A DNA stretch of 64,000 bases from positions 442,480-506,479 of the forward strand of contig CAZAYU010000001.1 in the NCBI GenBank assembly GCA_964489445.1, given 5' to 3'. The stretch comes from an uncultured Planctomycetia bacterium (GTDB lineage Bacteria > Omnitrophota > Gorgyraeia > Duberdicusellales > 4484-171). Of the stretch, positions 1-64,000 are shown piece by piece. Within the stretch, counting starts at the first letter, position 1. Each line of letters opens with the position of its first letter. The position numbers and the translations under genes are program-made. The notes under the pieces are model-generated. The model was not told the origin of the DNA. It did no database searches and saw only the letters and a program-made list of their open reading frames with translations.

Positions 1-85
1 TTTTTTTATTATTATCCGGCAAACAAAGGATTAACAGAGCTAAGCTGATTCCGGCTCCAATTAACGCCCATAAAAGTATTATCAT
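1..85 (-). CDS. Partial hypothetical membrane protein; the N-terminus lies in the window and the gene runs off the left edge
   Basis: Minus-strand ATG near 85 followed by a hydrophobic N-terminus (MIILLWALIGAGISLALLILCLPDNNKK). There is no strong SD. Confidence 0.2.
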   Translation of the reverse strand, partial: MIILLWALIGAGISLALLILCLPDNNKK

Positions 86-111
86 ACTATCACGTCAGAG
101 TTTACTAGATA

Positions 112-810
112 TTAATAGACATGAACACTATTTTTACTTCGTTCCTTTACTAAATAATGCTTAATTAACGGGCTTAAAAATGTATAGGCAAGAAAAAATA
201 ACCAAATAGTTATAATCGGAATAATAAAGCATAGCAATAAAATTAATATAAACCCGGGTAAATAGCGAACCGTCAATATTTTATCTTGTTTGAAAGAAGG
301 ATATTTAATGTTTGAAACCATTAAAAAAGCTAAGATTAAAGGGAAGAATAAGACAACACTTGTTATTAAATTAGAATTGTTTTTTTGAAAAACTAAAATA
401 GTTAGGGCTATCATGCTTCCGGCAGCTGTAATCGGTAGCCCTTTAAAAAAATCATTTGGTTTTTCTGCCGCTGATGCATTAAATCTGGCAAGCCGCCAAA
501 CTCCACAGAAAAGATATATCAGCATAAACGCTAAAGCAAGATTGCGCGCTGACTGATAATTAAGCATATACATAAGAACAAGCGGGGCAACGCCAAAAGA
601 AATTACATCCGATAAGGAATCTAAATTTTTGCCTAGGCTTGAACTTATTTTAAACTTTCGGGCAATTTTTCCGTCAAAAATATCTAGGCTTGCCGCAATT
701 ATAATTGCCCAAGCAGCAAAAACATATTGCCCGCTTATCGCAGAAGTAATTGCCATGACTCCACAAAAAAGATTGCTTAAAGTTACAATATTGCACAACA
801 CAATCATCAA
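112..810 (-). CDS. pssA: CDP-diacylglycerol--serine O-phosphatidyltransferase, a CDP-alcohol phosphatidyltransferase (phosphatidylserine synthase)
   Basis: Carries the CDP-OH phosphatidyltransferase motif DIFDGKIARKFKISSSLGKNLDSLSDVISFG (DG..AR...G...D...D). It is a multi-TM protein of 232 aa. Confidence 0.75.
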   Translation of the reverse strand: MMIVLCNIVTLSNLFCGVMAITSAISGQYVFAAWAIIIAASLDIFDGKIARKFKISSSLGKNLDSLSDVISFGVAPLVLMYMLNYQSARNLALAFMLIYLFCGVWRLARFNASAAEKPNDFFKGLPITAAGSMIALTILVFQKNNSNLITSVVLFFPLILAFLMVSNIKYPSFKQDKILTVRYLPGFILILLLCFIIPIITIWLFFLAYTFLSPLIKHYLVKERSKNSVHVY

Positions 811-832
811 AACTACCTTTTAAAGCTAGACC

Positions 833-942
833 TACTTAAGTAATTGAGACATGCCGTAAGCTGCTCCTGCTGACAAAGCAGCAGCTAGAAGCCCACAACC
901 CTGTATAAATAAAATTGAAGACATTAATAAAATAATTAGCAT
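833..942 (-). CDS. Small putative lipoprotein or secreted peptide of 35 aa, absent from the ORF track
   Basis: A strong SD (GGAGG) sits 11 nt upstream of the ATG. The product MLIILLMSSILFIQGCGLLAAALSAGAAYGMSQLLK has a lipobox-like LFIQGC. Confidence 0.3.
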
Positions 943-1174
943 TCTCTTCAAAATTCCTCCTTTTATAAAAAACTGTCTTATTATACCATTCAACTTAAGC
1001 GGAAGCAAAAAATATAAATTCTTTTCTTTCTCAGTGCCATTGGCTAAGATTATCTTCTATAGCTAATTTCGAACTGTAAATATAACCCTTCTGCACCTAT
1101 CCCCAAATTAAACGATACTATAGTTAGCTTGCTTGACAACTAAACAGAAATTCATACTGAAGTTTCAGCCTAGC

Positions 1175-2554
1175 TTAAAAAGGTATAGGCAAGAAATAAG
1201 CATGGACTTTAACAGCTAGCGTTCCTATTCTTATAGACCATAGAATCGAAATAATTACGAACAAGTTTAAACATATAAGCCCGGTTCTTTTCAAAAATAA
1301 AGGAAGCATTAGCAATCTCCCTTTAAGCTTGGACAAAAAATTCGCACTTAACAAGCATAAGGCCGGATAAGCTGGGAGGATATACCTATTGTCGGGACCT
1401 GTCATTCTATCCAATGAAGTAAAAACTGTTACGAGCACAAAAAAAGATAAAAACCAAATTATTAGCAAAAAATTATTTAACGACTTTTCTTTCATAAAAG
1501 AAAAAACTATATAAAAATAACCGAATATTAGCATGGGATTTTGATAGGGTATATCTATTAAATATGTATACCATGGTCTATTATTTATCCATTTAAAAAA
1601 CGAGTGAACATCCTCTATGCCTAACGCTGAAGGGTTGTAGAAAAATGTACCATAGTGTTTAAAAACTTGGAAATACCATGAAAATACAATTATTACTATA
1701 ATACTAAAAAACAATACCAGTTTTTTTAAATTTAAAAAATCATATTTTCGATAATCAGACAAATGGACCATTCCACAGCGTAACATAATATACACAAGCA
1801 CAATATTAAATAAAACTATCAATGCATTATTTTTAGTAAGTAGACCTAAAGCACAAGTTACTGCTGAAAGATAAAAAAACAATGATGTTTTTTTTCTCAA
1901 GAATAAGTAAAAAAACCATAATGTTAATGTAGTCAGCAACCCAAGCAATGTATCCGCCCAAATTCTATGCGAAGCCAATATATCAATGGGACTAACTAGC
2001 ATAAATAAAGCAGCATAAAAAGCTACTGATTCAGAAAATAGATAGTTCCCTAAAAAATATACAGCAAGTACGGTCAAGATACTTAATAAAAATGGTACAA
2101 CAACTGCATAAAGCTGTTTCTTAACAACTTCAAAAGAAGAAACATGCTTATCTCCTCGATCTCGTAGGCTTAAAACATAATCCTTTTCTGCACAACACAA
2201 CAGATGAGAAAGGCTTAGTAATTGCGGAAATAATGGTGGTGAAAAATAAAAAATCTGATCATCTAGTTTAAATCCATCACGATTTCTTTCCTTTAAGAGT
2301 CTTCCCTTCTTATCTTTTGATAAACTTAGAAAGAGAAATCCATTATTTTTGTAATATTCTATACCCTGTAAATTATATTCTTTTAATCCCTTATTATTTT
2401 CAATTTTTAAGGCCAAACCAAGATAGCTTTTTTCATCTCCAGATGCATTAAAAGTAACTTTACCTTCCCAAAAAGTAGTTACACGAAGAGCTAATGTCAG
2501 AAACAAAATAAAAAGTAAACAAAATATCTTTTTCATGCTTTTTATTGCACCCAC
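1175..2554 (-). CDS. GT-C fold membrane glycosyltransferase, ArnT/PMT-like (PF13231-type)
   Basis: An N-terminal TM segment is followed by a DE-containing loop (SGDEKSYLGLALK). The multi-TM core AFYAALFMLVSPIDILASHRIWADTLLGLL is typical of GT39/GT83-like enzymes. Confidence 0.5.
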   Translation of the reverse strand: MGAIKSMKKIFCLLFILFLTLALRVTTFWEGKVTFNASGDEKSYLGLALKIENNKGLKEYNLQGIEYYKNNGFLFLSLSKDKKGRLLKERNRDGFKLDDQIFYFSPPLFPQLLSLSHLLCCAEKDYVLSLRDRGDKHVSSFEVVKKQLYAVVVPFLLSILTVLAVYFLGNYLFSESVAFYAALFMLVSPIDILASHRIWADTLLGLLTTLTLWFFYLFLRKKTSLFFYLSAVTCALGLLTKNNALIVLFNIVLVYIMLRCGMVHLSDYRKYDFLNLKKLVLFFSIIVIIVFSWYFQVFKHYGTFFYNPSALGIEDVHSFFKWINNRPWYTYLIDIPYQNPMLIFGYFYIVFSFMKEKSLNNFLLIIWFLSFFVLVTVFTSLDRMTGPDNRYILPAYPALCLLSANFLSKLKGRLLMLPLFLKRTGLICLNLFVIISILWSIRIGTLAVKVHAYFLPIPF

Positions 2555-2780
2555 AATAATAAACTACCCCTCTTGAAGAGTTACTTTACAAATTTAATCT
2601 TTTTTTATTTTTATAAATATAACATCTTGCTCTAAACAAATAACACTCTCAGCTGATACTTTCTTCAATAAAAATATTATATACTGATTTCAAAAATAGC
2701 CAATATTTAGTAAATCGTTTTATCTGCACCGAATAAACACACTGAAATAACTAGCATTCATACTATGCACGAATTAATTA

Positions 2781-2828
2781 AAAATAAAAAAACCCTACAA
2801 TCGTTTAAAATCGTAGGGTTTCCAGGTT
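2781..2828 (-). terminator. Rho-independent terminator downstream of tRNA-fMet
   Basis: In minus-sense the sequence is CCCTACGATTT-TAAAC-GATTGTAGGG followed by T9ATTTT, giving a stem of about 10 bp (with G-U pairs) and then a U-run. Confidence 0.55.
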
Positions 2829-2835
2829 ATTCTTA

Positions 2836-2909
2836 TTGCGGGGAGAAGATTTGAACTTCTGACCTCAAGGTTATGAGCCTTGCGAGCTACCTGGCTGCTC
2901 CACCCCGCG
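2836..2909 (-). tRNA. tRNA-Met (CAU), with initiator-type (fMet) features
   Basis: Reverse complement reads CGCGGGGTGGAGCAGCCAGGTAGCTCGCAAGGCTCATAACCTTGAGGTCAGAAGTTCAAATCTTCTCCCCGCA with a CAT anticodon. It has the C1.A72 mismatch and A11:U24, and is close to E. coli tRNA-fMet. CCA is not encoded. Confidence 0.85.
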
Positions 2910-2979
2910 ATACAATATTAAGTACACTAATAAGTTATTATATTTTCGACTTTAATTTGAATTGTATTCTAACAACTTA

Positions 2980-4558
<1,579 letters not shown>

Positions 4559-4602
4559 TTAATTTTTTTCTTTGCCTTTTATTATTTAAATTACAGTATT
4601 AA

Positions 4603-5151
4603 TCACTTTTTATTTTTTTTACAACTTTCACATTCTGCCTTTTTTCTATACAGCCCGATAATTTTTGCTTCAGCAATTATATGACCTTGCATTGCCTCCA
4701 CAACTTCCTTTTTATTCGCTCCTTGACTTAGAGAAAGGATCTCTCCTATAGCGTAAAGCTTAAAAGAATATCTATGTACTCCTCCCTGTTTAGGGCAAGG
4801 TCCGCGGTAACATTCTTTACCAAAATCATTAATACCTTTTATAACCCCTAAAGACTCAAGTTCTGTACCGCTGATCGCCTCTTTGATTCCGGAAATATTA
4901 ACCGGAATATTAAATAACAGCCAATGAGTCCAAATATTATACGGAGCATCAGAATCATCGCAAATAAGGACAAGACTTTTTGCATTAGAAGGAATACTAT
5001 CCCAATGTAGCGGTGGCGAGAAATCTTGTGCATCACATGTATAACGGTCAGGAATATAGCCTTTGCTTTCAAATACCTCACTCTTAATATCAAAAGCAAA
5101 ACTATTACCCACTAAAAACAATCCCGCCAAAACAAAAAACAATATCTTCAT
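4603..5151 (-). CDS. YbhB/YbcL family PEBP-like (Raf kinase inhibitor-like) protein, secreted
   Basis: Signal peptide followed by PEBP motifs (DFSPPLHW, LVLICDDSDAP, GGVHRYSFKLYA). Confidence 0.7.
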   Translation of the reverse strand: MKILFFVLAGLFLVGNSFAFDIKSEVFESKGYIPDRYTCDAQDFSPPLHWDSIPSNAKSLVLICDDSDAPYNIWTHWLLFNIPVNISGIKEAISGTELESLGVIKGINDFGKECYRGPCPKQGGVHRYSFKLYAIGEILSLSQGANKKEVVEAMQGHIIAEAKIIGLYRKKAECESCKKNKK

Positions 5152-5203
5152 TTTTTCTCCTGTTTTGTGAAATTACCTATTTGCTTTTTCCTTATTAACA
5201 AGA

Positions 5204-6388
5204 TTAATAAAGCCCGCTTTTAAAAACTTTTTGCAATATTTTTTTATCTACGGTCAAAGCAAATCTTATAAACCCCTCACCATATTTTCCAAAACCTACA
5301 CCCGGAGTAGCCACAATATTTTTTTTAGTAAGCAAATGCTCTGTAAGTTTTAAAGAAGACCCAAAGCAAGAAGGAATTCTAGCCCAAACATAAAATGTAG
5401 AGCTGGCATAGATATCTTTAAAACCATTTTCTTTCAAATTTCTCACAAAGAAATCTCTTCTTTCCTTAAATATTTTTCTTAACTCGCAAACATACTGCTG
5501 TTCGTTCTCTAAAGCAGCCACCCCTGCTTCTTGCACTGCTTGGAAAACACCTGAATCAATATTTCCTTTTACTTTTAAAAGTGTTTTTATTAAGTTCTTG
5601 TTTCCTGCTGCCCAACCAACCCTAAAACCAGTCATGCAAAATGTTTTAGAAAGTGAATGAAACTCAATTGCCACTTCTTTAGCTCCATTTACTTCAAGTA
5701 TGCTATGAGGCTTATCTTTAAAGTATATTTCTGAATAAGCATTATCATAGGCAATAATGATACCGTATTTTACACAAAATTTAACTACATCTTCCATAAA
5801 CCGCAAGGAAGCTAGTGAGGTGGTCGGATTGTTAGGGTAATTTAAATAAATTATTTTTGCTTTGTTGCGCACTGAAACAGGAATTTTGTTTAATTCCGGT
5901 AAAAACAAATTCGTTTCTAAAAGAGGCATCTCATAAATTTTTGCTCCGGAAAAAATAGCCGCACCGCGATACCCTGGATATCCAGGAGAAGGAATAATGA
6001 CATAATCACCGGGGTTAACAAATCCTAAAGGAAAGTGCACTAGCCCCTCTTTCGAGCCGATCAACGGCAAAATTTCTTCGTTCTCATTTAAAATGACCTT
6101 AAATCTCTTTTGGGACCATTTTTTTATTGATTTTCGAAATCCTAAGTGTCCTTGGTCTAAAGCATACTTCTGATTTTCTTTCTTTTTCGCTGCAGAAAAT
6201 AAAACTTTGCATACATTTGAAGGAGTAAGAATATCCGGATCCCCAATACTTAAATCAATGAATTTAACACCTTTGCTTTTAAGCTTTGACTTTGTTTTAT
6301 CAATTTCTGCAAATAAATAAGGTGGCAATTTTTTTAAACGCTCTGATATTTCAAAATTACTCATGTTTATCCTTTTTTTTATTTTCAA
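5204..6388 (-). CDS. dapL: LL-diaminopimelate aminotransferase (class I aminotransferase)
   Basis: The N-terminus LKKLPPYLFAEIDKTKSKL is typical of DapL. It has a PLP-aminotransferase fold and sits inside the dapB/dapA/dapF/lysA cluster. Confidence 0.65.
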   Translation of the reverse strand: MKIKKRINMSNFEISERLKKLPPYLFAEIDKTKSKLKSKGVKFIDLSIGDPDILTPSNVCKVLFSAAKKKENQKYALDQGHLGFRKSIKKWSQKRFKVILNENEEILPLIGSKEGLVHFPLGFVNPGDYVIIPSPGYPGYRGAAIFSGAKIYEMPLLETNLFLPELNKIPVSVRNKAKIIYLNYPNNPTTSLASLRFMEDVVKFCVKYGIIIAYDNAYSEIYFKDKPHSILEVNGAKEVAIEFHSLSKTFCMTGFRVGWAAGNKNLIKTLLKVKGNIDSGVFQAVQEAGVAALENEQQYVCELRKIFKERRDFFVRNLKENGFKDIYASSTFYVWARIPSCFGSSLKLTEHLLTKKNIVATPGVGFGKYGEGFIRFALTVDKKILQKVFKSGLY

Positions 6389-7097
6389 ATAAAATATCGT
6401 CCATTGAAAATAATCCCGATTTTTTACTCACCACCCACCTAGCACCTAATAAAGCACCTTGGGCAAAAATATCTCTGGTTTTCGCACTGTGGCTTAATTC
6501 AATTCTATCCACCGCACTTTCTAATATAACTTTGTGATCTCCGACAATCTCATCTTCTCTAACCGCAGTTATTTCTTCTTGTTTAATATTATATCCCTCT
6601 TGATTCAAAATCTCAGCAATCATTTTAGCCGTACCCGAAGGAGAATCTTTTTTATGAATATGATGGGCTTCCCAGACATCTGCCTTGTACCCTTTTAAAA
6701 CACCAGCCGCTTGGCTAATCAGCCTAAACAACAGGTTAACCCCAATGCTCATATTCGGCGAAAAAACTATCGGTATTTTGTTCGCGGCTTCTTTAAGGCT
6801 TAACTTCTCACTTTCCTCTAATCCCGTCATACCCACAACAAAAGGTTTTTGGTAACCAAGCACAATGGAAAGATGATCCTTCAAAGCAAAAGAAGAACTA
6901 AAATCGATGATGCAATCACATTCGTTAATTTTTCGATAATCATCAGTTATTTTAACTTTTTCGATTAACCGGCCGATATCTGGATGCGCTTTACACTCAA
7001 AACCAAAAACTACTTCCAAAGCACCATCTTTCTCCGCCAGATTAATTATTCTCTGGCCCATCCTTCCTCTTGCCCCGATTACACCGATTCTAATCAT
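6357..7097 (-). CDS. dapB: 4-hydroxy-tetrahydrodipicolinate reductase
   Basis: MIRIGVIGARGRMGQRII.. gives an NAD(P)-binding N-terminus, and the C-terminal domain is DapB-like. Confidence 0.9.
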   Translation of the reverse strand: MIRIGVIGARGRMGQRIINLAEKDGALEVVFGFECKAHPDIGRLIEKVKITDDYRKINECDCIIDFSSSFALKDHLSIVLGYQKPFVVGMTGLEESEKLSLKEAANKIPIVFSPNMSIGVNLLFRLISQAAGVLKGYKADVWEAHHIHKKDSPSGTAKMIAEILNQEGYNIKQEEITAVREDEIVGDHKVILESAVDRIELSHSAKTRDIFAQGALLGARWVVSKKSGLFSMDDILFENKKKDKHE

Positions 7098-7114
7098 TAT
7101 CTTTCTTTAATACT

Positions 7115-8008
7115 TTAAGAAATTAATTTATACTTTTTTAAAACTTCTTTTAACTTCAAATAATTCTCTTTGCTTAACTCACAAAGAGGTAATCTTAAAT
7201 TAAATTTAATTAGACCCATAAGATTTAGCGCGGTTTTTACCGGTATCGGATTAGTTTCTACAAATAAAATCTTAATTATATCATAAAGGTATAATTGCAA
7301 TTTCTTCGCTTCTTGAAAATTTCCATCTAAAAAGCTTGTAACTAAATCATGACTTTCTTTGGGGGTAATATTTGCAACTACCGAAATTGCCCCTGCGCCC
7401 CCCACAGACATTATCGGAAGATTAATTTCATCGGCTCCGGAAAATAGCAAAAACTGATCATCAACTAAAGTCATAATCTTGGTCACCTGATCTAACGACC
7501 CACTAGCCTCTTTAATTCCCACAATATTTTGACAATCTTTATACAGTCTTGCAGTTGTTTCGGGAAGAATATTACTACCGGTTCGCGAAGGAACATTATA
7601 AATAATCACGGGAATATCCACACTGTCGGCTATTTTCTTAAAGTGCCGGTATAGTCCTTCTTGGGTAGGCTTATTATAGTATGGGGTAATAACCAAAGCA
7701 TAATCAGCACCTACTTTCTTAGCATGCTCAACCAAGTCTAATGCTTCTTTGGTTGAATTAGAGCCACATCCAGCAATAACCGGAATTCTTTTATTAACCT
7801 CTTCTACGGCAAGTTCTATAAGCTTCTTGTGTTCCTGGTGGGTTAGTGTAGCGCTTTCCCCCGTTGTTCCGCAAGTTAGAATTCCATCGGTACAATTATC
7901 AATGTGCCAATTAATCAAGGAACGAAATTCTTTCTCATCAATTAAATTATTATCATCGAAAGGTGTAACTAAAGCAACAATACTGCCTTTAAGCATAATT
8001 TCCTCCAT
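7115..8008 (-). CDS. dapA: 4-hydroxy-tetrahydrodipicolinate synthase
   Basis: GSIVALVTPFDDNN...GILTCGTTGESATLTHQEH matches the DapA/NAL family. Confidence 0.9.
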   Translation of the reverse strand: MEEIMLKGSIVALVTPFDDNNLIDEKEFRSLINWHIDNCTDGILTCGTTGESATLTHQEHKKLIELAVEEVNKRIPVIAGCGSNSTKEALDLVEHAKKVGADYALVITPYYNKPTQEGLYRHFKKIADSVDIPVIIYNVPSRTGSNILPETTARLYKDCQNIVGIKEASGSLDQVTKIMTLVDDQFLLFSGADEINLPIMSVGGAGAISVVANITPKESHDLVTSFLDGNFQEAKKLQLYLYDIIKILFVETNPIPVKTALNLMGLIKFNLRLPLCELSKENYLKLKEVLKKYKLIS

Positions 8009-8052
8009 TTTTGATAAATATTAATCACCCATTAAAAAGTCAAATATTTATT

Positions 8053-8952
8053 TTACACAGAATATGTTAAATCTCCTTCACAGACTAGATAAGCTTTCCC
8101 TTCTAACCAGATATCATCTATCTTATTATTTTGCCGATTTAAATACACTTTTAAAGTTTCTCCGCTTTTTACCTTAACTTTGATTGCTTCTTTACCAGAA
8201 AAAGTCAATGGCCTTAGCTTACAACTTGAAATCACCGCCCCCGCCACTGAACCAGTACCACAGGCTAACGTTTCCGCCTCAACGCCCCTCTCATAGGTTC
8301 TGATTTTAATTACATTGCTTTTTCCAATCTCGACAAAATCAACATTTGTTCCTGCAGGTTTAAATTTCCCGTTTAGTCTTATCGCTTTCCCAATGTTATT
8401 GACATCGATAATATCTAGGTTCTCTACAAACACTACCACATGCGGAACGCCAGTATTTACAAAATCAACACGAATGTTTTTCCCAAAAATCTTCAGCGGG
8501 ATTCTAAGCTTCAGGTTAAACGGATCAGTCATATTGATCCGAACCTCTGCAAAATTTCCTTGTGCGTTGATTGCTGTCTTCGTTAAGCTTATTCGAGACG
8601 TAATTAGCCCTGCTTTAGTTTCAAAGCTCATGCTGTTAATTTTTGCTTTTTTGCTATTTAGCTTAGCCCAAAGCCCCGCACACCTTGCCCCGTTGCCACA
8701 CATTTCTGCCTCTGAGCCATCAGGATTAAATATTCTCATCTTAAACAATGCCTGTTTTGAAGGTTCAATAACCAACAAGCCATCAGCGCCAATGCTAATC
8801 TTTCGTTGACAATATTTCCTGGCTATGCTCTTATACGCTGCTGTTTGCGCTGACTGCTTACCAGAAAACAAGCGAGCTGCAAGGTCTGATCTTTTGATTA
8901 AAATAAAATCATTGCCGGAAGCTTGTAATTTACAGAAATGTATTTTCTTCAT
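8053..8952 (-). CDS. dapF: Diaminopimelate epimerase
   Basis: FCKLQASGNDFILI is present, with catalytic Cys motifs GNGARC and ACGTGS. Confidence 0.9.
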   Translation of the reverse strand: MKKIHFCKLQASGNDFILIKRSDLAARLFSGKQSAQTAAYKSIARKYCQRKISIGADGLLVIEPSKQALFKMRIFNPDGSEAEMCGNGARCAGLWAKLNSKKAKINSMSFETKAGLITSRISLTKTAINAQGNFAEVRINMTDPFNLKLRIPLKIFGKNIRVDFVNTGVPHVVVFVENLDIIDVNNIGKAIRLNGKFKPAGTNVDFVEIGKSNVIKIRTYERGVEAETLACGTGSVAGAVISSCKLRPLTFSGKEAIKVKVKSGETLKVYLNRQNNKIDDIWLEGKAYLVCEGDLTYSV

Positions 8953-8981
8953 ATTTTATACCTTTCGCTAGCTATTTGTTG

Positions 8982-10244
8982 TTATACAATTACTTCATTT
9001 TTAATTAAGTCGTTTAACGTTTCCCTCTTGCGTACTAAAAAAGCTTTATTCTTTTTAACTAACACCTCTGCTGAACGCACTCTTGAATTATAATTAGAGC
9101 TCATTGCAAACCCATACGCACCTGCTCCTAGTACTGCTATGTAATCACCTTCTCCTACATCTAATTTTCTATTTTTTCCTAAAAAATCTCCGCTTTCGCA
9201 AACCGGGCCCACCACATCAGCTTCCTTCTGCGCTATTTGCTTGGCAGATTTACAATTTGGTAGCTTTTTTAAAGAAATTATCTTATGATAAGCCCCATAT
9301 AAGGAAGGCCTAGCTAAATCATTCATTGCTGCGTCAACAATAATAAACTTTTTTTGAGCCTGTTCTTTTAAATAAATAACCTTTGTTACTAAAATTCCGG
9401 CATTCCCCACAATAAATCTGCCAGGCTCTAAAATAATCTTTAGACAATGCTGTTTAAGCAACGGCAACACTTTATGTGCAAACTCTTCAGGAGTCTGCGG
9501 TTTTTCTTTATCGTACATAATCCCCAGTCCTCCGCCGATATTTAAATATTTAAGTGTAATTTTCTTTTTCTTTAACTCAGAAATAAAATTATTAGCTATT
9601 TTAATTGCTTTAATAAATGGTGCACTCTCAGTTATTTGTGAGCCAATATGTATATGCAATCCTGATAAGTTTAGATTAGGATAATTATTACGATTTAGAA
9701 AAATATCTCTAGCTGTATCTCGATCAATGCCAAATTTATTTTCTTTTTTCCCGGTTGTAATATATGCATGAGTTTTCGGGCTGACATCCGGATTAAACCT
9801 TAGCGCTACATCTACTTTTCTGGCTAATTTTCCAGCAATCAGGTTTATCCTATTAAGCTCCGCCGGAGACTCAACATTAAACATCAATATTCCGTTGCAT
9901 ATTGCCTCTTCTATCTCTTTGCTAGTCTTTCCCACTGAAGCATAAACTACTTTTTTTAAAGGACATTTAATTTTTTTCGCTCGGTACAACTCTCCACCAG
10001 AAACAATATCCAGCCCCGAACCCTCTTTTACCAGCATTTTTAATATAGAAAGATTGGAATTAGCTTTTACCGAATAACAAATTAGCGGTTTGATAAGATG
10101 AAACGCTTTTTTTAATTTCCTAAAATGTTCTACAATTGTTTTCGCACTATAAATATAGAGGGGAGTTTGATACCTGCGAGCTAGATATTCAACCTTAACC
10201 TCTTCACAATAGAAATCCCCTTTCTTAAACTGAAAGTAATCCAT
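8982..10244 (-). CDS. lysA: Diaminopimelate decarboxylase
   Basis: A PLP-dependent Orn/DAP/Arg decarboxylase fold of 420 aa with an LysA-like C-terminus (CESGDFLG). Confidence 0.9.
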   Translation of the reverse strand: MDYFQFKKGDFYCEEVKVEYLARRYQTPLYIYSAKTIVEHFRKLKKAFHLIKPLICYSVKANSNLSILKMLVKEGSGLDIVSGGELYRAKKIKCPLKKVVYASVGKTSKEIEEAICNGILMFNVESPAELNRINLIAGKLARKVDVALRFNPDVSPKTHAYITTGKKENKFGIDRDTARDIFLNRNNYPNLNLSGLHIHIGSQITESAPFIKAIKIANNFISELKKKKITLKYLNIGGGLGIMYDKEKPQTPEEFAHKVLPLLKQHCLKIILEPGRFIVGNAGILVTKVIYLKEQAQKKFIIVDAAMNDLARPSLYGAYHKIISLKKLPNCKSAKQIAQKEADVVGPVCESGDFLGKNRKLDVGEGDYIAVLGAGAYGFAMSSNYNSRVRSAEVLVKKNKAFLVRKRETLNDLIKNEVIV

Positions 10245-10251
10245 ATCTGAT

Positions 10252-11667
10252 TTATTTATTTAGCACAGAATTAATTGAAAGGTCGGTTTTATCTTGGAAT
10301 AAATCTTTCCTGCTACCAGGTAAAGATGTCTTCGAGGATACCGCATATTCAGGATTCATAATTTTTAGTATCATTTTCTGGTTTAATTTGCTATGAAAAC
10401 TTTTTAAAGATTTTTCCGGCATTTCCTTTATCTTTATTTGGCTATCTTCCGAAAATCTAACCAAACGCCCAATAGCATTATGCGCTTCTTTAAATGCAAC
10501 GCCTTGATGCACTAAAAATTCCACTAACTCTGTAGCATATAGCTCTTCATCCTCTAAAACAGCATGGATTTTCTTTTTATTAAGTTTCATACCCTTAATA
10601 AATTGGGCCATAATCTTTAATTCTTCTTTTATAGTCTCCGCAGAAGAAAATAACGGTTCTTTATCTAATTGCATATCACGATTGTAAGTAAGCGGTAGCC
10701 CTTTCATGGTAGTCAACACTGACATTAAATTTCCGTATACTTTTCCGGTATTTCCCCTCACCAGCTCTAAAAAGTCGGGATTTTTTTTATGGGGCATCAG
10801 CGATGACCCCGTACAAAACTGCTCAGGTAAATCAAAAAATCCAAATTCCTTGGTAGAATAAAGAATAAAATCCTCAGCCATTCTCGATAAATGCATTTGA
10901 GCAATCGAAAGCATACTTAAAAACTCAATAACAAAATCCCGAGAAGACACATTATCTAAAGAATTCCTGACTGTTTCTGACTTAGAATGTTTAAACTGAA
11001 ATTTAGTAGTTCCTAAAAACTTCTTTATTGCCTCGCTATACGCTGATTTTGGTATCGCACTCCCAGCTAACGCTCCTGAGCCAACATAAATAAATGATTT
11101 TTTTAAAAAACTATCGATACGCTCAAAATCCCTCTCTAACATACAAAAAAATGCTCCGGTATAACTCGAAAAAGAAACTACTTGTGCTCTTTGTGTGTGT
11201 GTATATCCAGGAAGAAAAACATCATGATACCTGGCTCCAAAATGATTTAATTCTGCTAAAATTATATTGAGTAACCCCAATATGTATATTCCTTCTTTAT
11301 AGCAATACCATTTCTCATCAAAAGCAACCTGATCATTCCTAGAACGTAAAGTATGTAGTTTAAGAGATAACTTTCCTACTTTTTTCTCTACTCTATTTTG
11401 AATTTCAGTGTGAATATCTTCAGAGTTAGGATTAAATTTAAATTTTTCGCTTTGCACCTCCTTAAAAATATCATTCAAGGCACCAATTAATTTACGCGCA
11501 TCTAAAGCGTTTATAATCTTAGCCTCCTTTAAGGCGATTACATGAATAATCGAATGATAAATATCGTATTCTGCTAATTTATAATCATAATGTATAGATT
11601 TTTGAAAGTGAAAAAAATCATTGTCTATTTTTTCTTTGAATCTTCCGCCCCAAAGTTTCTTAGCCAT
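10252..11667 (-). CDS. argH: Argininosuccinate lyase
   Basis: MAKKLWGGRFKE is present, along with the fumarate-lyase signature GSSLMPHKKNPD. Confidence 0.9.
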   Translation of the reverse strand: MAKKLWGGRFKEKIDNDFFHFQKSIHYDYKLAEYDIYHSIIHVIALKEAKIINALDARKLIGALNDIFKEVQSEKFKFNPNSEDIHTEIQNRVEKKVGKLSLKLHTLRSRNDQVAFDEKWYCYKEGIYILGLLNIILAELNHFGARYHDVFLPGYTHTQRAQVVSFSSYTGAFFCMLERDFERIDSFLKKSFIYVGSGALAGSAIPKSAYSEAIKKFLGTTKFQFKHSKSETVRNSLDNVSSRDFVIEFLSMLSIAQMHLSRMAEDFILYSTKEFGFFDLPEQFCTGSSLMPHKKNPDFLELVRGNTGKVYGNLMSVLTTMKGLPLTYNRDMQLDKEPLFSSAETIKEELKIMAQFIKGMKLNKKKIHAVLEDEELYATELVEFLVHQGVAFKEAHNAIGRLVRFSEDSQIKIKEMPEKSLKSFHSKLNQKMILKIMNPEYAVSSKTSLPGSRKDLFQDKTDLSINSVLNK

Positions 11668-11736
11668 TACAACCTCGTTTTTTTGTAAGCCCTTAGCCTC
11701 GTTACCTGTTTAAGGAAAGGACCTTTTTCTAAATCA

Positions 11737-12903
11737 TTAAAGTGTAAAAGGCATTCCCCAAATATTAATAAATCCGCTGGCCCAATCTCGATTAAAATCA
11801 TCCTTACTTCCATAGGTAGCCAGTCTTTGCTGGTATAAGGAATTTGGAGAATTCCGCTTAGCAATAATAATATTTCCCTTATATAATTTTAAAGTAATCT
11901 TACCACAGACTCTTTTTTGAATTTCTGCTGTAAAAGCGTCTAGTGACCTCTTAAAAACAGAAAACCACAGCCCTTCATAGACTAAGCGTGCATATTTTAA
12001 AGAAGCTATCTTCTTAAAATAAAGTGTTTCTTTATCCAACACTAAGCCCTCCAACTCCCTTAAAGCCGTATGTAGAATCCAAGCTGCCGGAGCTTCATAA
12101 ATTTCTCTTGATTTTATTCCTACAACCCGATCTTCAACCAAATCTGTTCGGCCAATACAATTATCCCCACCAATTTTATTTAATTTTTCGATTATCTCCA
12201 CAAAATCTAAAGATTTGTTATTTAAACTTACCGGCTTGCCTTTATCAAACTCGATTACTACACGCTTAAAGCTGTCAGCGGCTTTATCTAAACTCTTTGT
12301 AAGCAAAAAAGCCTGCTCTTGAGGTTCATTTTCTAAATTTTCTAAAGCACCAGATTCAATGCTTACTCCCCAAATATTTTTATCAATACTGTAAATCTTT
12401 TTTTCAGTAGTTTCGACTGGTATTTTATGTTTTTTTGCGTAAGCAATTTCTGAAAGTCTAGAAGTCAAATGCCATTCTCTCAGAGGAGCAATTATTTTTA
12501 ATTTTGGATTTAGGGCTTTAACGGCCACTTCAATTCTGACCTGATCGTTACCTTTAGCTGTGCAACCATGGGCAATATATTCCGCTTTTTCTTTTTCAGC
12601 TATATCCACCAAATGCTTAGCAATTAATGGTCTTCCTAATGCTGTAGCTAAAATATACTTATCTTCATAAACAGCACCTGCTTTTAGCGAAGGTAAAATA
12701 TACTCTAAAGCAAATTCTTTTCTTAAATCTTTAATGTATAATTTAGACCCGCTTAATGCTACTTTTTTCTTCAACTCTAAGGGAGAAAATTCACTACCTA
12801 AATCAGCCGAAAAGCAAATGACTTTATAACCCTTTGCTTTGAGCCAATGAAGACAGCAGGAAGTATCTAGTCCACCTGAATAAGCTAAAATTACTTTTTT
12901 CAT
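11737..12903 (-). CDS. argG: Argininosuccinate synthase
   Basis: MKKVILAYSGGLDTSCCLHWL provides the PP-loop, and the protein is 388 aa. Confidence 0.9.
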   Translation of the reverse strand: MKKVILAYSGGLDTSCCLHWLKAKGYKVICFSADLGSEFSPLELKKKVALSGSKLYIKDLRKEFALEYILPSLKAGAVYEDKYILATALGRPLIAKHLVDIAEKEKAEYIAHGCTAKGNDQVRIEVAVKALNPKLKIIAPLREWHLTSRLSEIAYAKKHKIPVETTEKKIYSIDKNIWGVSIESGALENLENEPQEQAFLLTKSLDKAADSFKRVVIEFDKGKPVSLNNKSLDFVEIIEKLNKIGGDNCIGRTDLVEDRVVGIKSREIYEAPAAWILHTALRELEGLVLDKETLYFKKIASLKYARLVYEGLWFSVFKRSLDAFTAEIQKRVCGKITLKLYKGNIIIAKRNSPNSLYQQRLATYGSKDDFNRDWASGFINIWGMPFTL

Positions 12904-13835
12904 TTATTTAAAAGATAATATAGTATAGCTTTGGCAGTATGCAAGCGATTCTCCGCCTGTTGAAAAACTGCTGACTGACTACCATCAATAACCGAATCAG
13001 TAATCTCCTCCCCCCGATGTGCAGGAAGACAATGCAATACTAAACAATTTTTATTAGCGTTCTTTAAGATTGTATCATCTATTCGAAATTTTTTAAAAGC
13101 TTTTTTTCGGCTAGCTGCTTCTTTTTCCTTTCCCATCGAAACCCAAACATCGGTATAAAGCACATCAGCTCTTTTAGTCGCTTCCTTAACAGAAGTACTG
13201 AAATCAATCACAGCCTTGCTATTAGATGCCTGCTTTTTGGCTGATTTTAAAATACTCAAACTCGGCGAATACTTAGCTGGAGAAGCCACAGTTAATTTTC
13301 CTCCTAAAATAGAAAAAGCATTAATCAGAGAAACACATACATTGTTTCCATCACCAATATACGTTACTTTTAATTTTTTTAAATCTCCTCTCAGCTCTTT
13401 AATAGTGAGAATATCCGCTAAAACCTGGCTGGGATGTAATAAATCACTCAACCCATTAACTACCGGTATACCTGAAGCATTTTTAAATTCCAAGATAGTT
13501 TTGTGGAAAAAGGTACGCAGGACAGCTAAATCCAGATAGCCGGAAAGGGTACGAGCGACATCGGAAACTTTTTCTCTCTTTCCTATTTTTACTTCTTCCG
13601 GAGCATAATAGACTGCTTTAGCCCCCAGCTGCAAAGCACCTAAATAAAAAGCTGTTTTAGTGCGCAAGGACGCCTTTTCGAATAATAAACCTACTGCTTT
13701 TCCACTTAATGATTTATCATAGCTTAAAGGATTTTTTTTTAATTTTAAAGCTAGTTGAATTAATCCATTAATTTCACTTGCTGAAAAATCTTTTAAAGAA
13801 ATAAAGTGTCTCATGTTATTATTCTTTTTAACCAT
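12900..13835 (-). CDS. argF: Ornithine carbamoyltransferase, with a divergent carbamoyl-phosphate motif
   Basis: HPSQVLAD, DVWVSMG and HCLPAHRGEE are present, but the canonical STRTR reads SLRTK. Confidence 0.75.
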   Translation of the reverse strand: MVKKNNNMRHFISLKDFSASEINGLIQLALKLKKNPLSYDKSLSGKAVGLLFEKASLRTKTAFYLGALQLGAKAVYYAPEEVKIGKREKVSDVARTLSGYLDLAVLRTFFHKTILEFKNASGIPVVNGLSDLLHPSQVLADILTIKELRGDLKKLKVTYIGDGNNVCVSLINAFSILGGKLTVASPAKYSPSLSILKSAKKQASNSKAVIDFSTSVKEATKRADVLYTDVWVSMGKEKEAASRKKAFKKFRIDDTILKNANKNCLVLHCLPAHRGEEITDSVIDGSQSAVFQQAENRLHTAKAILYYLLNK

Positions 13836-15003
13836 TCAATACTTTCCCAAGTATATCTAACCCCTGGTCTAATTCTTTTTGGCTTACATTCAAGGCCGGC
13901 ATAATTCTTACGATAGTCTGGTGAGTAGAATTTACAACTAGCCCTCTTTTTAAACAGTTTATAAATACTGGATATGAATCAGTATCTAGCTCCAGCCCAA
14001 TCATTAGCCCTTTTCCTCTAACATCTTTAATGACCGAATTTTTTTTCTTAAGATCTTTCAATCTTTTAATTAAATAGTTGCTCTGTTTCTTAACATTGTC
14101 TAATATTTTTTCTTCTTTTATCGCTTTAAAAGTCTCTCCGGAGGCGATACTAGCTAAAGGAGAGCCACCAAAAGTTGAAGCATGCATGCCGGGTGAAACC
14201 AAACAAGAAATATTTTCACCAGCCACTATCGCAGAAATCGGAAAACCAGCACCTAGACCTTTAGACAAAACTAGAATATCCGGGGTCACTCCATAATGTT
14301 GATAACAGAATAATTTTCCGGTTCGGCCCATACCAGTTTGGACTTCATCAACTATAAATAATAAATCGTTCTTCCGACAATAATCTTTTACATCCTTTAT
14401 GTATTTTTTATCCGCAACATTTACCCCTCCTTCACCTTGAATAAGTTCCAGTAAAACTGCTACGGTTTTTTTGCTGCAGCGACGTTTAAAATCTATAAAA
14501 TCATTAAATCTTGCTTCTTTAAACCCAGGAACAACCGGCCTAAAAGGCATTTTATACTTGCTTTGCCCGGTTGCTGAAAGCGCCGCAAAAGTTCTTCCGT
14601 GAAAGGAATTACTCATAGCTACCACTTCATAACGAACACCTTTACCGTAAAGTCGACTAAATTTAATAGCGCCTTCTACTGCTTCAGCTCCAGAGTTAGC
14701 AAAGAATACTTTACCCGGAAAGCTAAGTTCAGTAATTTTTTTTGCCAGAAAAGCCTGTTCTTTAAAAAACAGGTTATTAGGAAGATGAATTAGTTTCTTA
14801 GCCTGTTTTCCTATTGCCTGGGCTACTTTAGGATGACAATGCCCCAAAATAGAAACTCCCCAGCCGGGAAAAAGATCCAGATACCGCTTGCCTTTATCAT
14901 CCCAGAGAAAACTTCCCTTACCCCTTACAAATACCGGGCCCACTCTAGTATAAGTATTTAAAGAATACTTTTTGAATATCTTTTGTATATTTTCTTTTTC
15001 CAT
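13828..15003 (-). CDS. argD: Acetylornithine aminotransferase (class III aminotransferase)
   Basis: A class III PLP aminotransferase of 391 aa located in the arg operon. Confidence 0.85.
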   Translation of the reverse strand: MEKENIQKIFKKYSLNTYTRVGPVFVRGKGSFLWDDKGKRYLDLFPGWGVSILGHCHPKVAQAIGKQAKKLIHLPNNLFFKEQAFLAKKITELSFPGKVFFANSGAEAVEGAIKFSRLYGKGVRYEVVAMSNSFHGRTFAALSATGQSKYKMPFRPVVPGFKEARFNDFIDFKRRCSKKTVAVLLELIQGEGGVNVADKKYIKDVKDYCRKNDLLFIVDEVQTGMGRTGKLFCYQHYGVTPDILVLSKGLGAGFPISAIVAGENISCLVSPGMHASTFGGSPLASIASGETFKAIKEEKILDNVKKQSNYLIKRLKDLKKKNSVIKDVRGKGLMIGLELDTDSYPVFINCLKRGLVVNSTHQTIVRIMPALNVSQKELDQGLDILGKVLNG

Positions 15004-15076
15004 CTATTCTCTACTCCGAACGTCTGCTACCATCTTCTTCTATCCTCTATCTTCTATTTCCTCAATCTCAACCTTT
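15004..15076 (-). repeat. Purine-rich (sense-strand) GAAGATGG-type leader repeat between argB and argD
   Basis: Sense strand reads GAGGAAATAGAAGATAGAGGATAGAAGAAGATGGTAGCAGACG. It is related to the leader repeats at 29.6, 45.2, 59.9 and 62.5 kb. Confidence 0.35.
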
Positions 15077-15928
15077 CTACTTGACAATTTCGGTGCTAAT
15101 ACCCGTATCAGTAAATATTTCCAATAATAGAGCGTGCGGAATCTTAGCATCAACAATATGTGCTTTATTTACTCCAGACTCAATTGCCTGAGCAGCAGCA
15201 CGAACTTTAGGAATCATGCCCGCATCAATAGTTTTCCCTTCAATTAACTCTTCCGCCTCTTTAGCGGTCATTGTCGAAATCAAAGAATCCTCATTGCGGG
15301 GATCACGCATCACCCCTAAAATATTTGTTAATAGTACTAATTTTTCTGCTTTCATTTGTGAAGCTAAAAAAAATGCTACTTCATCAGCATTAATATTAAA
15401 ATTGAACCCGTCTTCGGAGTATCCCATCGGGCAAATTACCGGAACTGACTCTTTAAGTAAATCATCAAGCTTGCTTCGATTAAAATCCACGATATCCCCC
15501 ACAAAGCCCAAATCAATTTTACTTTTCTTTTTTACTGTCTTCAGTATGCTTTCTCTTCCTTTAAATCCCACCGCTTTAACTCCATGGCCATTGATTTCCT
15601 TGACTATCAAATCATTAAGCTTATCTAATTCACTTTCTACTACCTTTAGAGTAAATGCATCAGTAACTCTTATTCCATCTATAAATTCTGACTTGATTTT
15701 ATGTTCTCTAAGTTCTTCAGTTATATTTGGCCCTCCGCCGTGAACAATAATCGGCCTTATCCCAGCAAATCTCAAGAAAGCAATATCTTCTAAGACACAC
15801 TTACGAATTCTTTCTTCGCCTAAAATTGACCCCCCGTATTTAATGATAAATACTTTTTTATGGAACTTTTTTATATAAGGTAAGGCCTCTATTAATACAT
15901 CTGCCTTCTTTATCGCTTCATCCACCAT
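15077..15928 (-). CDS. argB: Acetylglutamate kinase
   Basis: VFIIKYGGS marks the amino-acid kinase family, and the protein is 283 aa. Confidence 0.9.
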   Translation of the reverse strand: MVDEAIKKADVLIEALPYIKKFHKKVFIIKYGGSILGEERIRKCVLEDIAFLRFAGIRPIIVHGGGPNITEELREHKIKSEFIDGIRVTDAFTLKVVESELDKLNDLIVKEINGHGVKAVGFKGRESILKTVKKKSKIDLGFVGDIVDFNRSKLDDLLKESVPVICPMGYSEDGFNFNINADEVAFFLASQMKAEKLVLLTNILGVMRDPRNEDSLISTMTAKEAEELIEGKTIDAGMIPKVRAAAQAIESGVNKAHIVDAKIPHALLLEIFTDTGISTEIVK

Positions 15929-15940
15929 TTAAGCACTCCT

Positions 15941-17035
15941 TTAGCTATACTCAGCATTAATCTTAACATATTTTGGTGTTAAGTCAGAAGTATACACTGT
16001 CCAACAGTATTTACCTCTCTTTAAGTCTATTGTTATAGTCACATTTTTTTTCTTTAACGACGTTGATTGGATGACAATGTTTTCGTCAACCTTTATCCCG
16101 GATTGCCCCAGTGCCGAGATAATTCTCCCCCAATTTGAATTAGCGCCATATAAAGCGCACTTAAACAGCAATGAATTAGCCAAAGAAAAACCAGCTTTTT
16201 TTGCCTCATTGACGCTCTTTGCCCCTTTAATCCGAAGTTCAATGAATTTGCTTGCTCCTTCAGCATCTTTGACAATCATTTTTGCTAGTTTTAAACAATT
16301 CTTTTTTAATTCTTCAGCAAACAAAGATACTTGCTTCGAAGATCCAAGAGGAACCTTCCCACTAGTCATAAATAAAGCCATATCATTTGTGCTTGTACAT
16401 CCATCTACACTTATTGAGTTAAAGCTTTCCTCTACTGCCTGTTTAGCAATCTGTTTAAAGACTTTTACCGGCAGCTTTACATCAGTAAGAATAAATCCTA
16501 ACATGGTAGCCATATTAGGATAAATCATTCCAGCTCCTTTGGCGAACCCAGATATAGTTACCTTGTTATTACTTACTCCAACTTGAGAAAAGGAAACTTT
16601 CTTAAATGTATCCGTAGTAAGGATGCTAGAAGCAAAATTATCCACATTTGTTTTTAGCCCCTTTATCAGAATCGGTAAATTGCTTATTATCTTATTTTTA
16701 GGCAATTTCTTCCCAATAATGCCTGTTGAAGAAATGAGAATGTTTTCTGGCTTAACATCCAGCTCTTTCGCTAAATGAATAACAATATTTTCCGTATCCT
16801 TTAAACCACTTGTATGCGAATAACAATTAGCATTACCACTGTTAACCAAAACTGCTTTTATTCGATTATTTATATTTTTCTTGCACAAAGTAACCGAATA
16901 AGAAGGATTTACATTGGCAGTAAAAGAAGCTTGCGCCTTGGCAAAGTCTGGACAAAAAATCAATCCTAAATCTAATTTTTTTCTTTTGATCCCACAATGA
17001 ATGCCCGAAACTAAAAATCCTTTTGGTAAATGCAT
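15941..17035 (-). CDS. argJ: Bifunctional ornithine acetyltransferase / N-acetylglutamate synthase
   Basis: ArgJ family member with the autoproteolytic ATML site (PNMATMLGFILTD). Confidence 0.9.
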   Translation of the reverse strand: MHLPKGFLVSGIHCGIKRKKLDLGLIFCPDFAKAQASFTANVNPSYSVTLCKKNINNRIKAVLVNSGNANCYSHTSGLKDTENIVIHLAKELDVKPENILISSTGIIGKKLPKNKIISNLPILIKGLKTNVDNFASSILTTDTFKKVSFSQVGVSNNKVTISGFAKGAGMIYPNMATMLGFILTDVKLPVKVFKQIAKQAVEESFNSISVDGCTSTNDMALFMTSGKVPLGSSKQVSLFAEELKKNCLKLAKMIVKDAEGASKFIELRIKGAKSVNEAKKAGFSLANSLLFKCALYGANSNWGRIISALGQSGIKVDENIVIQSTSLKKKNVTITIDLKRGKYCWTVYTSDLTPKYVKINAEYS

Positions 17036-17061
17036 TCTTCTCCCTTTTAAAAAAATACTAC

Positions 17062-18087
17062 TTACTGCAATCCTGTAGTTTGATCACATCCCAACATAAT
17101 ATTCATATTTTCCACAGCTTGTCCTGCAGCTCCCTTAATAAGATTATCAATACAGGAAACAACCACAGCCTGTTTTCCGTTTTCATTTAATTCAAATCCA
17201 ATATCACAATAATTACTTCCCACAACCTCTTTTAGCTTTGGCAAATTATTTTTAATTCTAACAAAAGGACAATTTCTGTAGTGCTTTTGATAGAGATCAA
17301 ACAATTGACTACTCTTAACTTTCTTTTTAAACCAAACATAAATTGTTGAATATATCCCCGCATCAATGCCAACAACATGAGGCGTAAATGAAATGTCTAC
17401 TTCTTTCTGCGTTTTGGCTTTTAAAATATTAACCGCCTCAGGTACATGCTGATGCGTAAATGGTTTATACGCCCAGATATTATTAGAAACGTTAATATAG
17501 TGATAGTCAATAATCGCTTTTTTCCCAGCTCCAGTAATTGATGACTTTGAGTCAATAACTACTTTTAATTCAATAAGCCCTTCCTTCAATAAAGGAAAAA
17601 GCGGTAAAATCATCGACGTAGGATAACAACCGGGATTAGCAACTAGTTGGGCCTTACCAATTGCTACTTTGTATAATTCCGGCAATCCATAAACAGCTTT
17701 TTTTAAATTTTTCTTATCTTCATGTAAAGCGCGATAGTATTTCTTATACTCTTCTGAATCCTGTAAACGATAATCAGCAGAAAGGTCAACTACCTTTTTC
17801 TTTGCTTTTAGCAAATAAGGAACAAACTTCATAGAAACAGTATGTGGTAATGATAAAAACAAAAAATCACATTTTTTAAGTGATTTCTCAATGCTTAGAG
17901 GCTCACACTTTAAATTAGTCTTATTGCTAAAACAAGCAAATAAATCACTGTAATAAACCGGCTTTTCAGTGCGAGACGCTAAATAACATACTTCTACATT
18001 AGGATGCTTAATTAAAATATCTACCAGCTTCTCCCCGGTAAATCCAGTAGCCCCTAACACCCCCACTCTCGTCTTTTTCTTCACCAT
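17062..18087 (-). CDS. argC: N-acetyl-gamma-glutamyl-phosphate reductase
   Basis: VGVLGATGFTGEKL is present. The true start is probably the ATG at 18087, which has a GGAG SD, and the track's TTG extension to 18111 is unlikely. Confidence 0.9.
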   Translation of the reverse strand: MVKKKTRVGVLGATGFTGEKLVDILIKHPNVEVCYLASRTEKPVYYSDLFACFSNKTNLKCEPLSIEKSLKKCDFLFLSLPHTVSMKFVPYLLKAKKKVVDLSADYRLQDSEEYKKYYRALHEDKKNLKKAVYGLPELYKVAIGKAQLVANPGCYPTSMILPLFPLLKEGLIELKVVIDSKSSITGAGKKAIIDYHYINVSNNIWAYKPFTHQHVPEAVNILKAKTQKEVDISFTPHVVGIDAGIYSTIYVWFKKKVKSSQLFDLYQKHYRNCPFVRIKNNLPKLKEVVGSNYCDIGFELNENGKQAVVVSCIDNLIKGAAGQAVENMNIMLGCDQTTGLQ

Positions 18088-18143
18088 ATTTCTCCAATTC
18101 ACAAACAGCAAAAATCACTAATTGTCTTTACTAGCAAAAGATT

Positions 18144-18172
18144 ATCATAAACTAAAACAGCCTACCAGTCAA
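18144..18172 (-). promoter_or_regulatory. Candidate sigma70 promoter for the arg-lys operon
   Basis: On the minus-sense strand TTGACT, a 17-nt spacer and TATGAT lie about 55-85 nt upstream of the argC ATG. Confidence 0.35.
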
Positions 18173-18258
18173 CATAATTAACCAATCATGCTGGTTTTCA
18201 CCTTTCTGAGGCTGGATTACTCTAATTGTCTAATTATTTTAGAAAATCAGCAAGTTAA

Positions 18259-18606
18259 TTACGAGCAAAATTCTATAGTATCCCCGATTTCTACATTTAA
18301 CTTCGCTAATTTAAGGGCGGGAAACTCAATAGTAAAAGCCGCATTCAGGCAAAAAACACAACGCCCAGGATAAACTGAATGGCAAATTCTGGTTACCCGC
18401 ATCTTTTTATCTAAAAACAAGATATCAATAGGAAAACGCATAAAAAAAGTATGAATTGAAGGCGCATTAATAAAAATAAGCGCACCTTGCTCATCCATAG
18501 ATTTTTTAAACATTAACCCTTTAAGCCGTAAAAAAAAACTATTAGCTGTTTTGGCCGACTTGCTTAATACTGTTGCTTTATTCTTATTCTTTATGATTTG
18601 GATCAT
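18259..18606 (-). CDS. DUF192 (COG1430) domain protein
   Basis: A 115-aa protein with a DUF192-like core (GLMF...ALIF...PSIHTFFMRFPIDILFLD). Confidence 0.65.
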   Translation of the reverse strand: MIQIIKNKNKATVLSKSAKTANSFFLRLKGLMFKKSMDEQGALIFINAPSIHTFFMRFPIDILFLDKKMRVTRICHSVYPGRCVFCLNAAFTIEFPALKLAKLNVEIGDTIEFCS

Positions 18607-19001
18607 TTTATCCTAGCCATTACCGCTTCCGGAATAATTTGTGGACGAAAATCACAACAAATACATGCAATTTGTGTTACAGCAGAAACTAGAATAATAT
18701 CTTGCCGCTTAACTTCCTGAAAAAAATCTAGCGAAGCATTTTTAAGCTTGACTATTTTAGTTGTTACAGAAATCTGCTCGCCATAACGTGCCGGAGATTT
18801 AAAATTCACTTCAATCTTTCTTACAGCAAACAATGTATTATTTTCGGATAGCTGCTTAATATCTACACCTTTATCCGAAAAATATTCGGTTCGCGCTTCC
18901 TCAAAATACTTGAAATAATTAGCATAATAGACAACTCCTCCGCAATCAGTGTCGTGATAATATATCTTTTTGTCAATTTTATGCATCATCTCTCCTTTCA
19001 A
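18603..19001 (-). CDS. Acyl-CoA thioesterase of the YbgC/4HBT family
   Basis: IYYHDTDCGGVVYYANYFKYFEEARTEYF shows the hotdog-fold YbgC-like signature. Confidence 0.75.
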   Translation of the reverse strand: MKGEMMHKIDKKIYYHDTDCGGVVYYANYFKYFEEARTEYFSDKGVDIKQLSENNTLFAVRKIEVNFKSPARYGEQISVTTKIVKLKNASLDFFQEVKRQDIILVSAVTQIACICCDFRPQIIPEAVMARIK

Positions 19002-19043
19002 TGGCTCCTAAACTACTTTCTACTGAAATATTATACTTTAAAA

Positions 19044-19229
19044 TCATAAACGAAAAAAGAAATTAATAAATGGGCTGTCAAACTTCCGAAGCGACTTTTT
19101 ATAGTAATTACCTAAATAAATTAAAAATGCCCCACCCAAAATTAATACAAACGCAACTATTAAAGACAATAACGGCGGATAAATCGCAATTAAAATTCCG
19201 GAAAGAACAAGAATAATTCCGATAACCAT
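19044..19229 (-). CDS. Small two-TM membrane protein
   Basis: A GGGGAGG SD lies 5 nt upstream of the ATG. The protein has two hydrophobic helices and is the first gene of a mini-operon with the thioesterase and DUF192 genes. Confidence 0.4.
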   Translation of the reverse strand: MVIGIILVLSGILIAIYPPLLSLIVAFVLILGGAFLIYLGNYYKKSLRKFDSPFINFFFRL

Positions 19230-19412
19230 CAATACCTCCCCGCTTAATGTTTTGTTTTAATAAAATAAACCCTGACTGTTTTTCAAATAATTTTCTTAAT
19301 CCGATAAGTCCCATCAATAGTTTACCACGCAATGAGAAAAAAACGCTAAAAATACCCTAGCATTATTAAAAAATATTTAATTTTCACCTGACTTTTCTTT
19401 ATTTTGCTTTTA

Positions 19413-20060
19413 TTATTTTTTACTGGTTAAGAAATTATCCATATCGTCCGGCAAATCTATCTTCAAATTTACTGTTTCTCCACTTACCGGATGTAAAAAA
19501 CTCAAAGAATAAGCATGCAACGCCAAACGTTTGAATTTAACATCAAAATCCCTTCGAAATGCATACTTACTTTCTCCTAATATCGGATGCCCAATTTTTG
19601 CCAAATGAATCCTTAACTGATTGGTTCTTCCGGTTAACGGCTCTAGGTCAACAATGCTATAGCCTTTGTATTCTTCAATTACCTTATACTTTGTTTTAGC
19701 ATCCTTGGCTTTTTCACCGAATTTTTTTCCTTCGCTATCAATTATCTCGCAATCGATAACTCCTTTTTTTTTGTTTATATTCCCCCGGACAAACGCGATA
19801 TATCTTTTTTTAATAACCCGATCTCTAAACTGTTGGGTAATCTTTTTTTGTGTTTGTTTGTCTTTGGCATAGATAACTAATCCAGTAGTTTCCTTATCCA
19901 AGCGATGACAAGGAAAAACTTTTTCACCTTTTTTTCTTTCTAGCAACGAGGTTAATGTATTCTTTACTGTCTTTCGACATCCGCAAGCTAAAATCTTAAC
20001 CCTTTTGTCTAAGACAATCAAATACTCATCATCAAATATAGTTTGAAATGCTTCTTTCAC
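19413..20060 (-). CDS. RluA-family pseudouridine synthase
   Basis: Catalytic motif HRLDKETTGLVIYAKD is present, and the protein is 215 aa. Confidence 0.85.
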   Translation of the reverse strand: MKEAFQTIFDDEYLIVLDKRVKILACGCRKTVKNTLTSLLERKKGEKVFPCHRLDKETTGLVIYAKDKQTQKKITQQFRDRVIKKRYIAFVRGNINKKKGVIDCEIIDSEGKKFGEKAKDAKTKYKVIEEYKGYSIVDLEPLTGRTNQLRIHLAKIGHPILGESKYAFRRDFDVKFKRLALHAYSLSFLHPVSGETVNLKIDLPDDMDNFLTSKK

Positions 20061-20079
20061 TTGTAATTAATTTTAAAAC

Positions 20080-21957
20080 TTATGATTTCACTAAACGCTT
20101 AATTTCCTCAATTTTTTCTTGCGCTGCATCTTCACCTCTTTTTACAAATTCTTTGATTCTGCCAAACTCCGTCCATCCCAGCCCTTCAAGATTCGGATGA
20201 ATAATTACATCTGCTGCTTTCAGTGCCTGACTGATAAATTGATACTGCATAGTTTCAATGCTACCAAAAATAAAATCAAATACATGAAAACTTTTTCTTC
20301 TTTTGTGCTCCCTTAATGCTTCAGTTTGAGAAAGAGTAATATCACAAGCAATAATCTTGTGTATCCCATATTTTAAGAGAACCTCTGCCGGAAGCGGCTC
20401 TAAGATGCCTCCGTCTAAAAAAATATCTTGTTTAAATTTTACCGGTTCAAAAATTCCCGGAAAAGCACAACTAGCCGCAACAGCTTTATACACTAACCCA
20501 GTTTCCAAAATAACTGTTTTTCGTTTAAAAAAACTAAACGCCGCAATTTTAAATGTATGGTTTAAATCTTGAAAAGTTAAATTTTTAAATACACTTTTAA
20601 ATATACCTTCCAGATGCTTGGCTTTAATAATCCCTTTAAACGGAATGGAAAACCCCAGTGCTGAAAACCTTCCTATTTTTTTACCTAAATCACCGGCTTT
20701 TTTCTCAATATCCGAAGAACTAAACCCGCAAGCCCATAATGCACCAATAACTGCTCCCATGCTTGTACCGGAAATAGCATCTACTTCGATGCCCTCACGT
20801 TCAAAAACTCGCAAAATTCCAATATGCGAAAATCCATATGCTGCCCCGCTTCCTAACGAAACGCCTAAAGATACTCCTCCGGTTTCTCGGGCAATTCTTC
20901 TTAACGCATTGGAATAAGTCTCTGATAAGGATCCGGGTAAAGTCGCATAGATATATTTGTTTGCTATTACTTTTTGATTAGAAAGAAAATGGTGTTTTCT
21001 CTTGTCATCTTTGATTGCTATTAATTGAATTTTTTCTTCACCTGTAGCATCAACTTTTTCAATGTGGATTATCAACTCTTCAGCCATCTTAGACTGCTTA
21101 AGTTCAGGAATAAATATTAGATGTATAATGTCAGCTGGTAAAATAAATTTATTAGAAAACCGATAAACTAAATCATGGGAAATATTGTATAGAATGAAAT
21201 GATAGCTTTCTGAGAGAAAATTCAAAAGAGAGAGAAAATTATCATTACAACCTGCACTTAGGACAAGCTGGTCAACTTCATTGTTGTTTACATAATCAAA
21301 CAGTGTTTCTTCGGAGAATTTTTCTAGCTTTAGAACATTGCCTTCGTTATTAGAGCTTTGCTGGATATTGAAATTTTTTTTGTTATTACCTTGCAAAGAA
21401 AAAAGAACTTGAACACAGATAATTTTTTTCTTAGTTTGTTTTTTTAATTCTATCGCCAAATTAAACAAATATCCGGATTTATTTTCGCTAGATAAATCAA
21501 TAACTCCGATTTTTTTAGACTGGAATATTCTCTTTGGCTTAAACCTTGCCTTTACTCTTTGGGAAAGGATCTTGGAAATATCCAAAGAAATCAAAGGATT
21601 TTTTTTGAGAAATTTTTTAAACTCGCTGTTTTTAACACGCAAAACAAGCGAACTTTCAATAGACCGAGCAGTTACTGAGTGTGGCTCGTCAGTAAATAAA
21701 GAAATAATTCCGAAACAAGTCCCCCGCTTAATAATCTCTATGCCTTCTTCCTGCCCTTTAACTTTGATAGAAACCCCCACTCTGCCTTTCAGTAATAAAT
21801 AGAAATAATCCGGAGCATCGCCTTCCTGATATATAGTTTCCACATTTTTATACTCTTTAATTTCACAAATATTAATTAAAGAGCGTAATTGCCAGTGCCC
21901 TAGTTTGCTAAACGGCGGGCTATTACCCAAAATAAAGCTTATTTCTTTTTTATCCAT
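20080..21957 (-). CDS. Cyclic-nucleotide-binding domain + patatin-like phospholipase (NTE-like)
   Basis: An N-terminal cNMP-binding fold (FYLLLKGRVGV...GTCFGIISLF) is joined to a C-terminal patatin domain with the oxyanion GSGAAYG, GTSMG (GxSxG) and DGG. Confidence 0.8.
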   Translation of the reverse strand: MDKKEISFILGNSPPFSKLGHWQLRSLINICEIKEYKNVETIYQEGDAPDYFYLLLKGRVGVSIKVKGQEEGIEIIKRGTCFGIISLFTDEPHSVTARSIESSLVLRVKNSEFKKFLKKNPLISLDISKILSQRVKARFKPKRIFQSKKIGVIDLSSENKSGYLFNLAIELKKQTKKKIICVQVLFSLQGNNKKNFNIQQSSNNEGNVLKLEKFSEETLFDYVNNNEVDQLVLSAGCNDNFLSLLNFLSESYHFILYNISHDLVYRFSNKFILPADIIHLIFIPELKQSKMAEELIIHIEKVDATGEEKIQLIAIKDDKRKHHFLSNQKVIANKYIYATLPGSLSETYSNALRRIARETGGVSLGVSLGSGAAYGFSHIGILRVFEREGIEVDAISGTSMGAVIGALWACGFSSSDIEKKAGDLGKKIGRFSALGFSIPFKGIIKAKHLEGIFKSVFKNLTFQDLNHTFKIAAFSFFKRKTVILETGLVYKAVAASCAFPGIFEPVKFKQDIFLDGGILEPLPAEVLLKYGIHKIIACDITLSQTEALREHKRRKSFHVFDFIFGSIETMQYQFISQALKAADVIIHPNLEGLGWTEFGRIKEFVKRGEDAAQEKIEEIKRLVKS

Positions 21958-22061
21958 AAATTTATAATTAAAAATAAATTAGTATTACATATGTAGTATT
22001 TATTATTAGGTATATAGCATCGAGTATTGCGTACAATTGCTAAAACATAAAAACAGATCTT

Positions 22062-22125
22062 TTCTTTCTAAACCTCACCCTTAACCTTTCTTCTTCTCTT
22101 CTACTTTTTCCTTTAACCTTTAACC
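22062..22125 (-). repeat. Pyrimidine-rich (plus-strand) tract upstream of the patatin gene
   Basis: The region is CT-rich with repeated aacctt motifs. It shows weaker similarity to the leader repeat family. Confidence 0.25.
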
Positions 22126-23355
22126 TTTATCATTTTCTTCCTGCCCAACATCCACCGTATTCTCTTTACATATTTTAGCATAAGTAAACGCAAACTTTCG
22201 TATTTTTCTTTCCATAGTTTGATAATCTACATCTAGCAACCCGAACCTATGTTTAAAACCTTTATCCCATTCGAAATTATCCAATAACGACCACCAAAAA
22301 TATCCTCTGATATCAGCTCCTTTTTCCCTTGCTTTGACTAAGCTTTTTATGTGACTAATTAAGAAATCTTCGTAATAACCTTCTTCTTTCTCCGCTGTTC
22401 CGTTTTCCGTAACAATAATCGGCAGCTTAAATTTGCTTACTGCTGTAAGCACTTTAAGAAAACCTTGTGAATAAACATTCCAGCCAAGATGGTTCACTCT
22501 TTCCGGAGCATTTTGATAATTACAGCTTTCGCCCCACAAACCTTTCGATTTAACATACTCCTTGCAATAATAATTTACTCCGATAAAGTCCAAACTCCGA
22601 CGCCGACAAAGATAGTCAACCATCCAAAAATTAAAAGATTTATTGCGTAAAAAAGCAGAAAAGGAATTAGCCAAAAAATTACCTTCCGGGCAACCAGAAA
22701 ACACTCGAAAATGTTTAGCTAAAGAAATCTGCGGTTTAGCCAAAGACCCTTGATAAATGCTATTTATTTCTTGATATCCAACAAGATAAGCATTCAATAT
22801 ATTTTTTAAAGCTTTCCGGGCATCTACTAATGATTTTTTTCCCGGAGGCCAGATGCCAGATAAAAAACCGTTATAAATATAAACTAATGGCTCATTAAAA
22901 ATAAGCCAAGTATCGACTTTATCTTTCAAAGACCCAACTATTGTCTTTAGATAAGTAATAAAATAATCAACACTCTTAGGGCCAAGCCAGCCTCCTTCAC
23001 CCATAAACCAAAGTGGATTAGTGAAATGATGCAAAGTAACCACGGGCTTGATGCCTTGCTCCAGTAAACAATCTATAACTTTTTGATAATGAGCTATTTC
23101 TTGCTCTGAGACAATATTGCTGGCAGGATAAATTCGAGGCCACTCTACAGACAGCCTTACTGATTTAAGATTAAGTTCTCTGGCTAACTTGAAATCTTTT
23201 TCAAACAAATTGTAGTGATCACAAGCTCGCCCTGCTTCCTCTAACTTCTTCTCTTTTTCCCAGCTAAACCAATCCGAATTAAAATTACCTCCTTCGCATT
23301 GATATCCTGAAAGAGACGCACCCCATAAAAAAGAGGAAGGAAATTTAATCTGCAT
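22120..23355 (-). CDS. Glycoside hydrolase family 1 beta-glucosidase (no signal peptide)
   Basis: FLWGASLSGYQCEG, the acid/base LIFNEPL and the nucleophile IVTENG are all present. Confidence 0.85.
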   Translation of the reverse strand: MQIKFPSSFLWGASLSGYQCEGGNFNSDWFSWEKEKKLEEAGRACDHYNLFEKDFKLARELNLKSVRLSVEWPRIYPASNIVSEQEIAHYQKVIDCLLEQGIKPVVTLHHFTNPLWFMGEGGWLGPKSVDYFITYLKTIVGSLKDKVDTWLIFNEPLVYIYNGFLSGIWPPGKKSLVDARKALKNILNAYLVGYQEINSIYQGSLAKPQISLAKHFRVFSGCPEGNFLANSFSAFLRNKSFNFWMVDYLCRRRSLDFIGVNYYCKEYVKSKGLWGESCNYQNAPERVNHLGWNVYSQGFLKVLTAVSKFKLPIIVTENGTAEKEEGYYEDFLISHIKSLVKAREKGADIRGYFWWSLLDNFEWDKGFKHRFGLLDVDYQTMERKIRKFAFTYAKICKENTVDVGQEENDKG

Positions 23356-23415
23356 ACACTTAAAATTAGAAATTTTATTTTAGTCAATTAGCAAAAGCGC
23401 ATTTTTTATCGACCT

Positions 23416-23811
23416 TTAATCAGCAAGAGCTTCTAGAGCTGCATCGTTGTTGTTAGAAGAAAATATAATTATCGATGATTTTCCCGGTTCTGCGGTTGTG
23501 CCATATATATAATTAAGATCAATTTCGCGCGCCTTAAGTTTGGCAACAAGCATCGCAAGCTGTCCGATTTCATCCGGCAAATTTACAATAATTACTTCTT
23601 TTTCTTCAATATTCCCTAGCCCCTTAAGAGCCTCTTTAATCTTACTATTATCGGAAGTCACTAACCTGAAAAAAGCTTTGCTGTCTGCTGCCCAAGCAGA
23701 AACACTTTTAATATTTACTCCGCTACCAGTAATTGCTCCGGCTACTTCGGCTAATTTACCGGTTTTATTTTCAGTTCCAATAAGCATCTCGATAGCTTTT
23801 TCTCCCTGCAT
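23416..23811 (-). CDS. Tandem ACT-domain small protein
   Basis: Two repeats of about 65 aa each carry an ACT-like G-x-G ligand-binding loop. The protein is 131 aa. Confidence 0.45.
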   Translation of the reverse strand: MQGEKAIEMLIGTENKTGKLAEVAGAITGSGVNIKSVSAWAADSKAFFRLVTSDNSKIKEALKGLGNIEEKEVIIVNLPDEIGQLAMLVAKLKAREIDLNYIYGTTAEPGKSSIIIFSSNNNDAALEALAD

Positions 23812-24016
23812 GTTTTCCTCCTTTTTGAAGCTATACTTATAATCTTATTAAATTCTATAGCAAAATATTAATTGTTCAAGCCATTTGTTCATTTCATAAA
23901 CTACGATCATCCCAGTACAAAGTCTATTCTTTCTATTTTTATTTCGCCTGAACAAAAATAATAAATAAGAATAATCTGGTTTATATTTTAAAATTTTATG
24001 ATACTATACTTAGCAT

Positions 24017-25969
24017 ATGAAAACTTACAAGTTATCCCCCTTTTTTTCTGATGCAGAAATAGACTACAACGAAAATTTAAATCCTCAGCAATTACAGGTA
24101 GTAACAGAGTCTGAAGGGCCTTCTTTAGTCCTTGCCGGAGCCGGAAGCGGAAAAACAAGAGTTTTAATCTACCGGTTGGCTTATCTTCTCAAAAAAGGAA
24201 TTTTACCTAGAAATATACTTCTGGTTACTTTTACTAATCGAGCAGCTAACGAGATGCTTTATCGTGCAGAAACACTTCTTAAATCAACGCTTACAAACCT
24301 CTGGGCTGGAACATTTCATCACATCGGCAATATCACGTTAAGAAGGGAGGCGCGTAGTTTAGGATATTCTTCTAGCTTTACTATCCTTGACAAAGAAGAC
24401 GCTAAAGATTTAATTTCTGATTGCCTTCAAGAACTAGGTGTTAACAAAAAAGATAAACTGCTTCCTAAAAAAGAAGTTATTTACAATCTAAACAGTTTAG
24501 CATCCAGCTCTCAAAAGCCAGTAGAAAAAATAATTAGCCAATCATACTCTAAGCTTGAAGAGTACACCTCCTTAATAAAAAAAACATTAATTCTTTATAT
24601 ACGCAAGAAACAAGAAACCAATGTTATGGACTTTGGCGATCTTCTCACTAATTGGTTAAAAATATTACAAAATGAAGAAACTCGAAAAAAATACGCAGAT
24701 AACTTTCAGTATCTTCTTGTCGATGAATATCAAGACACCAATAAACTGCAATTTGAAATATTAAAACTGCTTGCTTCCGAAAATAAAAATATTTTAGCTG
24801 TAGGCGACGATGCTCAATCAATATATTCTTTCCGGGCTGCGGAAATAAACAATATTCTAAATTTTCCTAAAACATTTTCCGGAACAAAAATTTATAAATT
24901 ACAAACAAATTACCGCTCCAGCCCACAAATTCTCTCACTGGCTAACGAGATCATAAAACATAATGTCAATCAATTCCCTAAAGTTTTAAAGGCTGTCAAA
25001 GCATCCGGAGAAATGCCTTACATTGTAAAAACAAAAGATGTCTATCAGCAAGCTAGATTCATCGGGCAAAGAGTATTAGAGCTAAATTCTGAAGGAATTC
25101 CTCTAAAGGAAACTGCTATTCTTTTTCGTTCACGCTTCCAAGCATTGGAATTGGAAATGGAATTGTTCAAAAGAAATATTCCGTATATCGTAAGGGGAGG
25201 TTTAAGATTTTTTGAACAAGCCCACATAAAAGACGTACTCTCATATTTAAAAATAATCATCAACCCACAAGATGAGCTTGCATTTAAGCGGGCAATTTGC
25301 TTACATAAAGGAATAGGCAGAGGCTATTCTCATAAAATATGGAAAAAACTAATTAAAGAAAAAAAGTGTTCATCCCAAGTAGGAGAATCGCTGCCTACCC
25401 GACAACGAAAAGGATTTGAAGATTTTTTTCCTCTTTTTGAAAGCTTAAAAACACTGAAACATCCAGAACTTTGTCTTCGGGAAATTTTAAAAACATATCA
25501 TGATTACTGCTATCTTTCTTTTGATAACGCTGATGAACGCTTTCTCGACTTAGAAGAATTAGCCAAAATGGCTTCTAGCTATTCTACATTAAAGACTTTT
25601 CTCCTCGACTTAGGATCGTTTGAAGAATTCAAGGGTGGAACTACTTTAAGCGGAGCACAAAAAGACGAAGCATTGGTGCTCTCCACTATTCATCAGGCAA
25701 AAGGTCTTGAATGGGAAGCAGTATTTATTATTGGCTTCTGTGACTATGATTTTCCGCATCCTAAAGCCCTAAACTCCGAAGGGGCCCTTGAAGAAGAAAG
25801 AAGACTTTTTTATGTAGCAGCTACGCGCAGCAAATCTATCCTGCATATCACTTATCCGCAGATGAAGTACACTTTTAAAAACGGATTAGTTATCACCCGG
25901 CCCTCGATGTTTTTTTATGAGCTTCCCCCACACACTTACGAAGAAATCCAGATTGAAGAAGGATTTTAA
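24017..25969 (+). CDS. ATP-dependent DNA helicase of the UvrD/PcrA/Rep family
   Basis: Walker A LVLAGAGSGKTRVL is present with UvrD helicase motifs through to the C-terminus, over 650 aa. Confidence 0.85.
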   Translation: MKTYKLSPFFSDAEIDYNENLNPQQLQVVTESEGPSLVLAGAGSGKTRVLIYRLAYLLKKGILPRNILLVTFTNRAANEMLYRAETLLKSTLTNLWAGTFHHIGNITLRREARSLGYSSSFTILDKEDAKDLISDCLQELGVNKKDKLLPKKEVIYNLNSLASSSQKPVEKIISQSYSKLEEYTSLIKKTLILYIRKKQETNVMDFGDLLTNWLKILQNEETRKKYADNFQYLLVDEYQDTNKLQFEILKLLASENKNILAVGDDAQSIYSFRAAEINNILNFPKTFSGTKIYKLQTNYRSSPQILSLANEIIKHNVNQFPKVLKAVKASGEMPYIVKTKDVYQQARFIGQRVLELNSEGIPLKETAILFRSRFQALELEMELFKRNIPYIVRGGLRFFEQAHIKDVLSYLKIIINPQDELAFKRAICLHKGIGRGYSHKIWKKLIKEKKCSSQVGESLPTRQRKGFEDFFPLFESLKTLKHPELCLREILKTYHDYCYLSFDNADERFLDLEELAKMASSYSTLKTFLLDLGSFEEFKGGTTLSGAQKDEALVLSTIHQAKGLEWEAVFIIGFCDYDFPHPKALNSEGALEEERRLFYVAATRSKSILHITYPQMKYTFKNGLVITRPSMFFYELPPHTYEEIQIEEGF

Positions 25970-26006
25970 TACTTCCGGTTGGCAATAATAAAGTTCCACT
26001 AATTTA

Positions 26007-26468
26007 TTACGTAGAATAAAAATCTAGCCAAAAATCAGAATCGTCTATATCAAAAACTAATTCTAATTGTAAATCAGCCACCGCACTTTGAAAATTACTT
26101 CTTTGGATGGTAAACGGTACAACCAATACTCCCAGTAAAATAATTATTGATACAAATGCTAACTGTACCGGATAGGACACCCTAAGGCGCAAGCTTTTAT
26201 TAATTGCATTGCAAGCTGTCTTAACGCGTGAAAACAAATCATCACGAACCCCACCCATTGCTTCCACCTTTTTAGCAATATCGACAATATCACGACTATC
26301 AATATTCAAAGGTTTTCGATCAATGTCAAAAAGCATCTCTTCCAAGGCACTATACTGCTTCCGGCACACTGAACATTGTTTAATATGTATCTTGAGCATT
26401 TCTTGGCGAACACTTTCTGAATCTTTATAGTGCAAAAGAATTAATTCATCCTTACTCGGACAATTCAT
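26007..26468 (-). CDS. Anti-sigma factor of the zf-HC2 type, membrane-anchored
   Basis: The probable start is MNCPSKDEL. It has the H..C..C zinc motif (HIKQCSVCRK) and one TM segment, and it overlaps the end of the upstream ECF sigma gene. Confidence 0.6.
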   Translation of the reverse strand: MNCPSKDELILLHYKDSESVRQEMLKIHIKQCSVCRKQYSALEEMLFDIDRKPLNIDSRDIVDIAKKVEAMGGVRDDLFSRVKTACNAINKSLRLRVSYPVQLAFVSIIILLGVLVVPFTIQRSNFQSAVADLQLELVFDIDDSDFWLDFYST

Positions 26469-27015
26469 GTTGCGCCTCCTGTCTTTTTCTAATATTATCA
26501 ACCGCTCTTTCTAGGTGAGTTTTCACGCTGCTAGCTGAACACTTTAAGATTTCGGCAATCTCTTTAATTTTAAATCCTTGATAATGTTTTAAGATAAACA
26601 CATTTTTTTGTCTTAAAGGCAAACCCGATACAATTTTTTCTATTAAACGTTTTTTATCTCTTACTAATACTTCTTCCCTTAAGTCAGGATTTTTCCGAAA
26701 ATCTTCAGTGTAACGAATTTTCAAATTATAATTTCTGTTTCTTCTTCTTAATGAATCTATTGAAGAATTCATTGTCACTCGATATATCCAGCTGGAAAAC
26801 TTAGCTTCTCGTCTAAAAAAATGTAATTTTTTATATAAAATTAAAAGAACTGACTGTAAAACATCTTTGGCACTTTCTAAATTACCCGTATAGCGATAAG
26901 CGATATTTACAATATCTTGCCCGATTAAAACCGCCAACTCCGTAAACGACTCGCTATTTCCTTTTCGGAAGCTATCTGCGAGCTTATTTATTGTTTCCTC
27001 TTTATGGACAAGCAT
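26452..27015 (-). CDS. RNA polymerase sigma-70 factor, ECF subfamily
   Basis: Carries sigma-70 regions 2 and 4 and an ECF-type region 2 (WIYRVTMN), and is 187 aa. Confidence 0.85.
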   Translation of the reverse strand: MLVHKEETINKLADSFRKGNSESFTELAVLIGQDIVNIAYRYTGNLESAKDVLQSVLLILYKKLHFFRREAKFSSWIYRVTMNSSIDSLRRRNRNYNLKIRYTEDFRKNPDLREEVLVRDKKRLIEKIVSGLPLRQKNVFILKHYQGFKIKEIAEILKCSASSVKTHLERAVDNIRKRQEAQHELSE

Positions 27016-27069
27016 ACACTAATTCTACCTTAAATATCCCTCCCGGCAATCAAACAAATCATTTATGAC

Positions 27070-27834
27070 TTATTTCTCTTCCTCATTCTCAAGCGTACCG
27101 ATTAACTCTTGATAAGCATCCGGATTCTCTTCCTTAAGCCATCTTAATTTTTCCTTTAAGTATTCCGGTTTAAGTTTTTTAAGCTTATTAAATTTTCCTG
27201 GATAACGCTTTTTCCCCTTAACTACTCTTTGTCCAAGTTCGTCTTTCGCGCTTTGAATAACCTCGGTATACTCTTGAGGGTTATCTTCGCGAAGCTTTGC
27301 TAATTCATCATATTTTGCTTTTATCGCTTTACTTAAATATTTCTGATATTTTTCTCTTAGCGCAACAATCTTTTTCTGCTGTGACTTAGAAAGAGTTTCA
27401 AAAATTAACCCTTTTTGCAATTTACCATTATTTTTCCTTTGAGGCATCTTAGTCAGCTGCGCTTTACATTCAGCCATATTTTTCTGGAAATGTTTATTTT
27501 TCCTTGATCTTCTTCTTTTCTTTTGCAAACTACTTTGAGCCTCTATCAACACTTCCTTAAACTCTAAAGGGTTCTCATCTCTCATCCTTAGTAACTCTTC
27601 CTTTCTTTGCCTAAGTTTAATCCCCAAAACTTCTTTGAATTTTTCTCTGTCTTCTACTTTTAACACCATAATTTCTGATATTTCTTCCTCTGACAAAGTT
27701 TCTAGAACTAAAACGGCTATCCGCCGCTTATTATTCATAGCCTCGTTATTTTCGGCAAAACAATGACCAATCAACACAAAACAAACCCCCCACACCACTA
27801 ATAAGTTGAATGCTACCTTTTTCATTTCAAACAC
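27070..27834 (-). CDS. Secreted lysine/glutamate-rich protein with three internal 'ENP..Y.E.I' repeats
   Basis: Signal peptide ending ..HCFA. The repeats are RDENPLEFKEVLIEAQ, REDNPQEYTEVIQSAKDE and KEENPDAYQELIGTLENE. It is the first gene of the ECF sigma operon. Confidence 0.5.
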   Translation of the reverse strand: MFEMKKVAFNLLVVWGVCFVLIGHCFAENNEAMNNKRRIAVLVLETLSEEEISEIMVLKVEDREKFKEVLGIKLRQRKEELLRMRDENPLEFKEVLIEAQSSLQKKRRRSRKNKHFQKNMAECKAQLTKMPQRKNNGKLQKGLIFETLSKSQQKKIVALREKYQKYLSKAIKAKYDELAKLREDNPQEYTEVIQSAKDELGQRVVKGKKRYPGKFNKLKKLKPEYLKEKLRWLKEENPDAYQELIGTLENEEEK

Positions 27835-27889
27835 CTCCTGTTTATTTTAAATAAATCACCAATTATTGCCCTTTTCCTCTCCTATACAA

Positions 27890-27918
27890 TTAGACGCTGC
27901 ATTTATAAAAAAAGTTGA
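27890..27918 (-). promoter_or_regulatory. Candidate ECF-type promoter (AAC-N16-CGTC) for the secreted-protein / sigma / anti-sigma operon
   Basis: The minus-sense strand reads TCAACTT, then a 16-nt spacer, then CGTCTAA. This lies about 55 nt upstream of the ATG, with a GGAGG SD. Confidence 0.35.
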
Positions 27919-28041
27919 CACAGCTCTTAAAATATTATTTAATACCCACAGAAAGATAGTCGAGGTAATAATAGATGCTACTCATCAATCAACCTTAGAT
28001 ATAAACAATTACTCGGCAAACAAAGAATAGACAAACTTAGG

Positions 28042-28512
28042 ATGCAAATGGATTATTCAAAAAAACTGATTGCTATTTTAAAAAAGAAAAAACTTTCCTT
28101 ATCTTTTGCTGAATCATGCAGCGGTGGCTATGTTTCTTTTTTAATTACTAAAGTTCCCGGATGTTCAGAAGTATTTAAGGGATCAGCTGTTGTTTATTCA
28201 TTAGATACAAAAAATGCATTATTTAAATTACCCAAAGCACTCTTAAAAAAAAGCCAAGGAGTCTCCAGGAAAGTTTCCAGTCTGCTAGCTGAAAAAGTAA
28301 AAATAACATTCAACAGTTCTGTTGGTGCGTCTATAGTTGGTTTTGCCGGCCCTAAAACAAAAAAAGGAGTAAAAGCTGGAACTGTATATCTGGCAGTAAG
28401 CTTTAACCAAAAAACATTTATTAAAAAAATAATTATTCCTGGCTCTCGCGATGCTGTACGCAGAAAAGCAAGCCAAATACTAATTGAGATGGTTTATAAT
28501 ACACTTGTTTAG
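28042..28512 (+). CDS. CinA C-terminal domain protein (nicotinamide-nucleotide amidase PncC-like)
   Basis: LSFAESCSGG motif is present. The protein is 156 aa and is followed by thpR, as in cinA-ligT arrangements. Confidence 0.8.
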   Translation: MQMDYSKKLIAILKKKKLSLSFAESCSGGYVSFLITKVPGCSEVFKGSAVVYSLDTKNALFKLPKALLKKSQGVSRKVSSLLAEKVKITFNSSVGASIVGFAGPKTKKGVKAGTVYLAVSFNQKTFIKKIIIPGSRDAVRRKASQILIEMVYNTLV

Positions 28513-28594
28513 TCTAAAGAAGATGCACCCAAAATAAAACTACTGCTATTAAAAAACATAGACTTTTTAGTATATACTGCATATTTACAACCCA

Positions 28595-29152
28595 ATGTTA
28601 CCAATGAGATTATTTATTGCCATTAACTTACCCTCTAAGATAAAGGAAAAAATTGCCTTCATTCAAAATACTTTACGAGATTGTAAATTAAACGCTAAGT
28701 GGGTTAACCCACCAAATATCCATCTAACTCTTAAATTCTTAGGAAGTATTCCGAAAAGAAAAGTTCCAAAAATAAAAGAAGCGCTAGATAACACAGCTAT
28801 TAAATTTAAAGTTTTTGACTTAGCGTTAAGTGGCTTTGGTTTTTTCCCCAACGATAGGCAACCACGAATTTTTTTTATAAATACCGAAAAAGAAATAATA
28901 TTAGAGGATATCTACAAAAACTTAGAAGATAAATTAGAAGCTATTGGCTTCCAGAAACAGGCAAAATTTTCATCCCATATTACTTTAGCCCGCTTAAAAA
29001 CCACACAAAATATTAAGCAGTTTCAAGATAAGATAAAGAACATTTCGTTTGGTGAAACTTTTCTTGTGCAGAATATTGCTTTATATAAAAGCGTATTAAC
29101 TAAAGAAGGGCCAATTTACGAAATAATCGAAAGAAGCAGATTAACAGCCTGA
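28595..29152 (+). CDS. thpR: RNA 2',3'-cyclic phosphodiesterase (2H phosphoesterase LigT/ThpR)
   Basis: Two H-x-T/S-x motifs, HLTLKFLG and HITLARL, are present. Confidence 0.8.
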   Translation: MLPMRLFIAINLPSKIKEKIAFIQNTLRDCKLNAKWVNPPNIHLTLKFLGSIPKRKVPKIKEALDNTAIKFKVFDLALSGFGFFPNDRQPRIFFINTEKEIILEDIYKNLEDKLEAIGFQKQAKFSSHITLARLKTTQNIKQFQDKIKNISFGETFLVQNIALYKSVLTKEGPIYEIIERSRLTA

Positions 29153-29589
29153 ATAATACCCAAAGCATAAATTCCGGCTATTAAATCATCGCCAACAATT
29201 CCTAATGAACCGTGCAATTCTTCAATTTTATTAGCCGGAGGGATCTTGATCATATCCAGCATTCTAAATAAAAAAAATCCGCAGATTATAAATTCTAATC
29301 TCCGGGGAATAAATAAAAAAGTAACTAACATTCCAGAAAAATCATCAATTACAATTTTCTTACAATCCTTTACCCCATATAGCTTCTCTGCTTTTCCGGA
29401 TACCAGAAAAGCAACAACCAAAGACACTAATGTAATAATTAAAAAATAAAATTGACTCTTTACAAGCAAAAAAACCAATAATGCCACCACACAAGAAGCT
29501 GTTCCCGGCATCATCGGAAAATATCCTACCCCAGACAACGTTGCCAATATTAATATAGCTTTATCTCTCAAACTGTTATTTTTTTTCAT
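29116..29589 (-). CDS. pgpA: Phosphatidylglycerophosphatase A
   Basis: LSGVGYFPMMPGTASCVVALLVF matches the PgpA family. The 3' end overlaps thpR convergently. Confidence 0.8.
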   Translation of the reverse strand: MKKNNSLRDKAILILATLSGVGYFPMMPGTASCVVALLVFLLVKSQFYFLIITLVSLVVAFLVSGKAEKLYGVKDCKKIVIDDFSGMLVTFLFIPRRLEFIICGFFLFRMLDMIKIPPANKIEELHGSLGIVGDDLIAGIYALGIIQAVNLLLSIIS

Positions 29590-29730
29590 TACCCCTCGTT
29601 ATTGGTTAAATAATTAGTAGTTTTTATGATTAAAGATTACAAGATAAGAAATAATCATATCGTCTATCTTCCATCATCTATCGTCCATCGTTTTTTCACT
29701 TACCCCTTAATCCTTATCTCTTAATCCTAC
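29590..29730 (-). repeat. Purine-rich leader repeat carrying GATGGACGA / GATGATGGAAGATAG motifs, upstream of pgpA
   Basis: Minus-sense strand reads CGATGGACGATAGATGATGGAAGATAGACGATATG. It belongs to the same family as the 45.2, 59.9 and 62.5 kb leaders. Confidence 0.4.
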
Positions 29731-29770
29731 ATTATCCATCTTCCACCTTGAAGGTGGCAATTGGTTTTTC
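29731..29770 (-). repeat. 40-nt palindromic-core repeat, copy A, between pgsA and pgpA
   Basis: Sequence ATTATCCATCTTCCACCTTGAAGGTGGCAATTGGTTTTTC. It differs from copies B and C only by two single-T indels and contains the palindrome CCACCTTGAAGGTGG. Confidence 0.6.
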
Positions 29771-29774
29771 CAAT

Positions 29775-30341
29775 TTAAAACGTTCGAATTGACCGACGAT
29801 TTGCCCAGAAATAATAAATTCCAGAGTATAAAGTTATAGCCACGATGTACCACATCAAAATCGGAATAAGTGTTTGTTGCAAAAAATAAACTGCCCGGCT
29901 TCCAGGAAAAATCCTAGACAAAATAAGTGAAATTAGAATCATAAAAGCTCCAATAATCTGAGAAAGAGTCTTATGCTTTCCCAAGCTTCTTGCTTCTAAA
30001 ACTACTCCCTTATTTAGGCTATACAATCGCAACCCAGTAACTACAAATTCTCTGAGCATTATCACACTGACCATCCAGGCATTAATAATTCCTAATTGCA
30101 AAAAAGCACAAAACACCCCGATGATTAATATCTTATCAGCAATCGGATCTAAAAGCTTCCCTAAGTCCGAAGTTAAGTTATGCTTTCTAGCTAAAAATCC
30201 ATCAAAAAAGTCAGTTACCGAAGCAAGCGAAAAAACTACAAGAGCTAGTATAGTCGATAAAAAACTATTCTTTATAATCAGTCCAATACAGATAAATGCT
30301 AGTAATATTCGTAAAATAGTCAGCTTATTAGGAGTATTCAT
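29775..30341 (-). CDS. pgsA: CDP-diacylglycerol--glycerol-3-phosphate 3-phosphatidyltransferase
   Basis: DFFDGFLARKHNLTSDLGKLLDPIADK motif is present, and the protein is 188 aa. Confidence 0.85.
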   Translation of the reverse strand: MNTPNKLTILRILLAFICIGLIIKNSFLSTILALVVFSLASVTDFFDGFLARKHNLTSDLGKLLDPIADKILIIGVFCAFLQLGIINAWMVSVIMLREFVVTGLRLYSLNKGVVLEARSLGKHKTLSQIIGAFMILISLILSRIFPGSRAVYFLQQTLIPILMWYIVAITLYSGIYYFWANRRSIRTF

Positions 30342-30460
30342 ATTTACTTAATTAGTTAAATATTTAGTTTTTTACTATACATACACTATGAAATTCAAAA
30401 ACCAGATAACAAAAGACAATTATTTGCTTCTTATTCTTCCTCTATTATTCATATTTTTCA

Positions 30461-31732
30461 CTACTCGGCAATTAAATCATACTCCATCGCCTCAGTAATT
30501 TTTACTTTGTAAAAATTTCCCAGTTTTAGTCCTTTGCGTTTTATAAAAACTTCGCCATCGACATCTAAAGCATCATGCTCGGTTCTTCCGATAAACATCC
30601 CGCTCTCCTTACATTCAACTAAAACATTGATATCTTTACCAACAAAACGGCTATTTAATTTTTGCGATATCTTTTTTTGCTGTACCATTATTTGCCTAAA
30701 GCGTCTTTGTTTAGTGCTAAAATGCACCTGTCCGGGAAAATTAAAAGCTTTTGTGCCTTCTTCACGAGAATAAATAAATACACCCAAACGTTGAAATTCT
30801 ACCTGTTTTAAAAAAGTTAACAACTCTTGAAACTGCTCTTCGCTTTCACCAGGAAACCCAACAATTACTGATGTTCTTATCGCACAACCAGGAATACTTT
30901 TCCTTATCTTCTTAATTAGCTCAACAATATCCTGTTTAGTTGTGCCCCGATTCATCTTTTTAAGAATTTTATCATTTATATGCTGAATAGGCAAATCAAT
31001 ATATTTACATATTCGTCTTTCCTTGGCTATTAGCCCAATTAAAGAGTCGGAAAAATGTTTAGGATGAGCGTATATTAATCTTATCCAAGGTATATTCTTA
31101 GTTTCTCTTAAAATTTGTTTCAATAAACTTGGCAAGTTACAATTACCACTTAATTCCTTTCCCCAGGCAGTAATATCCTGGCCAATAATATTTAATTCTT
31201 TTATCCCTGTTTTATCTAAAGCTTTTACTTCTTTAATTACCTCTTTAGCTGGTCTGGTACTTATCGACCCTTTAATTAGCGGAATTGCGCAAAAACTACA
31301 ATTGTTCATGCACCCTTCACAGATTTTTAAAAATTCAATAAACGGAAGAGACATTTTTTTTCTTGCCGAAGCTTGAGTAGAAAAATCAACAAGCATCTGC
31401 CATCTATCAACCTCTGGGAATGATTTTTCCAACTCTTTTTGGTAACGCTTCACTAAGCATCCAAAGACTAATATTTCTTTAACTCTACCTTTTCTTTTTA
31501 AACGAATTGCCTCTTCAATAGCCGCTAACGATTCTTCTTTTGCTGCTTTAATAAACCCACATGTATTTATCGCCAAAAGGCTGTAAACTTCTTTCCCTTT
31601 TCCGTTAATTTCTGCATCTTGAGAAAAATAGCGGTATCCCTGCGACGATAATTTATAAGCGATAACTTCCGAATCATAGTTATTCCGAAAGCATCCTAAA
31701 GAAACAATAGAAAATGTCTTTTTCTTTCCCAT
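30461..31732 (-). CDS. rimO: Radical-SAM methylthiotransferase of the MiaB/RimO family, probably RimO
   Basis: An MTTase N-domain, the radical SAM motif CEGCMNNCSFC and a TRAM domain are present. The length of 423 aa fits RimO. Confidence 0.7.
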   Translation of the reverse strand: MGKKKTFSIVSLGCFRNNYDSEVIAYKLSSQGYRYFSQDAEINGKGKEVYSLLAINTCGFIKAAKEESLAAIEEAIRLKRKGRVKEILVFGCLVKRYQKELEKSFPEVDRWQMLVDFSTQASARKKMSLPFIEFLKICEGCMNNCSFCAIPLIKGSISTRPAKEVIKEVKALDKTGIKELNIIGQDITAWGKELSGNCNLPSLLKQILRETKNIPWIRLIYAHPKHFSDSLIGLIAKERRICKYIDLPIQHINDKILKKMNRGTTKQDIVELIKKIRKSIPGCAIRTSVIVGFPGESEEQFQELLTFLKQVEFQRLGVFIYSREEGTKAFNFPGQVHFSTKQRRFRQIMVQQKKISQKLNSRFVGKDINVLVECKESGMFIGRTEHDALDVDGEVFIKRKGLKLGNFYKVKITEAMEYDLIAE

Positions 31733-31789
31733 ATTTGTTTATCAAATTTTTTATTTGCAACTTCTGATTATAAATTTTTTTGGCTGGAT

Positions 31790-32539
31790 CTATTTGTCTA
31801 CTGAAATTCCCGAAGACGTAATTTTGAGACTTTTAATTGGTTTCGGTGTAGAAGCAAGCTTAGGGATCGACTTTCCGTTTACCTCTAAGTCTATCGCTGA
31901 ACCGTCATTAATTTTTAATTCTATCTCTTTATCTCCAAGCCACGTTTCAATATCACCTTGATGCAAAAAACCTTTGAATGCCACTTTTCCATCAGAGAAT
32001 ACACTTAAGTAACACTCCTTTTTAGCACTAACAATAACTGATATTCCCTGCTCTTCATCTATTGCCAAAGAAGGAATTGGTTTATTTATTTGTTCTACTT
32101 TTTCGACCGGTTTCTTCTTAAAGAATAAGGAAATCTTACTTACTAAAAATCTAGTCGCACTTAAAAAACTCCAAAGCAAAATTATCCCCAGCAAAATAAC
32201 GACCGCTTTTCTTTTAGTCTCTGGAGAAATCTTGCCCCATGATTTAACTATTACTTTAAAAAATTTTTTGTTACGGTCTGATTTTATTTTTTTAGGTTTA
32301 GATTCTAAAAATGAAACCTGGGCTATTTCTTCTAATGAATTTTCTAAATCGATATTTAAAAACTTTGCGTAGATTCTTAAAAATCCTTTGATGTAAGCAG
32401 GATTAATATTCTCGAGCATGCCTTCCTCAATATCTTTAATAACTGAAGGGTAAAGTTTTGTTTTTTCGACTGTGTATTCAAGGCTATAGCCTAACTCCTT
32501 GCGCTTATCTTTTATTTTTTGGCAAATTTCACCGATCAC
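31790..32539 (-). CDS. RodZ-like HTH (XRE) domain membrane protein
   Basis: An N-terminal HTH is followed by a basic linker, a single TM segment (VVILLGIILLWSFL) and a C-terminal periplasmic domain. Confidence 0.5.
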   Translation of the reverse strand: MIGEICQKIKDKRKELGYSLEYTVEKTKLYPSVIKDIEEGMLENINPAYIKGFLRIYAKFLNIDLENSLEEIAQVSFLESKPKKIKSDRNKKFFKVIVKSWGKISPETKRKAVVILLGIILLWSFLSATRFLVSKISLFFKKKPVEKVEQINKPIPSLAIDEEQGISVIVSAKKECYLSVFSDGKVAFKGFLHQGDIETWLGDKEIELKINDGSAIDLEVNGKSIPKLASTPKPIKSLKITSSGISVDK

Positions 32540-34752
32540 TCTAACCCCCTTTCAGCTAAAAATCCTTGCGGATCTACTAATATCTCCCGAGCTTTGCTAC
32601 CACAAAAAGGACCAACGATATCTGCCTGCTCCATTAAATCCAATAATCGAGCTGCACGAGTATATCCTACTCGCATTCGTCGTTGCAAAAGCGACGCAGA
32701 AGCCTGACGAGTATTCAGAATTATTTTAACTGCGTCATCAAACAATTCATCACTTCCCATATCTAATAATTGTTTTTTCTCTCCCTCAGCAATTGCTTTT
32801 TCGTATACCGGGCCACCTTGCTCTCTAGCAAAATTAGCGAGAGATTCAATATCTTCATCATCAATGTATGAACCCTGAGCCCGAATAAGCTTAATCGCTC
32901 CTGGTTTCAAAAACAACAAATCACCTTTCCCTAAAAGCTTTTCAGCTCCCATAACATCTAAAACAGTACGAGAATCAACTTTAGAAGCAACCTTAAAAGA
33001 TATTCTAGCCGGAAAATTCGCTTTAATTACTCCAGTAATTACATCTACTGAAGGACGCTGAGTTGCTAAGACAAGATGAATACCTACCGCACGCGAAAGC
33101 TGAGCTAACCGCTGAATAGTAGTCTCAATGCTATCCCTGGCAACTATCATTAAATCAGCTAGTTCATCAACGATAATCACAATGTAAGGCATTTTGTTGC
33201 CTTTTCCATTATACAAACTAATATTACGACATCCAGCAGCGGCTAGAATTTTATACCTTCTTCCCATTTCTTCTGCCGCCCAATTTAAAGCAAAAAACGC
33301 CTTCTTTGAATCAGAAATAATCGGATGAATTAAATGCGGAATGCCAGCAAAAGAAGCAAGCTCAACCATCTTAGGATCAACCATAATAAATTGAACTTCA
33401 TCCGGTTTAGCCTTAAAAAGTATCGAAGAAATTAAAGAATTAACACACACTGTTTTTCCCGCTCCAGTAGCTCCAGCAATTAACAAATGAGGCATATCAC
33501 CTAAATCAGCAACAACAGGATTTCCGGAAACATCTTTTCCGATAATAACTGTAAGCTTTGATTTCGGCTCGGTGAACACTTTCTCTTCCAGGACCTCTCT
33601 TAAAAAAACCATTTGTTTTATCGAATTAGGAATTTCTACCCCTATTGTGCCTCTGCCGGGAATCGGAGCAACCACTCTTACTAAGGATGACTTCATTGAC
33701 AAAGCAATGTCATCCGCCAACGAAGAAATTCTATTTATTTTAGTTCCGGATTGCGGCTCCAGCTCATACATTGTCACTACTGGCCCTTTTTGAACACGAA
33801 CTACTTTTGCTTCTACACCAAAATCAGCAAGAGCATTCTCTAGCTGTTTAATTTTCCCTTCTATATTCTCCTTAGTTTCCTTTTGGTCGGAAAAAGGAGG
33901 AATCTTCACAATAGAAGAATTCGGTATCTTATAATTACGCGAATCAAACGGATGAGCTGGTTTAGCTTCTAGGTCATTTATCTTTTCTTTAGCCTGCTCC
34001 TTACTAATTGCCTGCTCCTTAAAGGAATCTAAGGGAAGCTCACTGTTGTTTTTCGGAGAATGATTAAATTTAGGTGCGTACACCTTAATTTCCGGTTTCA
34101 ATTCTTTTAAATTTTTACGAGAGTTTCCTTTAATTTCTTTCTGTTTTCTTGTAAGCCCAAGACTCTGAGTTTCAACATTCTTTCTTTCTTTTCTATCCTT
34201 GATAAACTCGATAGATCTAAAGAATAAAGATTTTACTCCACGAAAAGAATCAACAAAGAAGAAACCAAAAAATAAAACCGCATTGACCATCATCAACAAT
34301 AAAAAAGTGATAAATGCTCCATACACTCCTAAATATTTCTTAAAAAATTCGGAAAGAAAAAAACCAAGCCCTCCAGCCTGAAACATCTCTACGTCTCCAG
34401 CAGAAGCACGAAATAAACTTATAAATCCAGAAAGAAAAACCATAAAAAGTAAAAAAGACAAAACATTGATCACTTTACTTTTAGATAGTCCACAAAATCT
34501 TAAAAGCCCTAGCTTTCCCAGCCCACTGAATAATAAGAAAAATGGTATAAAATAAGCTGCCCATCCAAACATAAAAAATAGAAAGAATGCTAAATGAGCC
34601 CCTCCCACACCAATTAAATTAGATACACCTGGGGAAAATCCTGAGGCAAGGAAAGGTATGTCTTCGGGGTTATAGGAAATTAAGCTTAGAAATGTTAAAA
34701 GAGAGGTAAGAAAAAAAACGATACTCTCAAGAAGTAAAGAGAGGCGCTTCAT
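32536..34752 (-). CDS. ftsK: DNA translocase FtsK
   Basis: N-terminal TM segments are followed by a linker, the motor domain (Walker A GATGAGKT) and the C-terminal gamma winged helix. Confidence 0.9.
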   Translation of the reverse strand: MKRLSLLLESIVFFLTSLLTFLSLISYNPEDIPFLASGFSPGVSNLIGVGGAHLAFFLFFMFGWAAYFIPFFLLFSGLGKLGLLRFCGLSKSKVINVLSFLLFMVFLSGFISLFRASAGDVEMFQAGGLGFFLSEFFKKYLGVYGAFITFLLLMMVNAVLFFGFFFVDSFRGVKSLFFRSIEFIKDRKERKNVETQSLGLTRKQKEIKGNSRKNLKELKPEIKVYAPKFNHSPKNNSELPLDSFKEQAISKEQAKEKINDLEAKPAHPFDSRNYKIPNSSIVKIPPFSDQKETKENIEGKIKQLENALADFGVEAKVVRVQKGPVVTMYELEPQSGTKINRISSLADDIALSMKSSLVRVVAPIPGRGTIGVEIPNSIKQMVFLREVLEEKVFTEPKSKLTVIIGKDVSGNPVVADLGDMPHLLIAGATGAGKTVCVNSLISSILFKAKPDEVQFIMVDPKMVELASFAGIPHLIHPIISDSKKAFFALNWAAEEMGRRYKILAAAGCRNISLYNGKGNKMPYIVIIVDELADLMIVARDSIETTIQRLAQLSRAVGIHLVLATQRPSVDVITGVIKANFPARISFKVASKVDSRTVLDVMGAEKLLGKGDLLFLKPGAIKLIRAQGSYIDDEDIESLANFAREQGGPVYEKAIAEGEKKQLLDMGSDELFDDAVKIILNTRQASASLLQRRMRVGYTRAARLLDLMEQADIVGPFCGSKAREILVDPQGFLAERGLE

Positions 34753-34761
34753 TTTAATATA

Positions 34762-36894
34762 TTAGGTATTGCTTCCACCTTCTTCTGCAGACACAGAATT
34801 AGACTCACCAGATATATTGGCCTGTTTTAGGCTAAGTCGAATTTTTCCCTGAGGATCAATGCCGATTACTTTAGCGCGAAGCATATCACCCTCTTTTAAG
34901 AATGCATTCACGTCTTTTACGAATCCTTCGGCTAATTCTGAAACATGAACTAATCCGCTTTTACCCGGAGCAATCTCACAAAAAGCGCCAAAACTAACTA
35001 TCCGCTCTACTCGAACTTCATATATCTGACCAATTTCAACGTCTTTAACCAAATTCATTATTTGCTTTACTGCACATTCTAAGCCTTCTGTTGTCTCTCC
35101 GGCTACAGAAACTACGCTTGTTTCATCATCAATATCAATGTTAACATTATTTTCTCTTTGTATTCTTTTGATTATTTTACCACCCGGGCCAATAATTGCT
35201 CCGATTTTATCCGGATTAACTGCAAATGATTTAATTTTAGGAGCATAGTCTGAAAGAGCTTCTCGAGATGAGCTAATCGCTTCTTTCATTTTATCCAAAA
35301 TAAATAATCTTGCTTCTTTACCACGAATTAAAGTCTCCTCAATAATTTGAAAAGTCAATCCGTCAATCTTGGTATCCAGCTGAATAGCAGTTATCCCTTG
35401 CCTTGTTCCCGCTATCTTAAAATCCATATCACCATAATGATCTTCTGCACCGGCAATATCAGTAAGAATTTTGTATTTCTCTCCGCCGGTAACTAAACCA
35501 ATGGCGATGCCGGCTACCGGTTCTTTTAAGGGAACTCCTGCATCCATTAGTGATAAAGACCCTGCACAAACAGTAGCCATCGACGAAGAACCATTTGATT
35601 CTAATATTTCGGAAACTATTCTAATCGTATAAGGAAAATCTTCTTTAGATGGAATTACTGACAAAAGAGCTTTTTCTGCTAAAGCCCCATGGCCGATATC
35701 CCTTCGAGAAGGGCCACGCATAAATTTTACTTCTCCCACGCTAAACGGAGGAAAACTGTAATGAAGCGTAAAATGTTTATAACTTTTCCCTTCCAAGGAC
35801 TCAATAGCTTGCTCGTCAGAGCTTGCTCCTAGGGTCACTACTGATAAAGACTGTGTTTGCCCCCGCGTAAAAACAGCTGATCCGTGAGTCCGTGGTAAAA
35901 CACCAACCATACAATCTAAAGATCGAATATCCGAAATACCACGCCCATCAGGACGTTTTTCGTCTTCTAAGATTTTTCTCCGCAATACTTCTTCTCCAAG
36001 TAAATCAAAAACAGCTTTAATCTTTCTTTCGGTAATTTCTGAATCTTCAGTAATTATTTTCTCAGATACCTCAGCTATTAAGTTTTCTTTGGCTTGATTC
36101 TTTTCTTCTTTTCCAGAAAGCTGGTAAATTTCTTCTAATTTTGCTCCCACTAAAGGTTTAACTTGATTAATCAATTCTTCGTCTATCTTTTTTAAGGGAA
36201 CTTCTTTTTTTTCTTTTCCTTCTTTTGTCTTTAGTTCTTCTTGAAGGTTAATTATCTTATTAATAAAGGGATGGGCAAACTTTATAGCTTCTAAAACCTC
36301 TTGCTCCTCTATTCCGGTAAGCTCACCCTCAAGCATTACTATTTTTTCACCGGTTCCCACCACTACTAAATCCATAGTTGAATTGTTTCTTTGTTCATAA
36401 GTAGGATTAATCGTTAATTCTCCGTTAACTTTAGAAACTCGAACAGCTCCCACCGGATTCTTAAACGGAATATCAGAAATAATTAACGCACAGCTTGCAG
36501 CGTTAATCGCTAAAACATCAGGATCATTCTCTCCATCGCTAGATAAAACCATAGCGACAACCTGAACTTCATTAGTCATCCCTTGAGGAAAAAGCGGACG
36601 TAGCGGACGATCAATCAGGCGCGCGGTAAGAATTTCTTTATCTCTAGGCCTTCCTTCTTTTTTGAAAAAACCACCAGGAATCTTACCCATTGAATAGGTT
36701 TTCTCCTGATACTCAACCATCAGCGGAAAGAAATCTCTCTCTACTAGAGAATTACCAGACATACAAGCAGTAACCAGCACCATGGTGTCTCCGTAAGAAA
36801 TACAAACACTGCCATTAGCCTGCTTGGCCCATTGCCCTGTAGAAAAAGTAAGCTTACTTTTTCCTAAATCGGAAATAGATAAAGAATTAGCCAT
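34762..36894 (-). CDS. pnp: Polyribonucleotide nucleotidyltransferase (PNPase)
   Basis: Two RNase PH domains plus KH and S1 domains span 710 aa, and the gene lies downstream of rpsO. Confidence 0.95.
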   Translation of the reverse strand: MANSLSISDLGKSKLTFSTGQWAKQANGSVCISYGDTMVLVTACMSGNSLVERDFFPLMVEYQEKTYSMGKIPGGFFKKEGRPRDKEILTARLIDRPLRPLFPQGMTNEVQVVAMVLSSDGENDPDVLAINAASCALIISDIPFKNPVGAVRVSKVNGELTINPTYEQRNNSTMDLVVVGTGEKIVMLEGELTGIEEQEVLEAIKFAHPFINKIINLQEELKTKEGKEKKEVPLKKIDEELINQVKPLVGAKLEEIYQLSGKEEKNQAKENLIAEVSEKIITEDSEITERKIKAVFDLLGEEVLRRKILEDEKRPDGRGISDIRSLDCMVGVLPRTHGSAVFTRGQTQSLSVVTLGASSDEQAIESLEGKSYKHFTLHYSFPPFSVGEVKFMRGPSRRDIGHGALAEKALLSVIPSKEDFPYTIRIVSEILESNGSSSMATVCAGSLSLMDAGVPLKEPVAGIAIGLVTGGEKYKILTDIAGAEDHYGDMDFKIAGTRQGITAIQLDTKIDGLTFQIIEETLIRGKEARLFILDKMKEAISSSREALSDYAPKIKSFAVNPDKIGAIIGPGGKIIKRIQRENNVNIDIDDETSVVSVAGETTEGLECAVKQIMNLVKDVEIGQIYEVRVERIVSFGAFCEIAPGKSGLVHVSELAEGFVKDVNAFLKEGDMLRAKVIGIDPQGKIRLSLKQANISGESNSVSAEEGGSNT

Positions 36895-36897
36895 ATG

Positions 36898-37161
36898 TTA
36901 TTTTATACCGAGTTCTTTGGCGACTTCTGCGAAACCTTGAGAATCCTTTTCCTTAAAGTAGGTGACGAGACGCCGACGCCGGCCAACAAGAATCAGAAGG
37001 CCACGGCGAGAATTAAAATCTTTCTTATGTATCTTTAAATGCTCAGTAAGATAGGTTATCCTGTCAGTAAGCAAAGCAATTTGGACAGCTGCTGAGCCAG
37101 TATCCTCAATATGCTCTTTGAATTTTTCGATAATTTCTTTTTTCTTTGCCTTACTTACCAT
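36898..37161 (-). CDS. rpsO: 30S ribosomal protein S15
   Basis: An 87-aa protein with S15 motifs (GSAAVQIALLTDRITYLTEHLK, LVGRRRRLL). Confidence 0.95.
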   Translation of the reverse strand: MVSKAKKKEIIEKFKEHIEDTGSAAVQIALLTDRITYLTEHLKIHKKDFNSRRGLLILVGRRRRLVTYFKEKDSQGFAEVAKELGIK

Positions 37162-37280
37162 GATTTGTATATATAATACTACGCTTATTCAATCTGTCAA
37201 CACCCTTTAAATAATTTGGATTACCCAAAAACAAGGCGTGGTTTACTTAATAGTCACTCTTTATCCTTAAAGCAAAAGAT

Positions 37281-37308
37281 ATTATAACAGGATATTAGGA
37301 AAGGTCAA
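37281..37308 (-). promoter_or_regulatory. Candidate sigma70 promoter for rpsO-pnp, with a leader of about 110 nt
   Basis: The minus-sense strand reads TTGACC, then a 16-nt spacer, then TATAAT. A second TTGACA-17-TATTAT lies nearer the ATG. Confidence 0.35.
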
Positions 37309-37377
37309 TATCAATAAAAAATATTTATTTTTACCTTAATTCCTATCTTTTAAATAGAAATTTCCAGAATCAATCGC

Positions 37378-38685
37378 TTATAAAAGATACATATCCTCTG
37401 CCTCTTTTAGCAAGTGCTCCCGAAATTTAGGATGAGCAATGCTAATAATTGCCAACGCCCTTTCTTTGGTTGATTTTCCTTTTAAATTAACTACGCCATA
37501 TTCAGTAACCAAATAATGAGTGTCAGCCCGAGGAGTAGTTATCACCGCACCCTCTTTAAAGCGCGGAACTATCCGAGATATTTCTCCTCCCTTAGCTGTA
37601 GAATAAAAAGCTAATATAGACTTTCCACCTGGAGAATCAAATGCCCCACGGACAAAATCAAGCTGACCACCGGTACCGCTAAACGTACTTCCGTCTAAAG
37701 ATTCTGCATTAGCCTGCCCCAATAAATCAATCTCTAGAACTGAATTAATTGAAACCATATTATTATTCTTAGCAATTACTGCCGGCAAACAAACATAAGA
37801 AGCAGAATAACTTTCCATGCTTGGATTGTTATTCATAAAATCATACATCTTTTTAGTTCCTCCGGCTGTTGTATACACATGCTTCATAGGATGTAACTTT
37901 TTCTTACGTCCGGTAATTACTCCTTTTTTTATTAAATCAATCATCCCATCTGTTAGCAGCTCAGTATGAATTCCTAAATCCTTATGCTTTGTAAGATAAC
38001 GTGTAACCGCATTAGGTAGTCCTCCTATTCCCAGCTGAATGGTTGCACCATTGGGAATCATCTCTGCCAAACAAGGGCCGATAATTTCATCTTCCGGTTT
38101 AGGTTGAGGTGGTTTTAATTCTAAAAGCGGAACATGATTTTCAACTACCGCATCTACTTCAGAAATATGCAAAAGAGATTCGCCGAAAACGCGCGGCATA
38201 TTTTCATTTACTTCTACAATGAGCCTTCGGCAATGTCTAGCTGCAGTAGAAGTGGCATCGTTAGCCGTACCAAAGGTAAAATAACCATAATCATCCATTG
38301 GAGATACAGTAGTAACTGCTGTATCTATTTCCATAAAATCCTTGCACATCCTCGGAACCTGATGAAGATAAGACGGTACATAGTAATTAAGCCCTGTCCT
38401 AACTAACCCTCTCTCCGCACTTCCAACAAACCAAGAATAGCCTTCAATACAATCACATAGTCCTGGATCAAACACTGTTTTCATGGCGTGTTCTAAAGGA
38501 AGAAATGCATAAATTTTAATCTTCTTCAAATTACCTTCCCTGGCTCGGTTAGCAATAGCTTCTAATAAAGCCGGAGGCTGAGCAACACTCATTCCACAAA
38601 CAACAGTTTCTCCATTATTAATTCCAGATACAGCTTTTGAGGGAGAAGTTAATTTTTTCTGATATTCAGAAACAAAAAAGCTCAT
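37378..38685 (-). CDS. Acetyl-CoA hydrolase/transferase family protein (4-hydroxybutyrate / short-chain acyl-CoA:acetate CoA-transferase-like)
   Basis: A 435-aa AcetylCoA_hydro/transferase fold is present on the basis of overall similarity. Confidence 0.75.
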   Translation of the reverse strand: MSFFVSEYQKKLTSPSKAVSGINNGETVVCGMSVAQPPALLEAIANRAREGNLKKIKIYAFLPLEHAMKTVFDPGLCDCIEGYSWFVGSAERGLVRTGLNYYVPSYLHQVPRMCKDFMEIDTAVTTVSPMDDYGYFTFGTANDATSTAARHCRRLIVEVNENMPRVFGESLLHISEVDAVVENHVPLLELKPPQPKPEDEIIGPCLAEMIPNGATIQLGIGGLPNAVTRYLTKHKDLGIHTELLTDGMIDLIKKGVITGRKKKLHPMKHVYTTAGGTKKMYDFMNNNPSMESYSASYVCLPAVIAKNNNMVSINSVLEIDLLGQANAESLDGSTFSGTGGQLDFVRGAFDSPGGKSILAFYSTAKGGEISRIVPRFKEGAVITTPRADTHYLVTEYGVVNLKGKSTKERALAIISIAHPKFREHLLKEAEDMYLL

Positions 38686-38722
38686 AATTTTACTCCTTTA
38701 TTCTAAAAGCAGTGCCTGCTAA

Positions 38723-38941
38723 TTACTCTTTTTTTTCAGAAATATTTTCAAATTCTTTAACGATCTTTTTAACTTCTAGCTCTGTTGACTCAATCTTCTC
38801 CCGGCAAATCCTTATTAGCTCTACTGCCCGTTTTGTTTTTACCGACACCTCATCAACTCCGGTTTTTTCTGATTCTAAGCCCTCTAATATTTCGTTCAAC
38901 TCTTCAATTGCTTCAGTATATTTTACCTCTTTTTTTGCCAT
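38723..38941 (-). CDS. xseB: Exodeoxyribonuclease VII small subunit
   Basis: MAKKEVKYTEAIEELNEILEGLESEKTGVDE... is a 72-aa protein that starts at the internal ATG with SD AAGGAGG. The upstream 25 codons in the ORF track are a spurious read-through of repeat B. Confidence 0.75.
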   Translation of the reverse strand: MAKKEVKYTEAIEELNEILEGLESEKTGVDEVSVKTKRAVELIRICREKIESTELEVKKIVKEFENISEKKE

Positions 38942-38959
38942 TTTTTCCTCCTTAATGAG

Positions 38960-38999
38960 ATTATTCCATCTTCCACCTTGAAGGTGGCAATTTGGTTTT
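38960..38999 (-). repeat. 40-nt palindromic-core repeat, copy B, 18 nt upstream of the xseB start
   Basis: Sequence ATTATTCCATCTTCCACCTTGAAGGTGGCAATTTGGTTTT, identical over 40 nt to copy C. Confidence 0.65.
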
Positions 39000-39031
39000 C
39001 CCCTTGCGAATAGCATTTTTATTATTAAATT

Positions 39032-40006
39032 CTACCGCAAAAGATTTAGAATAACTTTTATCATCATACTTTTTTCCTTTGGCCGGCTAGAAGCAATCAT
39101 CAGCGTAAGCCCCACCAAAGCATTATCATCGATAATCTTGCGGCCATCTTTTCCATATAGAATACCGCATTTCTCTAGAAAACAAACAAATAAAGCAGCA
39201 GCTATACGTTTATTCCCGTCGACAAAGCTATGATTTTTAACTACAAAATACAATAAATGTGCTGCTTTCTCCTGAATCGTAGAATATACATCGACTCCCC
39301 TAAAAGTCTGATAAATTGCCCCTATCGAACTTTTAAAACTGCTATCTTTTTCTTGGCCTACAAGATCTGAATCATTAAACTTTTCTTTCAATACATTAAT
39401 AATCGCTTTAGCTTTTTCATAAGTAAAATTGTATTTAAAGTGTTTGACTCCCTTGGGAACTTTTAAACGCTCGTGATCATAATCATCAAGGATACCTAAA
39501 GCACGTGTATAATCAGATATCACCCGAATAATGCCCTTCGCTTCGTTAGATAAACCAACAAACGATTCAACATTTTTGATCAGTGCTATGGCTTTTTGTA
39601 ATTCTTCGTATTTATCAGCACTTTTAGCAAGACGTTTCTCATTGATTGTATATCCGTCAACTAAATGCTTGCGTAACATATTAGTCGCCCAAATACGAAA
39701 TTGAGTACCCCTCTTGGAATTAACGCGATAACCAACAGAAATAATCATATCTAGGTTATAAAATTGTATTTTATATGTCTTTCCATCTGAAGCAGTATGT
39801 GCAAATTTTGCACATACTGAATTCTCATGTAATTCCTTTGTTTTAAACACATTATGTATATGTTTCGTTATAACGCTTCGCTCAACATTGAATAAAACAG
39901 CTATATGTTTTTGACTAAGCCAGACAGTTTCAGCCTTTAATCGGACTTCGACATTATGCTTGTATAGAATTACTTGCCCTCTGGAACTTTCTTTTTCTTT
40001 CACCAT
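39032..40006 (-). CDS. RhuM-family N-terminal domain fused to a Fic/Doc-fold domain (Doc-type motif HxFxDGNKR)
   Basis: The N-terminus matches the RhuM family (ILYKHNVEVRL...NSVCAKFAHTASDGKTYKIQFYNLDMIISVGYRVNSKRGTQFRIWAT). The C-terminal part carries HSFVDGNKRIAAALF. Confidence 0.7.
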   Translation of the reverse strand: MVKEKESSRGQVILYKHNVEVRLKAETVWLSQKHIAVLFNVERSVITKHIHNVFKTKELHENSVCAKFAHTASDGKTYKIQFYNLDMIISVGYRVNSKRGTQFRIWATNMLRKHLVDGYTINEKRLAKSADKYEELQKAIALIKNVESFVGLSNEAKGIIRVISDYTRALGILDDYDHERLKVPKGVKHFKYNFTYEKAKAIINVLKEKFNDSDLVGQEKDSSFKSSIGAIYQTFRGVDVYSTIQEKAAHLLYFVVKNHSFVDGNKRIAAALFVCFLEKCGILYGKDGRKIIDDNALVGLTLMIASSRPKEKSMMIKVILNLLR

Positions 40007-40067
40007 AATACTTTTTTACTCACCCACGCTAAATTTTATGTTTTTCGTCAGAAAAACATCTAGTCGA

Positions 40068-40107
40068 ATTATTCCATCTTCCACCTTGAAGGTGGCAATT
40101 TGGTTTT
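40068..40107 (-). repeat. 40-nt palindromic-core repeat, copy C, 5 nt downstream of the xseA stop
   Basis: Sequence ATTATTCCATCTTCCACCTTGAAGGTGGCAATTTGGTTTT, a direct repeat of copy B lying 1108 bp away. Confidence 0.65.
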
Positions 40108-40112
40108 TCTTC

Positions 40113-41450
40113 TTATGCACTTTGCTTTCTTTCTACTGTCGACTCTACGTTCCCCTTATAAAAAACAGTGGTCAGTCGGTCTCCTTTTTCAATATCCTTG
40201 ATTGAAGCCACTGCTTTTTTCCCTTTAAGGGTAATCGAGTAGCCTCTTTTCAACACATTAACCGGATCTAATATTTTTATTTTCCCCTCTAAATATTCAA
40301 GGTGCTCTCGACAATGTTGGGGCAATTTAGTTACTGTCGAGGTTAACTTTTCCCAGCTTCTTTTGAGGAAATCTTTTTCATCTTTTAGAATGATATTTAC
40401 ACAAGCAACGATCTTATGCTTTTTTTCTAAAATTTCTTCGCGATGAATCCGAAAAAAACGAAAAGAAGCCGATTCAATCTTTACTGTTAAATTTTCTAAA
40501 TGTTTCTTTTTATTCATCAGTAACCCCTGAGCGTTACTTACTATTTTTTCTTCCAGATAGTTTAAATTTTCCGACACCTCTCTGATTATCTCTACTAAAA
40601 ACTGCCCAGCTTTTGTGGGAGTCTTGCAAACGGTGTGCGCAACTAAATCAGTAATTGTTGTATTAATCTCATGGCCTAAAGCAGAAATAACCGGTAACTT
40701 AGATGCAGCTATGCTTTCTGCTATTTTTTGACTATCAAAATAGCTTAAATCAGCAGTTGATCCGCCTCCGCGAGTTATAACAATAACATCTATCTTTTCC
40801 TTTGCTTCATCATTAAAATACCCCAAAGCCCCCATAACATCTTTCTCCACAAGATTACCCTGCATATGGCAATTACAAGCTAACACCTTAAAACTAAATC
40901 CACTTATCTTAAGTTCATTAGTAAAATCATGATACGCTGCCGATGAAGAGGAAGTTATCAATCCCACTCTCAACGGTAATTGTGGAATCACCAACTGCTT
41001 ATTTTTTTCTAAAAGGCCTTTTCTTTTAAGCTCCTCAATTATTTTTTGCCGGCTTTGGGCCATTTTCCCTAGAGTGTATACCGGATCAATATCTGAGACA
41101 ATCAAGCTAAAATTACCATTCTTAGGATATAAATCCACATCACACAATAATTTAACTTCAATATCATTACGTAGTTCTAATCCGGACGCGGATTCTTTAA
41201 GCCGCTTTAAAATCTGAAATTTTCGGCCTTGAAAAATTGCGGCACTTACTTTAGCTAAAACTTGATCAGCATCTGGATCTTTCTGAACGAAATTAAAATA
41301 AATGTGTTTGCGATCTCTGCTCATCCGCAAATCCTGAATCTCCCCGCACACCCAGACACTGCTAGAAAACTTATCTTTTATCAGTTTTCTGACTGTTGTG
41401 TTTAGCTCTAATACCGTATAAACTTTATTAATTTCAAAAAGACTATCCAC
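40113..41450 (-). CDS. xseA: Exodeoxyribonuclease VII large subunit
   Basis: An N-terminal OB fold (VWVCGEIQDL) precedes the ExoVII large-subunit catalytic region, over 445 aa. Confidence 0.85.
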   Translation of the reverse strand: MDSLFEINKVYTVLELNTTVRKLIKDKFSSSVWVCGEIQDLRMSRDRKHIYFNFVQKDPDADQVLAKVSAAIFQGRKFQILKRLKESASGLELRNDIEVKLLCDVDLYPKNGNFSLIVSDIDPVYTLGKMAQSRQKIIEELKRKGLLEKNKQLVIPQLPLRVGLITSSSSAAYHDFTNELKISGFSFKVLACNCHMQGNLVEKDVMGALGYFNDEAKEKIDVIVITRGGGSTADLSYFDSQKIAESIAASKLPVISALGHEINTTITDLVAHTVCKTPTKAGQFLVEIIREVSENLNYLEEKIVSNAQGLLMNKKKHLENLTVKIESASFRFFRIHREEILEKKHKIVACVNIILKDEKDFLKRSWEKLTSTVTKLPQHCREHLEYLEGKIKILDPVNVLKRGYSITLKGKKAVASIKDIEKGDRLTTVFYKGNVESTVERKQSA

Positions 41451-42684
41451 GGCTATCCTCTAAAAAACTACTTACCGGATAAAATTTTATTTTCAGCAAA
41501 GCCGCAAATAACAAAAGTGCCGCCAGAGAAAGAAGCGAATACACATCGACTGCATCTTTTACACCCTGAATAAACAATTCATCCGGCCAACTTATTAAAA
41601 TCCCGGAAATTCCCACCATAGCCCAAACTAATTTATCTTTATGTTGAACCTTAAACAAATAATAAAAACAAACCATGTAAGAAAAAGTTAAAAACACAAA
41701 CGAATGAATCCAGCCATTCGGATTAAACAATCCGGCACAAACAAATAACAAGCCATAGTCAATGACTCGCGTAAAATTATCACCTTTTTTGTATTTTGAT
41801 GAAGGGCAAAGCGTTAAAAGATAAAGAAAAACAAATGCTGAGCCAACCAAAAATCCTAAATGAAATTTACTCAAATTTAAAATATTAATGCTAGATTCGG
41901 TAAAATTAGAAAAATAGCGCAATATTAGCGCTACCAGAGATTGATTAGCATGAGTAGACATTGAACCAAAGTCTAAAGATGTTTTGCAGAGAAAAGGAAT
42001 GAATGATTTCTGTAAAGATAAGTTATAGTCAAAACTTAAGAAAAAAGCCGGTAAAATCACAAGCACAAACAATGATAAGCAAAAATAAAACACAACTTTA
42101 AACTTCTTCTTAAATAAAAAATAAGGAATAAATATTATTGACATATACTTAACTAACACAGAAAATGCCAAAGCTAAACTTCCCGTAAACCGCTTTCGCC
42201 TCTGAAACAGATAAAGAGCAAATGCTAGCATGCTCATCATAAGGATATTAACCTGACCCTCATCAAAATTCTGCGCAAATATCCTTAGTGTAAACAAAAA
42301 TGATAAAAAATATACCCAGTTTTTCCTTCTATTATTGAATGGCCGGACAAACACTATCCGCGAAGACCAGTAGAAAAATAAAAGGATCAAAATAAAATTA
42401 AGGGTATACCAAATAATTGCCGCAGAATTCTCATTTAAAAAGCCTAAGGGATAAAATATTAATCCAACAATCGGCGGGTATTTAAAATTGGCTATTCCGT
42501 CACGACGATAAGCTTGATCATCATAGATATTACCTCTTTCGGCTAATACTTGCGCTGTATAATGATAAACATGAAAATCAGCAAACTGCCGCTTAGGCAT
42601 TTTATACTGATACCGCCCTAAAAATGCGATGAATATAAAAATAATTACAAAACAACGTACCTTATGTTTACCAATTCTTCTCAT
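41443..42684 (-). CDS. GT87/DUF2029-family polyprenol-phosphate-sugar dependent membrane glycosyltransferase
   Basis: A multi-TM protein with the DUF2029-like motif ADFHVYHYTAQVL. It is adjacent to a DPM1-like polyprenyl-phosphate sugar synthase gene. Confidence 0.55.
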   Translation of the reverse strand: MRRIGKHKVRCFVIIFIFIAFLGRYQYKMPKRQFADFHVYHYTAQVLAERGNIYDDQAYRRDGIANFKYPPIVGLIFYPLGFLNENSAAIIWYTLNFILILLFFYWSSRIVFVRPFNNRRKNWVYFLSFLFTLRIFAQNFDEGQVNILMMSMLAFALYLFQRRKRFTGSLALAFSVLVKYMSIIFIPYFLFKKKFKVVFYFCLSLFVLVILPAFFLSFDYNLSLQKSFIPFLCKTSLDFGSMSTHANQSLVALILRYFSNFTESSINILNLSKFHLGFLVGSAFVFLYLLTLCPSSKYKKGDNFTRVIDYGLLFVCAGLFNPNGWIHSFVFLTFSYMVCFYYLFKVQHKDKLVWAMVGISGILISWPDELFIQGVKDAVDVYSLLSLAALLLFAALLKIKFYPVSSFLEDSRG

Positions 42685-42686
42685 TT

Positions 42687-43391
42687 CTATACTCCTTTTT
42701 CTTTTATTCTTTTATGCATGTAAGCTATATCACCTAAGGTAGTAAAAATATGGGAAATCCGCACAGTACTTTTCCCGGCCTGTCGCGAAAAATGTTTTAC
42801 TCCAATTTGTTTAAGTTTAAATCCTTTCAGCATTGCCTTAATTAAAAGCTCCGTATCAATGAAAAAATTATCCCGCTCAATACTTAAGCTATGCAGGCAT
42901 TCTCTCTTGAATAGCTTAAAAGAACAATCAATATCTTTAACTTTCAAGCCAAACACCAAACGAATAAGTTTATTATAACAACGAGCGGTAAATTTACGAA
43001 TTATAGAGTCTTGCCTATCTTTCCTGTACCCAATAACATAATCAACATCTTTTATTGCCTCAACAAACTTAATTATCTCTTGAATATCAAATTGATTGTC
43101 AGCATCAGTATAAAAGATCAACTGTTTGTTTGATGAAAATAAACCGGTCCTTAACGCGGCGCCGTAACCTTTATTTGTTTTATGCTTTAGTACCCGCAAT
43201 GAATCTGCTAATTTATTTTTTATTTCCTGACAAACTTGATAGGTATCGTCACAACTTCCATCATCGACAACAATAATTTCAAAGTCTTCAAAATTATTTT
43301 TTAAAAAATTAAATGTTTTGCTAACTAAACACTTAATATTTTTCTGCTCATTGTAAGCAGGAAAAACTACAGCTATGCTTTCTTGTATCAT
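42687..43391 (-). CDS. GT2 polyprenyl-phosphate sugar synthase (dolichol-phosphate mannosyltransferase-like)
   Basis: VVFPAYNEQKNI...IIVVDDGSCDDT...YGAALRTG...YTDADNQFD shows the DPM1/ArnC-like GT2 signature. Confidence 0.8.
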   Translation of the reverse strand: MIQESIAVVFPAYNEQKNIKCLVSKTFNFLKNNFEDFEIIVVDDGSCDDTYQVCQEIKNKLADSLRVLKHKTNKGYGAALRTGLFSSNKQLIFYTDADNQFDIQEIIKFVEAIKDVDYVIGYRKDRQDSIIRKFTARCYNKLIRLVFGLKVKDIDCSFKLFKRECLHSLSIERDNFFIDTELLIKAMLKGFKLKQIGVKHFSRQAGKSTVRISHIFTTLGDIAYMHKRIKEKGV

Positions 43392-44350
43392 CTGTTTTTA
43401 TTTCCTGCTTGTCTGCTAAAGTCCACAATGCTAGGAACTCTATTTAAAAAACTATCTAAATTATTTTCTTCAACTACCAAGCTTTCAGTATTAAAAGGAC
43501 CCCAACGAACAGGGTTAGTGGTTTTAAACAACCCCACCACCGGCAGTTTCAATAAACTAGCTAAATGCAAGGGTCCAGAATCAAGCCCAATAAATACCTG
43601 ACAATATTTTTTAAAAAACGTCGCCAACTCAGGCAAACTTAAATTTCCGGTAATATCATCCACCAACAGCTGACTTGCCAACATTTTAGCTTCCGGTTTT
43701 TCCTCTTGTGAGCCGATAATAACTATTTTCTGTTGAAAATTTGTTTTAATTTCCCTAATTAACTTTTGCCAAAATACAATATCAATTTTTTTTAACCTGT
43801 CTGAGGTAAACGGATGGATCACAAATAGCTTTTCGTCTTTGTCTAAATTAAGCCCTATCTTACCTTCCAGACAATTGCTCGCATCAATGTTCAAATCAAC
43901 ATCAAGTATATCTGTCTTATTGCAAATTAACTTTAACAAATCTATATTATACTCTACTTCATGCTTTGCTTCAGAAAATTTTTCATCCTTTATCTTACGA
44001 TTAAGACAAAATCCCCATTTTCTCTGATACCCGACTCTTAGCTTAACTCCAGCTAAAAAAGAAGCTAAATGAAACTCTTTCTTAGGATTTAACGCTACCA
44101 CTGTATCAATGTTTTCCGCTGTAAATAACTTTGCCAACCTGAATGAGCCTTGATAGCCAGAAAAAACATTCATTTTGTATTCCAAGAAATAATCAATAAA
44201 ATCAATATTCTTTACTAGCTCTAAATTATTTCTCTTTGCTAAAAGATAGATTTGGCTTTTGGGAAAATTTAATCTTGCCAGCTTAATCGCCGGAAGGCTT
44301 AACAGGAATTCACCAAAACGATCAGAGCGAATAAATAGAATTTTCTTCAT
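43388..44350 (-). CDS. GT9 ADP-heptose:LPS heptosyltransferase-like
   Basis: MKKILFIRSDRFGEFLLSLPAI at the N-terminus and a GT9 C-terminal domain (LDSGPLHLASLL). Confidence 0.75.
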   Translation of the reverse strand: MKKILFIRSDRFGEFLLSLPAIKLARLNFPKSQIYLLAKRNNLELVKNIDFIDYFLEYKMNVFSGYQGSFRLAKLFTAENIDTVVALNPKKEFHLASFLAGVKLRVGYQRKWGFCLNRKIKDEKFSEAKHEVEYNIDLLKLICNKTDILDVDLNIDASNCLEGKIGLNLDKDEKLFVIHPFTSDRLKKIDIVFWQKLIREIKTNFQQKIVIIGSQEEKPEAKMLASQLLVDDITGNLSLPELATFFKKYCQVFIGLDSGPLHLASLLKLPVVGLFKTTNPVRWGPFNTESLVVEENNLDSFLNRVPSIVDFSRQAGNKNR

Positions 44351-44352
44351 AA

Positions 44353-45198
44353 TTACACCACTATCGGCACCTTTGGCCTTAAAAAAGTTTTATAGCGTAA
44401 ACGAAACCAAAAAAAAGGACTCCACCAATATTTTTGTTTAATCAATTTTAAATCTTTGCTGCTTAGATGATGATTCATCGCAATATCCCGCATAGTTTGA
44501 GGAACAGTGCCAAAATAAACAGGAAACTGAAACAAGTTTCCAAACTGATATTCTAATTTTTGCTCATTATCGCTTAAATTGGCATAACCTAGCTCCTTGG
44601 CATTCTTCCGGCGCTGGGACATTATTTTCGGATTATTCACCCACCCATAATGATAAATAAAACAGGGAGTCTTAATTGTCTTAATCGGAGTATCATCTTT
44701 TCGCCTAAAACCCCAAGCGCCGCTGTAAGCTTTAATATTTCCATTATTCCGGACAATCCGGTCTTGTTTTTGAAACCAAGGAGGATCAACCCTGTAACGG
44801 TAAAAGCTTCCGTAAAAATGCATCCACTTAAAGCGAAAACCTTCTATTTTTTCATCTTTGAGATATTTACGCATATATTTTTCCAACCGTGGTAAATCAC
44901 GCTCATGCACCACTTCATCGGTTTGAATATAAAATGCCCAGTCTCCGCGACATTCAGCCAAGGCTTGGTTTGTGGCCTGGCTAAGCATCTCTTCGCCTAA
45001 GGAATCATCCCATTTACTTTGAATTATTTTTATTTTCGGGCTATCAATCGACTCTATTAATTTTAATGTTTCATCTTCTGACTCTCCGACATTAACAATA
45101 AGTTCATCACAAATCGGCAATATTGACAGGATTGCTTCTTTGGCCGGATAATTAAACTTAATCGCATTTCTAACTATAGTAAATCCACTGATTTTCAT
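44353..45198 (-). CDS. GT2-family glycosyltransferase of the WaaE-like subtype
   Basis: FTIVRNAIKF..ICDELIVNVGESEDETL parallels the IVKNEE...ADEIIVVDSGSTD pattern. Confidence 0.5.
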   Translation of the reverse strand: MKISGFTIVRNAIKFNYPAKEAILSILPICDELIVNVGESEDETLKLIESIDSPKIKIIQSKWDDSLGEEMLSQATNQALAECRGDWAFYIQTDEVVHERDLPRLEKYMRKYLKDEKIEGFRFKWMHFYGSFYRYRVDPPWFQKQDRIVRNNGNIKAYSGAWGFRRKDDTPIKTIKTPCFIYHYGWVNNPKIMSQRRKNAKELGYANLSDNEQKLEYQFGNLFQFPVYFGTVPQTMRDIAMNHHLSSKDLKLIKQKYWWSPFFWFRLRYKTFLRPKVPIVV

Positions 45199-45240
45199 TT
45201 GATTATTATTTGATAACAGAATCGTTTCACCATTTTGATT

Positions 45241-45362
45241 CTCTTTTTATTTTTTCCTCTTCATCCTTCTCCCATCCTCTATCCTCCATCTCATTCTCCA
45301 TCTTCCTTCTTCCTTCTTCCATTCTCCATCATCCCTCGTCCATCTTCCGTCGTCCATCTTTC
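45241..45362 (-). repeat. Purine-rich leader repeat with the GATGGACGAGGGATGATGGAGAATGGAAGAAGG core
   Basis: The minus-sense strand contains two GATGGACGA(C/G)GG units. It spans the intergenic region upstream of the GT2 gene and the 3' tail of the GT4-GT26 ORF. Confidence 0.45.
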
Positions 45363-47378
45363 CCTAATCAGCTGTCTAGCCAGCAAATAAATAAATAAGG
45401 TATTGCTAACAACATAACGCTTCCAAAGACGTCTTGGTTCCTGAGATAAACGAAACAGCCATTCTAGCCCAAACGCCTGCATCCATTTCGGAGCTCGGAG
45501 AAGCGCACCAGCAATAAAATCAAATGCCGCACCCACAGTAATAATTACTGCCGGTATTTTATCTTTATGCTCAAAAGCCCAGATTTCCTGTTTAGGACAG
45601 CCAATGCCGATGAATAAAATATTTATTCCGGAATCAATTATCTTGCTTATAACATCTTTATCTTCAGCCTCATTCATCAACCGAAACGGTGGACTAAATA
45701 AATAAGCAATATCTAATCCAGGAAATTTAAGTTTCAAATTATTAGCCATTAACTTTAAAACTTTAGGTGTTGCTCCATAAAACCCAACTTTCAAATTTAG
45801 TTGTTCAGCCTTTTTACAAATTAACGGAGTTAAGTCTGGACCAGATACTTTTTGCGCATCTTTTAAACCTAAAAGTTTTAATGCCCAGACCAAAGCCATT
45901 CCATCGCAAGTTGCCAGTTCTGATGAATTAACGATTTTTTTAAAATAATCATCTCTGGCAGCCAAAGTTAATACATAAGCATTTTCAATACAGACAAAAC
46001 TTCCACTTTTTCTCTTAGACAGTTTAACTATTCTATTTACCGTATCTTGATAAGTAGTGTTATCAATACGCACTCCGGATAAATAACGATAAGTATCAGA
46101 ATTATTGTTAGCTACCAAACCTACCTGCTGATGTTTACTAATTAAATCCGTTGCTAAAACAACATATGCCTTAACTTGTGCTTCCATAGAAAAATTACTT
46201 AAAGCAAATTCTCTAGCTTCTTCTGAAAATTCTTTCTGCTTTTGCGAGTTGCTCAAAATATTCCTCAATGCTTCTTCAGCTTCTTTGCTGTTAGAAACCA
46301 CATATCCACTCTTTCCTTCTACTAAAGCCTCTCGGCAGCCTCCGGAATCCAGAGTCACAATCGGAATCCCACAGGCAGAGGCCTCAACTAAAGTATTCGG
46401 TAGATTATCGGCCTTACTTAAAGAAAGATAAACGTCGGCGGCGTTATAGCAAGCGGCTAAAATCTTTTCATCCTGGGTAAAGCCAACCTTAATAATTTTT
46501 ACGCCGGCAATTTTTGTAAATTCTTCGCCTCGATACCCGACAACCAAAACGGTTAAAGGAAAGTTTACTTTTTCCTTTAAATTTTTTATAACCTCCCAAG
46601 ACTCTCTCGCCCCTTTTCGCTGATCGTTTAGCTTAAAAGAAGACAACATGATGACTTTTTCTGATTTCCCAATCCCAAAAATGCTTCGCGCCGATTCCGT
46701 TAATCCCGGTTTAAATACAGATAAATTAACGGCTGTGGGTATTAATTCGCAGCGAAAATCACAAGTCAAAGGCGACTTCTCAACTATTTCTTTAAGCCAT
46801 TTTGAAGGAGAAACAAATACTAATTTATCTTTTAACCGTTGATATATTTTTTGCTTTCGCAGCCACAGAAAATGAGTGGTATCGAAAAATAATTCCGGAT
46901 AATCGTAAAGACGCGGACATTTTCCACAGCCCGTTTCCCATTTTTCGCACTCGTAAGAATAAGCGCAGTGCCCGGTTACCGCCCACATATCCGGAAGCCG
47001 CCAAATCAAAGGCGCTTTTTGCGAAAGAAAGGGTAAAATTCCTATCGATATATACCACCAGTGCAGGTTGCGTAAAATGATAATGTCGTTCCAATCATTA
47101 ACTAATTTTGAGCGGCGTAAGAAAAAAGAAGACGGATAACCAAAAGACTGCAATCCGAAAGCATTAAAGAATTTTCCGAACAAAGCATTAGGTAAATAGC
47201 CGAATTTTCCCGGCAGGATTGACGAACTATCATTTCCGGAATGTTCTTTTAAAGCGCATAAGGTATGGCTTGCGTATCCGGATTCCAATAACGCCTGATG
47301 CAGGCGGAAAGACTCTATGGAAGCTCCCCAGCGAATATCGGAAGCGTTAATGTGCAGAAAATTAATTTCTCTTAGCAT
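45291..47378 (-). CDS. Bifunctional glycosyltransferase with an N-terminal GT4 domain and a C-terminal GT26 (WecB/TagA/CpsF) domain
   Basis: The GT4 N-terminus is LHINASDIRWGAS and its E-x7-E region is GIPIVTLDSGGCREALVEGKSGYVV. The C-terminus has GT26 motifs (FYGATPKVL...GIGCPKQEIW). The last 25 or so codons run into a repeat and may not be translated. Confidence 0.75.
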   Translation of the reverse strand: MLREINFLHINASDIRWGASIESFRLHQALLESGYASHTLCALKEHSGNDSSSILPGKFGYLPNALFGKFFNAFGLQSFGYPSSFFLRRSKLVNDWNDIIILRNLHWWYISIGILPFLSQKAPLIWRLPDMWAVTGHCAYSYECEKWETGCGKCPRLYDYPELFFDTTHFLWLRKQKIYQRLKDKLVFVSPSKWLKEIVEKSPLTCDFRCELIPTAVNLSVFKPGLTESARSIFGIGKSEKVIMLSSFKLNDQRKGARESWEVIKNLKEKVNFPLTVLVVGYRGEEFTKIAGVKIIKVGFTQDEKILAACYNAADVYLSLSKADNLPNTLVEASACGIPIVTLDSGGCREALVEGKSGYVVSNSKEAEEALRNILSNSQKQKEFSEEAREFALSNFSMEAQVKAYVVLATDLISKHQQVGLVANNNSDTYRYLSGVRIDNTTYQDTVNRIVKLSKRKSGSFVCIENAYVLTLAARDDYFKKIVNSSELATCDGMALVWALKLLGLKDAQKVSGPDLTPLICKKAEQLNLKVGFYGATPKVLKLMANNLKLKFPGLDIAYLFSPPFRLMNEAEDKDVISKIIDSGINILFIGIGCPKQEIWAFEHKDKIPAVIITVGAAFDFIAGALLRAPKWMQAFGLEWLFRLSQEPRRLWKRYVVSNTLFIYLLARQLIRERWTTEDGRGMMENGRRKKEDGE

Positions 47379-47396
47379 TTTTTAATATTTTTGATA

Positions 47397-47564
47397 TCAA
47401 ACAATCAAGATTTTATCTTCATCGATAAAATCTTCTTTTCCTGACAATATAAATTTCATCGTTGCCTTTTCATCTTGTTCATAACGATGCTCGAGAAGAT
47501 CAAAATAATACCTATCTGCTCCGCCTCTTAGGTGATGAAACTTATTAACATTTAATACTTTCAT
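47397..47564 (-). pseudogene. N-terminal remnant of a GT4 glycosyltransferase gene
   Basis: A 55-codon ORF MKVLNVNKFHHLRGGADRYYFDL.. matches the canonical GT4 N-terminus (MKILHVNKFYYPxGGAE) and then terminates. It lies 18 nt upstream of the GT4-GT26 gene. Confidence 0.3.
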
Positions 47565-47598
47565 TAATCTCGCCTAGAAGTAACTACTCCGCATATAT

Positions 47599-49299
47599 TT
47601 AAAAATTCCTGTTTAAATAATCACTATCCTTACTATTTAAAACCCAATTAGAAAATTCCTTAAGATCATCAGCTTTTTTTAACTCATTAAGATTACTTAC
47701 AACGGGATATAAATTATGATCCAATGGATGCGTCCCTTTATTCTTATAATTAAACTCTGCCCGGAAACTATTCATTATCCAAGGCCGAAGTATAAATGCG
47801 GTATAAGCATGTTTTTTTGCCCACAAAGTTTGCTTCTCTGTCAACAAAGGAAACTCATGAATATGAGAAAGATTTTTTAGATACTCATCTTTGGAGACAG
47901 AATCTACAGTAAATCCCAATCCAGAATATCTACCAGTTCCTGCAGTAAATACCGGCTTTCCAAAGCAAGGCAACTCCATCCCGGTTGTTCCTCTTACTGT
48001 AATTCCATAATCAACAAAGTTGAATAAAGATAAAGTGCTGATATCGGTATCCGGCAACAATATTTTAACGTGCGAAGATAACTTGCCTATTTTTTCCCGA
48101 ATAACCATAATTTCCCGCAACTCACCAGTTAAATTGTCCCGATTTCGTTTCCAGATATTCGCAGGATGAAGTTTAATAATCCAATTTAAATTTTTATTGC
48201 TGCAAGCTGCCTTCAGTGTTTCCACAAACCAATCTTCATAATCTTGAAATAAATCATCACCATAAAACAGATTAGCATCCCAAAGCACATGTGAAAAAAT
48301 AATCGCTGTTCTTTTATTGGTGTCTAGCTCTAACTTTCCAATTATCTCGTCCTTGCTTTTGTTAACAGCCTCAAGCTGATTTCTCTTGCTTAAAAACCAC
48401 TTTCCCCCGTAACGATTACCAAATTCTTCCTGAAGAAAATCTTCATGCTTCTTCGTCCATTCAATTTCTTTTATGCGGTCAAAAGTAGACTTAGACAATG
48501 AATTAGGGTGAAGCCCTTTGGATTCAGAATTAAACCGCTTAAATATTAGTGAATCATCACGCAATGGCTGAACAAATTGGACAATATCTTTCCTGTGTAA
48601 AAACGATAAATCAAATATCGCACCATAAGCATGATCATTAGCCTCATTAAACAAAACACAGTCCGGATTTATATTTTTTATCATTTTCTCTGCAGCATAT
48701 ATCGACTTTATTTGATTTTTCAAATAATACTCTAACTGATAAGAATCTTGTTTATTTGAAAAATCCGGAGTTCTGTGCATTCTTCTAGCCATACGACTTA
48801 ATACTTGCTGCCCCAACCGACATTGTTTAAATTGCCACCCTTTAACCTTCTGGAAAGTAAGGTTATTTAAGGGAAAATTTCTTAAATCCTTCTTGCAGTC
48901 AAATTTATCAAATTGTTTCAAATAATCTTCAAAATAGATAAAATTATTAATCCCAAAAAGCTTAAAATATTTTCGGGGCCAGAAAAAATGCTTCCAGGTC
49001 AATACAACTATTTCTGCTCCGGCAAGCTGCAAAGCCTTACCCAGCATTGCTTCAGTTTTAACTTGATATAAAAAATGCGTAAGACTAACAATTAATATCT
49101 TTTTGTTGGAATAATCTTGAGTCTTGTTTTTTAGAAAACAAAGACCTTTTTTTGCCCTTTGATAATCAGAGGCTATTTGGAAAAAATGCGCAAGATTTTG
49201 ATGATTACGCAATAAATAAACAAATGGAAATATAGATGCAATTTTTTCGGCTATTTCTATTTTTTTCATTAAAATAGATCTCCTGTCTTTAGCAAACAC
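47599..49299 (-). CDS. Hypothetical GT-B-like protein with an 'HP' motif, either a KpsS/KpsC/LpsZ-like capsule synthesis protein or a candidate sialyltransferase
   Basis: IIKLHPANIW and a downstream GTTGMELPCFGKPVFTAG resemble HP-motif families (Capsule_synth / GT38-52-80 sialyltransferases / TagF-like). It is next to the neuBCA genes. Confidence 0.3.
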   Translation of the reverse strand: MFAKDRRSILMKKIEIAEKIASIFPFVYLLRNHQNLAHFFQIASDYQRAKKGLCFLKNKTQDYSNKKILIVSLTHFLYQVKTEAMLGKALQLAGAEIVVLTWKHFFWPRKYFKLFGINNFIYFEDYLKQFDKFDCKKDLRNFPLNNLTFQKVKGWQFKQCRLGQQVLSRMARRMHRTPDFSNKQDSYQLEYYLKNQIKSIYAAEKMIKNINPDCVLFNEANDHAYGAIFDLSFLHRKDIVQFVQPLRDDSLIFKRFNSESKGLHPNSLSKSTFDRIKEIEWTKKHEDFLQEEFGNRYGGKWFLSKRNQLEAVNKSKDEIIGKLELDTNKRTAIIFSHVLWDANLFYGDDLFQDYEDWFVETLKAACSNKNLNWIIKLHPANIWKRNRDNLTGELREIMVIREKIGKLSSHVKILLPDTDISTLSLFNFVDYGITVRGTTGMELPCFGKPVFTAGTGRYSGLGFTVDSVSKDEYLKNLSHIHEFPLLTEKQTLWAKKHAYTAFILRPWIMNSFRAEFNYKNKGTHPLDHNLYPVVSNLNELKKADDLKEFSNWVLNSKDSDYLNRNF

Positions 49300-50340
49300 T
49301 TACCGCTGACGATTGATTTTTTCTAGCAACAACGTTGCTTGGAGTCCGTCTTCTATCGTTGGGCTATCTTTGCTGATATTTCCTAGAATAGCATTGATAA
49401 ATCGTGAATCTACACGATAAAAAAGCGAAGACATTCTTTTGCTTTCATTTTTATTGGTAATTGATAAAACTTGTGCCTTTGTATTCTCTTGGCAATGTAA
49501 ACTTAAGGTAAAGGGGCCAGCAGAAGAGCCCGGATTAAAATTTTCAACTCGTAATGTTCCTTTACTTCCAAAAGCCGTTAATGAATAGCCTAGAGCCGGC
49601 ATAGTCACATTAGAAAGATGAACAGAAACAACAGTTCCATTAGAAAGCTTAAAAAGAATAGTTGCCACTTCTTCACCCGTAACTTTACGATTCTTTTTCC
49701 CTTCTTTCCTTCGATTAACAAATATCTTTTTATCAACACTCAGTATTTTAGGTGCTGGTGAATCATAGAATAAATAATCAAGTACATGCACACCATAATT
49801 CTGGATAATGCCTCCCCCTAATTCATTTTGGTTTTTCCACCCAAAAGATATCTGATGATTAAGGCGACTGGAAAGAATCCACTCAAGACGAATAAAATGG
49901 ACTACTCCACATTGTTTTTTAGAAATCTGCTTCTTGAATTCCAAAATTTGGGGAATTAAGCGATAACAAAAATTAACCATTCCCACACAATGAGATTTTT
50001 TCCATGCCCTCTGAACTTTTCGGGCATCATTTGAATTTAAACTAAGCGGTTTTTCACATAAAACGTGTTTTTTATTTTTAAAAGCCGAAATCGCTATTGA
50101 AGCTTGAGCAGAAGGAGTAACTGCTATAATCACTGCATCAATTTTTGATGATTCCAACATCTCATCAATAGAACTATAATGTTTAATGCCTGTTTTTTGG
50201 GCAATTAGTGCAGATTTTTTAACATCACAATCAGCAATGCCTGCTATTGCTACCATAGGAATCATGCGCAAAGCTTCAATATGAATCTTACCCGCTGTCC
50301 CGGCTCCAATAATCCCCACCTGTATTTTTCTTTTTCCCAT
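49300..50340 (-). CDS. Gfo/Idh/MocA-family NAD(P)-dependent oxidoreductase
   Basis: The N-terminal Rossmann fold is IQVGIIGAGTAGKIHIEAL, followed by EKPLSLNSNDA. Confidence 0.85.
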   Translation of the reverse strand: MGKRKIQVGIIGAGTAGKIHIEALRMIPMVAIAGIADCDVKKSALIAQKTGIKHYSSIDEMLESSKIDAVIIAVTPSAQASIAISAFKNKKHVLCEKPLSLNSNDARKVQRAWKKSHCVGMVNFCYRLIPQILEFKKQISKKQCGVVHFIRLEWILSSRLNHQISFGWKNQNELGGGIIQNYGVHVLDYLFYDSPAPKILSVDKKIFVNRRKEGKKNRKVTGEEVATILFKLSNGTVVSVHLSNVTMPALGYSLTAFGSKGTLRVENFNPGSSAGPFTLSLHCQENTKAQVLSITNKNESKRMSSLFYRVDSRFINAILGNISKDSPTIEDGLQATLLLEKINRQR

Positions 50341-50358
50341 ATAATTATTTAGTAAGTC

Positions 50359-51621
50359 TTAAAATTTAATTTTTTTAATTTCATCAATTAATAAATCCCC
50401 GGCTACATCAGGAGAGAATGATTTACTATACTCCTCAAATGCATTAGCCGCCACCGAAGATGATAATTGCTTATCTTCATAAACTTTTTTCATGCAACTA
50501 ATAAAATCATTTGCTGTCTTACCTAAAAAGCATGTCTTGTTGTTTACCAAACAAGGATTCCCCAAAGAAGTATTTTTATGTGCAATTACCGGAGCACCTA
50601 AAGACATTGCGGTAACAATTCTACTCCGATTTCCTACTGGAACATCAATCGGAACAATAACTGCATGACACTTGTTTATTAAGCTTACAATATCTTCCAC
50701 AAAGCCCAGATATTTAATTTCCGGCTTATCAATTATTTTCTTCTCTGCCCATTTTGGCAATTTAAGCAAACCGGACAAATATATTTGGAAATTGCCTGCC
50801 CCCCATAACTGTATTAAGCCAAAATACACTTTATCCAAGAAAAAATGTAGTGCTGAACGTGAACCAAGAGCAGATAAATTACCAAAAAACAAGAATGAAG
50901 GCTTTGGGTCTGTCTTCCTGTTTATACAAAATTTATATTCATTTGGCCAAGGATACGGTAAATATAACGAATCAATTTTAAGCCGAGATAATATTGATTC
51001 TGAAGATTTTGAAGAAACTACAACCAAAGAACATCCTGAAAGATTACGTACATAAAATAACTTGCTTAACTGGGATACTATCCAGGCAACAGGTAAAAAA
51101 AACAATTTAATAAAGCTTTCTTTTGTTGCATAAAGCGCATGATACCATAAAGTCTGAAAATTTAAATCACCTAGCCAACAAACTCGCGGGCAAAAAATAT
51201 ATTTTTCTAGCGTAGTGTTAGCAGAGATATCAAAGGAAAAAGATAAATCAGGATTAAACTGATTAATTTTTTTTACAATTTCTCTCGGCAAAACACATAA
51301 AGAAACCCCTAGCTTCTTTTTTAGCTTAGAAATTCTACCAGGGCAGAAACTTAAGACGTGAAACTTGCCTGCTTCTTCAAACTCATCACAATAAACCTTT
51401 AGTCTATCCTTACATTCCTCTTTATCTTCCAAAATCAAGAGATGGATAATATTAAATCCAGAATCTTTTAATTTCTGTATGTAGTAATAGAAAAGAACAA
51501 CACTAGCCCCAAATTTTTTTTGAGGTATTGCACCAAAGCTACAAACGACCAGTCGTTTTCCTTGGATATTATTACCTGCCATATGCTTAGCCAAGTATTT
51601 CAATCTCCAGTAGCGGAACAA
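50359..51621 (-). CDS. GT-B fold glycosyltransferase (divergent GT4-like)
   Basis: The C-terminal region IVPIDVPVGNRSRIVTAMSLGAPVIA resembles the GT4 EX7E region. The protein is 420 aa. Confidence 0.45.
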   Translation of the reverse strand: MFRYWRLKYLAKHMAGNNIQGKRLVVCSFGAIPQKKFGASVVLFYYYIQKLKDSGFNIIHLLILEDKEECKDRLKVYCDEFEEAGKFHVLSFCPGRISKLKKKLGVSLCVLPREIVKKINQFNPDLSFSFDISANTTLEKYIFCPRVCWLGDLNFQTLWYHALYATKESFIKLFFLPVAWIVSQLSKLFYVRNLSGCSLVVVSSKSSESILSRLKIDSLYLPYPWPNEYKFCINRKTDPKPSFLFFGNLSALGSRSALHFFLDKVYFGLIQLWGAGNFQIYLSGLLKLPKWAEKKIIDKPEIKYLGFVEDIVSLINKCHAVIVPIDVPVGNRSRIVTAMSLGAPVIAHKNTSLGNPCLVNNKTCFLGKTANDFISCMKKVYEDKQLSSSVAANAFEEYSKSFSPDVAGDLLIDEIKKIKF

Positions 51622-52846
51622 TTATTTTTGAACGTAGGCCTCGTTCACGTAATTTTTTAATTATTGGCAAGGCATAATGCCATGATAGCATTAAAACATA
51701 ATCCGGCTGCTCTTTTAGCATTAAGGACTCATCTACAACTGGTATATGGGTATTAGGTGTATACATTCCTAATTTTAGGCAAGTTGATTGTTCAGCTATA
51801 TATGGTAATAGATCGCTGGTTACCCCACAATAATGTAATAAAGTAGCAGATCGCCCCGGACAACCGGCCCCGACAACTCTTTTGTTCTCATTGTTAAGCT
51901 GAACCAATAATGATCTAATTTTCTGACATGATTTTTTAACACGTTCAGCAAATTTATCATAAGTAGAATCATCATAGGCTCCGCTTTCGTCTTCAAGTTT
52001 TATAAGCTTACTTACACTTTCTGATACTCGGTGGTTGATGCCTTTTTTAGCATATACCCTGATAGAACCACCATAATTAGGAATACGCTCAACATCAATA
52101 AGCGTAAACCCATGGTCAGTAAAAAATTTAACTAATGGTTTAATAAGATAATAGCGTAAATGTTCGTGATAGATTGAATCATATTGAAGAGTTTTTAAAA
52201 TATCTAGCTGGTAGTGCGATTCGCTGATAAAAATGCCCCCTTCTTCTAATAAATGATTAATACCTTTAGTTAAGCCGGAAAAATCATTCACATGAGCAAA
52301 AACATTAGCAGCAGTTACCAAAGATGCCTTGCCATGAGTATCTGTTATCTTGTGGGCTGTCGGTAACGAAAAAAACTCTTTTAGTGTTTCAATTCCATTA
52401 GCATTAGCAATGTCGGCAATATCTGTTGCCTCCACACCAAGCACTCTCATTCCCATGTTTTTAAAGCCTTCAAGAATAGTTCCATCGTTAGATCCAACAT
52501 CAACAACAAAAGAATTTTTTGGTAAACCAAGCTTATCAACCATATGAGAGGAAATTCCGTGTAAATTATTTCTTAGTGTTTCAGTAATGCCACTACGATA
52601 AGGATACTCGGGGTAAAATAATTCTCTCGTATCAACTGCGTAATCTATCTGCACTAATCCACAGTCACGACACCTCACCAAATTAAGCGGATAGCTTTTC
52701 TCTGGCTTTTTTAACATATCTTTAGTAAGGAGTGAATCACAAGGAGCAAAAAAACCCATATTAATTACTTGTTGAAGATTTTTTGAACTGCAGATCTGAC
52801 AATAATCTATATGCCCAAGCGGTATATCTTCTTTCTCTTTATTCAT
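51587..52846 (-). CDS. Sugar C-methyltransferase-family SAM enzyme with a Zn-ribbon N-domain, a class I methyltransferase core and a C-methyltransferase C-terminal domain (TylCIII/NovU-like architecture)
   Basis: N-terminal CQICSS...CRDCGLVQ, a methyltransferase core VVDVGSNDG and the hallmark DSIYHEHLRYY. The protein is 419 aa. Confidence 0.65.
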   Translation of the reverse strand: MNKEKEDIPLGHIDYCQICSSKNLQQVINMGFFAPCDSLLTKDMLKKPEKSYPLNLVRCRDCGLVQIDYAVDTRELFYPEYPYRSGITETLRNNLHGISSHMVDKLGLPKNSFVVDVGSNDGTILEGFKNMGMRVLGVEATDIADIANANGIETLKEFFSLPTAHKITDTHGKASLVTAANVFAHVNDFSGLTKGINHLLEEGGIFISESHYQLDILKTLQYDSIYHEHLRYYLIKPLVKFFTDHGFTLIDVERIPNYGGSIRVYAKKGINHRVSESVSKLIKLEDESGAYDDSTYDKFAERVKKSCQKIRSLLVQLNNENKRVVGAGCPGRSATLLHYCGVTSDLLPYIAEQSTCLKLGMYTPNTHIPVVDESLMLKEQPDYVLMLSWHYALPIIKKLRERGLRSKIIVPLLEIEILG

Positions 52847-53574
52847 AGCTCCTCCTTAACATAACCGGTAAATATAAATGCCTTCGCCTCATTTGTTTCG
52901 ATAAATTTCTCAAATCTAAGTTCCGGATTTTTATTACAAAATTCAGCAAAAGCTCTTCGTTCTCCTTTTTCTGGGTCAGCACAAAAACAATTCCAATCAT
53001 CAAAAACAATAATTGTTCCTTTCTGTAAGAAATCTTTAATAAAACCTAAAACCGGAACTGTCGATGCATACAGATCACAATCAATATAAATAACTGCTGC
53101 TTTTTTCGGTAATAACCTTTGCTTTAACTCTGGGGTTAGTGAAACATCGTAAAACCCCTTAACGGTATTTAGCCTATTCTTGGGAATTCCATGTTTTCTG
53201 GCAATCCGAATAAAATCATTCTCAGAAGTCTTTAATTTTCCTTTTTCCCAAATCTTTTGTTTGTCTATATCACTTATCTCCGGTAATCCTTCAAAAGAAT
53301 CAAAAGCAATATACGTCCAATCAAACAAGTGTCGAAAACAATTGTATGCCTGGCGAATGGTATTTGCTTCATGGCAACCAAACTCAAAATAATACCCTTC
53401 AATCGGACGATTAATATGGCAAAACCTAGCTATACTTAAAAAAATATACTTACGCTGGTCTTGTCCAAATCTAAAATATTCTTTTCTAATCCATCTATAT
53501 CTTTTAGAGACATAGCTTAAAAGAAAGCGCGCTACACGCTTATTTTTTTCTGATAATCTAAATAATTGCTTCAT
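52843..53574 (-). CDS. TylF/MycF-family (macrocin O-methyltransferase-like) SAM-dependent sugar O-methyltransferase
   Basis: FEFGCHEANT..DSFEGLP..IDCDLYASTVPVLGFIKDFLQKGTIIVFDDW matches the PF05711 pattern. Confidence 0.65.
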   Translation of the reverse strand: MKQLFRLSEKNKRVARFLLSYVSKRYRWIRKEYFRFGQDQRKYIFLSIARFCHINRPIEGYYFEFGCHEANTIRQAYNCFRHLFDWTYIAFDSFEGLPEISDIDKQKIWEKGKLKTSENDFIRIARKHGIPKNRLNTVKGFYDVSLTPELKQRLLPKKAAVIYIDCDLYASTVPVLGFIKDFLQKGTIIVFDDWNCFCADPEKGERRAFAEFCNKNPELRFEKFIETNEAKAFIFTGYVKEEL

Positions 53575-54269
53575 TTTTCTAAAATATACTTAGCAAAGTT
53601 AAAATCAAACTCATCATCAATATCAATGCTTTCCTGTTTTTTCATAACATAAGCTAAAATTTTTTCTCCGTAAGTGCTATTCTTAACGCAAAGACATTCA
53701 TTAGTAAATGCTAACACCGCCGGACCATTACGTCCATAAAATAAAGGCTTTTTTTGACGAATATTATTCGTTTCATTAAATTTTAGAAAAGGCTTTAGGT
53801 GCTTACCTTCGAGCTGCATTACTGAATAAGGATTAAAACTATGCGGGACATCAACTACACTAACAACCGAATCCGCCCCTGAAGCCATCAATGCCTCTAG
53901 CGCTTCATCAATGTGTTGAGTGGTCCTAAAAGGAGAAGTTGGTTGAAGTAATATTATTAAATCAGGAACATATTTTTCTTTTTCTTTTAAAAACAAAGCT
54001 GCGTGCTTTATTACCGCCAACATCGATGTGTCATCCTCAGCTAAATTTTGCGGCCGGATAAACGGTACATCTACTTTTTGCTTTTGACAATAAGTCATGA
54101 TTTCCTGATCATCACTGGAAAGAATAAGTCTGGTAATTAGTTTGCTGTTTACTGCAGCATTAATTGTGTATTGGATTAATGGAATTCCGCCTAAAAAAGA
54201 GATATTTTTTCTTGGAACACCCTTTGAATTGCCCCGAGCAGGAATTATTCCTAAAATTTCTTTTCCCAT
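53571..54269 (-). CDS. neuA: Acylneuraminate cytidylyltransferase (CMP-sialic acid / nonulosonic acid synthetase)
   Basis: GIIPARGNSKGVPRKN, the CMP-NeuAc/CMP-Kdo synthetase signature, in a 232-aa protein. Confidence 0.8.
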   Translation of the reverse strand: MGKEILGIIPARGNSKGVPRKNISFLGGIPLIQYTINAAVNSKLITRLILSSDDQEIMTYCQKQKVDVPFIRPQNLAEDDTSMLAVIKHAALFLKEKEKYVPDLIILLQPTSPFRTTQHIDEALEALMASGADSVVSVVDVPHSFNPYSVMQLEGKHLKPFLKFNETNNIRQKKPLFYGRNGPAVLAFTNECLCVKNSTYGEKILAYVMKKQESIDIDDEFDFNFAKYILEK

Positions 54270-54273
54270 AAAA

Positions 54274-55464
54274 TTAATAATTAAGCTTTTTCTGCAGTGA
54301 GACAGCTGTTAAATCTAACTCGGAGATAATTTTTGCAATTTTTTCCCCGGCACCTCCGTCACCATAAATATAATCTGGTTCGTATTTACCAACTTTAAGC
54401 TGTTTTTTGATCGCACAGATAATTTCATCTTTGTTATACCCAACATCAAACACATTACTTCCTCTTGCTCTTCCCTGCTGCCGACTGCCGATATTAACAG
54501 CTCCAACTCCAATAATCGCGCCCTCCCGAATTGCACTACTAGAATTACCAACAACACAAGCACAAATATCCATCAATTTTATATATACTTCTACCGGAAG
54601 ATTTTTGAAAAGATGTAACCATTGATCAGGCTTATACCTTTCACGAAATGTTCTGATCTCTTTGGATATTTCATCTGAGCCGGCATCAGCATTAGGCCAA
54701 AGCAAAATCGTAGGCATTCCAAGCTCAAGTAGAGCCATTAAAGTTTCCTTCATATGTTTGCGATTATTCCCATACTCAGTTGTTACCGGATGTTGAGACA
54801 CAAGCAAAAACTTTTCCTTATTTAAATCAAATCTTCCACCGATTCCTTTATATTTAGGCCAAAAACTTTCCTGATCTACGCCTTCACCCTTTCGATTTTC
54901 ATCGATAAGTTTTCTAACTAAATCTATTCTCGGGCAACCAGTAACAAACACATTTTTCGGATTTTCACCCATTTTAATAATTCTTTCTGCTGCTTTCTTG
55001 TTAGCTGCAAAATGAATATGTGAAAATTTCGTAACCGCATGCCGAATACTTTCATCAATGGTTCCAGAAACCTCACCTCCCATCGTATGGGCAAGATGAA
55101 TATTCATATAGGTAGCAGTCGAAGCTGTAGCCAAAGTTTCAAAACGATCACCAACAGTAATAACTATATCCGGCCGATGATTCATGAATATTCCGGATAA
55201 TTCAATCATTCCTAAACCAGTAGACATAGCCATAGTCTGAGGATTCTCTCCTTCCACTAGAATATAAAACTTCTCGGTAATTCGAAAACCATCACTTTCT
55301 ATCAAATCAACAACACGCCCGTATCTATCCAGTAAAGCTGAAGCTCCCACAAAAACTAAAAGTTCAAGGGTATCGTTGCGTTTTATAATTTCCTGCATTA
55401 CAGATTTTATGCTAGCGTAATTAGCCCGGCTACCGACAACTACTCCTACTTTTATTTTTTTCAT
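54274..55464 (-). CDS. neuC: UDP-N-acetylglucosamine 2-epimerase (hydrolysing), NeuC family
   Basis: A 396-aa protein with VGSRANYASIKSV, HRPDIVITVGDRFETLA and HTMGGEVSG motifs of NeuC-type epimerases. Confidence 0.8.
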   Translation of the reverse strand: MKKIKVGVVVGSRANYASIKSVMQEIIKRNDTLELLVFVGASALLDRYGRVVDLIESDGFRITEKFYILVEGENPQTMAMSTGLGMIELSGIFMNHRPDIVITVGDRFETLATASTATYMNIHLAHTMGGEVSGTIDESIRHAVTKFSHIHFAANKKAAERIIKMGENPKNVFVTGCPRIDLVRKLIDENRKGEGVDQESFWPKYKGIGGRFDLNKEKFLLVSQHPVTTEYGNNRKHMKETLMALLELGMPTILLWPNADAGSDEISKEIRTFRERYKPDQWLHLFKNLPVEVYIKLMDICACVVGNSSSAIREGAIIGVGAVNIGSRQQGRARGSNVFDVGYNKDEIICAIKKQLKVGKYEPDYIYGDGGAGEKIAKIISELDLTAVSLQKKLNY

Positions 55465-56480
55465 TCTTCTAGCATCTCCTCTTGTATTTTTATATTCACA
55501 TCAATATCCATCTTGACTTTACGACTCAGTAAATCCTTATATTTGTCAGCTCTTATTCCATCTCCAGGCTTTTTAAATGCCAGCATATTAGCGCTTAGCA
55601 CTGAACCACTTTTAATTTGCTGATTAGATACAATACTTTTTTCAAAAATAACTTTCATACTCTGAAGCTTTTTGGCCAACATATCCTTGTCTACGTCATT
55701 AGCCAACGCTAACTCTAAGCTTCTGATTTCTTTAATAAAATCAGCCAACCTTGAAGGAACTAAAGAATGCTCAGAATCAGAACCAGCAATATCTTTTTCT
55801 AAGGTAAAATGCCTCTCAATAACCTCTGCCCCTAAAACAACTGCAGCTATTGAAGCAGTGTTGTCTAATGTATGATCAGAAAAACCCACAGCAAGACCAA
55901 ATCTTTTTTTCATTTCAGACAAAACGTTTAAACCTACTTCTTGCATCGGACAAGGGTAAACCGATGAACACTGTAAAATCGTAATATCCCGGCAGCCTCC
56001 TGCTCTTAGCGTTTGAACCGCATTTTCCAATTCCTTCCAGCTACTCATCCCTGAAGAAAGTAATACTGGCTTACCCAAAGAAGATACTTTTTCTAATAAT
56101 GATAAATTAGTTACTTCTCCTGAAGGTATCTTATGCTTTTTAATGGCAATATTTTCCAGTAAATCAACAGCTTCATTAGAAAACACTGACGCCATAAACT
56201 CTATTTTACATTCTTTTTCTGCATAATTTTTTAGTATTTTCCACTGCTCGACATCAAAAGACGTCCTTTCGAAATATTGTTTGCGGCTTTCCGATTTAAA
56301 ATAAGGCGGATTAGGAGCTTCCGGCAAGCTTTCAGCATCAAAAATATGCACCTGAAATTTTACGGCATCTGCCCCACAAGAAGCAGCCTGAGCAATGAAT
56401 TCTTTTGCCAAATCTAAAGAACCATCATGAAGATTTCCTACTTCAGCAATAATAAAGGTTTTCTTTTTCCTGTTATTCAA
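55461..56480 (-). CDS. neuB: N-acetylneuraminate (nonulosonic acid) synthase
   Basis: FIIAEVGNLHDGSLDLAKEFI begins the NeuB TIM barrel, followed by a C-terminal SAF domain, in 339 aa. Confidence 0.85.
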   Translation of the reverse strand: MNNRKKKTFIIAEVGNLHDGSLDLAKEFIAQAASCGADAVKFQVHIFDAESLPEAPNPPYFKSESRKQYFERTSFDVEQWKILKNYAEKECKIEFMASVFSNEAVDLLENIAIKKHKIPSGEVTNLSLLEKVSSLGKPVLLSSGMSSWKELENAVQTLRAGGCRDITILQCSSVYPCPMQEVGLNVLSEMKKRFGLAVGFSDHTLDNTASIAAVVLGAEVIERHFTLEKDIAGSDSEHSLVPSRLADFIKEIRSLELALANDVDKDMLAKKLQSMKVIFEKSIVSNQQIKSGSVLSANMLAFKKPGDGIRADKYKDLLSRKVKMDIDVNIKIQEEMLEE

Positions 56481-56497
56481 ATTTCACCCACCTGTAA

Positions 56498-57910
56498 TCA
56501 ACGATAATGCTTCTTTAAAGCCCCTCTTATGATACCTTTCAAATCAAAACACCAAAATGCAATAATAGCCAACCCTGTAAAAATAGCACACTTAAAACTA
56601 AAGGGCAATAAATAAATCTTAAAAGTAATCAGTCCAATAAGTACCACTAAAGAGACCCAAAAAGATATTCTCTCAAATGAAATACACCCCAATTTTATTG
56701 CATAAATTCTTCTGACTAAACGAGTACTAAAAAAATAAAGAATAATAGAAATTGCGGCTCCAACCATCCCAAAAACCCTTACAAATAAAATAGTTAACCC
56801 GCAAAATAATAACCCAGGAATTACTTCACTAAAAAAAACAATCTTATTCTTTTTTTTAGCTAAAAGATACTGCAAATAAGGAACACCAAAAAAATAAACC
56901 ATAATCAATATAAACCATAACGACACTATTGGAGCAGCCGAAATGAATTTACCATGAGTTAAAATACCAATAACTTCCGGAGAAAATAAGCATACCGCCA
57001 CACCAGCTATCCCTAAAAATCCAGTCCAATTATTAAATATTTCTTTCATTTTTATCATCTTTTGCCTATCACCAACAGAAGCAGCTTCAACGATTTCTGG
57101 TGAATAAGAATTAGAAAAAGCCTTAAACACCATTAAAAACATCCGGCGATAGTATAAAGAATGGCTATAAATACCTAAGCTAGCTAGCCCCGACCACCTC
57201 TCAATAAACAATCTCCCTAAAGAATTAGGAATAATTTCCAAAATGTTAACCGGAATCGTTGGAAGTCCTCTTTTTATTATTTCTTTTATCCATTTTATCT
57301 TAATTGAAAAGATACTATATTTACGAATATAAAATACCGAAAACAAAAACCCTCCGAAAGCTGCACCTAAATACATCAACACTAACGAAATCGTCTTAAG
57401 ATCAAACACCAATAAAGCTATTAATAAAACAGACAGCCGACTAACAATTTGAATAATTTCATACGCAGCATAAGCTTGACCTTTCTTTTGTAGAACAATA
57501 ACATAGGAAACAATTTCTCCCACTGAATTAAACCACTCAGCAATTAAGAACAACCAAAGAAATAGCAAAAACTCACCTTGATAAGAACTAACCCAAAGCG
57601 GAAGAAACCAAAAACCAGAAATACCGATAACCAGCACCCAAAATGCACGAAGCAATATCCCAAAAATAATAATCGTAGATATTAATTCTTTTCTTTCTTC
57701 TGGACTAACTTTATAATAATTTCCGGCTAACACCCAAAACACTCCGGTTGAAGAAAGGGGTACTATCAACCCAGAAAAAACAGTAATAATCCCCACAATA
57801 CCAAAATCTTCAGGATTTAAGTAATAGGTAGAGACCGGAATAATCACAAACAACCCAACAATTCCGGTTAAAACAGAAGGAGAAAGATAATAAAAAAAAT
57901 TCTTTCTCAT
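56498..57910 (-). CDS. Polysaccharide flippase (Wzx-like, MOP superfamily)
   Basis: A 470-aa protein with about 12-14 TM segments and a Wzx-like N-terminus. Confidence 0.6.
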   Translation of the reverse strand: MRKNFFYYLSPSVLTGIVGLFVIIPVSTYYLNPEDFGIVGIITVFSGLIVPLSSTGVFWVLAGNYYKVSPEERKELISTIIIFGILLRAFWVLVIGISGFWFLPLWVSSYQGEFLLFLWLFLIAEWFNSVGEIVSYVIVLQKKGQAYAAYEIIQIVSRLSVLLIALLVFDLKTISLVLMYLGAAFGGFLFSVFYIRKYSIFSIKIKWIKEIIKRGLPTIPVNILEIIPNSLGRLFIERWSGLASLGIYSHSLYYRRMFLMVFKAFSNSYSPEIVEAASVGDRQKMIKMKEIFNNWTGFLGIAGVAVCLFSPEVIGILTHGKFISAAPIVSLWFILIMVYFFGVPYLQYLLAKKKNKIVFFSEVIPGLLFCGLTILFVRVFGMVGAAISIILYFFSTRLVRRIYAIKLGCISFERISFWVSLVVLIGLITFKIYLLPFSFKCAIFTGLAIIAFWCFDLKGIIRGALKKHYR

Positions 57911-57917
57911 TATTGGC

Positions 57918-58631
57918 TTATTTTACCGCCTCAACATAAAGAGTCTCAATTTCTCGTTCGGCAAGTTCAATCTTATCAATATCAGGAATCTGGCTATCTA
58001 GTCTCTTCTTTTTTTTGACTTGGCTAAAACCGCTGATTTCTAATATATGCTTTAATGACTCAAAATCATAAAACCATTCATGTGTTCTTCCACAATCATA
58101 AGCTTTAGCCATGAATATTTCTCCGGGAGTAGCTGCTTTATCGTAAACACAAAACTTTTTAATCAAAGGATTTTCAAAGAAATTACGATTATTGTTTGCA
58201 TAATTTTCTGCATACAAACGAAGATTTGGACAGCTAATCCAAATTATTCCCCCTTGCTTCATAACCCGAAAAGCTTCTTGAAAAAAAATAATACTTTTAT
58301 TTAAATCTAAATGCTCAATAAAATGGCTCCCGGCAATAGACTGGATAGATTCTGCTGCAAACGGCCATTTTTTAATTAAATTAAAATTCAAAACTAGAAT
58401 ATCATTTATTTTTTTTACCCGGCCATACTCTTCATATTTCTCATTTTTTATATTCAACCAACCGCTTATCAAATTCTTCCCGCAACCTACATGAAGCTTG
58501 TCGACATTTAGATTAAGAATGCTTTTCGCTAAAAAATATTTATTAATACGAGTATACCGAAGCAATAGGTAAGAAAAAATAAGCCTTAGCGCCCCTTTAA
58601 ATTTAAAAAATATTTTTTCGCACTTACTCAA
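57918..58631 (-). CDS. Class I SAM-dependent methyltransferase (Methyltransf_11-like)
   Basis: Motif I is LHVGCGKN and post-motif-I is GGIIWISCPN, in a 237-aa protein. Confidence 0.6.
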   Translation of the reverse strand: MSKCEKIFFKFKGALRLIFSYLLLRYTRINKYFLAKSILNLNVDKLHVGCGKNLISGWLNIKNEKYEEYGRVKKINDILVLNFNLIKKWPFAAESIQSIAGSHFIEHLDLNKSIIFFQEAFRVMKQGGIIWISCPNLRLYAENYANNNRNFFENPLIKKFCVYDKAATPGEIFMAKAYDCGRTHEWFYDFESLKHILEISGFSQVKKKKRLDSQIPDIDKIELAEREIETLYVEAVK

Positions 58632-59879
58632 TTATTCCCCTTCCTTCTGCAAATCTGTACAAGATACAAATATAGCAACAAAAGAAATAAGCAACCAGAA
58701 TAAAATTGATAGCTTAAGCGAATAAAGCTGAGTATCAAAAAACATTTGGACACAAAATGCTGATGAAGCAGAAATTGTCCCTAACAATAAAATATCAAAT
58801 TTTTTAATTATCATTTTTATACTTCTTCCAAATACTAACCCCAGAAACCATAAAAAAGAAACAAACCCTAAAAGACCGGTTTCAGCTAAAATTTGCAGAT
58901 AACAATTGTGTGCATATAGCGGTTGTAATCCATAATCAGTTATATGATTCATAAACAATCCTAAGCCCCGTCCATTCAAAGGATAATCTTTAAACATTAA
59001 AACTGCCCCTTTCCATATCCCAAATCTTCCTCCGTCGGCTCTTTCAATCAGCTCCAATATATTTTCTCTCAAGAATGGAATACTTATTCCAGCTACTAGA
59101 CAAATTAATAAAAAAAACAAAAATCCAAATTTTATTCTTCTACCTGGAAATAAAAAAGCAAACACTATTAGCCCGATAGATAATGAAAGCAGGCCAGCCC
59201 GAGAATTTACTAAAAAAATATTAATCACCAACAATAAAAATAAAACATACACGCCAAATCTTACCCAAGATTTTTTTATTCTCAGTAGCACCGAGCAGCT
59301 TAACAAAAATATTACTGATAAGTAAGTAGAAAAATTATTGAAGTGGCTGAAACTAGCAGTTACCCCTAAAAAATCATTTGCTCCTTTTAGTTCAAAACCT
59401 CTTAAAAAATCTATTCCTACTATATATTGATAAATACCATCAACAGATACTAAAAAAGCTGAAGCTAAGAAAACATAAATTAAATATTTTACTTTTTGTT
59501 TATTTAAAAATATTTGAGCAAGATAAAAAAGAGCTACTCCCTCTCCCCACTTTGAAACCCAGGCTCTTAAACTTTTCCCTAAAAGATCACCACTGGAAAA
59601 AAAAGAAAATCCAATACATAAATAAAAAATTAATAGCGCCAAATTTACCCTATTGTTAAAAAAGGCTCTTATATCCTTGCCTGATGGTCTTTCAATGGCA
59701 AACCGGATAAGAAAGCAAAGAAGTATAAATCCAAAACAAGTTTCAATCGTTGCGCCGGATATCGGAAGAAAAAAAACCAAAACCCCAAAAAAGAAAACCG
59801 CCGCTTTATTGACTATACTTATAATTTTATCTTTCAATTTATGCACCCTTTTTTTCTCTTCGTCCTTTCCTCTCATCAT
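58632..59879 (-). CDS. O-antigen ligase / polymerase-like membrane protein (Wzy_C family)
   Basis: A 415-aa multi-TM protein with a periplasmic loop between TM segments, typical of the WaaL/Wzy family. Confidence 0.5.
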   Translation of the reverse strand: MMRGKDEEKKRVHKLKDKIISIVNKAAVFFFGVLVFFLPISGATIETCFGFILLCFLIRFAIERPSGKDIRAFFNNRVNLALLIFYLCIGFSFFSSGDLLGKSLRAWVSKWGEGVALFYLAQIFLNKQKVKYLIYVFLASAFLVSVDGIYQYIVGIDFLRGFELKGANDFLGVTASFSHFNNFSTYLSVIFLLSCSVLLRIKKSWVRFGVYVLFLLLVINIFLVNSRAGLLSLSIGLIVFAFLFPGRRIKFGFLFFLLICLVAGISIPFLRENILELIERADGGRFGIWKGAVLMFKDYPLNGRGLGLFMNHITDYGLQPLYAHNCYLQILAETGLLGFVSFLWFLGLVFGRSIKMIIKKFDILLLGTISASSAFCVQMFFDTQLYSLKLSILFWLLISFVAIFVSCTDLQKEGE

Positions 59880-60026
59880 CCTTCCTCCATTCTCCCCCTT
59901 CTAAGCCTCAACCTCATCCTTAACCTTTATTTTTCTCTTCTATTTCCATTTATTTTTCCTTGAACCTTTATCCTTTAACCTTCTTCTCCTATCGTCCTTC
60001 TTCCATTCTCCCTCGTCCATCGTTCT
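59880..60026 (-). repeat. Purine-rich leader repeat (GATGGACGAGGGAGAATGGAAGAAGGACG) upstream of the ligase/polymerase gene
   Basis: Belongs to the same repeat family as the 45.2 and 62.5 kb leaders. Confidence 0.45.
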
Positions 60027-61427
60027 TTAATACGCTCCTTTTCTCTTTAGCACCGCAGGTATTGTCCAAAGCATAATCTGTAAATCCAAGCGAAAAGACC
60101 AATTATTAATATACCATAAATCCCATTTAACCCATCTTCTAAATGTTAAATCACTTCTTCCTCTAACTTGAGAAAGTCCGGTCATTCCTGGGCGAATTGC
60201 CAAACGAGACATCTGCTCGCAAGCGTATTGACCTACTTCTCCAGAAGTAGGCGGCCGGGGCCCCACCAAACTCATATCTCCTTTTAACACGTTAAATAAC
60301 TGCGGTAGCTCATCTAGGCTCAAAACCCTCAAGTATCGACCGATTCGAGTAATTCGAGGATCTTTTTTAACCTTAAAAATAATTCCATCCTTTACTTCAT
60401 TCTTACTCAACAATCCTTTTTTTAATTCCTCGGCGTTTTTGACCATTGAACGAAATTTATAGAAATCAAATTCCTTTCCTTTTAACCCGGCACGCTTTTG
60501 AATATAAAATACACTTCCCTCTGAATCAAATTTAATTAATAACGCGATAACAATAAATAACGGAAAAAACACAATCAACAACAATAAAGAGATTAAAAAA
60601 TCAAATACTCTCTTTGCAATAAATTCGGAAGGATGGTGTTTCTTTTCTTTGTAAGAAATAAGCGGAATAAACCCTAAATAATTTATATCTAACACCGGTA
60701 ATGACTCTTCGAAGTCCTGAGGCACCACTTTTAGTCCTAAGTGCATTTTCTTCACTTCTTTAATTAACCCTGACACCGGCTGCCTTTCTTCGGAAGACAC
60801 GATAATAACTTCATCAACGAAAAACTTCTTAGCTATTTTAGTAAAATCATTTATTTTACCCAGCACTTTAAACTTATTTATTGGTTCTGTTGTTTGATCA
60901 TCTAAGAACCCCACCACTTTTAACCCTCTGAATGGATTCTTAATGATTTCTTCAAGAATAATCTTTCCCATGCTGCCTGCTCCAACAATCAACACATTGA
61001 TATTATGAAATCCCTTAGAAATCAACCGTCTTAGAACCAGTCGCTTTATAATCCGAAAACTACACAAGGTCAAACAAAGCATTAAAAAATTTCCGAAAAA
61101 TACAGACCGGGAAAAAAACTTATATTTAGAAAAGAAAATTACTGCAGCAATTAAGATTCCGGTATAAAAAACGCTAAGTACCACTTTCAATATTTCCTCA
61201 GAAATACTTAAGGAGCGATCAGTTGTGTATAAATTTTTATTCCGAAAAGAAACCCCGATAAAAAAAGCCCAAAGAATAAATATAAACAAGTAGCTAACCG
61301 GATTAGGTAAAACTCCTCCGGAAAAAAATCGATACCGAAACACAAACGGAAGATAGAAACTAACAGCCATTAAAATTAAATCCATTGTGATATATAATGG
61401 ATATATTTTGTTAAATGATTTATTCAT
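60027..61427 (-). CDS. Initiating polyprenyl-phosphate hexose-1-phosphate transferase (WbaP/PssY-like)
   Basis: N-terminal TM segments, a Rossmann domain (NVLIVGAGSMGK) and the C-terminal bacterial sugar transferase domain (DELPQLFNVLKGDMSLVGPRP). Confidence 0.85.
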   Translation of the reverse strand: MNKSFNKIYPLYITMDLILMAVSFYLPFVFRYRFFSGGVLPNPVSYLFIFILWAFFIGVSFRNKNLYTTDRSLSISEEILKVVLSVFYTGILIAAVIFFSKYKFFSRSVFFGNFLMLCLTLCSFRIIKRLVLRRLISKGFHNINVLIVGAGSMGKIILEEIIKNPFRGLKVVGFLDDQTTEPINKFKVLGKINDFTKIAKKFFVDEVIIVSSEERQPVSGLIKEVKKMHLGLKVVPQDFEESLPVLDINYLGFIPLISYKEKKHHPSEFIAKRVFDFLISLLLLIVFFPLFIVIALLIKFDSEGSVFYIQKRAGLKGKEFDFYKFRSMVKNAEELKKGLLSKNEVKDGIIFKVKKDPRITRIGRYLRVLSLDELPQLFNVLKGDMSLVGPRPPTSGEVGQYACEQMSRLAIRPGMTGLSQVRGRSDLTFRRWVKWDLWYINNWSFRLDLQIMLWTIPAVLKRKGAY

Positions 61428-61434
61428 GTAAACA

Positions 61435-62493
61435 TTAAGCCTTTATTTTTTGCTTGGTGCAGATTTCATCAACAATTTGATGGATATTATAAGCATACTC
61501 CCATTGAGGATAATCTTGTTTGAATTTATTAACGTTCGATATGTACCAGATATGGTCACCTTTACGGTTTTGTTCGGAATAATGGATATTTGCTTTTTTG
61601 CTGAATGCTGCCTCAAAGCAGATCACTGCTTCATTCATTGAAATATTAGAATACCGGCTTCCTCCGATATTATACACCTCGCCACAGCGAGGATGCTGAT
61701 AAAAATGCCAAAACGCATTTACTAAATCAAAAGAGTGGATATTATCACGTAACTGTTTCCCCTTATAGCCATAGATGTTATAAGCTCGCTCTTGCGCTAC
61801 GCACTTAGCTAAATAAGCTAAAAATCCATGGAGTTCAGCCCCTTTATGCATCGGTCCAGTCATACACCCTCCGCGAAAACTAACTGTTTTAAGATCAAAG
61901 TATTTTCCGTATTCCTGGACTAAAATATCCGCTGCCACTTTAGAAGCTCCAAATAAACTGTGTAAGCAATTGTCTATCGACATGCTTTCATCTATGCCAT
62001 TGTAAAAAGTATGCTCTTCGGGAAGCTCCCAACGAGTTTCAAGCTCAATTAACGGAAGCTGATTTGGCTTATCACCATAAACTTTATTAGTCGAAGTAAA
62101 AATAAATACTCCATCAGGCGAATATTTACGAAAATTCTCTAATAAATTCAAAGTTCCGTTAGCATTAACTTCAAAATCAGTAAACGGTTCTCTAGCCGCC
62201 CAATCATGAGAAGGCTGTGCTGCAGTATGAATAATTAAGTCAAAATTAAACTCTTTAAATATTTTTTCAATATCTGACTTATTGCGAATATCACAAGAAT
62301 AATGATTATACTTATCCTTAAATCCTTGTTTTAAACTATCAATTATTTCTTTAGTGCTGGCTTCTTGTCCAAAAAAATAAGCCCTTAAATCATTATCTAT
62401 GCCAATAACTTGAAATTCTTTATCAATGAAAAACTTTACCGCTTCTGAACCAATCAACCCCCCAGAACCGGTGACCAACACTGTTTTTTCCAT
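61435..62493 (-). CDS. NAD-dependent sugar-nucleotide epimerase/dehydratase (extended SDR)
   Basis: [13 protein letters not shown] is present, along with the YxxxK catalytic region ([11 protein letters not shown]). Confidence 0.75.
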
Positions 62494-62620
62494 TTTATTC
62501 CCTTTAACCTTTATCCCTCATCCTTCTCCCTTCATCTTTCATCTATCATCCCTCGTCCATCATCTTTCTTCCTTCGTCTTTCTCCCGCCTTTTCCCTTTT
62601 TCTACTTCACCCAACCTTAA
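62494..62620 (-). repeat. Purine-rich leader repeat (GATGATGGACGAGGGATGATAGATGAAAGATGAAGGGAGAAGGATGAGGG) upstream of the epimerase gene
   Basis: Belongs to the same repeat family, and the minus-sense strand carries several ARGGATG motifs. Confidence 0.45.
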
Positions 62621-62663
62621 CCAATATAACGGTTAGAATAAATACTATTTATTGCTCGTTAGC

Positions 62664-63437
62664 TTAAAATTTAGTTTTAACGTAGTCTTCGAAAAGTAAT
62701 ATTTTCTTTGAATCGTTCGGTTTAACAATAAAAGGCAAAAGATCTTTAGATAGCTGTTCAAAATTAAGACCCCTGCACTTATCTAATAATTTTTGTTTAA
62801 GGTCGAAAGAATCATTTATGTTAATTTTCTGTTTCAAATATTCCATATCCGGCAATGTCTTTGCGTGCAAAAAAACTATATCAAAAAAATCTCTTCCCAT
62901 CGGACGCTTCCGAGTAAAAACAGCAAGTATCTTTTGAGAAAGCAACAAATCACCAGGAACACAAAGAATACGAGTAAAAACTTCAAACTTATTTATCAAT
63001 ATTTTCTCCGGATTATATTTATAATCCTGTGGCTCTGCGTCCAATTGAATAACTAATTTAGCATCTTTGTGTCCTGTAATGCCTGCCTGTTTAAGAATAT
63101 CCGAAAATTTAAAATGGCATACATAAGCCCCTTTAAATGTTGTTTTTATTTCAAGCTTATACCCTTCAAGCTCAAGCCTTTTTTTTATTACTCCTGCAAG
63201 TTCAAGAAAATCATCTTTAGACATTGCTAAATTATCAAAATCCAAGTCTTCAGAAAATCTGGTATTACCATGAACGATCTTAATCGCAGTACCGCCCATA
63301 AAAATTAGCTTATCAAGATACTTTGAATCATAAATAATTTCTAATATTTTATACTGTAGGTACTCCCGTAGAATATTTTTTTTGAACGATTTAAGATTAT
63401 CGGGATAAAATTCGCTAAGCTGTTCGATATTAATCAT
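62664..63437 (-). CDS. AbiEii/AbiGii-family nucleotidyltransferase toxin of a type IV TA system
   Basis: LIFMGGTAIKIVHGNTRFSEDLDFD matches the AbiEii/DUF1814 signature (GGTAL...RFSEDLDF). Confidence 0.75.
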   Translation of the reverse strand: MINIEQLSEFYPDNLKSFKKNILREYLQYKILEIIYDSKYLDKLIFMGGTAIKIVHGNTRFSEDLDFDNLAMSKDDFLELAGVIKKRLELEGYKLEIKTTFKGAYVCHFKFSDILKQAGITGHKDAKLVIQLDAEPQDYKYNPEKILINKFEVFTRILCVPGDLLLSQKILAVFTRKRPMGRDFFDIVFLHAKTLPDMEYLKQKININDSFDLKQKLLDKCRGLNFEQLSKDLLPFIVKPNDSKKILLFEDYVKTKF

Positions 63438-64000
63438 TTTTTAAATATTTTATTAGCTTGTCCATTCTGGCTGATAATCTTTTTTGCCCAAACCTTTTAA
63501 GATAACTACTCATCTTTTGTTTATCTATGTTTTCCCAGAATATTTCTCTGTTAAGCCGTAGCTCTAAAAAGTCTTTTTTTGTCTCATAACGAGGATTTAA
63601 ATATAAAAAATCGAGTATCGCTTTTTCAAAATCAGCTATCTTATAGATACCTTTATTATCCTTAACTATCTTATACCCAAAAAATAACTCCGGCTTAACC
63701 GCCTGATAATAAAACCGGCCTATTTTAGTGCTAAACTGATATTTTCGCTTTGTAGAAATAGATGTAACAGCGTAAACACTCTCAGGAATTAGATTATAAT
63801 GGGATAGGGCCATTTCAAGAGATACATATGAAGGTGTATATATGCGATTAGCAATACAATAAAGAATGCTGTCATTAATTTTAGTACCCTTAAAGACATA
63901 GTATCCTTTAACTATTTTTTGAATATATCCATTATCCTGCCATTCATTCAACCTTCTTCGGTAAAAATTAGCATCAAGCTGTTTAATATCCGAAAGAGAA
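63430..64000 (-). CDS. AbiEi-family antitoxin / transcriptional regulator, partial with its N-terminus beyond the window
   Basis: The reading frame stays open to the window edge. RRRLNEWQDNGYIQKIVKGYYVF matches the AbiEi N-terminal wHTH motif (L..L...G.L.R..RG.Y). It overlaps the AbiEii gene by 8 nt. Confidence 0.6.
   Translation of the reverse strand, partial: SLSDIKQLDANFYRRRLNEWQDNGYIQKIVKGYYVFKGTKINDSILYCIANRIYTPSYVSLEMALSHYNLIPESVYAVTSISTKRKYQFSTKIGRFYYQAVKPELFFGYKIVKDNKGIYKIADFEKAILDFLYLNPRYETKKDFLELRLNREIFWENIDKQKMSSYLKRFGQKRLSARMDKLIKYLKND

What the first reader, a model, noticed from the sequence alone, without database searches (positions are those of the whole stretch)
49300..56480. 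Sialic acid (neuB-neuC-neuA) module with TylF-like and C-methyltransferase-family enzymes and a Gfo/Idh/MocA oxidoreductase
NeuC (hydrolysing 2-epimerase), NeuB and NeuA together define synthesis of a CMP-activated nonulosonic acid. Between them and the glycosyltransferases lie a TylF/MycF-type sugar O-methyltransferase and a protein with the Zn-ribbon + methyltransferase + C-methyltransferase C-terminal-domain architecture of deoxysugar 3-C-methyltransferases. Further along are a Gfo/Idh/MocA oxidoreductase and a third class I methyltransferase (57918-58631). This suggests a methylated or otherwise modified nonulosonic acid or a branched sugar on the surface glycan. That would be unusual in an apparently free-living AT-rich lineage, and the chemistry cannot be predicted from sequence alone.
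Basis: partly seen in the sequence, partly recalled or inferred. Interest (0 to 1): 0.6.

Follow-up and report, generated by a model that had tools for sequence, protein, structure and literature searches.

The report
Sialic-acid-type locus with C-methyl-sugar cassette
An uncultivated bacterium's surface-polysaccharide operon combines genes for a sialic-acid-like sugar with a four-gene cassette for a rare carbon-methylated sugar, and this cassette is almost always found next to sialic-acid-type genes in many other environmental bacteria, a link I found no paper describing.

Summary
On the minus strand lie neuB, neuC, neuA, a TylF-like O-methyltransferase, a full-length MtmC/TylC3-type sugar C-methyltransferase (38.9% identical to MtmC, catalytic and zinc residues kept), a divergent GT4-like glycosyltransferase and a Gfo/Idh/MocA oxidoreductase. 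All sit in one Wzx/Wzy polysaccharide operon.

The C-methyltransferase, oxidoreductase and GT4-like gene form a contiguous triad in 42 of 82 related loci. Among 48 loci with full flanks, 26 of 27 with the GT4-like gene carry neuB, against 3 of 21 without it. The triad joins three different NulO pathway types.

The reverse does not hold. An Omnitrophota relative has the closest NulO module (NeuC 73%) but no triad. Its slot holds a galactofuranose-type cassette instead.

The cassette therefore most likely makes and transfers a second, C-methyl-branched and O-methylated sugar placed beside the NulO (confidence 0.55). The donor nucleotide sugar is unknown.

The more novel reading is a C-methylated, ten-carbon ulosonic acid, as reported without assigned genes in Magnetospirillum. 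It remains possible (about 0.2).

NulO genes in free-living bacteria are not unusual.

The parts
61435..62493 (-). Extended SDR resembling CDP-tyvelose 2-epimerase; first gene of the operon. It is not a 4,6-dehydratase, and its catalytic Tyr is replaced by Phe.
   Evidence: Best PDB hits are CDP-tyvelose 2-epimerases (9rl0 1e-38, 1orr 2e-32). RmlB, GalE and LegB models all score far below their cut-offs. The motifs 'STNKVYG' and 'HSLFGASK' are conserved in the orthologs of L009 and L054.
60027..61427 (-). Initiating polyprenyl-phosphate hexose-1-phosphate transferase (WbaP/WcaJ type)
   Evidence: Bac_transf 226 bits plus CoA_binding_3. TIGR03025 429 bits, above its cut-off of 296.
58632..59879 (-). 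Wzy_C-family polymerase or ligase
   Evidence: PF04932 68.8 bits.
57918..58631 (-). 237-aa protein, borderline class I methyltransferase
   Evidence: Methyltransf_11 21.3 bits against a cut-off of 21.2; Methyltransf_23 18.9 bits. Homologs were found only in copies of the same contig.
56498..57910 (-). Wzx-type flippase
   Evidence: Polysacc_synt_3 28.4 bits. Homologs at 23-53% identity lie in the same position in related loci.
55461..56480 (-). NeuB, NulO synthase (group 1 of the triad-linked NeuBs)
   Evidence: PF03102 247 bits. TIGR03569 335.9 bits (below its cut-off of 399.65) but above PseI at 239 bits. Best PDB hit is N. meningitidis NeuB (169 bits), ahead of PseI (137) and SpsE (135). 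It is 41-51% identical to the NeuBs that sit with NeuC, NeuA and mostly P566 and 62% identical to the Omnitrophota L091 NeuB.
54274..55464 (-). NeuC, hydrolysing UDP-HexNAc 2-epimerase
   Evidence: TIGR03568 375.4 bits, above its cut-off of 235.9; wecB model only 65 bits.
53571..54269 (-). NeuA-type CMP-NulO synthetase
   Evidence: CTP_transf_3 92 bits. The best equivalog model is PseF at 130.7 bits, below its cut-off of 205.7.
52843..53574 (-). TylF/CalS11-family O-methyltransferase; first gene of the four-gene cassette
   Evidence: PF05711 33.2 bits against a cut-off of 23, covering profile positions 125-232. CalS11 matches at 2e-5 over the metal-binding stretch. Orthologs at 57-71% identity lie in more than 20 related loci.
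51587..52846 (-). Sugar C-methyltransferase of the TylC3/MtmC/TcaB9 family
   Evidence: Three-domain Pfam architecture. MtmC 4rv9 matches at 2e-87 and 297 bits over residues 14-398, with 38.9% identity. The Zn cysteines C16, C19, C59 and C62 are invariant. So are H185, Y226, E228 and H229, which align with TcaB9 H181, Y222, E224 and H225. The TcaB9 residue numbers come from my memory of the published structure papers.
50359..51582 (-). Divergent GT4-like glycosyltransferase ('GT14'); probable transferase of the cassette's sugar
   Evidence: Glyco_trans_1_4 38.9 bits. A family profile hits only GT4 enzymes in the PDB (TarM 3e-7, PglA 3e-6). The EX7E glutamates are replaced by a conserved 'VPVGNRSRI.TA' motif. 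The gene is contiguous with the C-MT and Gfo in 42 of 82 loci.
49300..50340 (-). Gfo/Idh/MocA sugar oxidoreductase; invariant partner of the C-MT
   Evidence: PF01408 98 bits plus the C-terminal domains. The sequence carries the 'CEKPLSL' motif. Weak similarity to UDP-GlcNAc 3-dehydrogenase (77 bits), to NanY/YjhC and to the KijD10 3-ketoreductase. A Gfo homolog accompanies every neuB-carrying locus (29 of 29 full-flank loci), and in group A the gene lies next to the C-MT (gene strings).
47599..49269 (-). 556-aa KpsC/KpsS-like GT-B protein ('P566'); candidate CMP-NulO transferase
   Evidence: Capsule_synth 24.6 bits against a cut-off of 20. A family profile hits only KpsC in the PDB. Invariant H368-P369. 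AF2 model with pLDDT 89.2. In Foldseek the best TM-scores are to KpsC beta-Kdo transferases (0.50-0.52). The gene follows NeuA or NeuC in the loci that carry it.
41443..47378 (-). Remaining glycosyltransferases of the operon: GT4+WecG fusion (45291-47378), GT2 (44353-45198), GT9 (43388-44350), ArnC-like GT2 (42687-43391) and GT87 (41443-42684)
   Evidence: Pfam and NCBIfam.

Best explanation
The region is the core of a roughly 21-kb Wzx/Wzy-dependent surface-polysaccharide operon transcribed on one strand. The host is an uncultivated bacterium, probably related to Omnitrophota. The core holds two sugar cassettes, each with its own transferase.

(1) NeuC, NeuB and NeuA make a CMP-activated nonulosonic acid (NulO). 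It is most likely of the Neu5Ac type, but a legionaminic type is not excluded. The KpsC/KpsS-like protein at 47599-49269 installs it.

(2) A mobile four-gene cassette makes and installs a second sugar that is C-methyl-branched and O-methylated.
- Inferred: the Gfo/Idh/MocA enzyme supplies and/or removes the keto group that the C-methyltransferase needs.
- Inferred from homology and conserved catalytic residues: the MtmC/TylC3-type enzyme methylates the neighbouring carbon of a nucleotide-activated keto-sugar with SAM.
- Inferred from family: the TylF-like enzyme O-methylates a hydroxyl.
- Inferred from gene linkage: the divergent GT4-like enzyme transfers the product.

The cassette is almost never seen without NulO genes, whereas NulO modules do occur without it. 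The branched sugar is therefore probably the direct neighbour (acceptor or substituent) of the NulO in a conserved glycan motif.

Shown: gene content, family membership, conserved residues, cassette contiguity, linkage to NulO genes, cassette mobility and cassette replacement. Not shown: the identity of the donor nucleotide sugar, the carbon that is methylated, and the glycan structure.
For: Family assignments.

Linkage of the cassette to NulO genes:
- Homologs of the C-MT at 50-85% identity lie in the same gene set in many lineages.
- The gene strings show a contiguous GT4-like / C-MT / Gfo triad in two gene orders.
- The triad is present in 42 of 82 non-redundant loci, and 31 of those carry neuB in the DNA fetched. 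Ten of the other eleven are short or truncated contigs.
- Among 48 loci with at least 7 kb on both sides of the C-MT, 26 of the 27 with the GT4-like gene carry neuB. Only 3 of the 21 without it do (Fisher p = 3e-9, not corrected for phylogeny).
- The triad is joined to three different NeuB groups. A C-MT 81% identical to ours sits with a NeuB only 32% identical.

Evidence that the cassette makes a separate sugar:
- More distant C-MTs (41-49% identical, mostly without the GT4-like gene) sit in classical NDP-sugar routes. One is CDP-glucose 4,6-dehydratase > Gfo-like > C-MT > GT2 > nucleotidyltransferase. Another is UGDH > SDR > C-MT followed by Gfo, an aldo-keto reductase or an aminotransferase. 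In these the oxidoreductase position looks like post-methylation handling of the keto group.
- The profile of the GT4-like protein matches only NDP-sugar GT4 enzymes.
- P566 is KpsC-like by Pfam, conserved motif and fold, so the NulO already has its own transferase.
- Reverse test: Omnitrophota locus L091 has the closest NulO module (NeuB 62%, NeuC 73%, NeuA 59%, P566 58% identical) but no C-MT, Gfo or GT14. The slot between NeuA and P566 holds Methyltransf_24 + UDP-galactopyranose mutase + another GT.
- L092 and L093 also lack the triad.
- L095 carries the same four genes in the same internal order, but upstream of wzx.

Precedent: 3-C-methyl-D-mannose, a non-deoxy C-methyl hexose, occurs in a Helicobacter pylori O-antigen (cited in PMC9912281).
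Against: - Neither the cassette nor the window encodes a 4,6-dehydratase or a hexose-1-phosphate nucleotidyltransferase for the C-MT. The only SDR in the operon is epimerase-like and lacks the catalytic Tyr. The substrate source is therefore unexplained.
- Across the triad loci with C-MT at least 50% identical to ours, no dehydratase is consistently adjacent. The frequent Gmd genes pair with the fucose synthase Fcl.
- The GT4-like protein lacks the EX7E glutamates typical of GT4, and its structure could not be modelled. Its donor is thus not established.
- The near-obligate dependence on NulO genes is equally expected if the cassette modified the NulO itself.
- Ten-carbon, CH2-laddered CMP-ulosonic acids with no assigned genes are reported in Magnetospirillum gryphiswaldense. 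A Magnetospirillum strain carries the triad inside a NulO locus.
Confidence: 0.55

Rival explanations
1. The cassette modifies the NulO itself. Gfo oxidises a hydroxyl of the NulO, of CMP-NulO or of a HexNAc-level precursor. The C-MT methylates the adjacent carbon and the keto group is reduced again. The result is a C-methyl-branched, ten-carbon ulosonic acid, which is further O-methylated by the TylF-like enzyme.
For: - The triad is almost never found without NulO genes, and no dehydratase or hexose nucleotidyltransferase travels with it.
- Gfo/Idh/MocA enzymes that oxidise C4 of sialic acid exist. NanY/YjhC 6o15 is among the PDB hits at 2.6e-11. Its mechanism is from my memory of the literature.
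- CMP-activated ulosonic acids with a C10 marker fragment (m/z 311.10, the C9 marker plus CH2) are reported for M. gryphiswaldense. So are a CH2 ladder (m/z 679, 693, 707) and CMP-linked species of 203 and 217 Da. No genes were assigned (bioRxiv 10.64898/2026.04.20.719630 and PMC8157484).
- Magnetospirillum sp. 15-1 carries GT14, C-MT and Gfo inside a NulO locus rich in methyltransferases.
Against: - The closest NulO module (NeuC 73%, NeuB 62% identical) works without the cassette. It has a galactofuranose-type cassette in the same slot. This argues against methylation upstream of NeuC and NeuB.
- Nearly identical cassettes (C-MT 81%) serve NeuBs only 32% identical.
- The cassette always brings a GT4-like transferase although a KpsC-like NulO transferase is already present.
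- Distant relatives of the C-MT sit in ordinary CDP-sugar or UDP-sugar routes.
- M. gryphiswaldense itself was not shown to carry the cassette. It gave no named hit and is absent from the top 80 genome loci.
Confidence: 0.2
2. The NulO made here is not Neu5Ac but a legionaminic-acid-type sugar. The precursor would be UDP-2-acetamido-4-acylamino-2,4,6-trideoxyglucose made by the PglF/PglE/PglD-like genes just upstream. NeuC would act as LegG, NeuB as LegI and NeuA as LegF. This concerns the identity of the NulO and is compatible with either reading of the cassette.
For: - The contig continues beyond the window. There it encodes a PglF-like 4,6-dehydratase (616 aa), a DegT aminotransferase, a PglD-like acyltransferase, a FabH-like enzyme and a 3-hydroxyacyl-CoA dehydrogenase, 8-13 kb upstream of neuB.
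- NeuB misses the Neu5Ac-synthase equivalog cut-off (335.9 against 399.65), and NeuA scores best with the PseF model.
Against: - The upstream set has its own small PglC-like transferase, GT4 and Wzy. It is separated from the neu operon by an AbiE toxin-antitoxin pair, so it looks like a separate bacillosamine-type locus.
- Orthologous NeuB-NeuC-NeuA-P566 modules elsewhere have no adjacent dehydratase, aminotransferase or acetyltransferase.
- NeuB is closer to N. meningitidis NeuB (169 bits) than to B. subtilis SpsE (135 bits). That SpsE is a legionaminic acid synthase is from my memory of the literature.
Confidence: 0.3
3. The cassette and the NulO genes are neighbours only because both lie in polysaccharide loci. 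There is no functional link, and the window is an ordinary O-antigen or EPS locus with two unrelated sugars.
For: - Polysaccharide loci are mosaics.
- NulO modules occur with other cassettes.
- The loci compared are not phylogenetically independent.
Against: - 26 of 27 full-flank loci with the GT4-like gene carry neuB, against 3 of 21 without it.
- The carriers span Nitrospirota, Alpha-, Beta-, Gamma- and Deltaproteobacteria, Verrucomicrobia, Spirochaetes, Bacteroidota, Chloroflexi, Actinobacteria, Lentisphaerae and Elusimicrobia. They carry three different NulO modules and several gene orders.
Confidence: 0.1

Closest known systems
neuBCA CMP-Neu5Ac pathway of capsule loci (E. coli K1, Neisseria meningitidis)
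   Same: It has a hydrolysing 2-epimerase, a PEP-condensing synthase and a CMP-synthetase, adjacent and co-transcribed. NeuC passes the equivalog cut-off, and NeuB is closest to N. meningitidis NeuB among solved structures.
   Different: NeuB and NeuA miss their equivalog cut-offs. The locus is Wzx/Wzy-type, not ABC-transporter (kps) type. No GT38, GT52 or GT80 sialyltransferase is present; a KpsC-like protein takes that place. No neuD or neuS was found.
TylC3 / MtmC / TcaB9 / KijD1 NDP-hexose 3-C-methyltransferases of antibiotic deoxysugar pathways
   Same: Same three-domain architecture and zinc site, aligned catalytic Tyr, Glu and His residues, and 38.9% identity to MtmC over 383 residues.
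   Different: No TDP-glucose synthase, 4,6-dehydratase or 2,3-dehydratase accompanies it. Its fixed partners are a Gfo/Idh/MocA oxidoreductase and a GT4-like transferase. It sits in a primary cell-surface glycan locus tied to NulO genes rather than in a secondary-metabolite cluster.
KpsC/KpsS beta-Kdo transferases (Capsule_synth, PF05159). From memory, the KpsS1 pseudaminic acid transferase of Acinetobacter baumannii KL2 belongs to the same family.
   Same: GT-B fold with the best TM-scores to KpsC. It has a conserved His-Pro motif, a 'T.RGT.G.E ... GRY.G.GFT.D' stretch that aligns with KpsC, and a position directly after the CMP-sugar synthetase gene.
   Different: Only 12-16% identical to KpsC. 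It has about 230 extra residues, and its Pfam score is barely above the cut-off. The donor would be a nine-carbon rather than an eight-carbon ulosonic acid. This was not tested.
3-C-methyl-D-mannose of a Helicobacter pylori O-antigen (Kocharova et al. 2000, as cited in PMC9912281)
   Same: It is a C-methyl-branched sugar in a bacterial surface polysaccharide. Being non-deoxy, it would need oxidation, C-methylation and reduction rather than a 4,6-dehydratase. This matches the Gfo + C-MT pairing.
   Different: As far as I know its biosynthetic genes have not been described. No link to NulO is reported, and the sugar made here is unknown.
CMP-activated 'higher-carbon' (C10) ulosonic acids of Magnetospirillum gryphiswaldense (PMC8157484; bioRxiv 10.64898/2026.04.20.719630)
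   Same: It is a NulO-type sugar with one extra carbon and a CH2 ladder. A Magnetospirillum strain carries the C-MT triad inside a NulO locus.
   Different: No genes have been assigned to that sugar. M. gryphiswaldense was not shown to carry the cassette. The comparative evidence here points to a separate sugar.

Membership tests
NulO (sialic acid) synthase NeuB | NeuB TIM-barrel domain (PF03102) | tested here: met
   247 bits against a cut-off of 22. DAHP-synthase models score at most 29 bits.
NulO (sialic acid) synthase NeuB | Score above the N-acetylneuraminate synthase equivalog cut-off (TIGR03569) | tested here: not met
   335.9 bits against 399.65. PseI scores 239.4 against 340.25. It is a NulO synthase, but its exact product is not assigned.
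NulO (sialic acid) synthase NeuB | C-terminal SAF/antifreeze-like domain | tested here: inconclusive
   PF08666 scores 20.3 bits against a cut-off of 21.
Hydrolysing UDP-GlcNAc 2-epimerase NeuC/LegG | Score above the TIGR03568 cut-off and well above the non-hydrolysing WecB model | tested here: met
   375.4 bits against a cut-off of 235.9; wecB 65 bits.
CMP-NulO synthetase (NeuA/LegF/PseF) | CTP_transf_3 domain, adjacent to the synthase gene | tested here: met
   92 bits. Its stop codon overlaps the start of the TylF-like gene by 4 bases.
CMP-NulO synthetase (NeuA/LegF/PseF) | Equivalog-level assignment to one NulO type | tested here: not met
   The best model is PseF at 130.7 bits, below its cut-off of 205.7.
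NDP-hexose 3-C-methyltransferase (TylC3/MtmC/TcaB9) | Zn-ribbon + class I SAM domain + C-terminal Methyltransf_14 domain | tested here: met
   PF08421 67 bits, PF13489 45 bits and PF08484 139 bits. Four invariant cysteines.
NDP-hexose 3-C-methyltransferase (TylC3/MtmC/TcaB9) | Catalytic His/Tyr/Glu/His set of TcaB9 (H181, Y222, E224, H225; residue numbers from memory) | tested here: met
   H185, Y226, E228 and H229 align with these residues and are invariant in 12 homologs.
NDP-hexose 3-C-methyltransferase (TylC3/MtmC/TcaB9) | An NDP-4-keto-6-deoxyhexose supply (nucleotidyltransferase + 4,6-dehydratase) in the same cluster | tested here: not met
   Neither is in the window operon and neither is consistently near the triad. 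A PglF-like dehydratase lies in the neighbouring locus.
NDP-hexose 3-C-methyltransferase (TylC3/MtmC/TcaB9) | C-methylation of a nucleotide-linked keto-sugar | not testable with these tools
   This needs an enzyme assay.
TylF/MycF/CalS11 sugar O-methyltransferase | TylF domain above the Pfam cut-off | tested here: met
   33.2 bits against a cut-off of 23, but only profile positions 125-232 of 264 are matched.
TylF/MycF/CalS11 sugar O-methyltransferase | Similarity to solved members across the whole fold | tested here: inconclusive
   CalS11 matches at 2e-5 over 36 residues only; MycF at E 0.3.
Gfo/Idh/MocA oxidoreductase | N-terminal Rossmann domain with the EKP motif plus the C-terminal alpha/beta domain | tested here: met
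   PF01408 98 bits, PF22725 39 bits and PF02894 34 bits. 'CEKPLSL' is present in the sequence. No equivalog cut-off is reached.
KpsC/KpsS-like CMP-ulosonate glycosyltransferase (PF05159) | Capsule_synth domain | tested here: met
   24.6 bits against a cut-off of 20, so weak. PF05159 is also precomputed for some homologs.
KpsC/KpsS-like CMP-ulosonate glycosyltransferase (PF05159) | GT-B fold closest to KpsC, with a conserved His-Pro motif | tested here: met
   AF2 pLDDT 89.2. KpsC entries give the highest TM-scores, 0.50-0.52. H368-P369 are invariant in 36 sequences. The role of the HP motif is from memory.
KpsC/KpsS-like CMP-ulosonate glycosyltransferase (PF05159) | Uses a CMP-ulosonic acid donor | not testable with these tools
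   Inferred only from the family and from its position after neuA.
GT4 retaining glycosyltransferase | C-terminal GT-B Rossmann domain similar to GT4 members | tested here: met
   Profile A2 hits TarM, PglA, BshA and others at 3e-7 to 1e-3.
GT4 retaining glycosyltransferase | EX7E motif | tested here: not met
   No invariant Glu. The region reads 'VPVGNRSRI.TA' with invariant R321. I therefore call it GT4-like, not GT4.

The most novel reading that the evidence does not exclude
The conserved C-MT/Gfo pair C-methylates the nonulosonic acid itself (or its CMP-activated or HexNAc-level precursor). That would make the unexplained ten-carbon, CH2-laddered CMP-ulosonic acids reported in Magnetospirillum. 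Such 'decaulosonic' sugars would then be made by Nitrospira, SAR11, Omnitrophota and many other environmental bacteria.
Probability: 0.2. Interest if true: 0.85.

Novelty: new variant of a known kind. Interest (0 to 1): 0.55.

Why it matters
C-methyl-branched sugars are regarded as rare in bacterial glycans (PMC9912281), and sugar C-methyltransferases are known almost only from antibiotic pathways. Here a highly conserved subfamily (50-85% identical across phyla, thousands of metagenomic homologs) sits in primary cell-surface glycan loci. It has a fixed oxidoreductase and transferase partner and is tied almost obligately to sialic-acid-type sugar synthesis. Carriers include abundant or ecologically important groups such as Nitrospira, SAR11 and polyphosphate-accumulator relatives.

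If the main reading is right, a NulO plus C-methyl-sugar motif is a widespread and so far unseen feature of environmental cell surfaces. It would matter for phage and grazer recognition and for EPS chemistry. The Gfo + C-MT pair would also be a new dehydratase-independent route to branched sugars.

If the rival reading is right, these are the missing genes for the ten-carbon ulosonic acids. Either way the cassette is small, several cultured carriers exist, and the question can be tested directly.

Tried and rejected
- Gmd as the source of the C-MT substrate. GDP-mannose 4,6-dehydratase is present in 15 of the 49 loci whose C-MT is at least 50% identical to ours. It pairs with the GDP-L-fucose synthase Fcl (493 bits), is not adjacent to the C-MT, and is absent from the window. 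Rejected as a general explanation.
- The operon's SDR (61435-62493) as the dehydratase. It is like CDP-tyvelose 2-epimerase, has 'STNK' instead of the dehydratase Asp/Glu, and has Phe in place of the catalytic Tyr. Rejected.
- C-methylation upstream of NeuC/NeuB, as a Leg-like route with C-MT + Gfo replacing the aminotransferase and acetyltransferase. It is attractive for the loci with a LegB-like SDR. It is disfavoured for this window because a 73%-identical NeuC and a 62%-identical NeuB work without the cassette.
- Structure of the GT4-like protein. The single-sequence AF2 model was unusable (pLDDT 36).
- Whether M. gryphiswaldense carries the cassette. No named hit was found among the 120 best homologs of a Magnetospirillum C-MT or among cluster members. 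Unresolved.
- Promoter and terminator scan of 45000-63000. It found no more sites than in shuffled sequence.
- Literature. No paper in the library combines 'C-methyltransferase' with nonulosonic, pseudaminic, legionaminic or neuB terms in a relevant way. The Leptospira and Vibrionaceae NulO-cluster papers do not mention such genes.
- Rfam and tRNA scans of the window. They found only one tRNA-Met, far from the locus.

Full report
**1. What is in the window**

The window is 32-37% G+C, and almost all genes are on the minus strand. It matches part of a 390-kb contig from an ENA metagenome assembly.

Positions 1-40000 hold housekeeping genes: arginine and lysine biosynthesis, PNPase, FtsK, RodZ, MiaB-like, UvrD and xseA.

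From 62493 down to 41443 runs one uninterrupted co-directional gene string:
- a TyvE-like SDR
- a WbaP/WcaJ-type initiating transferase (TIGR03025, 429 bits)
- a Wzy_C protein
- a borderline methyltransferase
- a Wzx-like flippase
- NeuB, NeuC and NeuA
- a TylF-like O-methyltransferase
- the C-methyltransferase (C-MT)
- a Glyco_trans_1_4 glycosyltransferase
- a Gfo/Idh/MocA oxidoreductase
- a 556-aa protein with a weak Capsule_synth hit
- a GT4+WecG fusion, a GT2, a GT9, an ArnC-like GT2 and a GT87

From neuB to the Gfo gene, starts and stops overlap by 4 bases or lie at most 18 bases apart. This is a Wzx/Wzy-dependent heteropolysaccharide operon.

**2. The individual enzymes**

- NeuB is a nonulosonic acid (NulO) synthase: PF03102 at 247 bits, TIGR03569 at 336 bits, PseI at 239 bits and DAHP-synthase models at 29 bits. 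Its closest solved relative is N. meningitidis NeuB. It misses the Neu5Ac-synthase equivalog cut-off.
- NeuC passes the cut-off for the hydrolysing epimerase (375 bits against 236).
- NeuA is a CTP_transf_3 enzyme with no equivalog-level assignment.
- The C-MT aligns over its full length with MtmC (D-mycarose 3-C-methyltransferase; 2e-87; 38.9% identity over 383 positions) and with KijD1 and TcaB9.
- It keeps the four zinc cysteines and the His/Tyr/Glu/His set that aligns with the TcaB9 active site. All of these are invariant in 12 homologs.
- The TylF-like protein passes the Pfam cut-off but matches only the C-terminal half of the family profile.
- Gfo is a generic family member. It has weak similarity to UDP-GlcNAc 3-dehydrogenase, to the sialic-acid oxidoreductase NanY/YjhC and to the KijD10 3-ketoreductase.

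**3. The cassette is conserved and tied to NulO genes**

Homologs of the C-MT are numerous and highly conserved. The 120 best are 55-100% identical, and named sources include Pacebacteria, Methylomirabilis, Nitrospirae and Proteobacteria. The first three neighbourhoods I fetched already showed the same gene set.

A scan of one genome per species returned 80 loci. I compared them with the window proteins by tblastn. I also clustered all their ORFs, using my own ORF caller, blastp and Louvain communities.

Loci whose C-MT is at least 50% identical to ours carry a contiguous triad. It appears as GT4-like > C-MT > Gfo or as C-MT > Gfo > GT4-like. A TylF-type or Methyltransf_24-type O-methyltransferase is often next to it.

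- The triad occurs in 42 of 82 non-redundant loci, and 31 of these carry neuB within the DNA fetched.
- Ten of the other eleven are short or truncated contigs.
- Among 48 loci with at least 7 kb on both sides of the C-MT, 26 of the 27 with the GT4-like gene have neuB. Only 3 of the 21 without it do (Fisher p = 3e-9, not corrected for relatedness).
- Carriers include Ca. Nitrospira defluvii, SAR11 single-cell genomes, Ca. Propionivibrio, Azonexus, Sulfuritalea, Afifella sp. IM 167, Roseospira navarrensis and Magnetospirillum. They also include Verrucomicrobia, Spirochaetaceae, Flammeovirgaceae, Anaerolineales, Lentisphaerae, an actinobacterium and Elusimicrobia.

The triad is joined to three different NulO modules:
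- (A) NeuB-NeuC-NeuA-P566, as in this window.
- (B) A cytidylyltransferase with Gfo, DegT, an SDR, a GNAT, NeuB and AsnB.
- (C) The Nitrospira type: NeuA, NeuB, NeuC and a LegB-like SDR, together with AsnB, a heparinase-like protein, APS kinase and a sulfotransferase.

A C-MT 81% identical to ours (L005) sits with a NeuB only 32% identical to ours. The cassette therefore recombines independently of the NulO type.

**4. What the cassette most likely does**

More distant C-MTs (41-49% identical) mostly lack the GT4-like gene and NulO genes, and they sit in classical nucleotide-sugar routes. One is CDP-glucose 4,6-dehydratase (TIGR02622, 437 bits) > Gfo-like > C-MT > GT2 > nucleotidyltransferase. 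The other is UDP-sugar dehydrogenase > SDR > C-MT, followed by Gfo, an aldo-keto reductase, or an acetyltransferase plus aminotransferase. In these routes the enzyme after the C-MT disposes of the keto group, and a dedicated glycosyltransferase follows.

The GT4-like protein of the triad matches only NDP-sugar-dependent GT4 enzymes in a profile search of the PDB. It lacks the EX7E glutamates.

The NulO already has a plausible transferase of its own, the 556-aa protein.
- It has a Capsule_synth hit.
- Its only PDB profile hit is KpsC, across a conserved motif.
- It has an invariant His-Pro.
- Its AlphaFold model is confident (pLDDT 89.2).
- The best TM-scores of that model are to KpsC beta-Kdo transferases (0.50-0.52).
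- It follows neuA or neuC in most type-A loci. It also occurs in Magnetospirillum sp. 15-1 and in a type-C Nitrospira locus.

The decisive comparison is the reverse one: what surrounds homologs of the 556-aa protein?
- The Omnitrophota locus L091 has the closest NulO module found. It is identical to ours at 62% (NeuB), 73% (NeuC), 59% (NeuA) and 58% (P566).
- L091 has no C-MT, no Gfo and no detectable ortholog of the GT4-like protein.
- Between neuA and the KpsC-like gene it carries a Methyltransf_24 O-methyltransferase, a UDP-galactopyranose mutase and a different GT.
- Two further NulO/P566 loci also lack the triad.
- Locus L095 has the same four genes in the same internal order, but placed upstream of wzx.

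The four genes therefore behave as a self-contained, movable cassette in a variable slot of a NulO locus. They are interchangeable with a cassette that plainly serves a second sugar, galactofuranose. My preferred explanation is thus that the cassette makes and transfers a second, C-methyl-branched and O-methylated sugar that neighbours the NulO in the repeat unit (confidence 0.55).

The one-way dependence fits a transferase whose acceptor, or whose product's next substituent, is the NulO. The triad needs NulO genes, but NulO genes do not need the triad.

**5. What remains unexplained**

No 4,6-dehydratase and no hexose-1-phosphate nucleotidyltransferase travel with the triad.
- The frequent Gmd genes pair with the fucose synthase Fcl.
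- The only SDR of this operon is epimerase-like and has Phe in place of the catalytic Tyr.

The simplest inference is that Gfo itself creates the keto group on a common nucleotide sugar and later reduces it. That would be a dehydratase-independent route to a non-deoxy C-methyl sugar. 3-C-methyl-D-mannose in a Helicobacter pylori O-antigen is a structural precedent. This step is inferred, not shown.

**6. The rival reading**

Two papers report CMP-activated ulosonic acids in Magnetospirillum gryphiswaldense. They have a ten-carbon marker fragment and a CH2 ladder, and no genes have been assigned (PMC8157484; bioRxiv 10.64898/2026.04.20.719630).

A C-methyltransferase bound to NulO loci is an obvious candidate. 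Magnetospirillum sp. 15-1 carries the triad inside a NulO locus full of methyltransferases.

I could not show that M. gryphiswaldense carries it. The cassette-swap evidence also argues against methylation upstream of NeuC and NeuB. Modification of the finished CMP-NulO is not excluded. I give this reading 0.2.

**7. Identity of the NulO**

Neu5Ac is the simplest product of NeuC/NeuB/NeuA alone, and related type-A modules have no dehydratase, aminotransferase or acetyltransferase nearby.

Just beyond the window end, however, the contig encodes a PglF-like dehydratase, a DegT aminotransferase and a PglD-like acyltransferase. It also encodes a FabH-like enzyme and a 3-hydroxyacyl-CoA dehydrogenase. 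These have their own small PglC-like transferase and their own Wzy, and an AbiE toxin-antitoxin pair separates them from the neu operon. They could feed a legionaminic-type NulO. I leave this at 0.3.

**8. Comparison with what is known, and novelty**

The separate parts are members or near-members of known families, as set out in the membership table. The new element is the combination.
- A TylC3/MtmC-type C-methyltransferase has a fixed Gfo/Idh/MocA partner and a fixed GT4-like partner.
- It sits in primary surface-glycan loci.
- It is almost obligately linked to NulO synthesis across many phyla.

I found no paper that describes this. I rate it a new variant of a known kind.

NulO genes and this cassette are common in environmental bacteria.

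**9. Host**

The nearest named homologs of the KpsC-like protein and of the NulO module come from Candidatus Omnitrophota MAGs. The nearest named C-MT comes from an Elusimicrobia MAG. The host assignment rests only on these best hits.

Noticed in passing
window 62664-64000 (continues to about 64047 on the contig; L090 9391-10774): An AbiEii toxin gene (PF08843, 59 bits) overlaps a 205-aa upstream partner. This looks like an AbiE-type toxin-antitoxin pair. It sits exactly between two polysaccharide loci, each with its own Wzy and its own initiating transferase.
   Followed up: partly
L090 143-9201 (contig beyond the window end, about 8-17 kb upstream of neuB): A second glycan locus holds a GT4, a small PglC-like transferase, a FabH-like enzyme, a 3-hydroxyacyl-CoA dehydrogenase, a PglD-like acyltransferase, DegT, a PglF-like 4,6-dehydratase and a Wzy. 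It suggests a bacillosamine-type sugar carrying an N-(3-hydroxyacyl) group.
   Followed up: partly
window 61435-62493: The TyvE-like extended SDR has Phe where the catalytic Tyr of YxxxK should be ('HSLFGASK'), with a conserved His two residues upstream. The same holds in its orthologs in an Elusimicrobia locus and a SAR11 locus, whereas paralogs keep the Tyr. The enzyme may be non-canonical or inactive.
   Followed up: partly
window 39032-40006: A 324-aa protein combines a RhuM virulence-family domain and a Fic/DOC domain. It lies directly downstream of xseA at the edge of the glycan operon.
   Followed up: no
window 41443-43391: An ArnC-like GT2 (a polyprenyl-phosphate sugar synthase type) pairs with a GT87 membrane glycosyltransferase. 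This suggests periplasmic decoration of the glycan from a lipid-linked sugar.
   Followed up: no
window 45291-47378: A 695-aa fusion of a GT4 domain and a WecG/TagA/CpsF domain, that is, two glycosyltransferases in one protein.
   Followed up: no
L039-L047 (Nitrospira loci), L005, L007, L026, L075: Some triad-linked NulO modules consist of NeuA, NeuB, NeuC and a LegB-like SDR, often with an AsnB-like amidotransferase in the locus and no aminotransferase nearby. That gene content would fit a 9-deoxy, 7-hydroxy, 5-acetimidoyl NulO of the fusaminic-acid type. Sulfotransferase genes (plus APS kinase in the Nitrospira loci) in several of these loci suggest a sulfated glycan.
   Followed up: no
L089 (Magnetospirillum sp. 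15-1), L014, L024, L027, L028: The type-B modules carry a second cytidylyltransferase next to a second Gfo and a DegT. The SugarBase preprint reports CMP-linked species of 203 and 217 Da without a keto acid in M. gryphiswaldense. CMP- or CDP-linked HexNAc intermediates may be involved.
   Followed up: no
window 20080-21957: A 625-aa protein joins a cyclic-nucleotide-binding domain to a patatin-like phospholipase domain.
   Followed up: no
window 1-64000: Strong strand bias. Nearly all genes are on the minus strand, and GC skew is about -0.2 throughout with no switch. The whole window therefore lies on one replichore.
   Followed up: no
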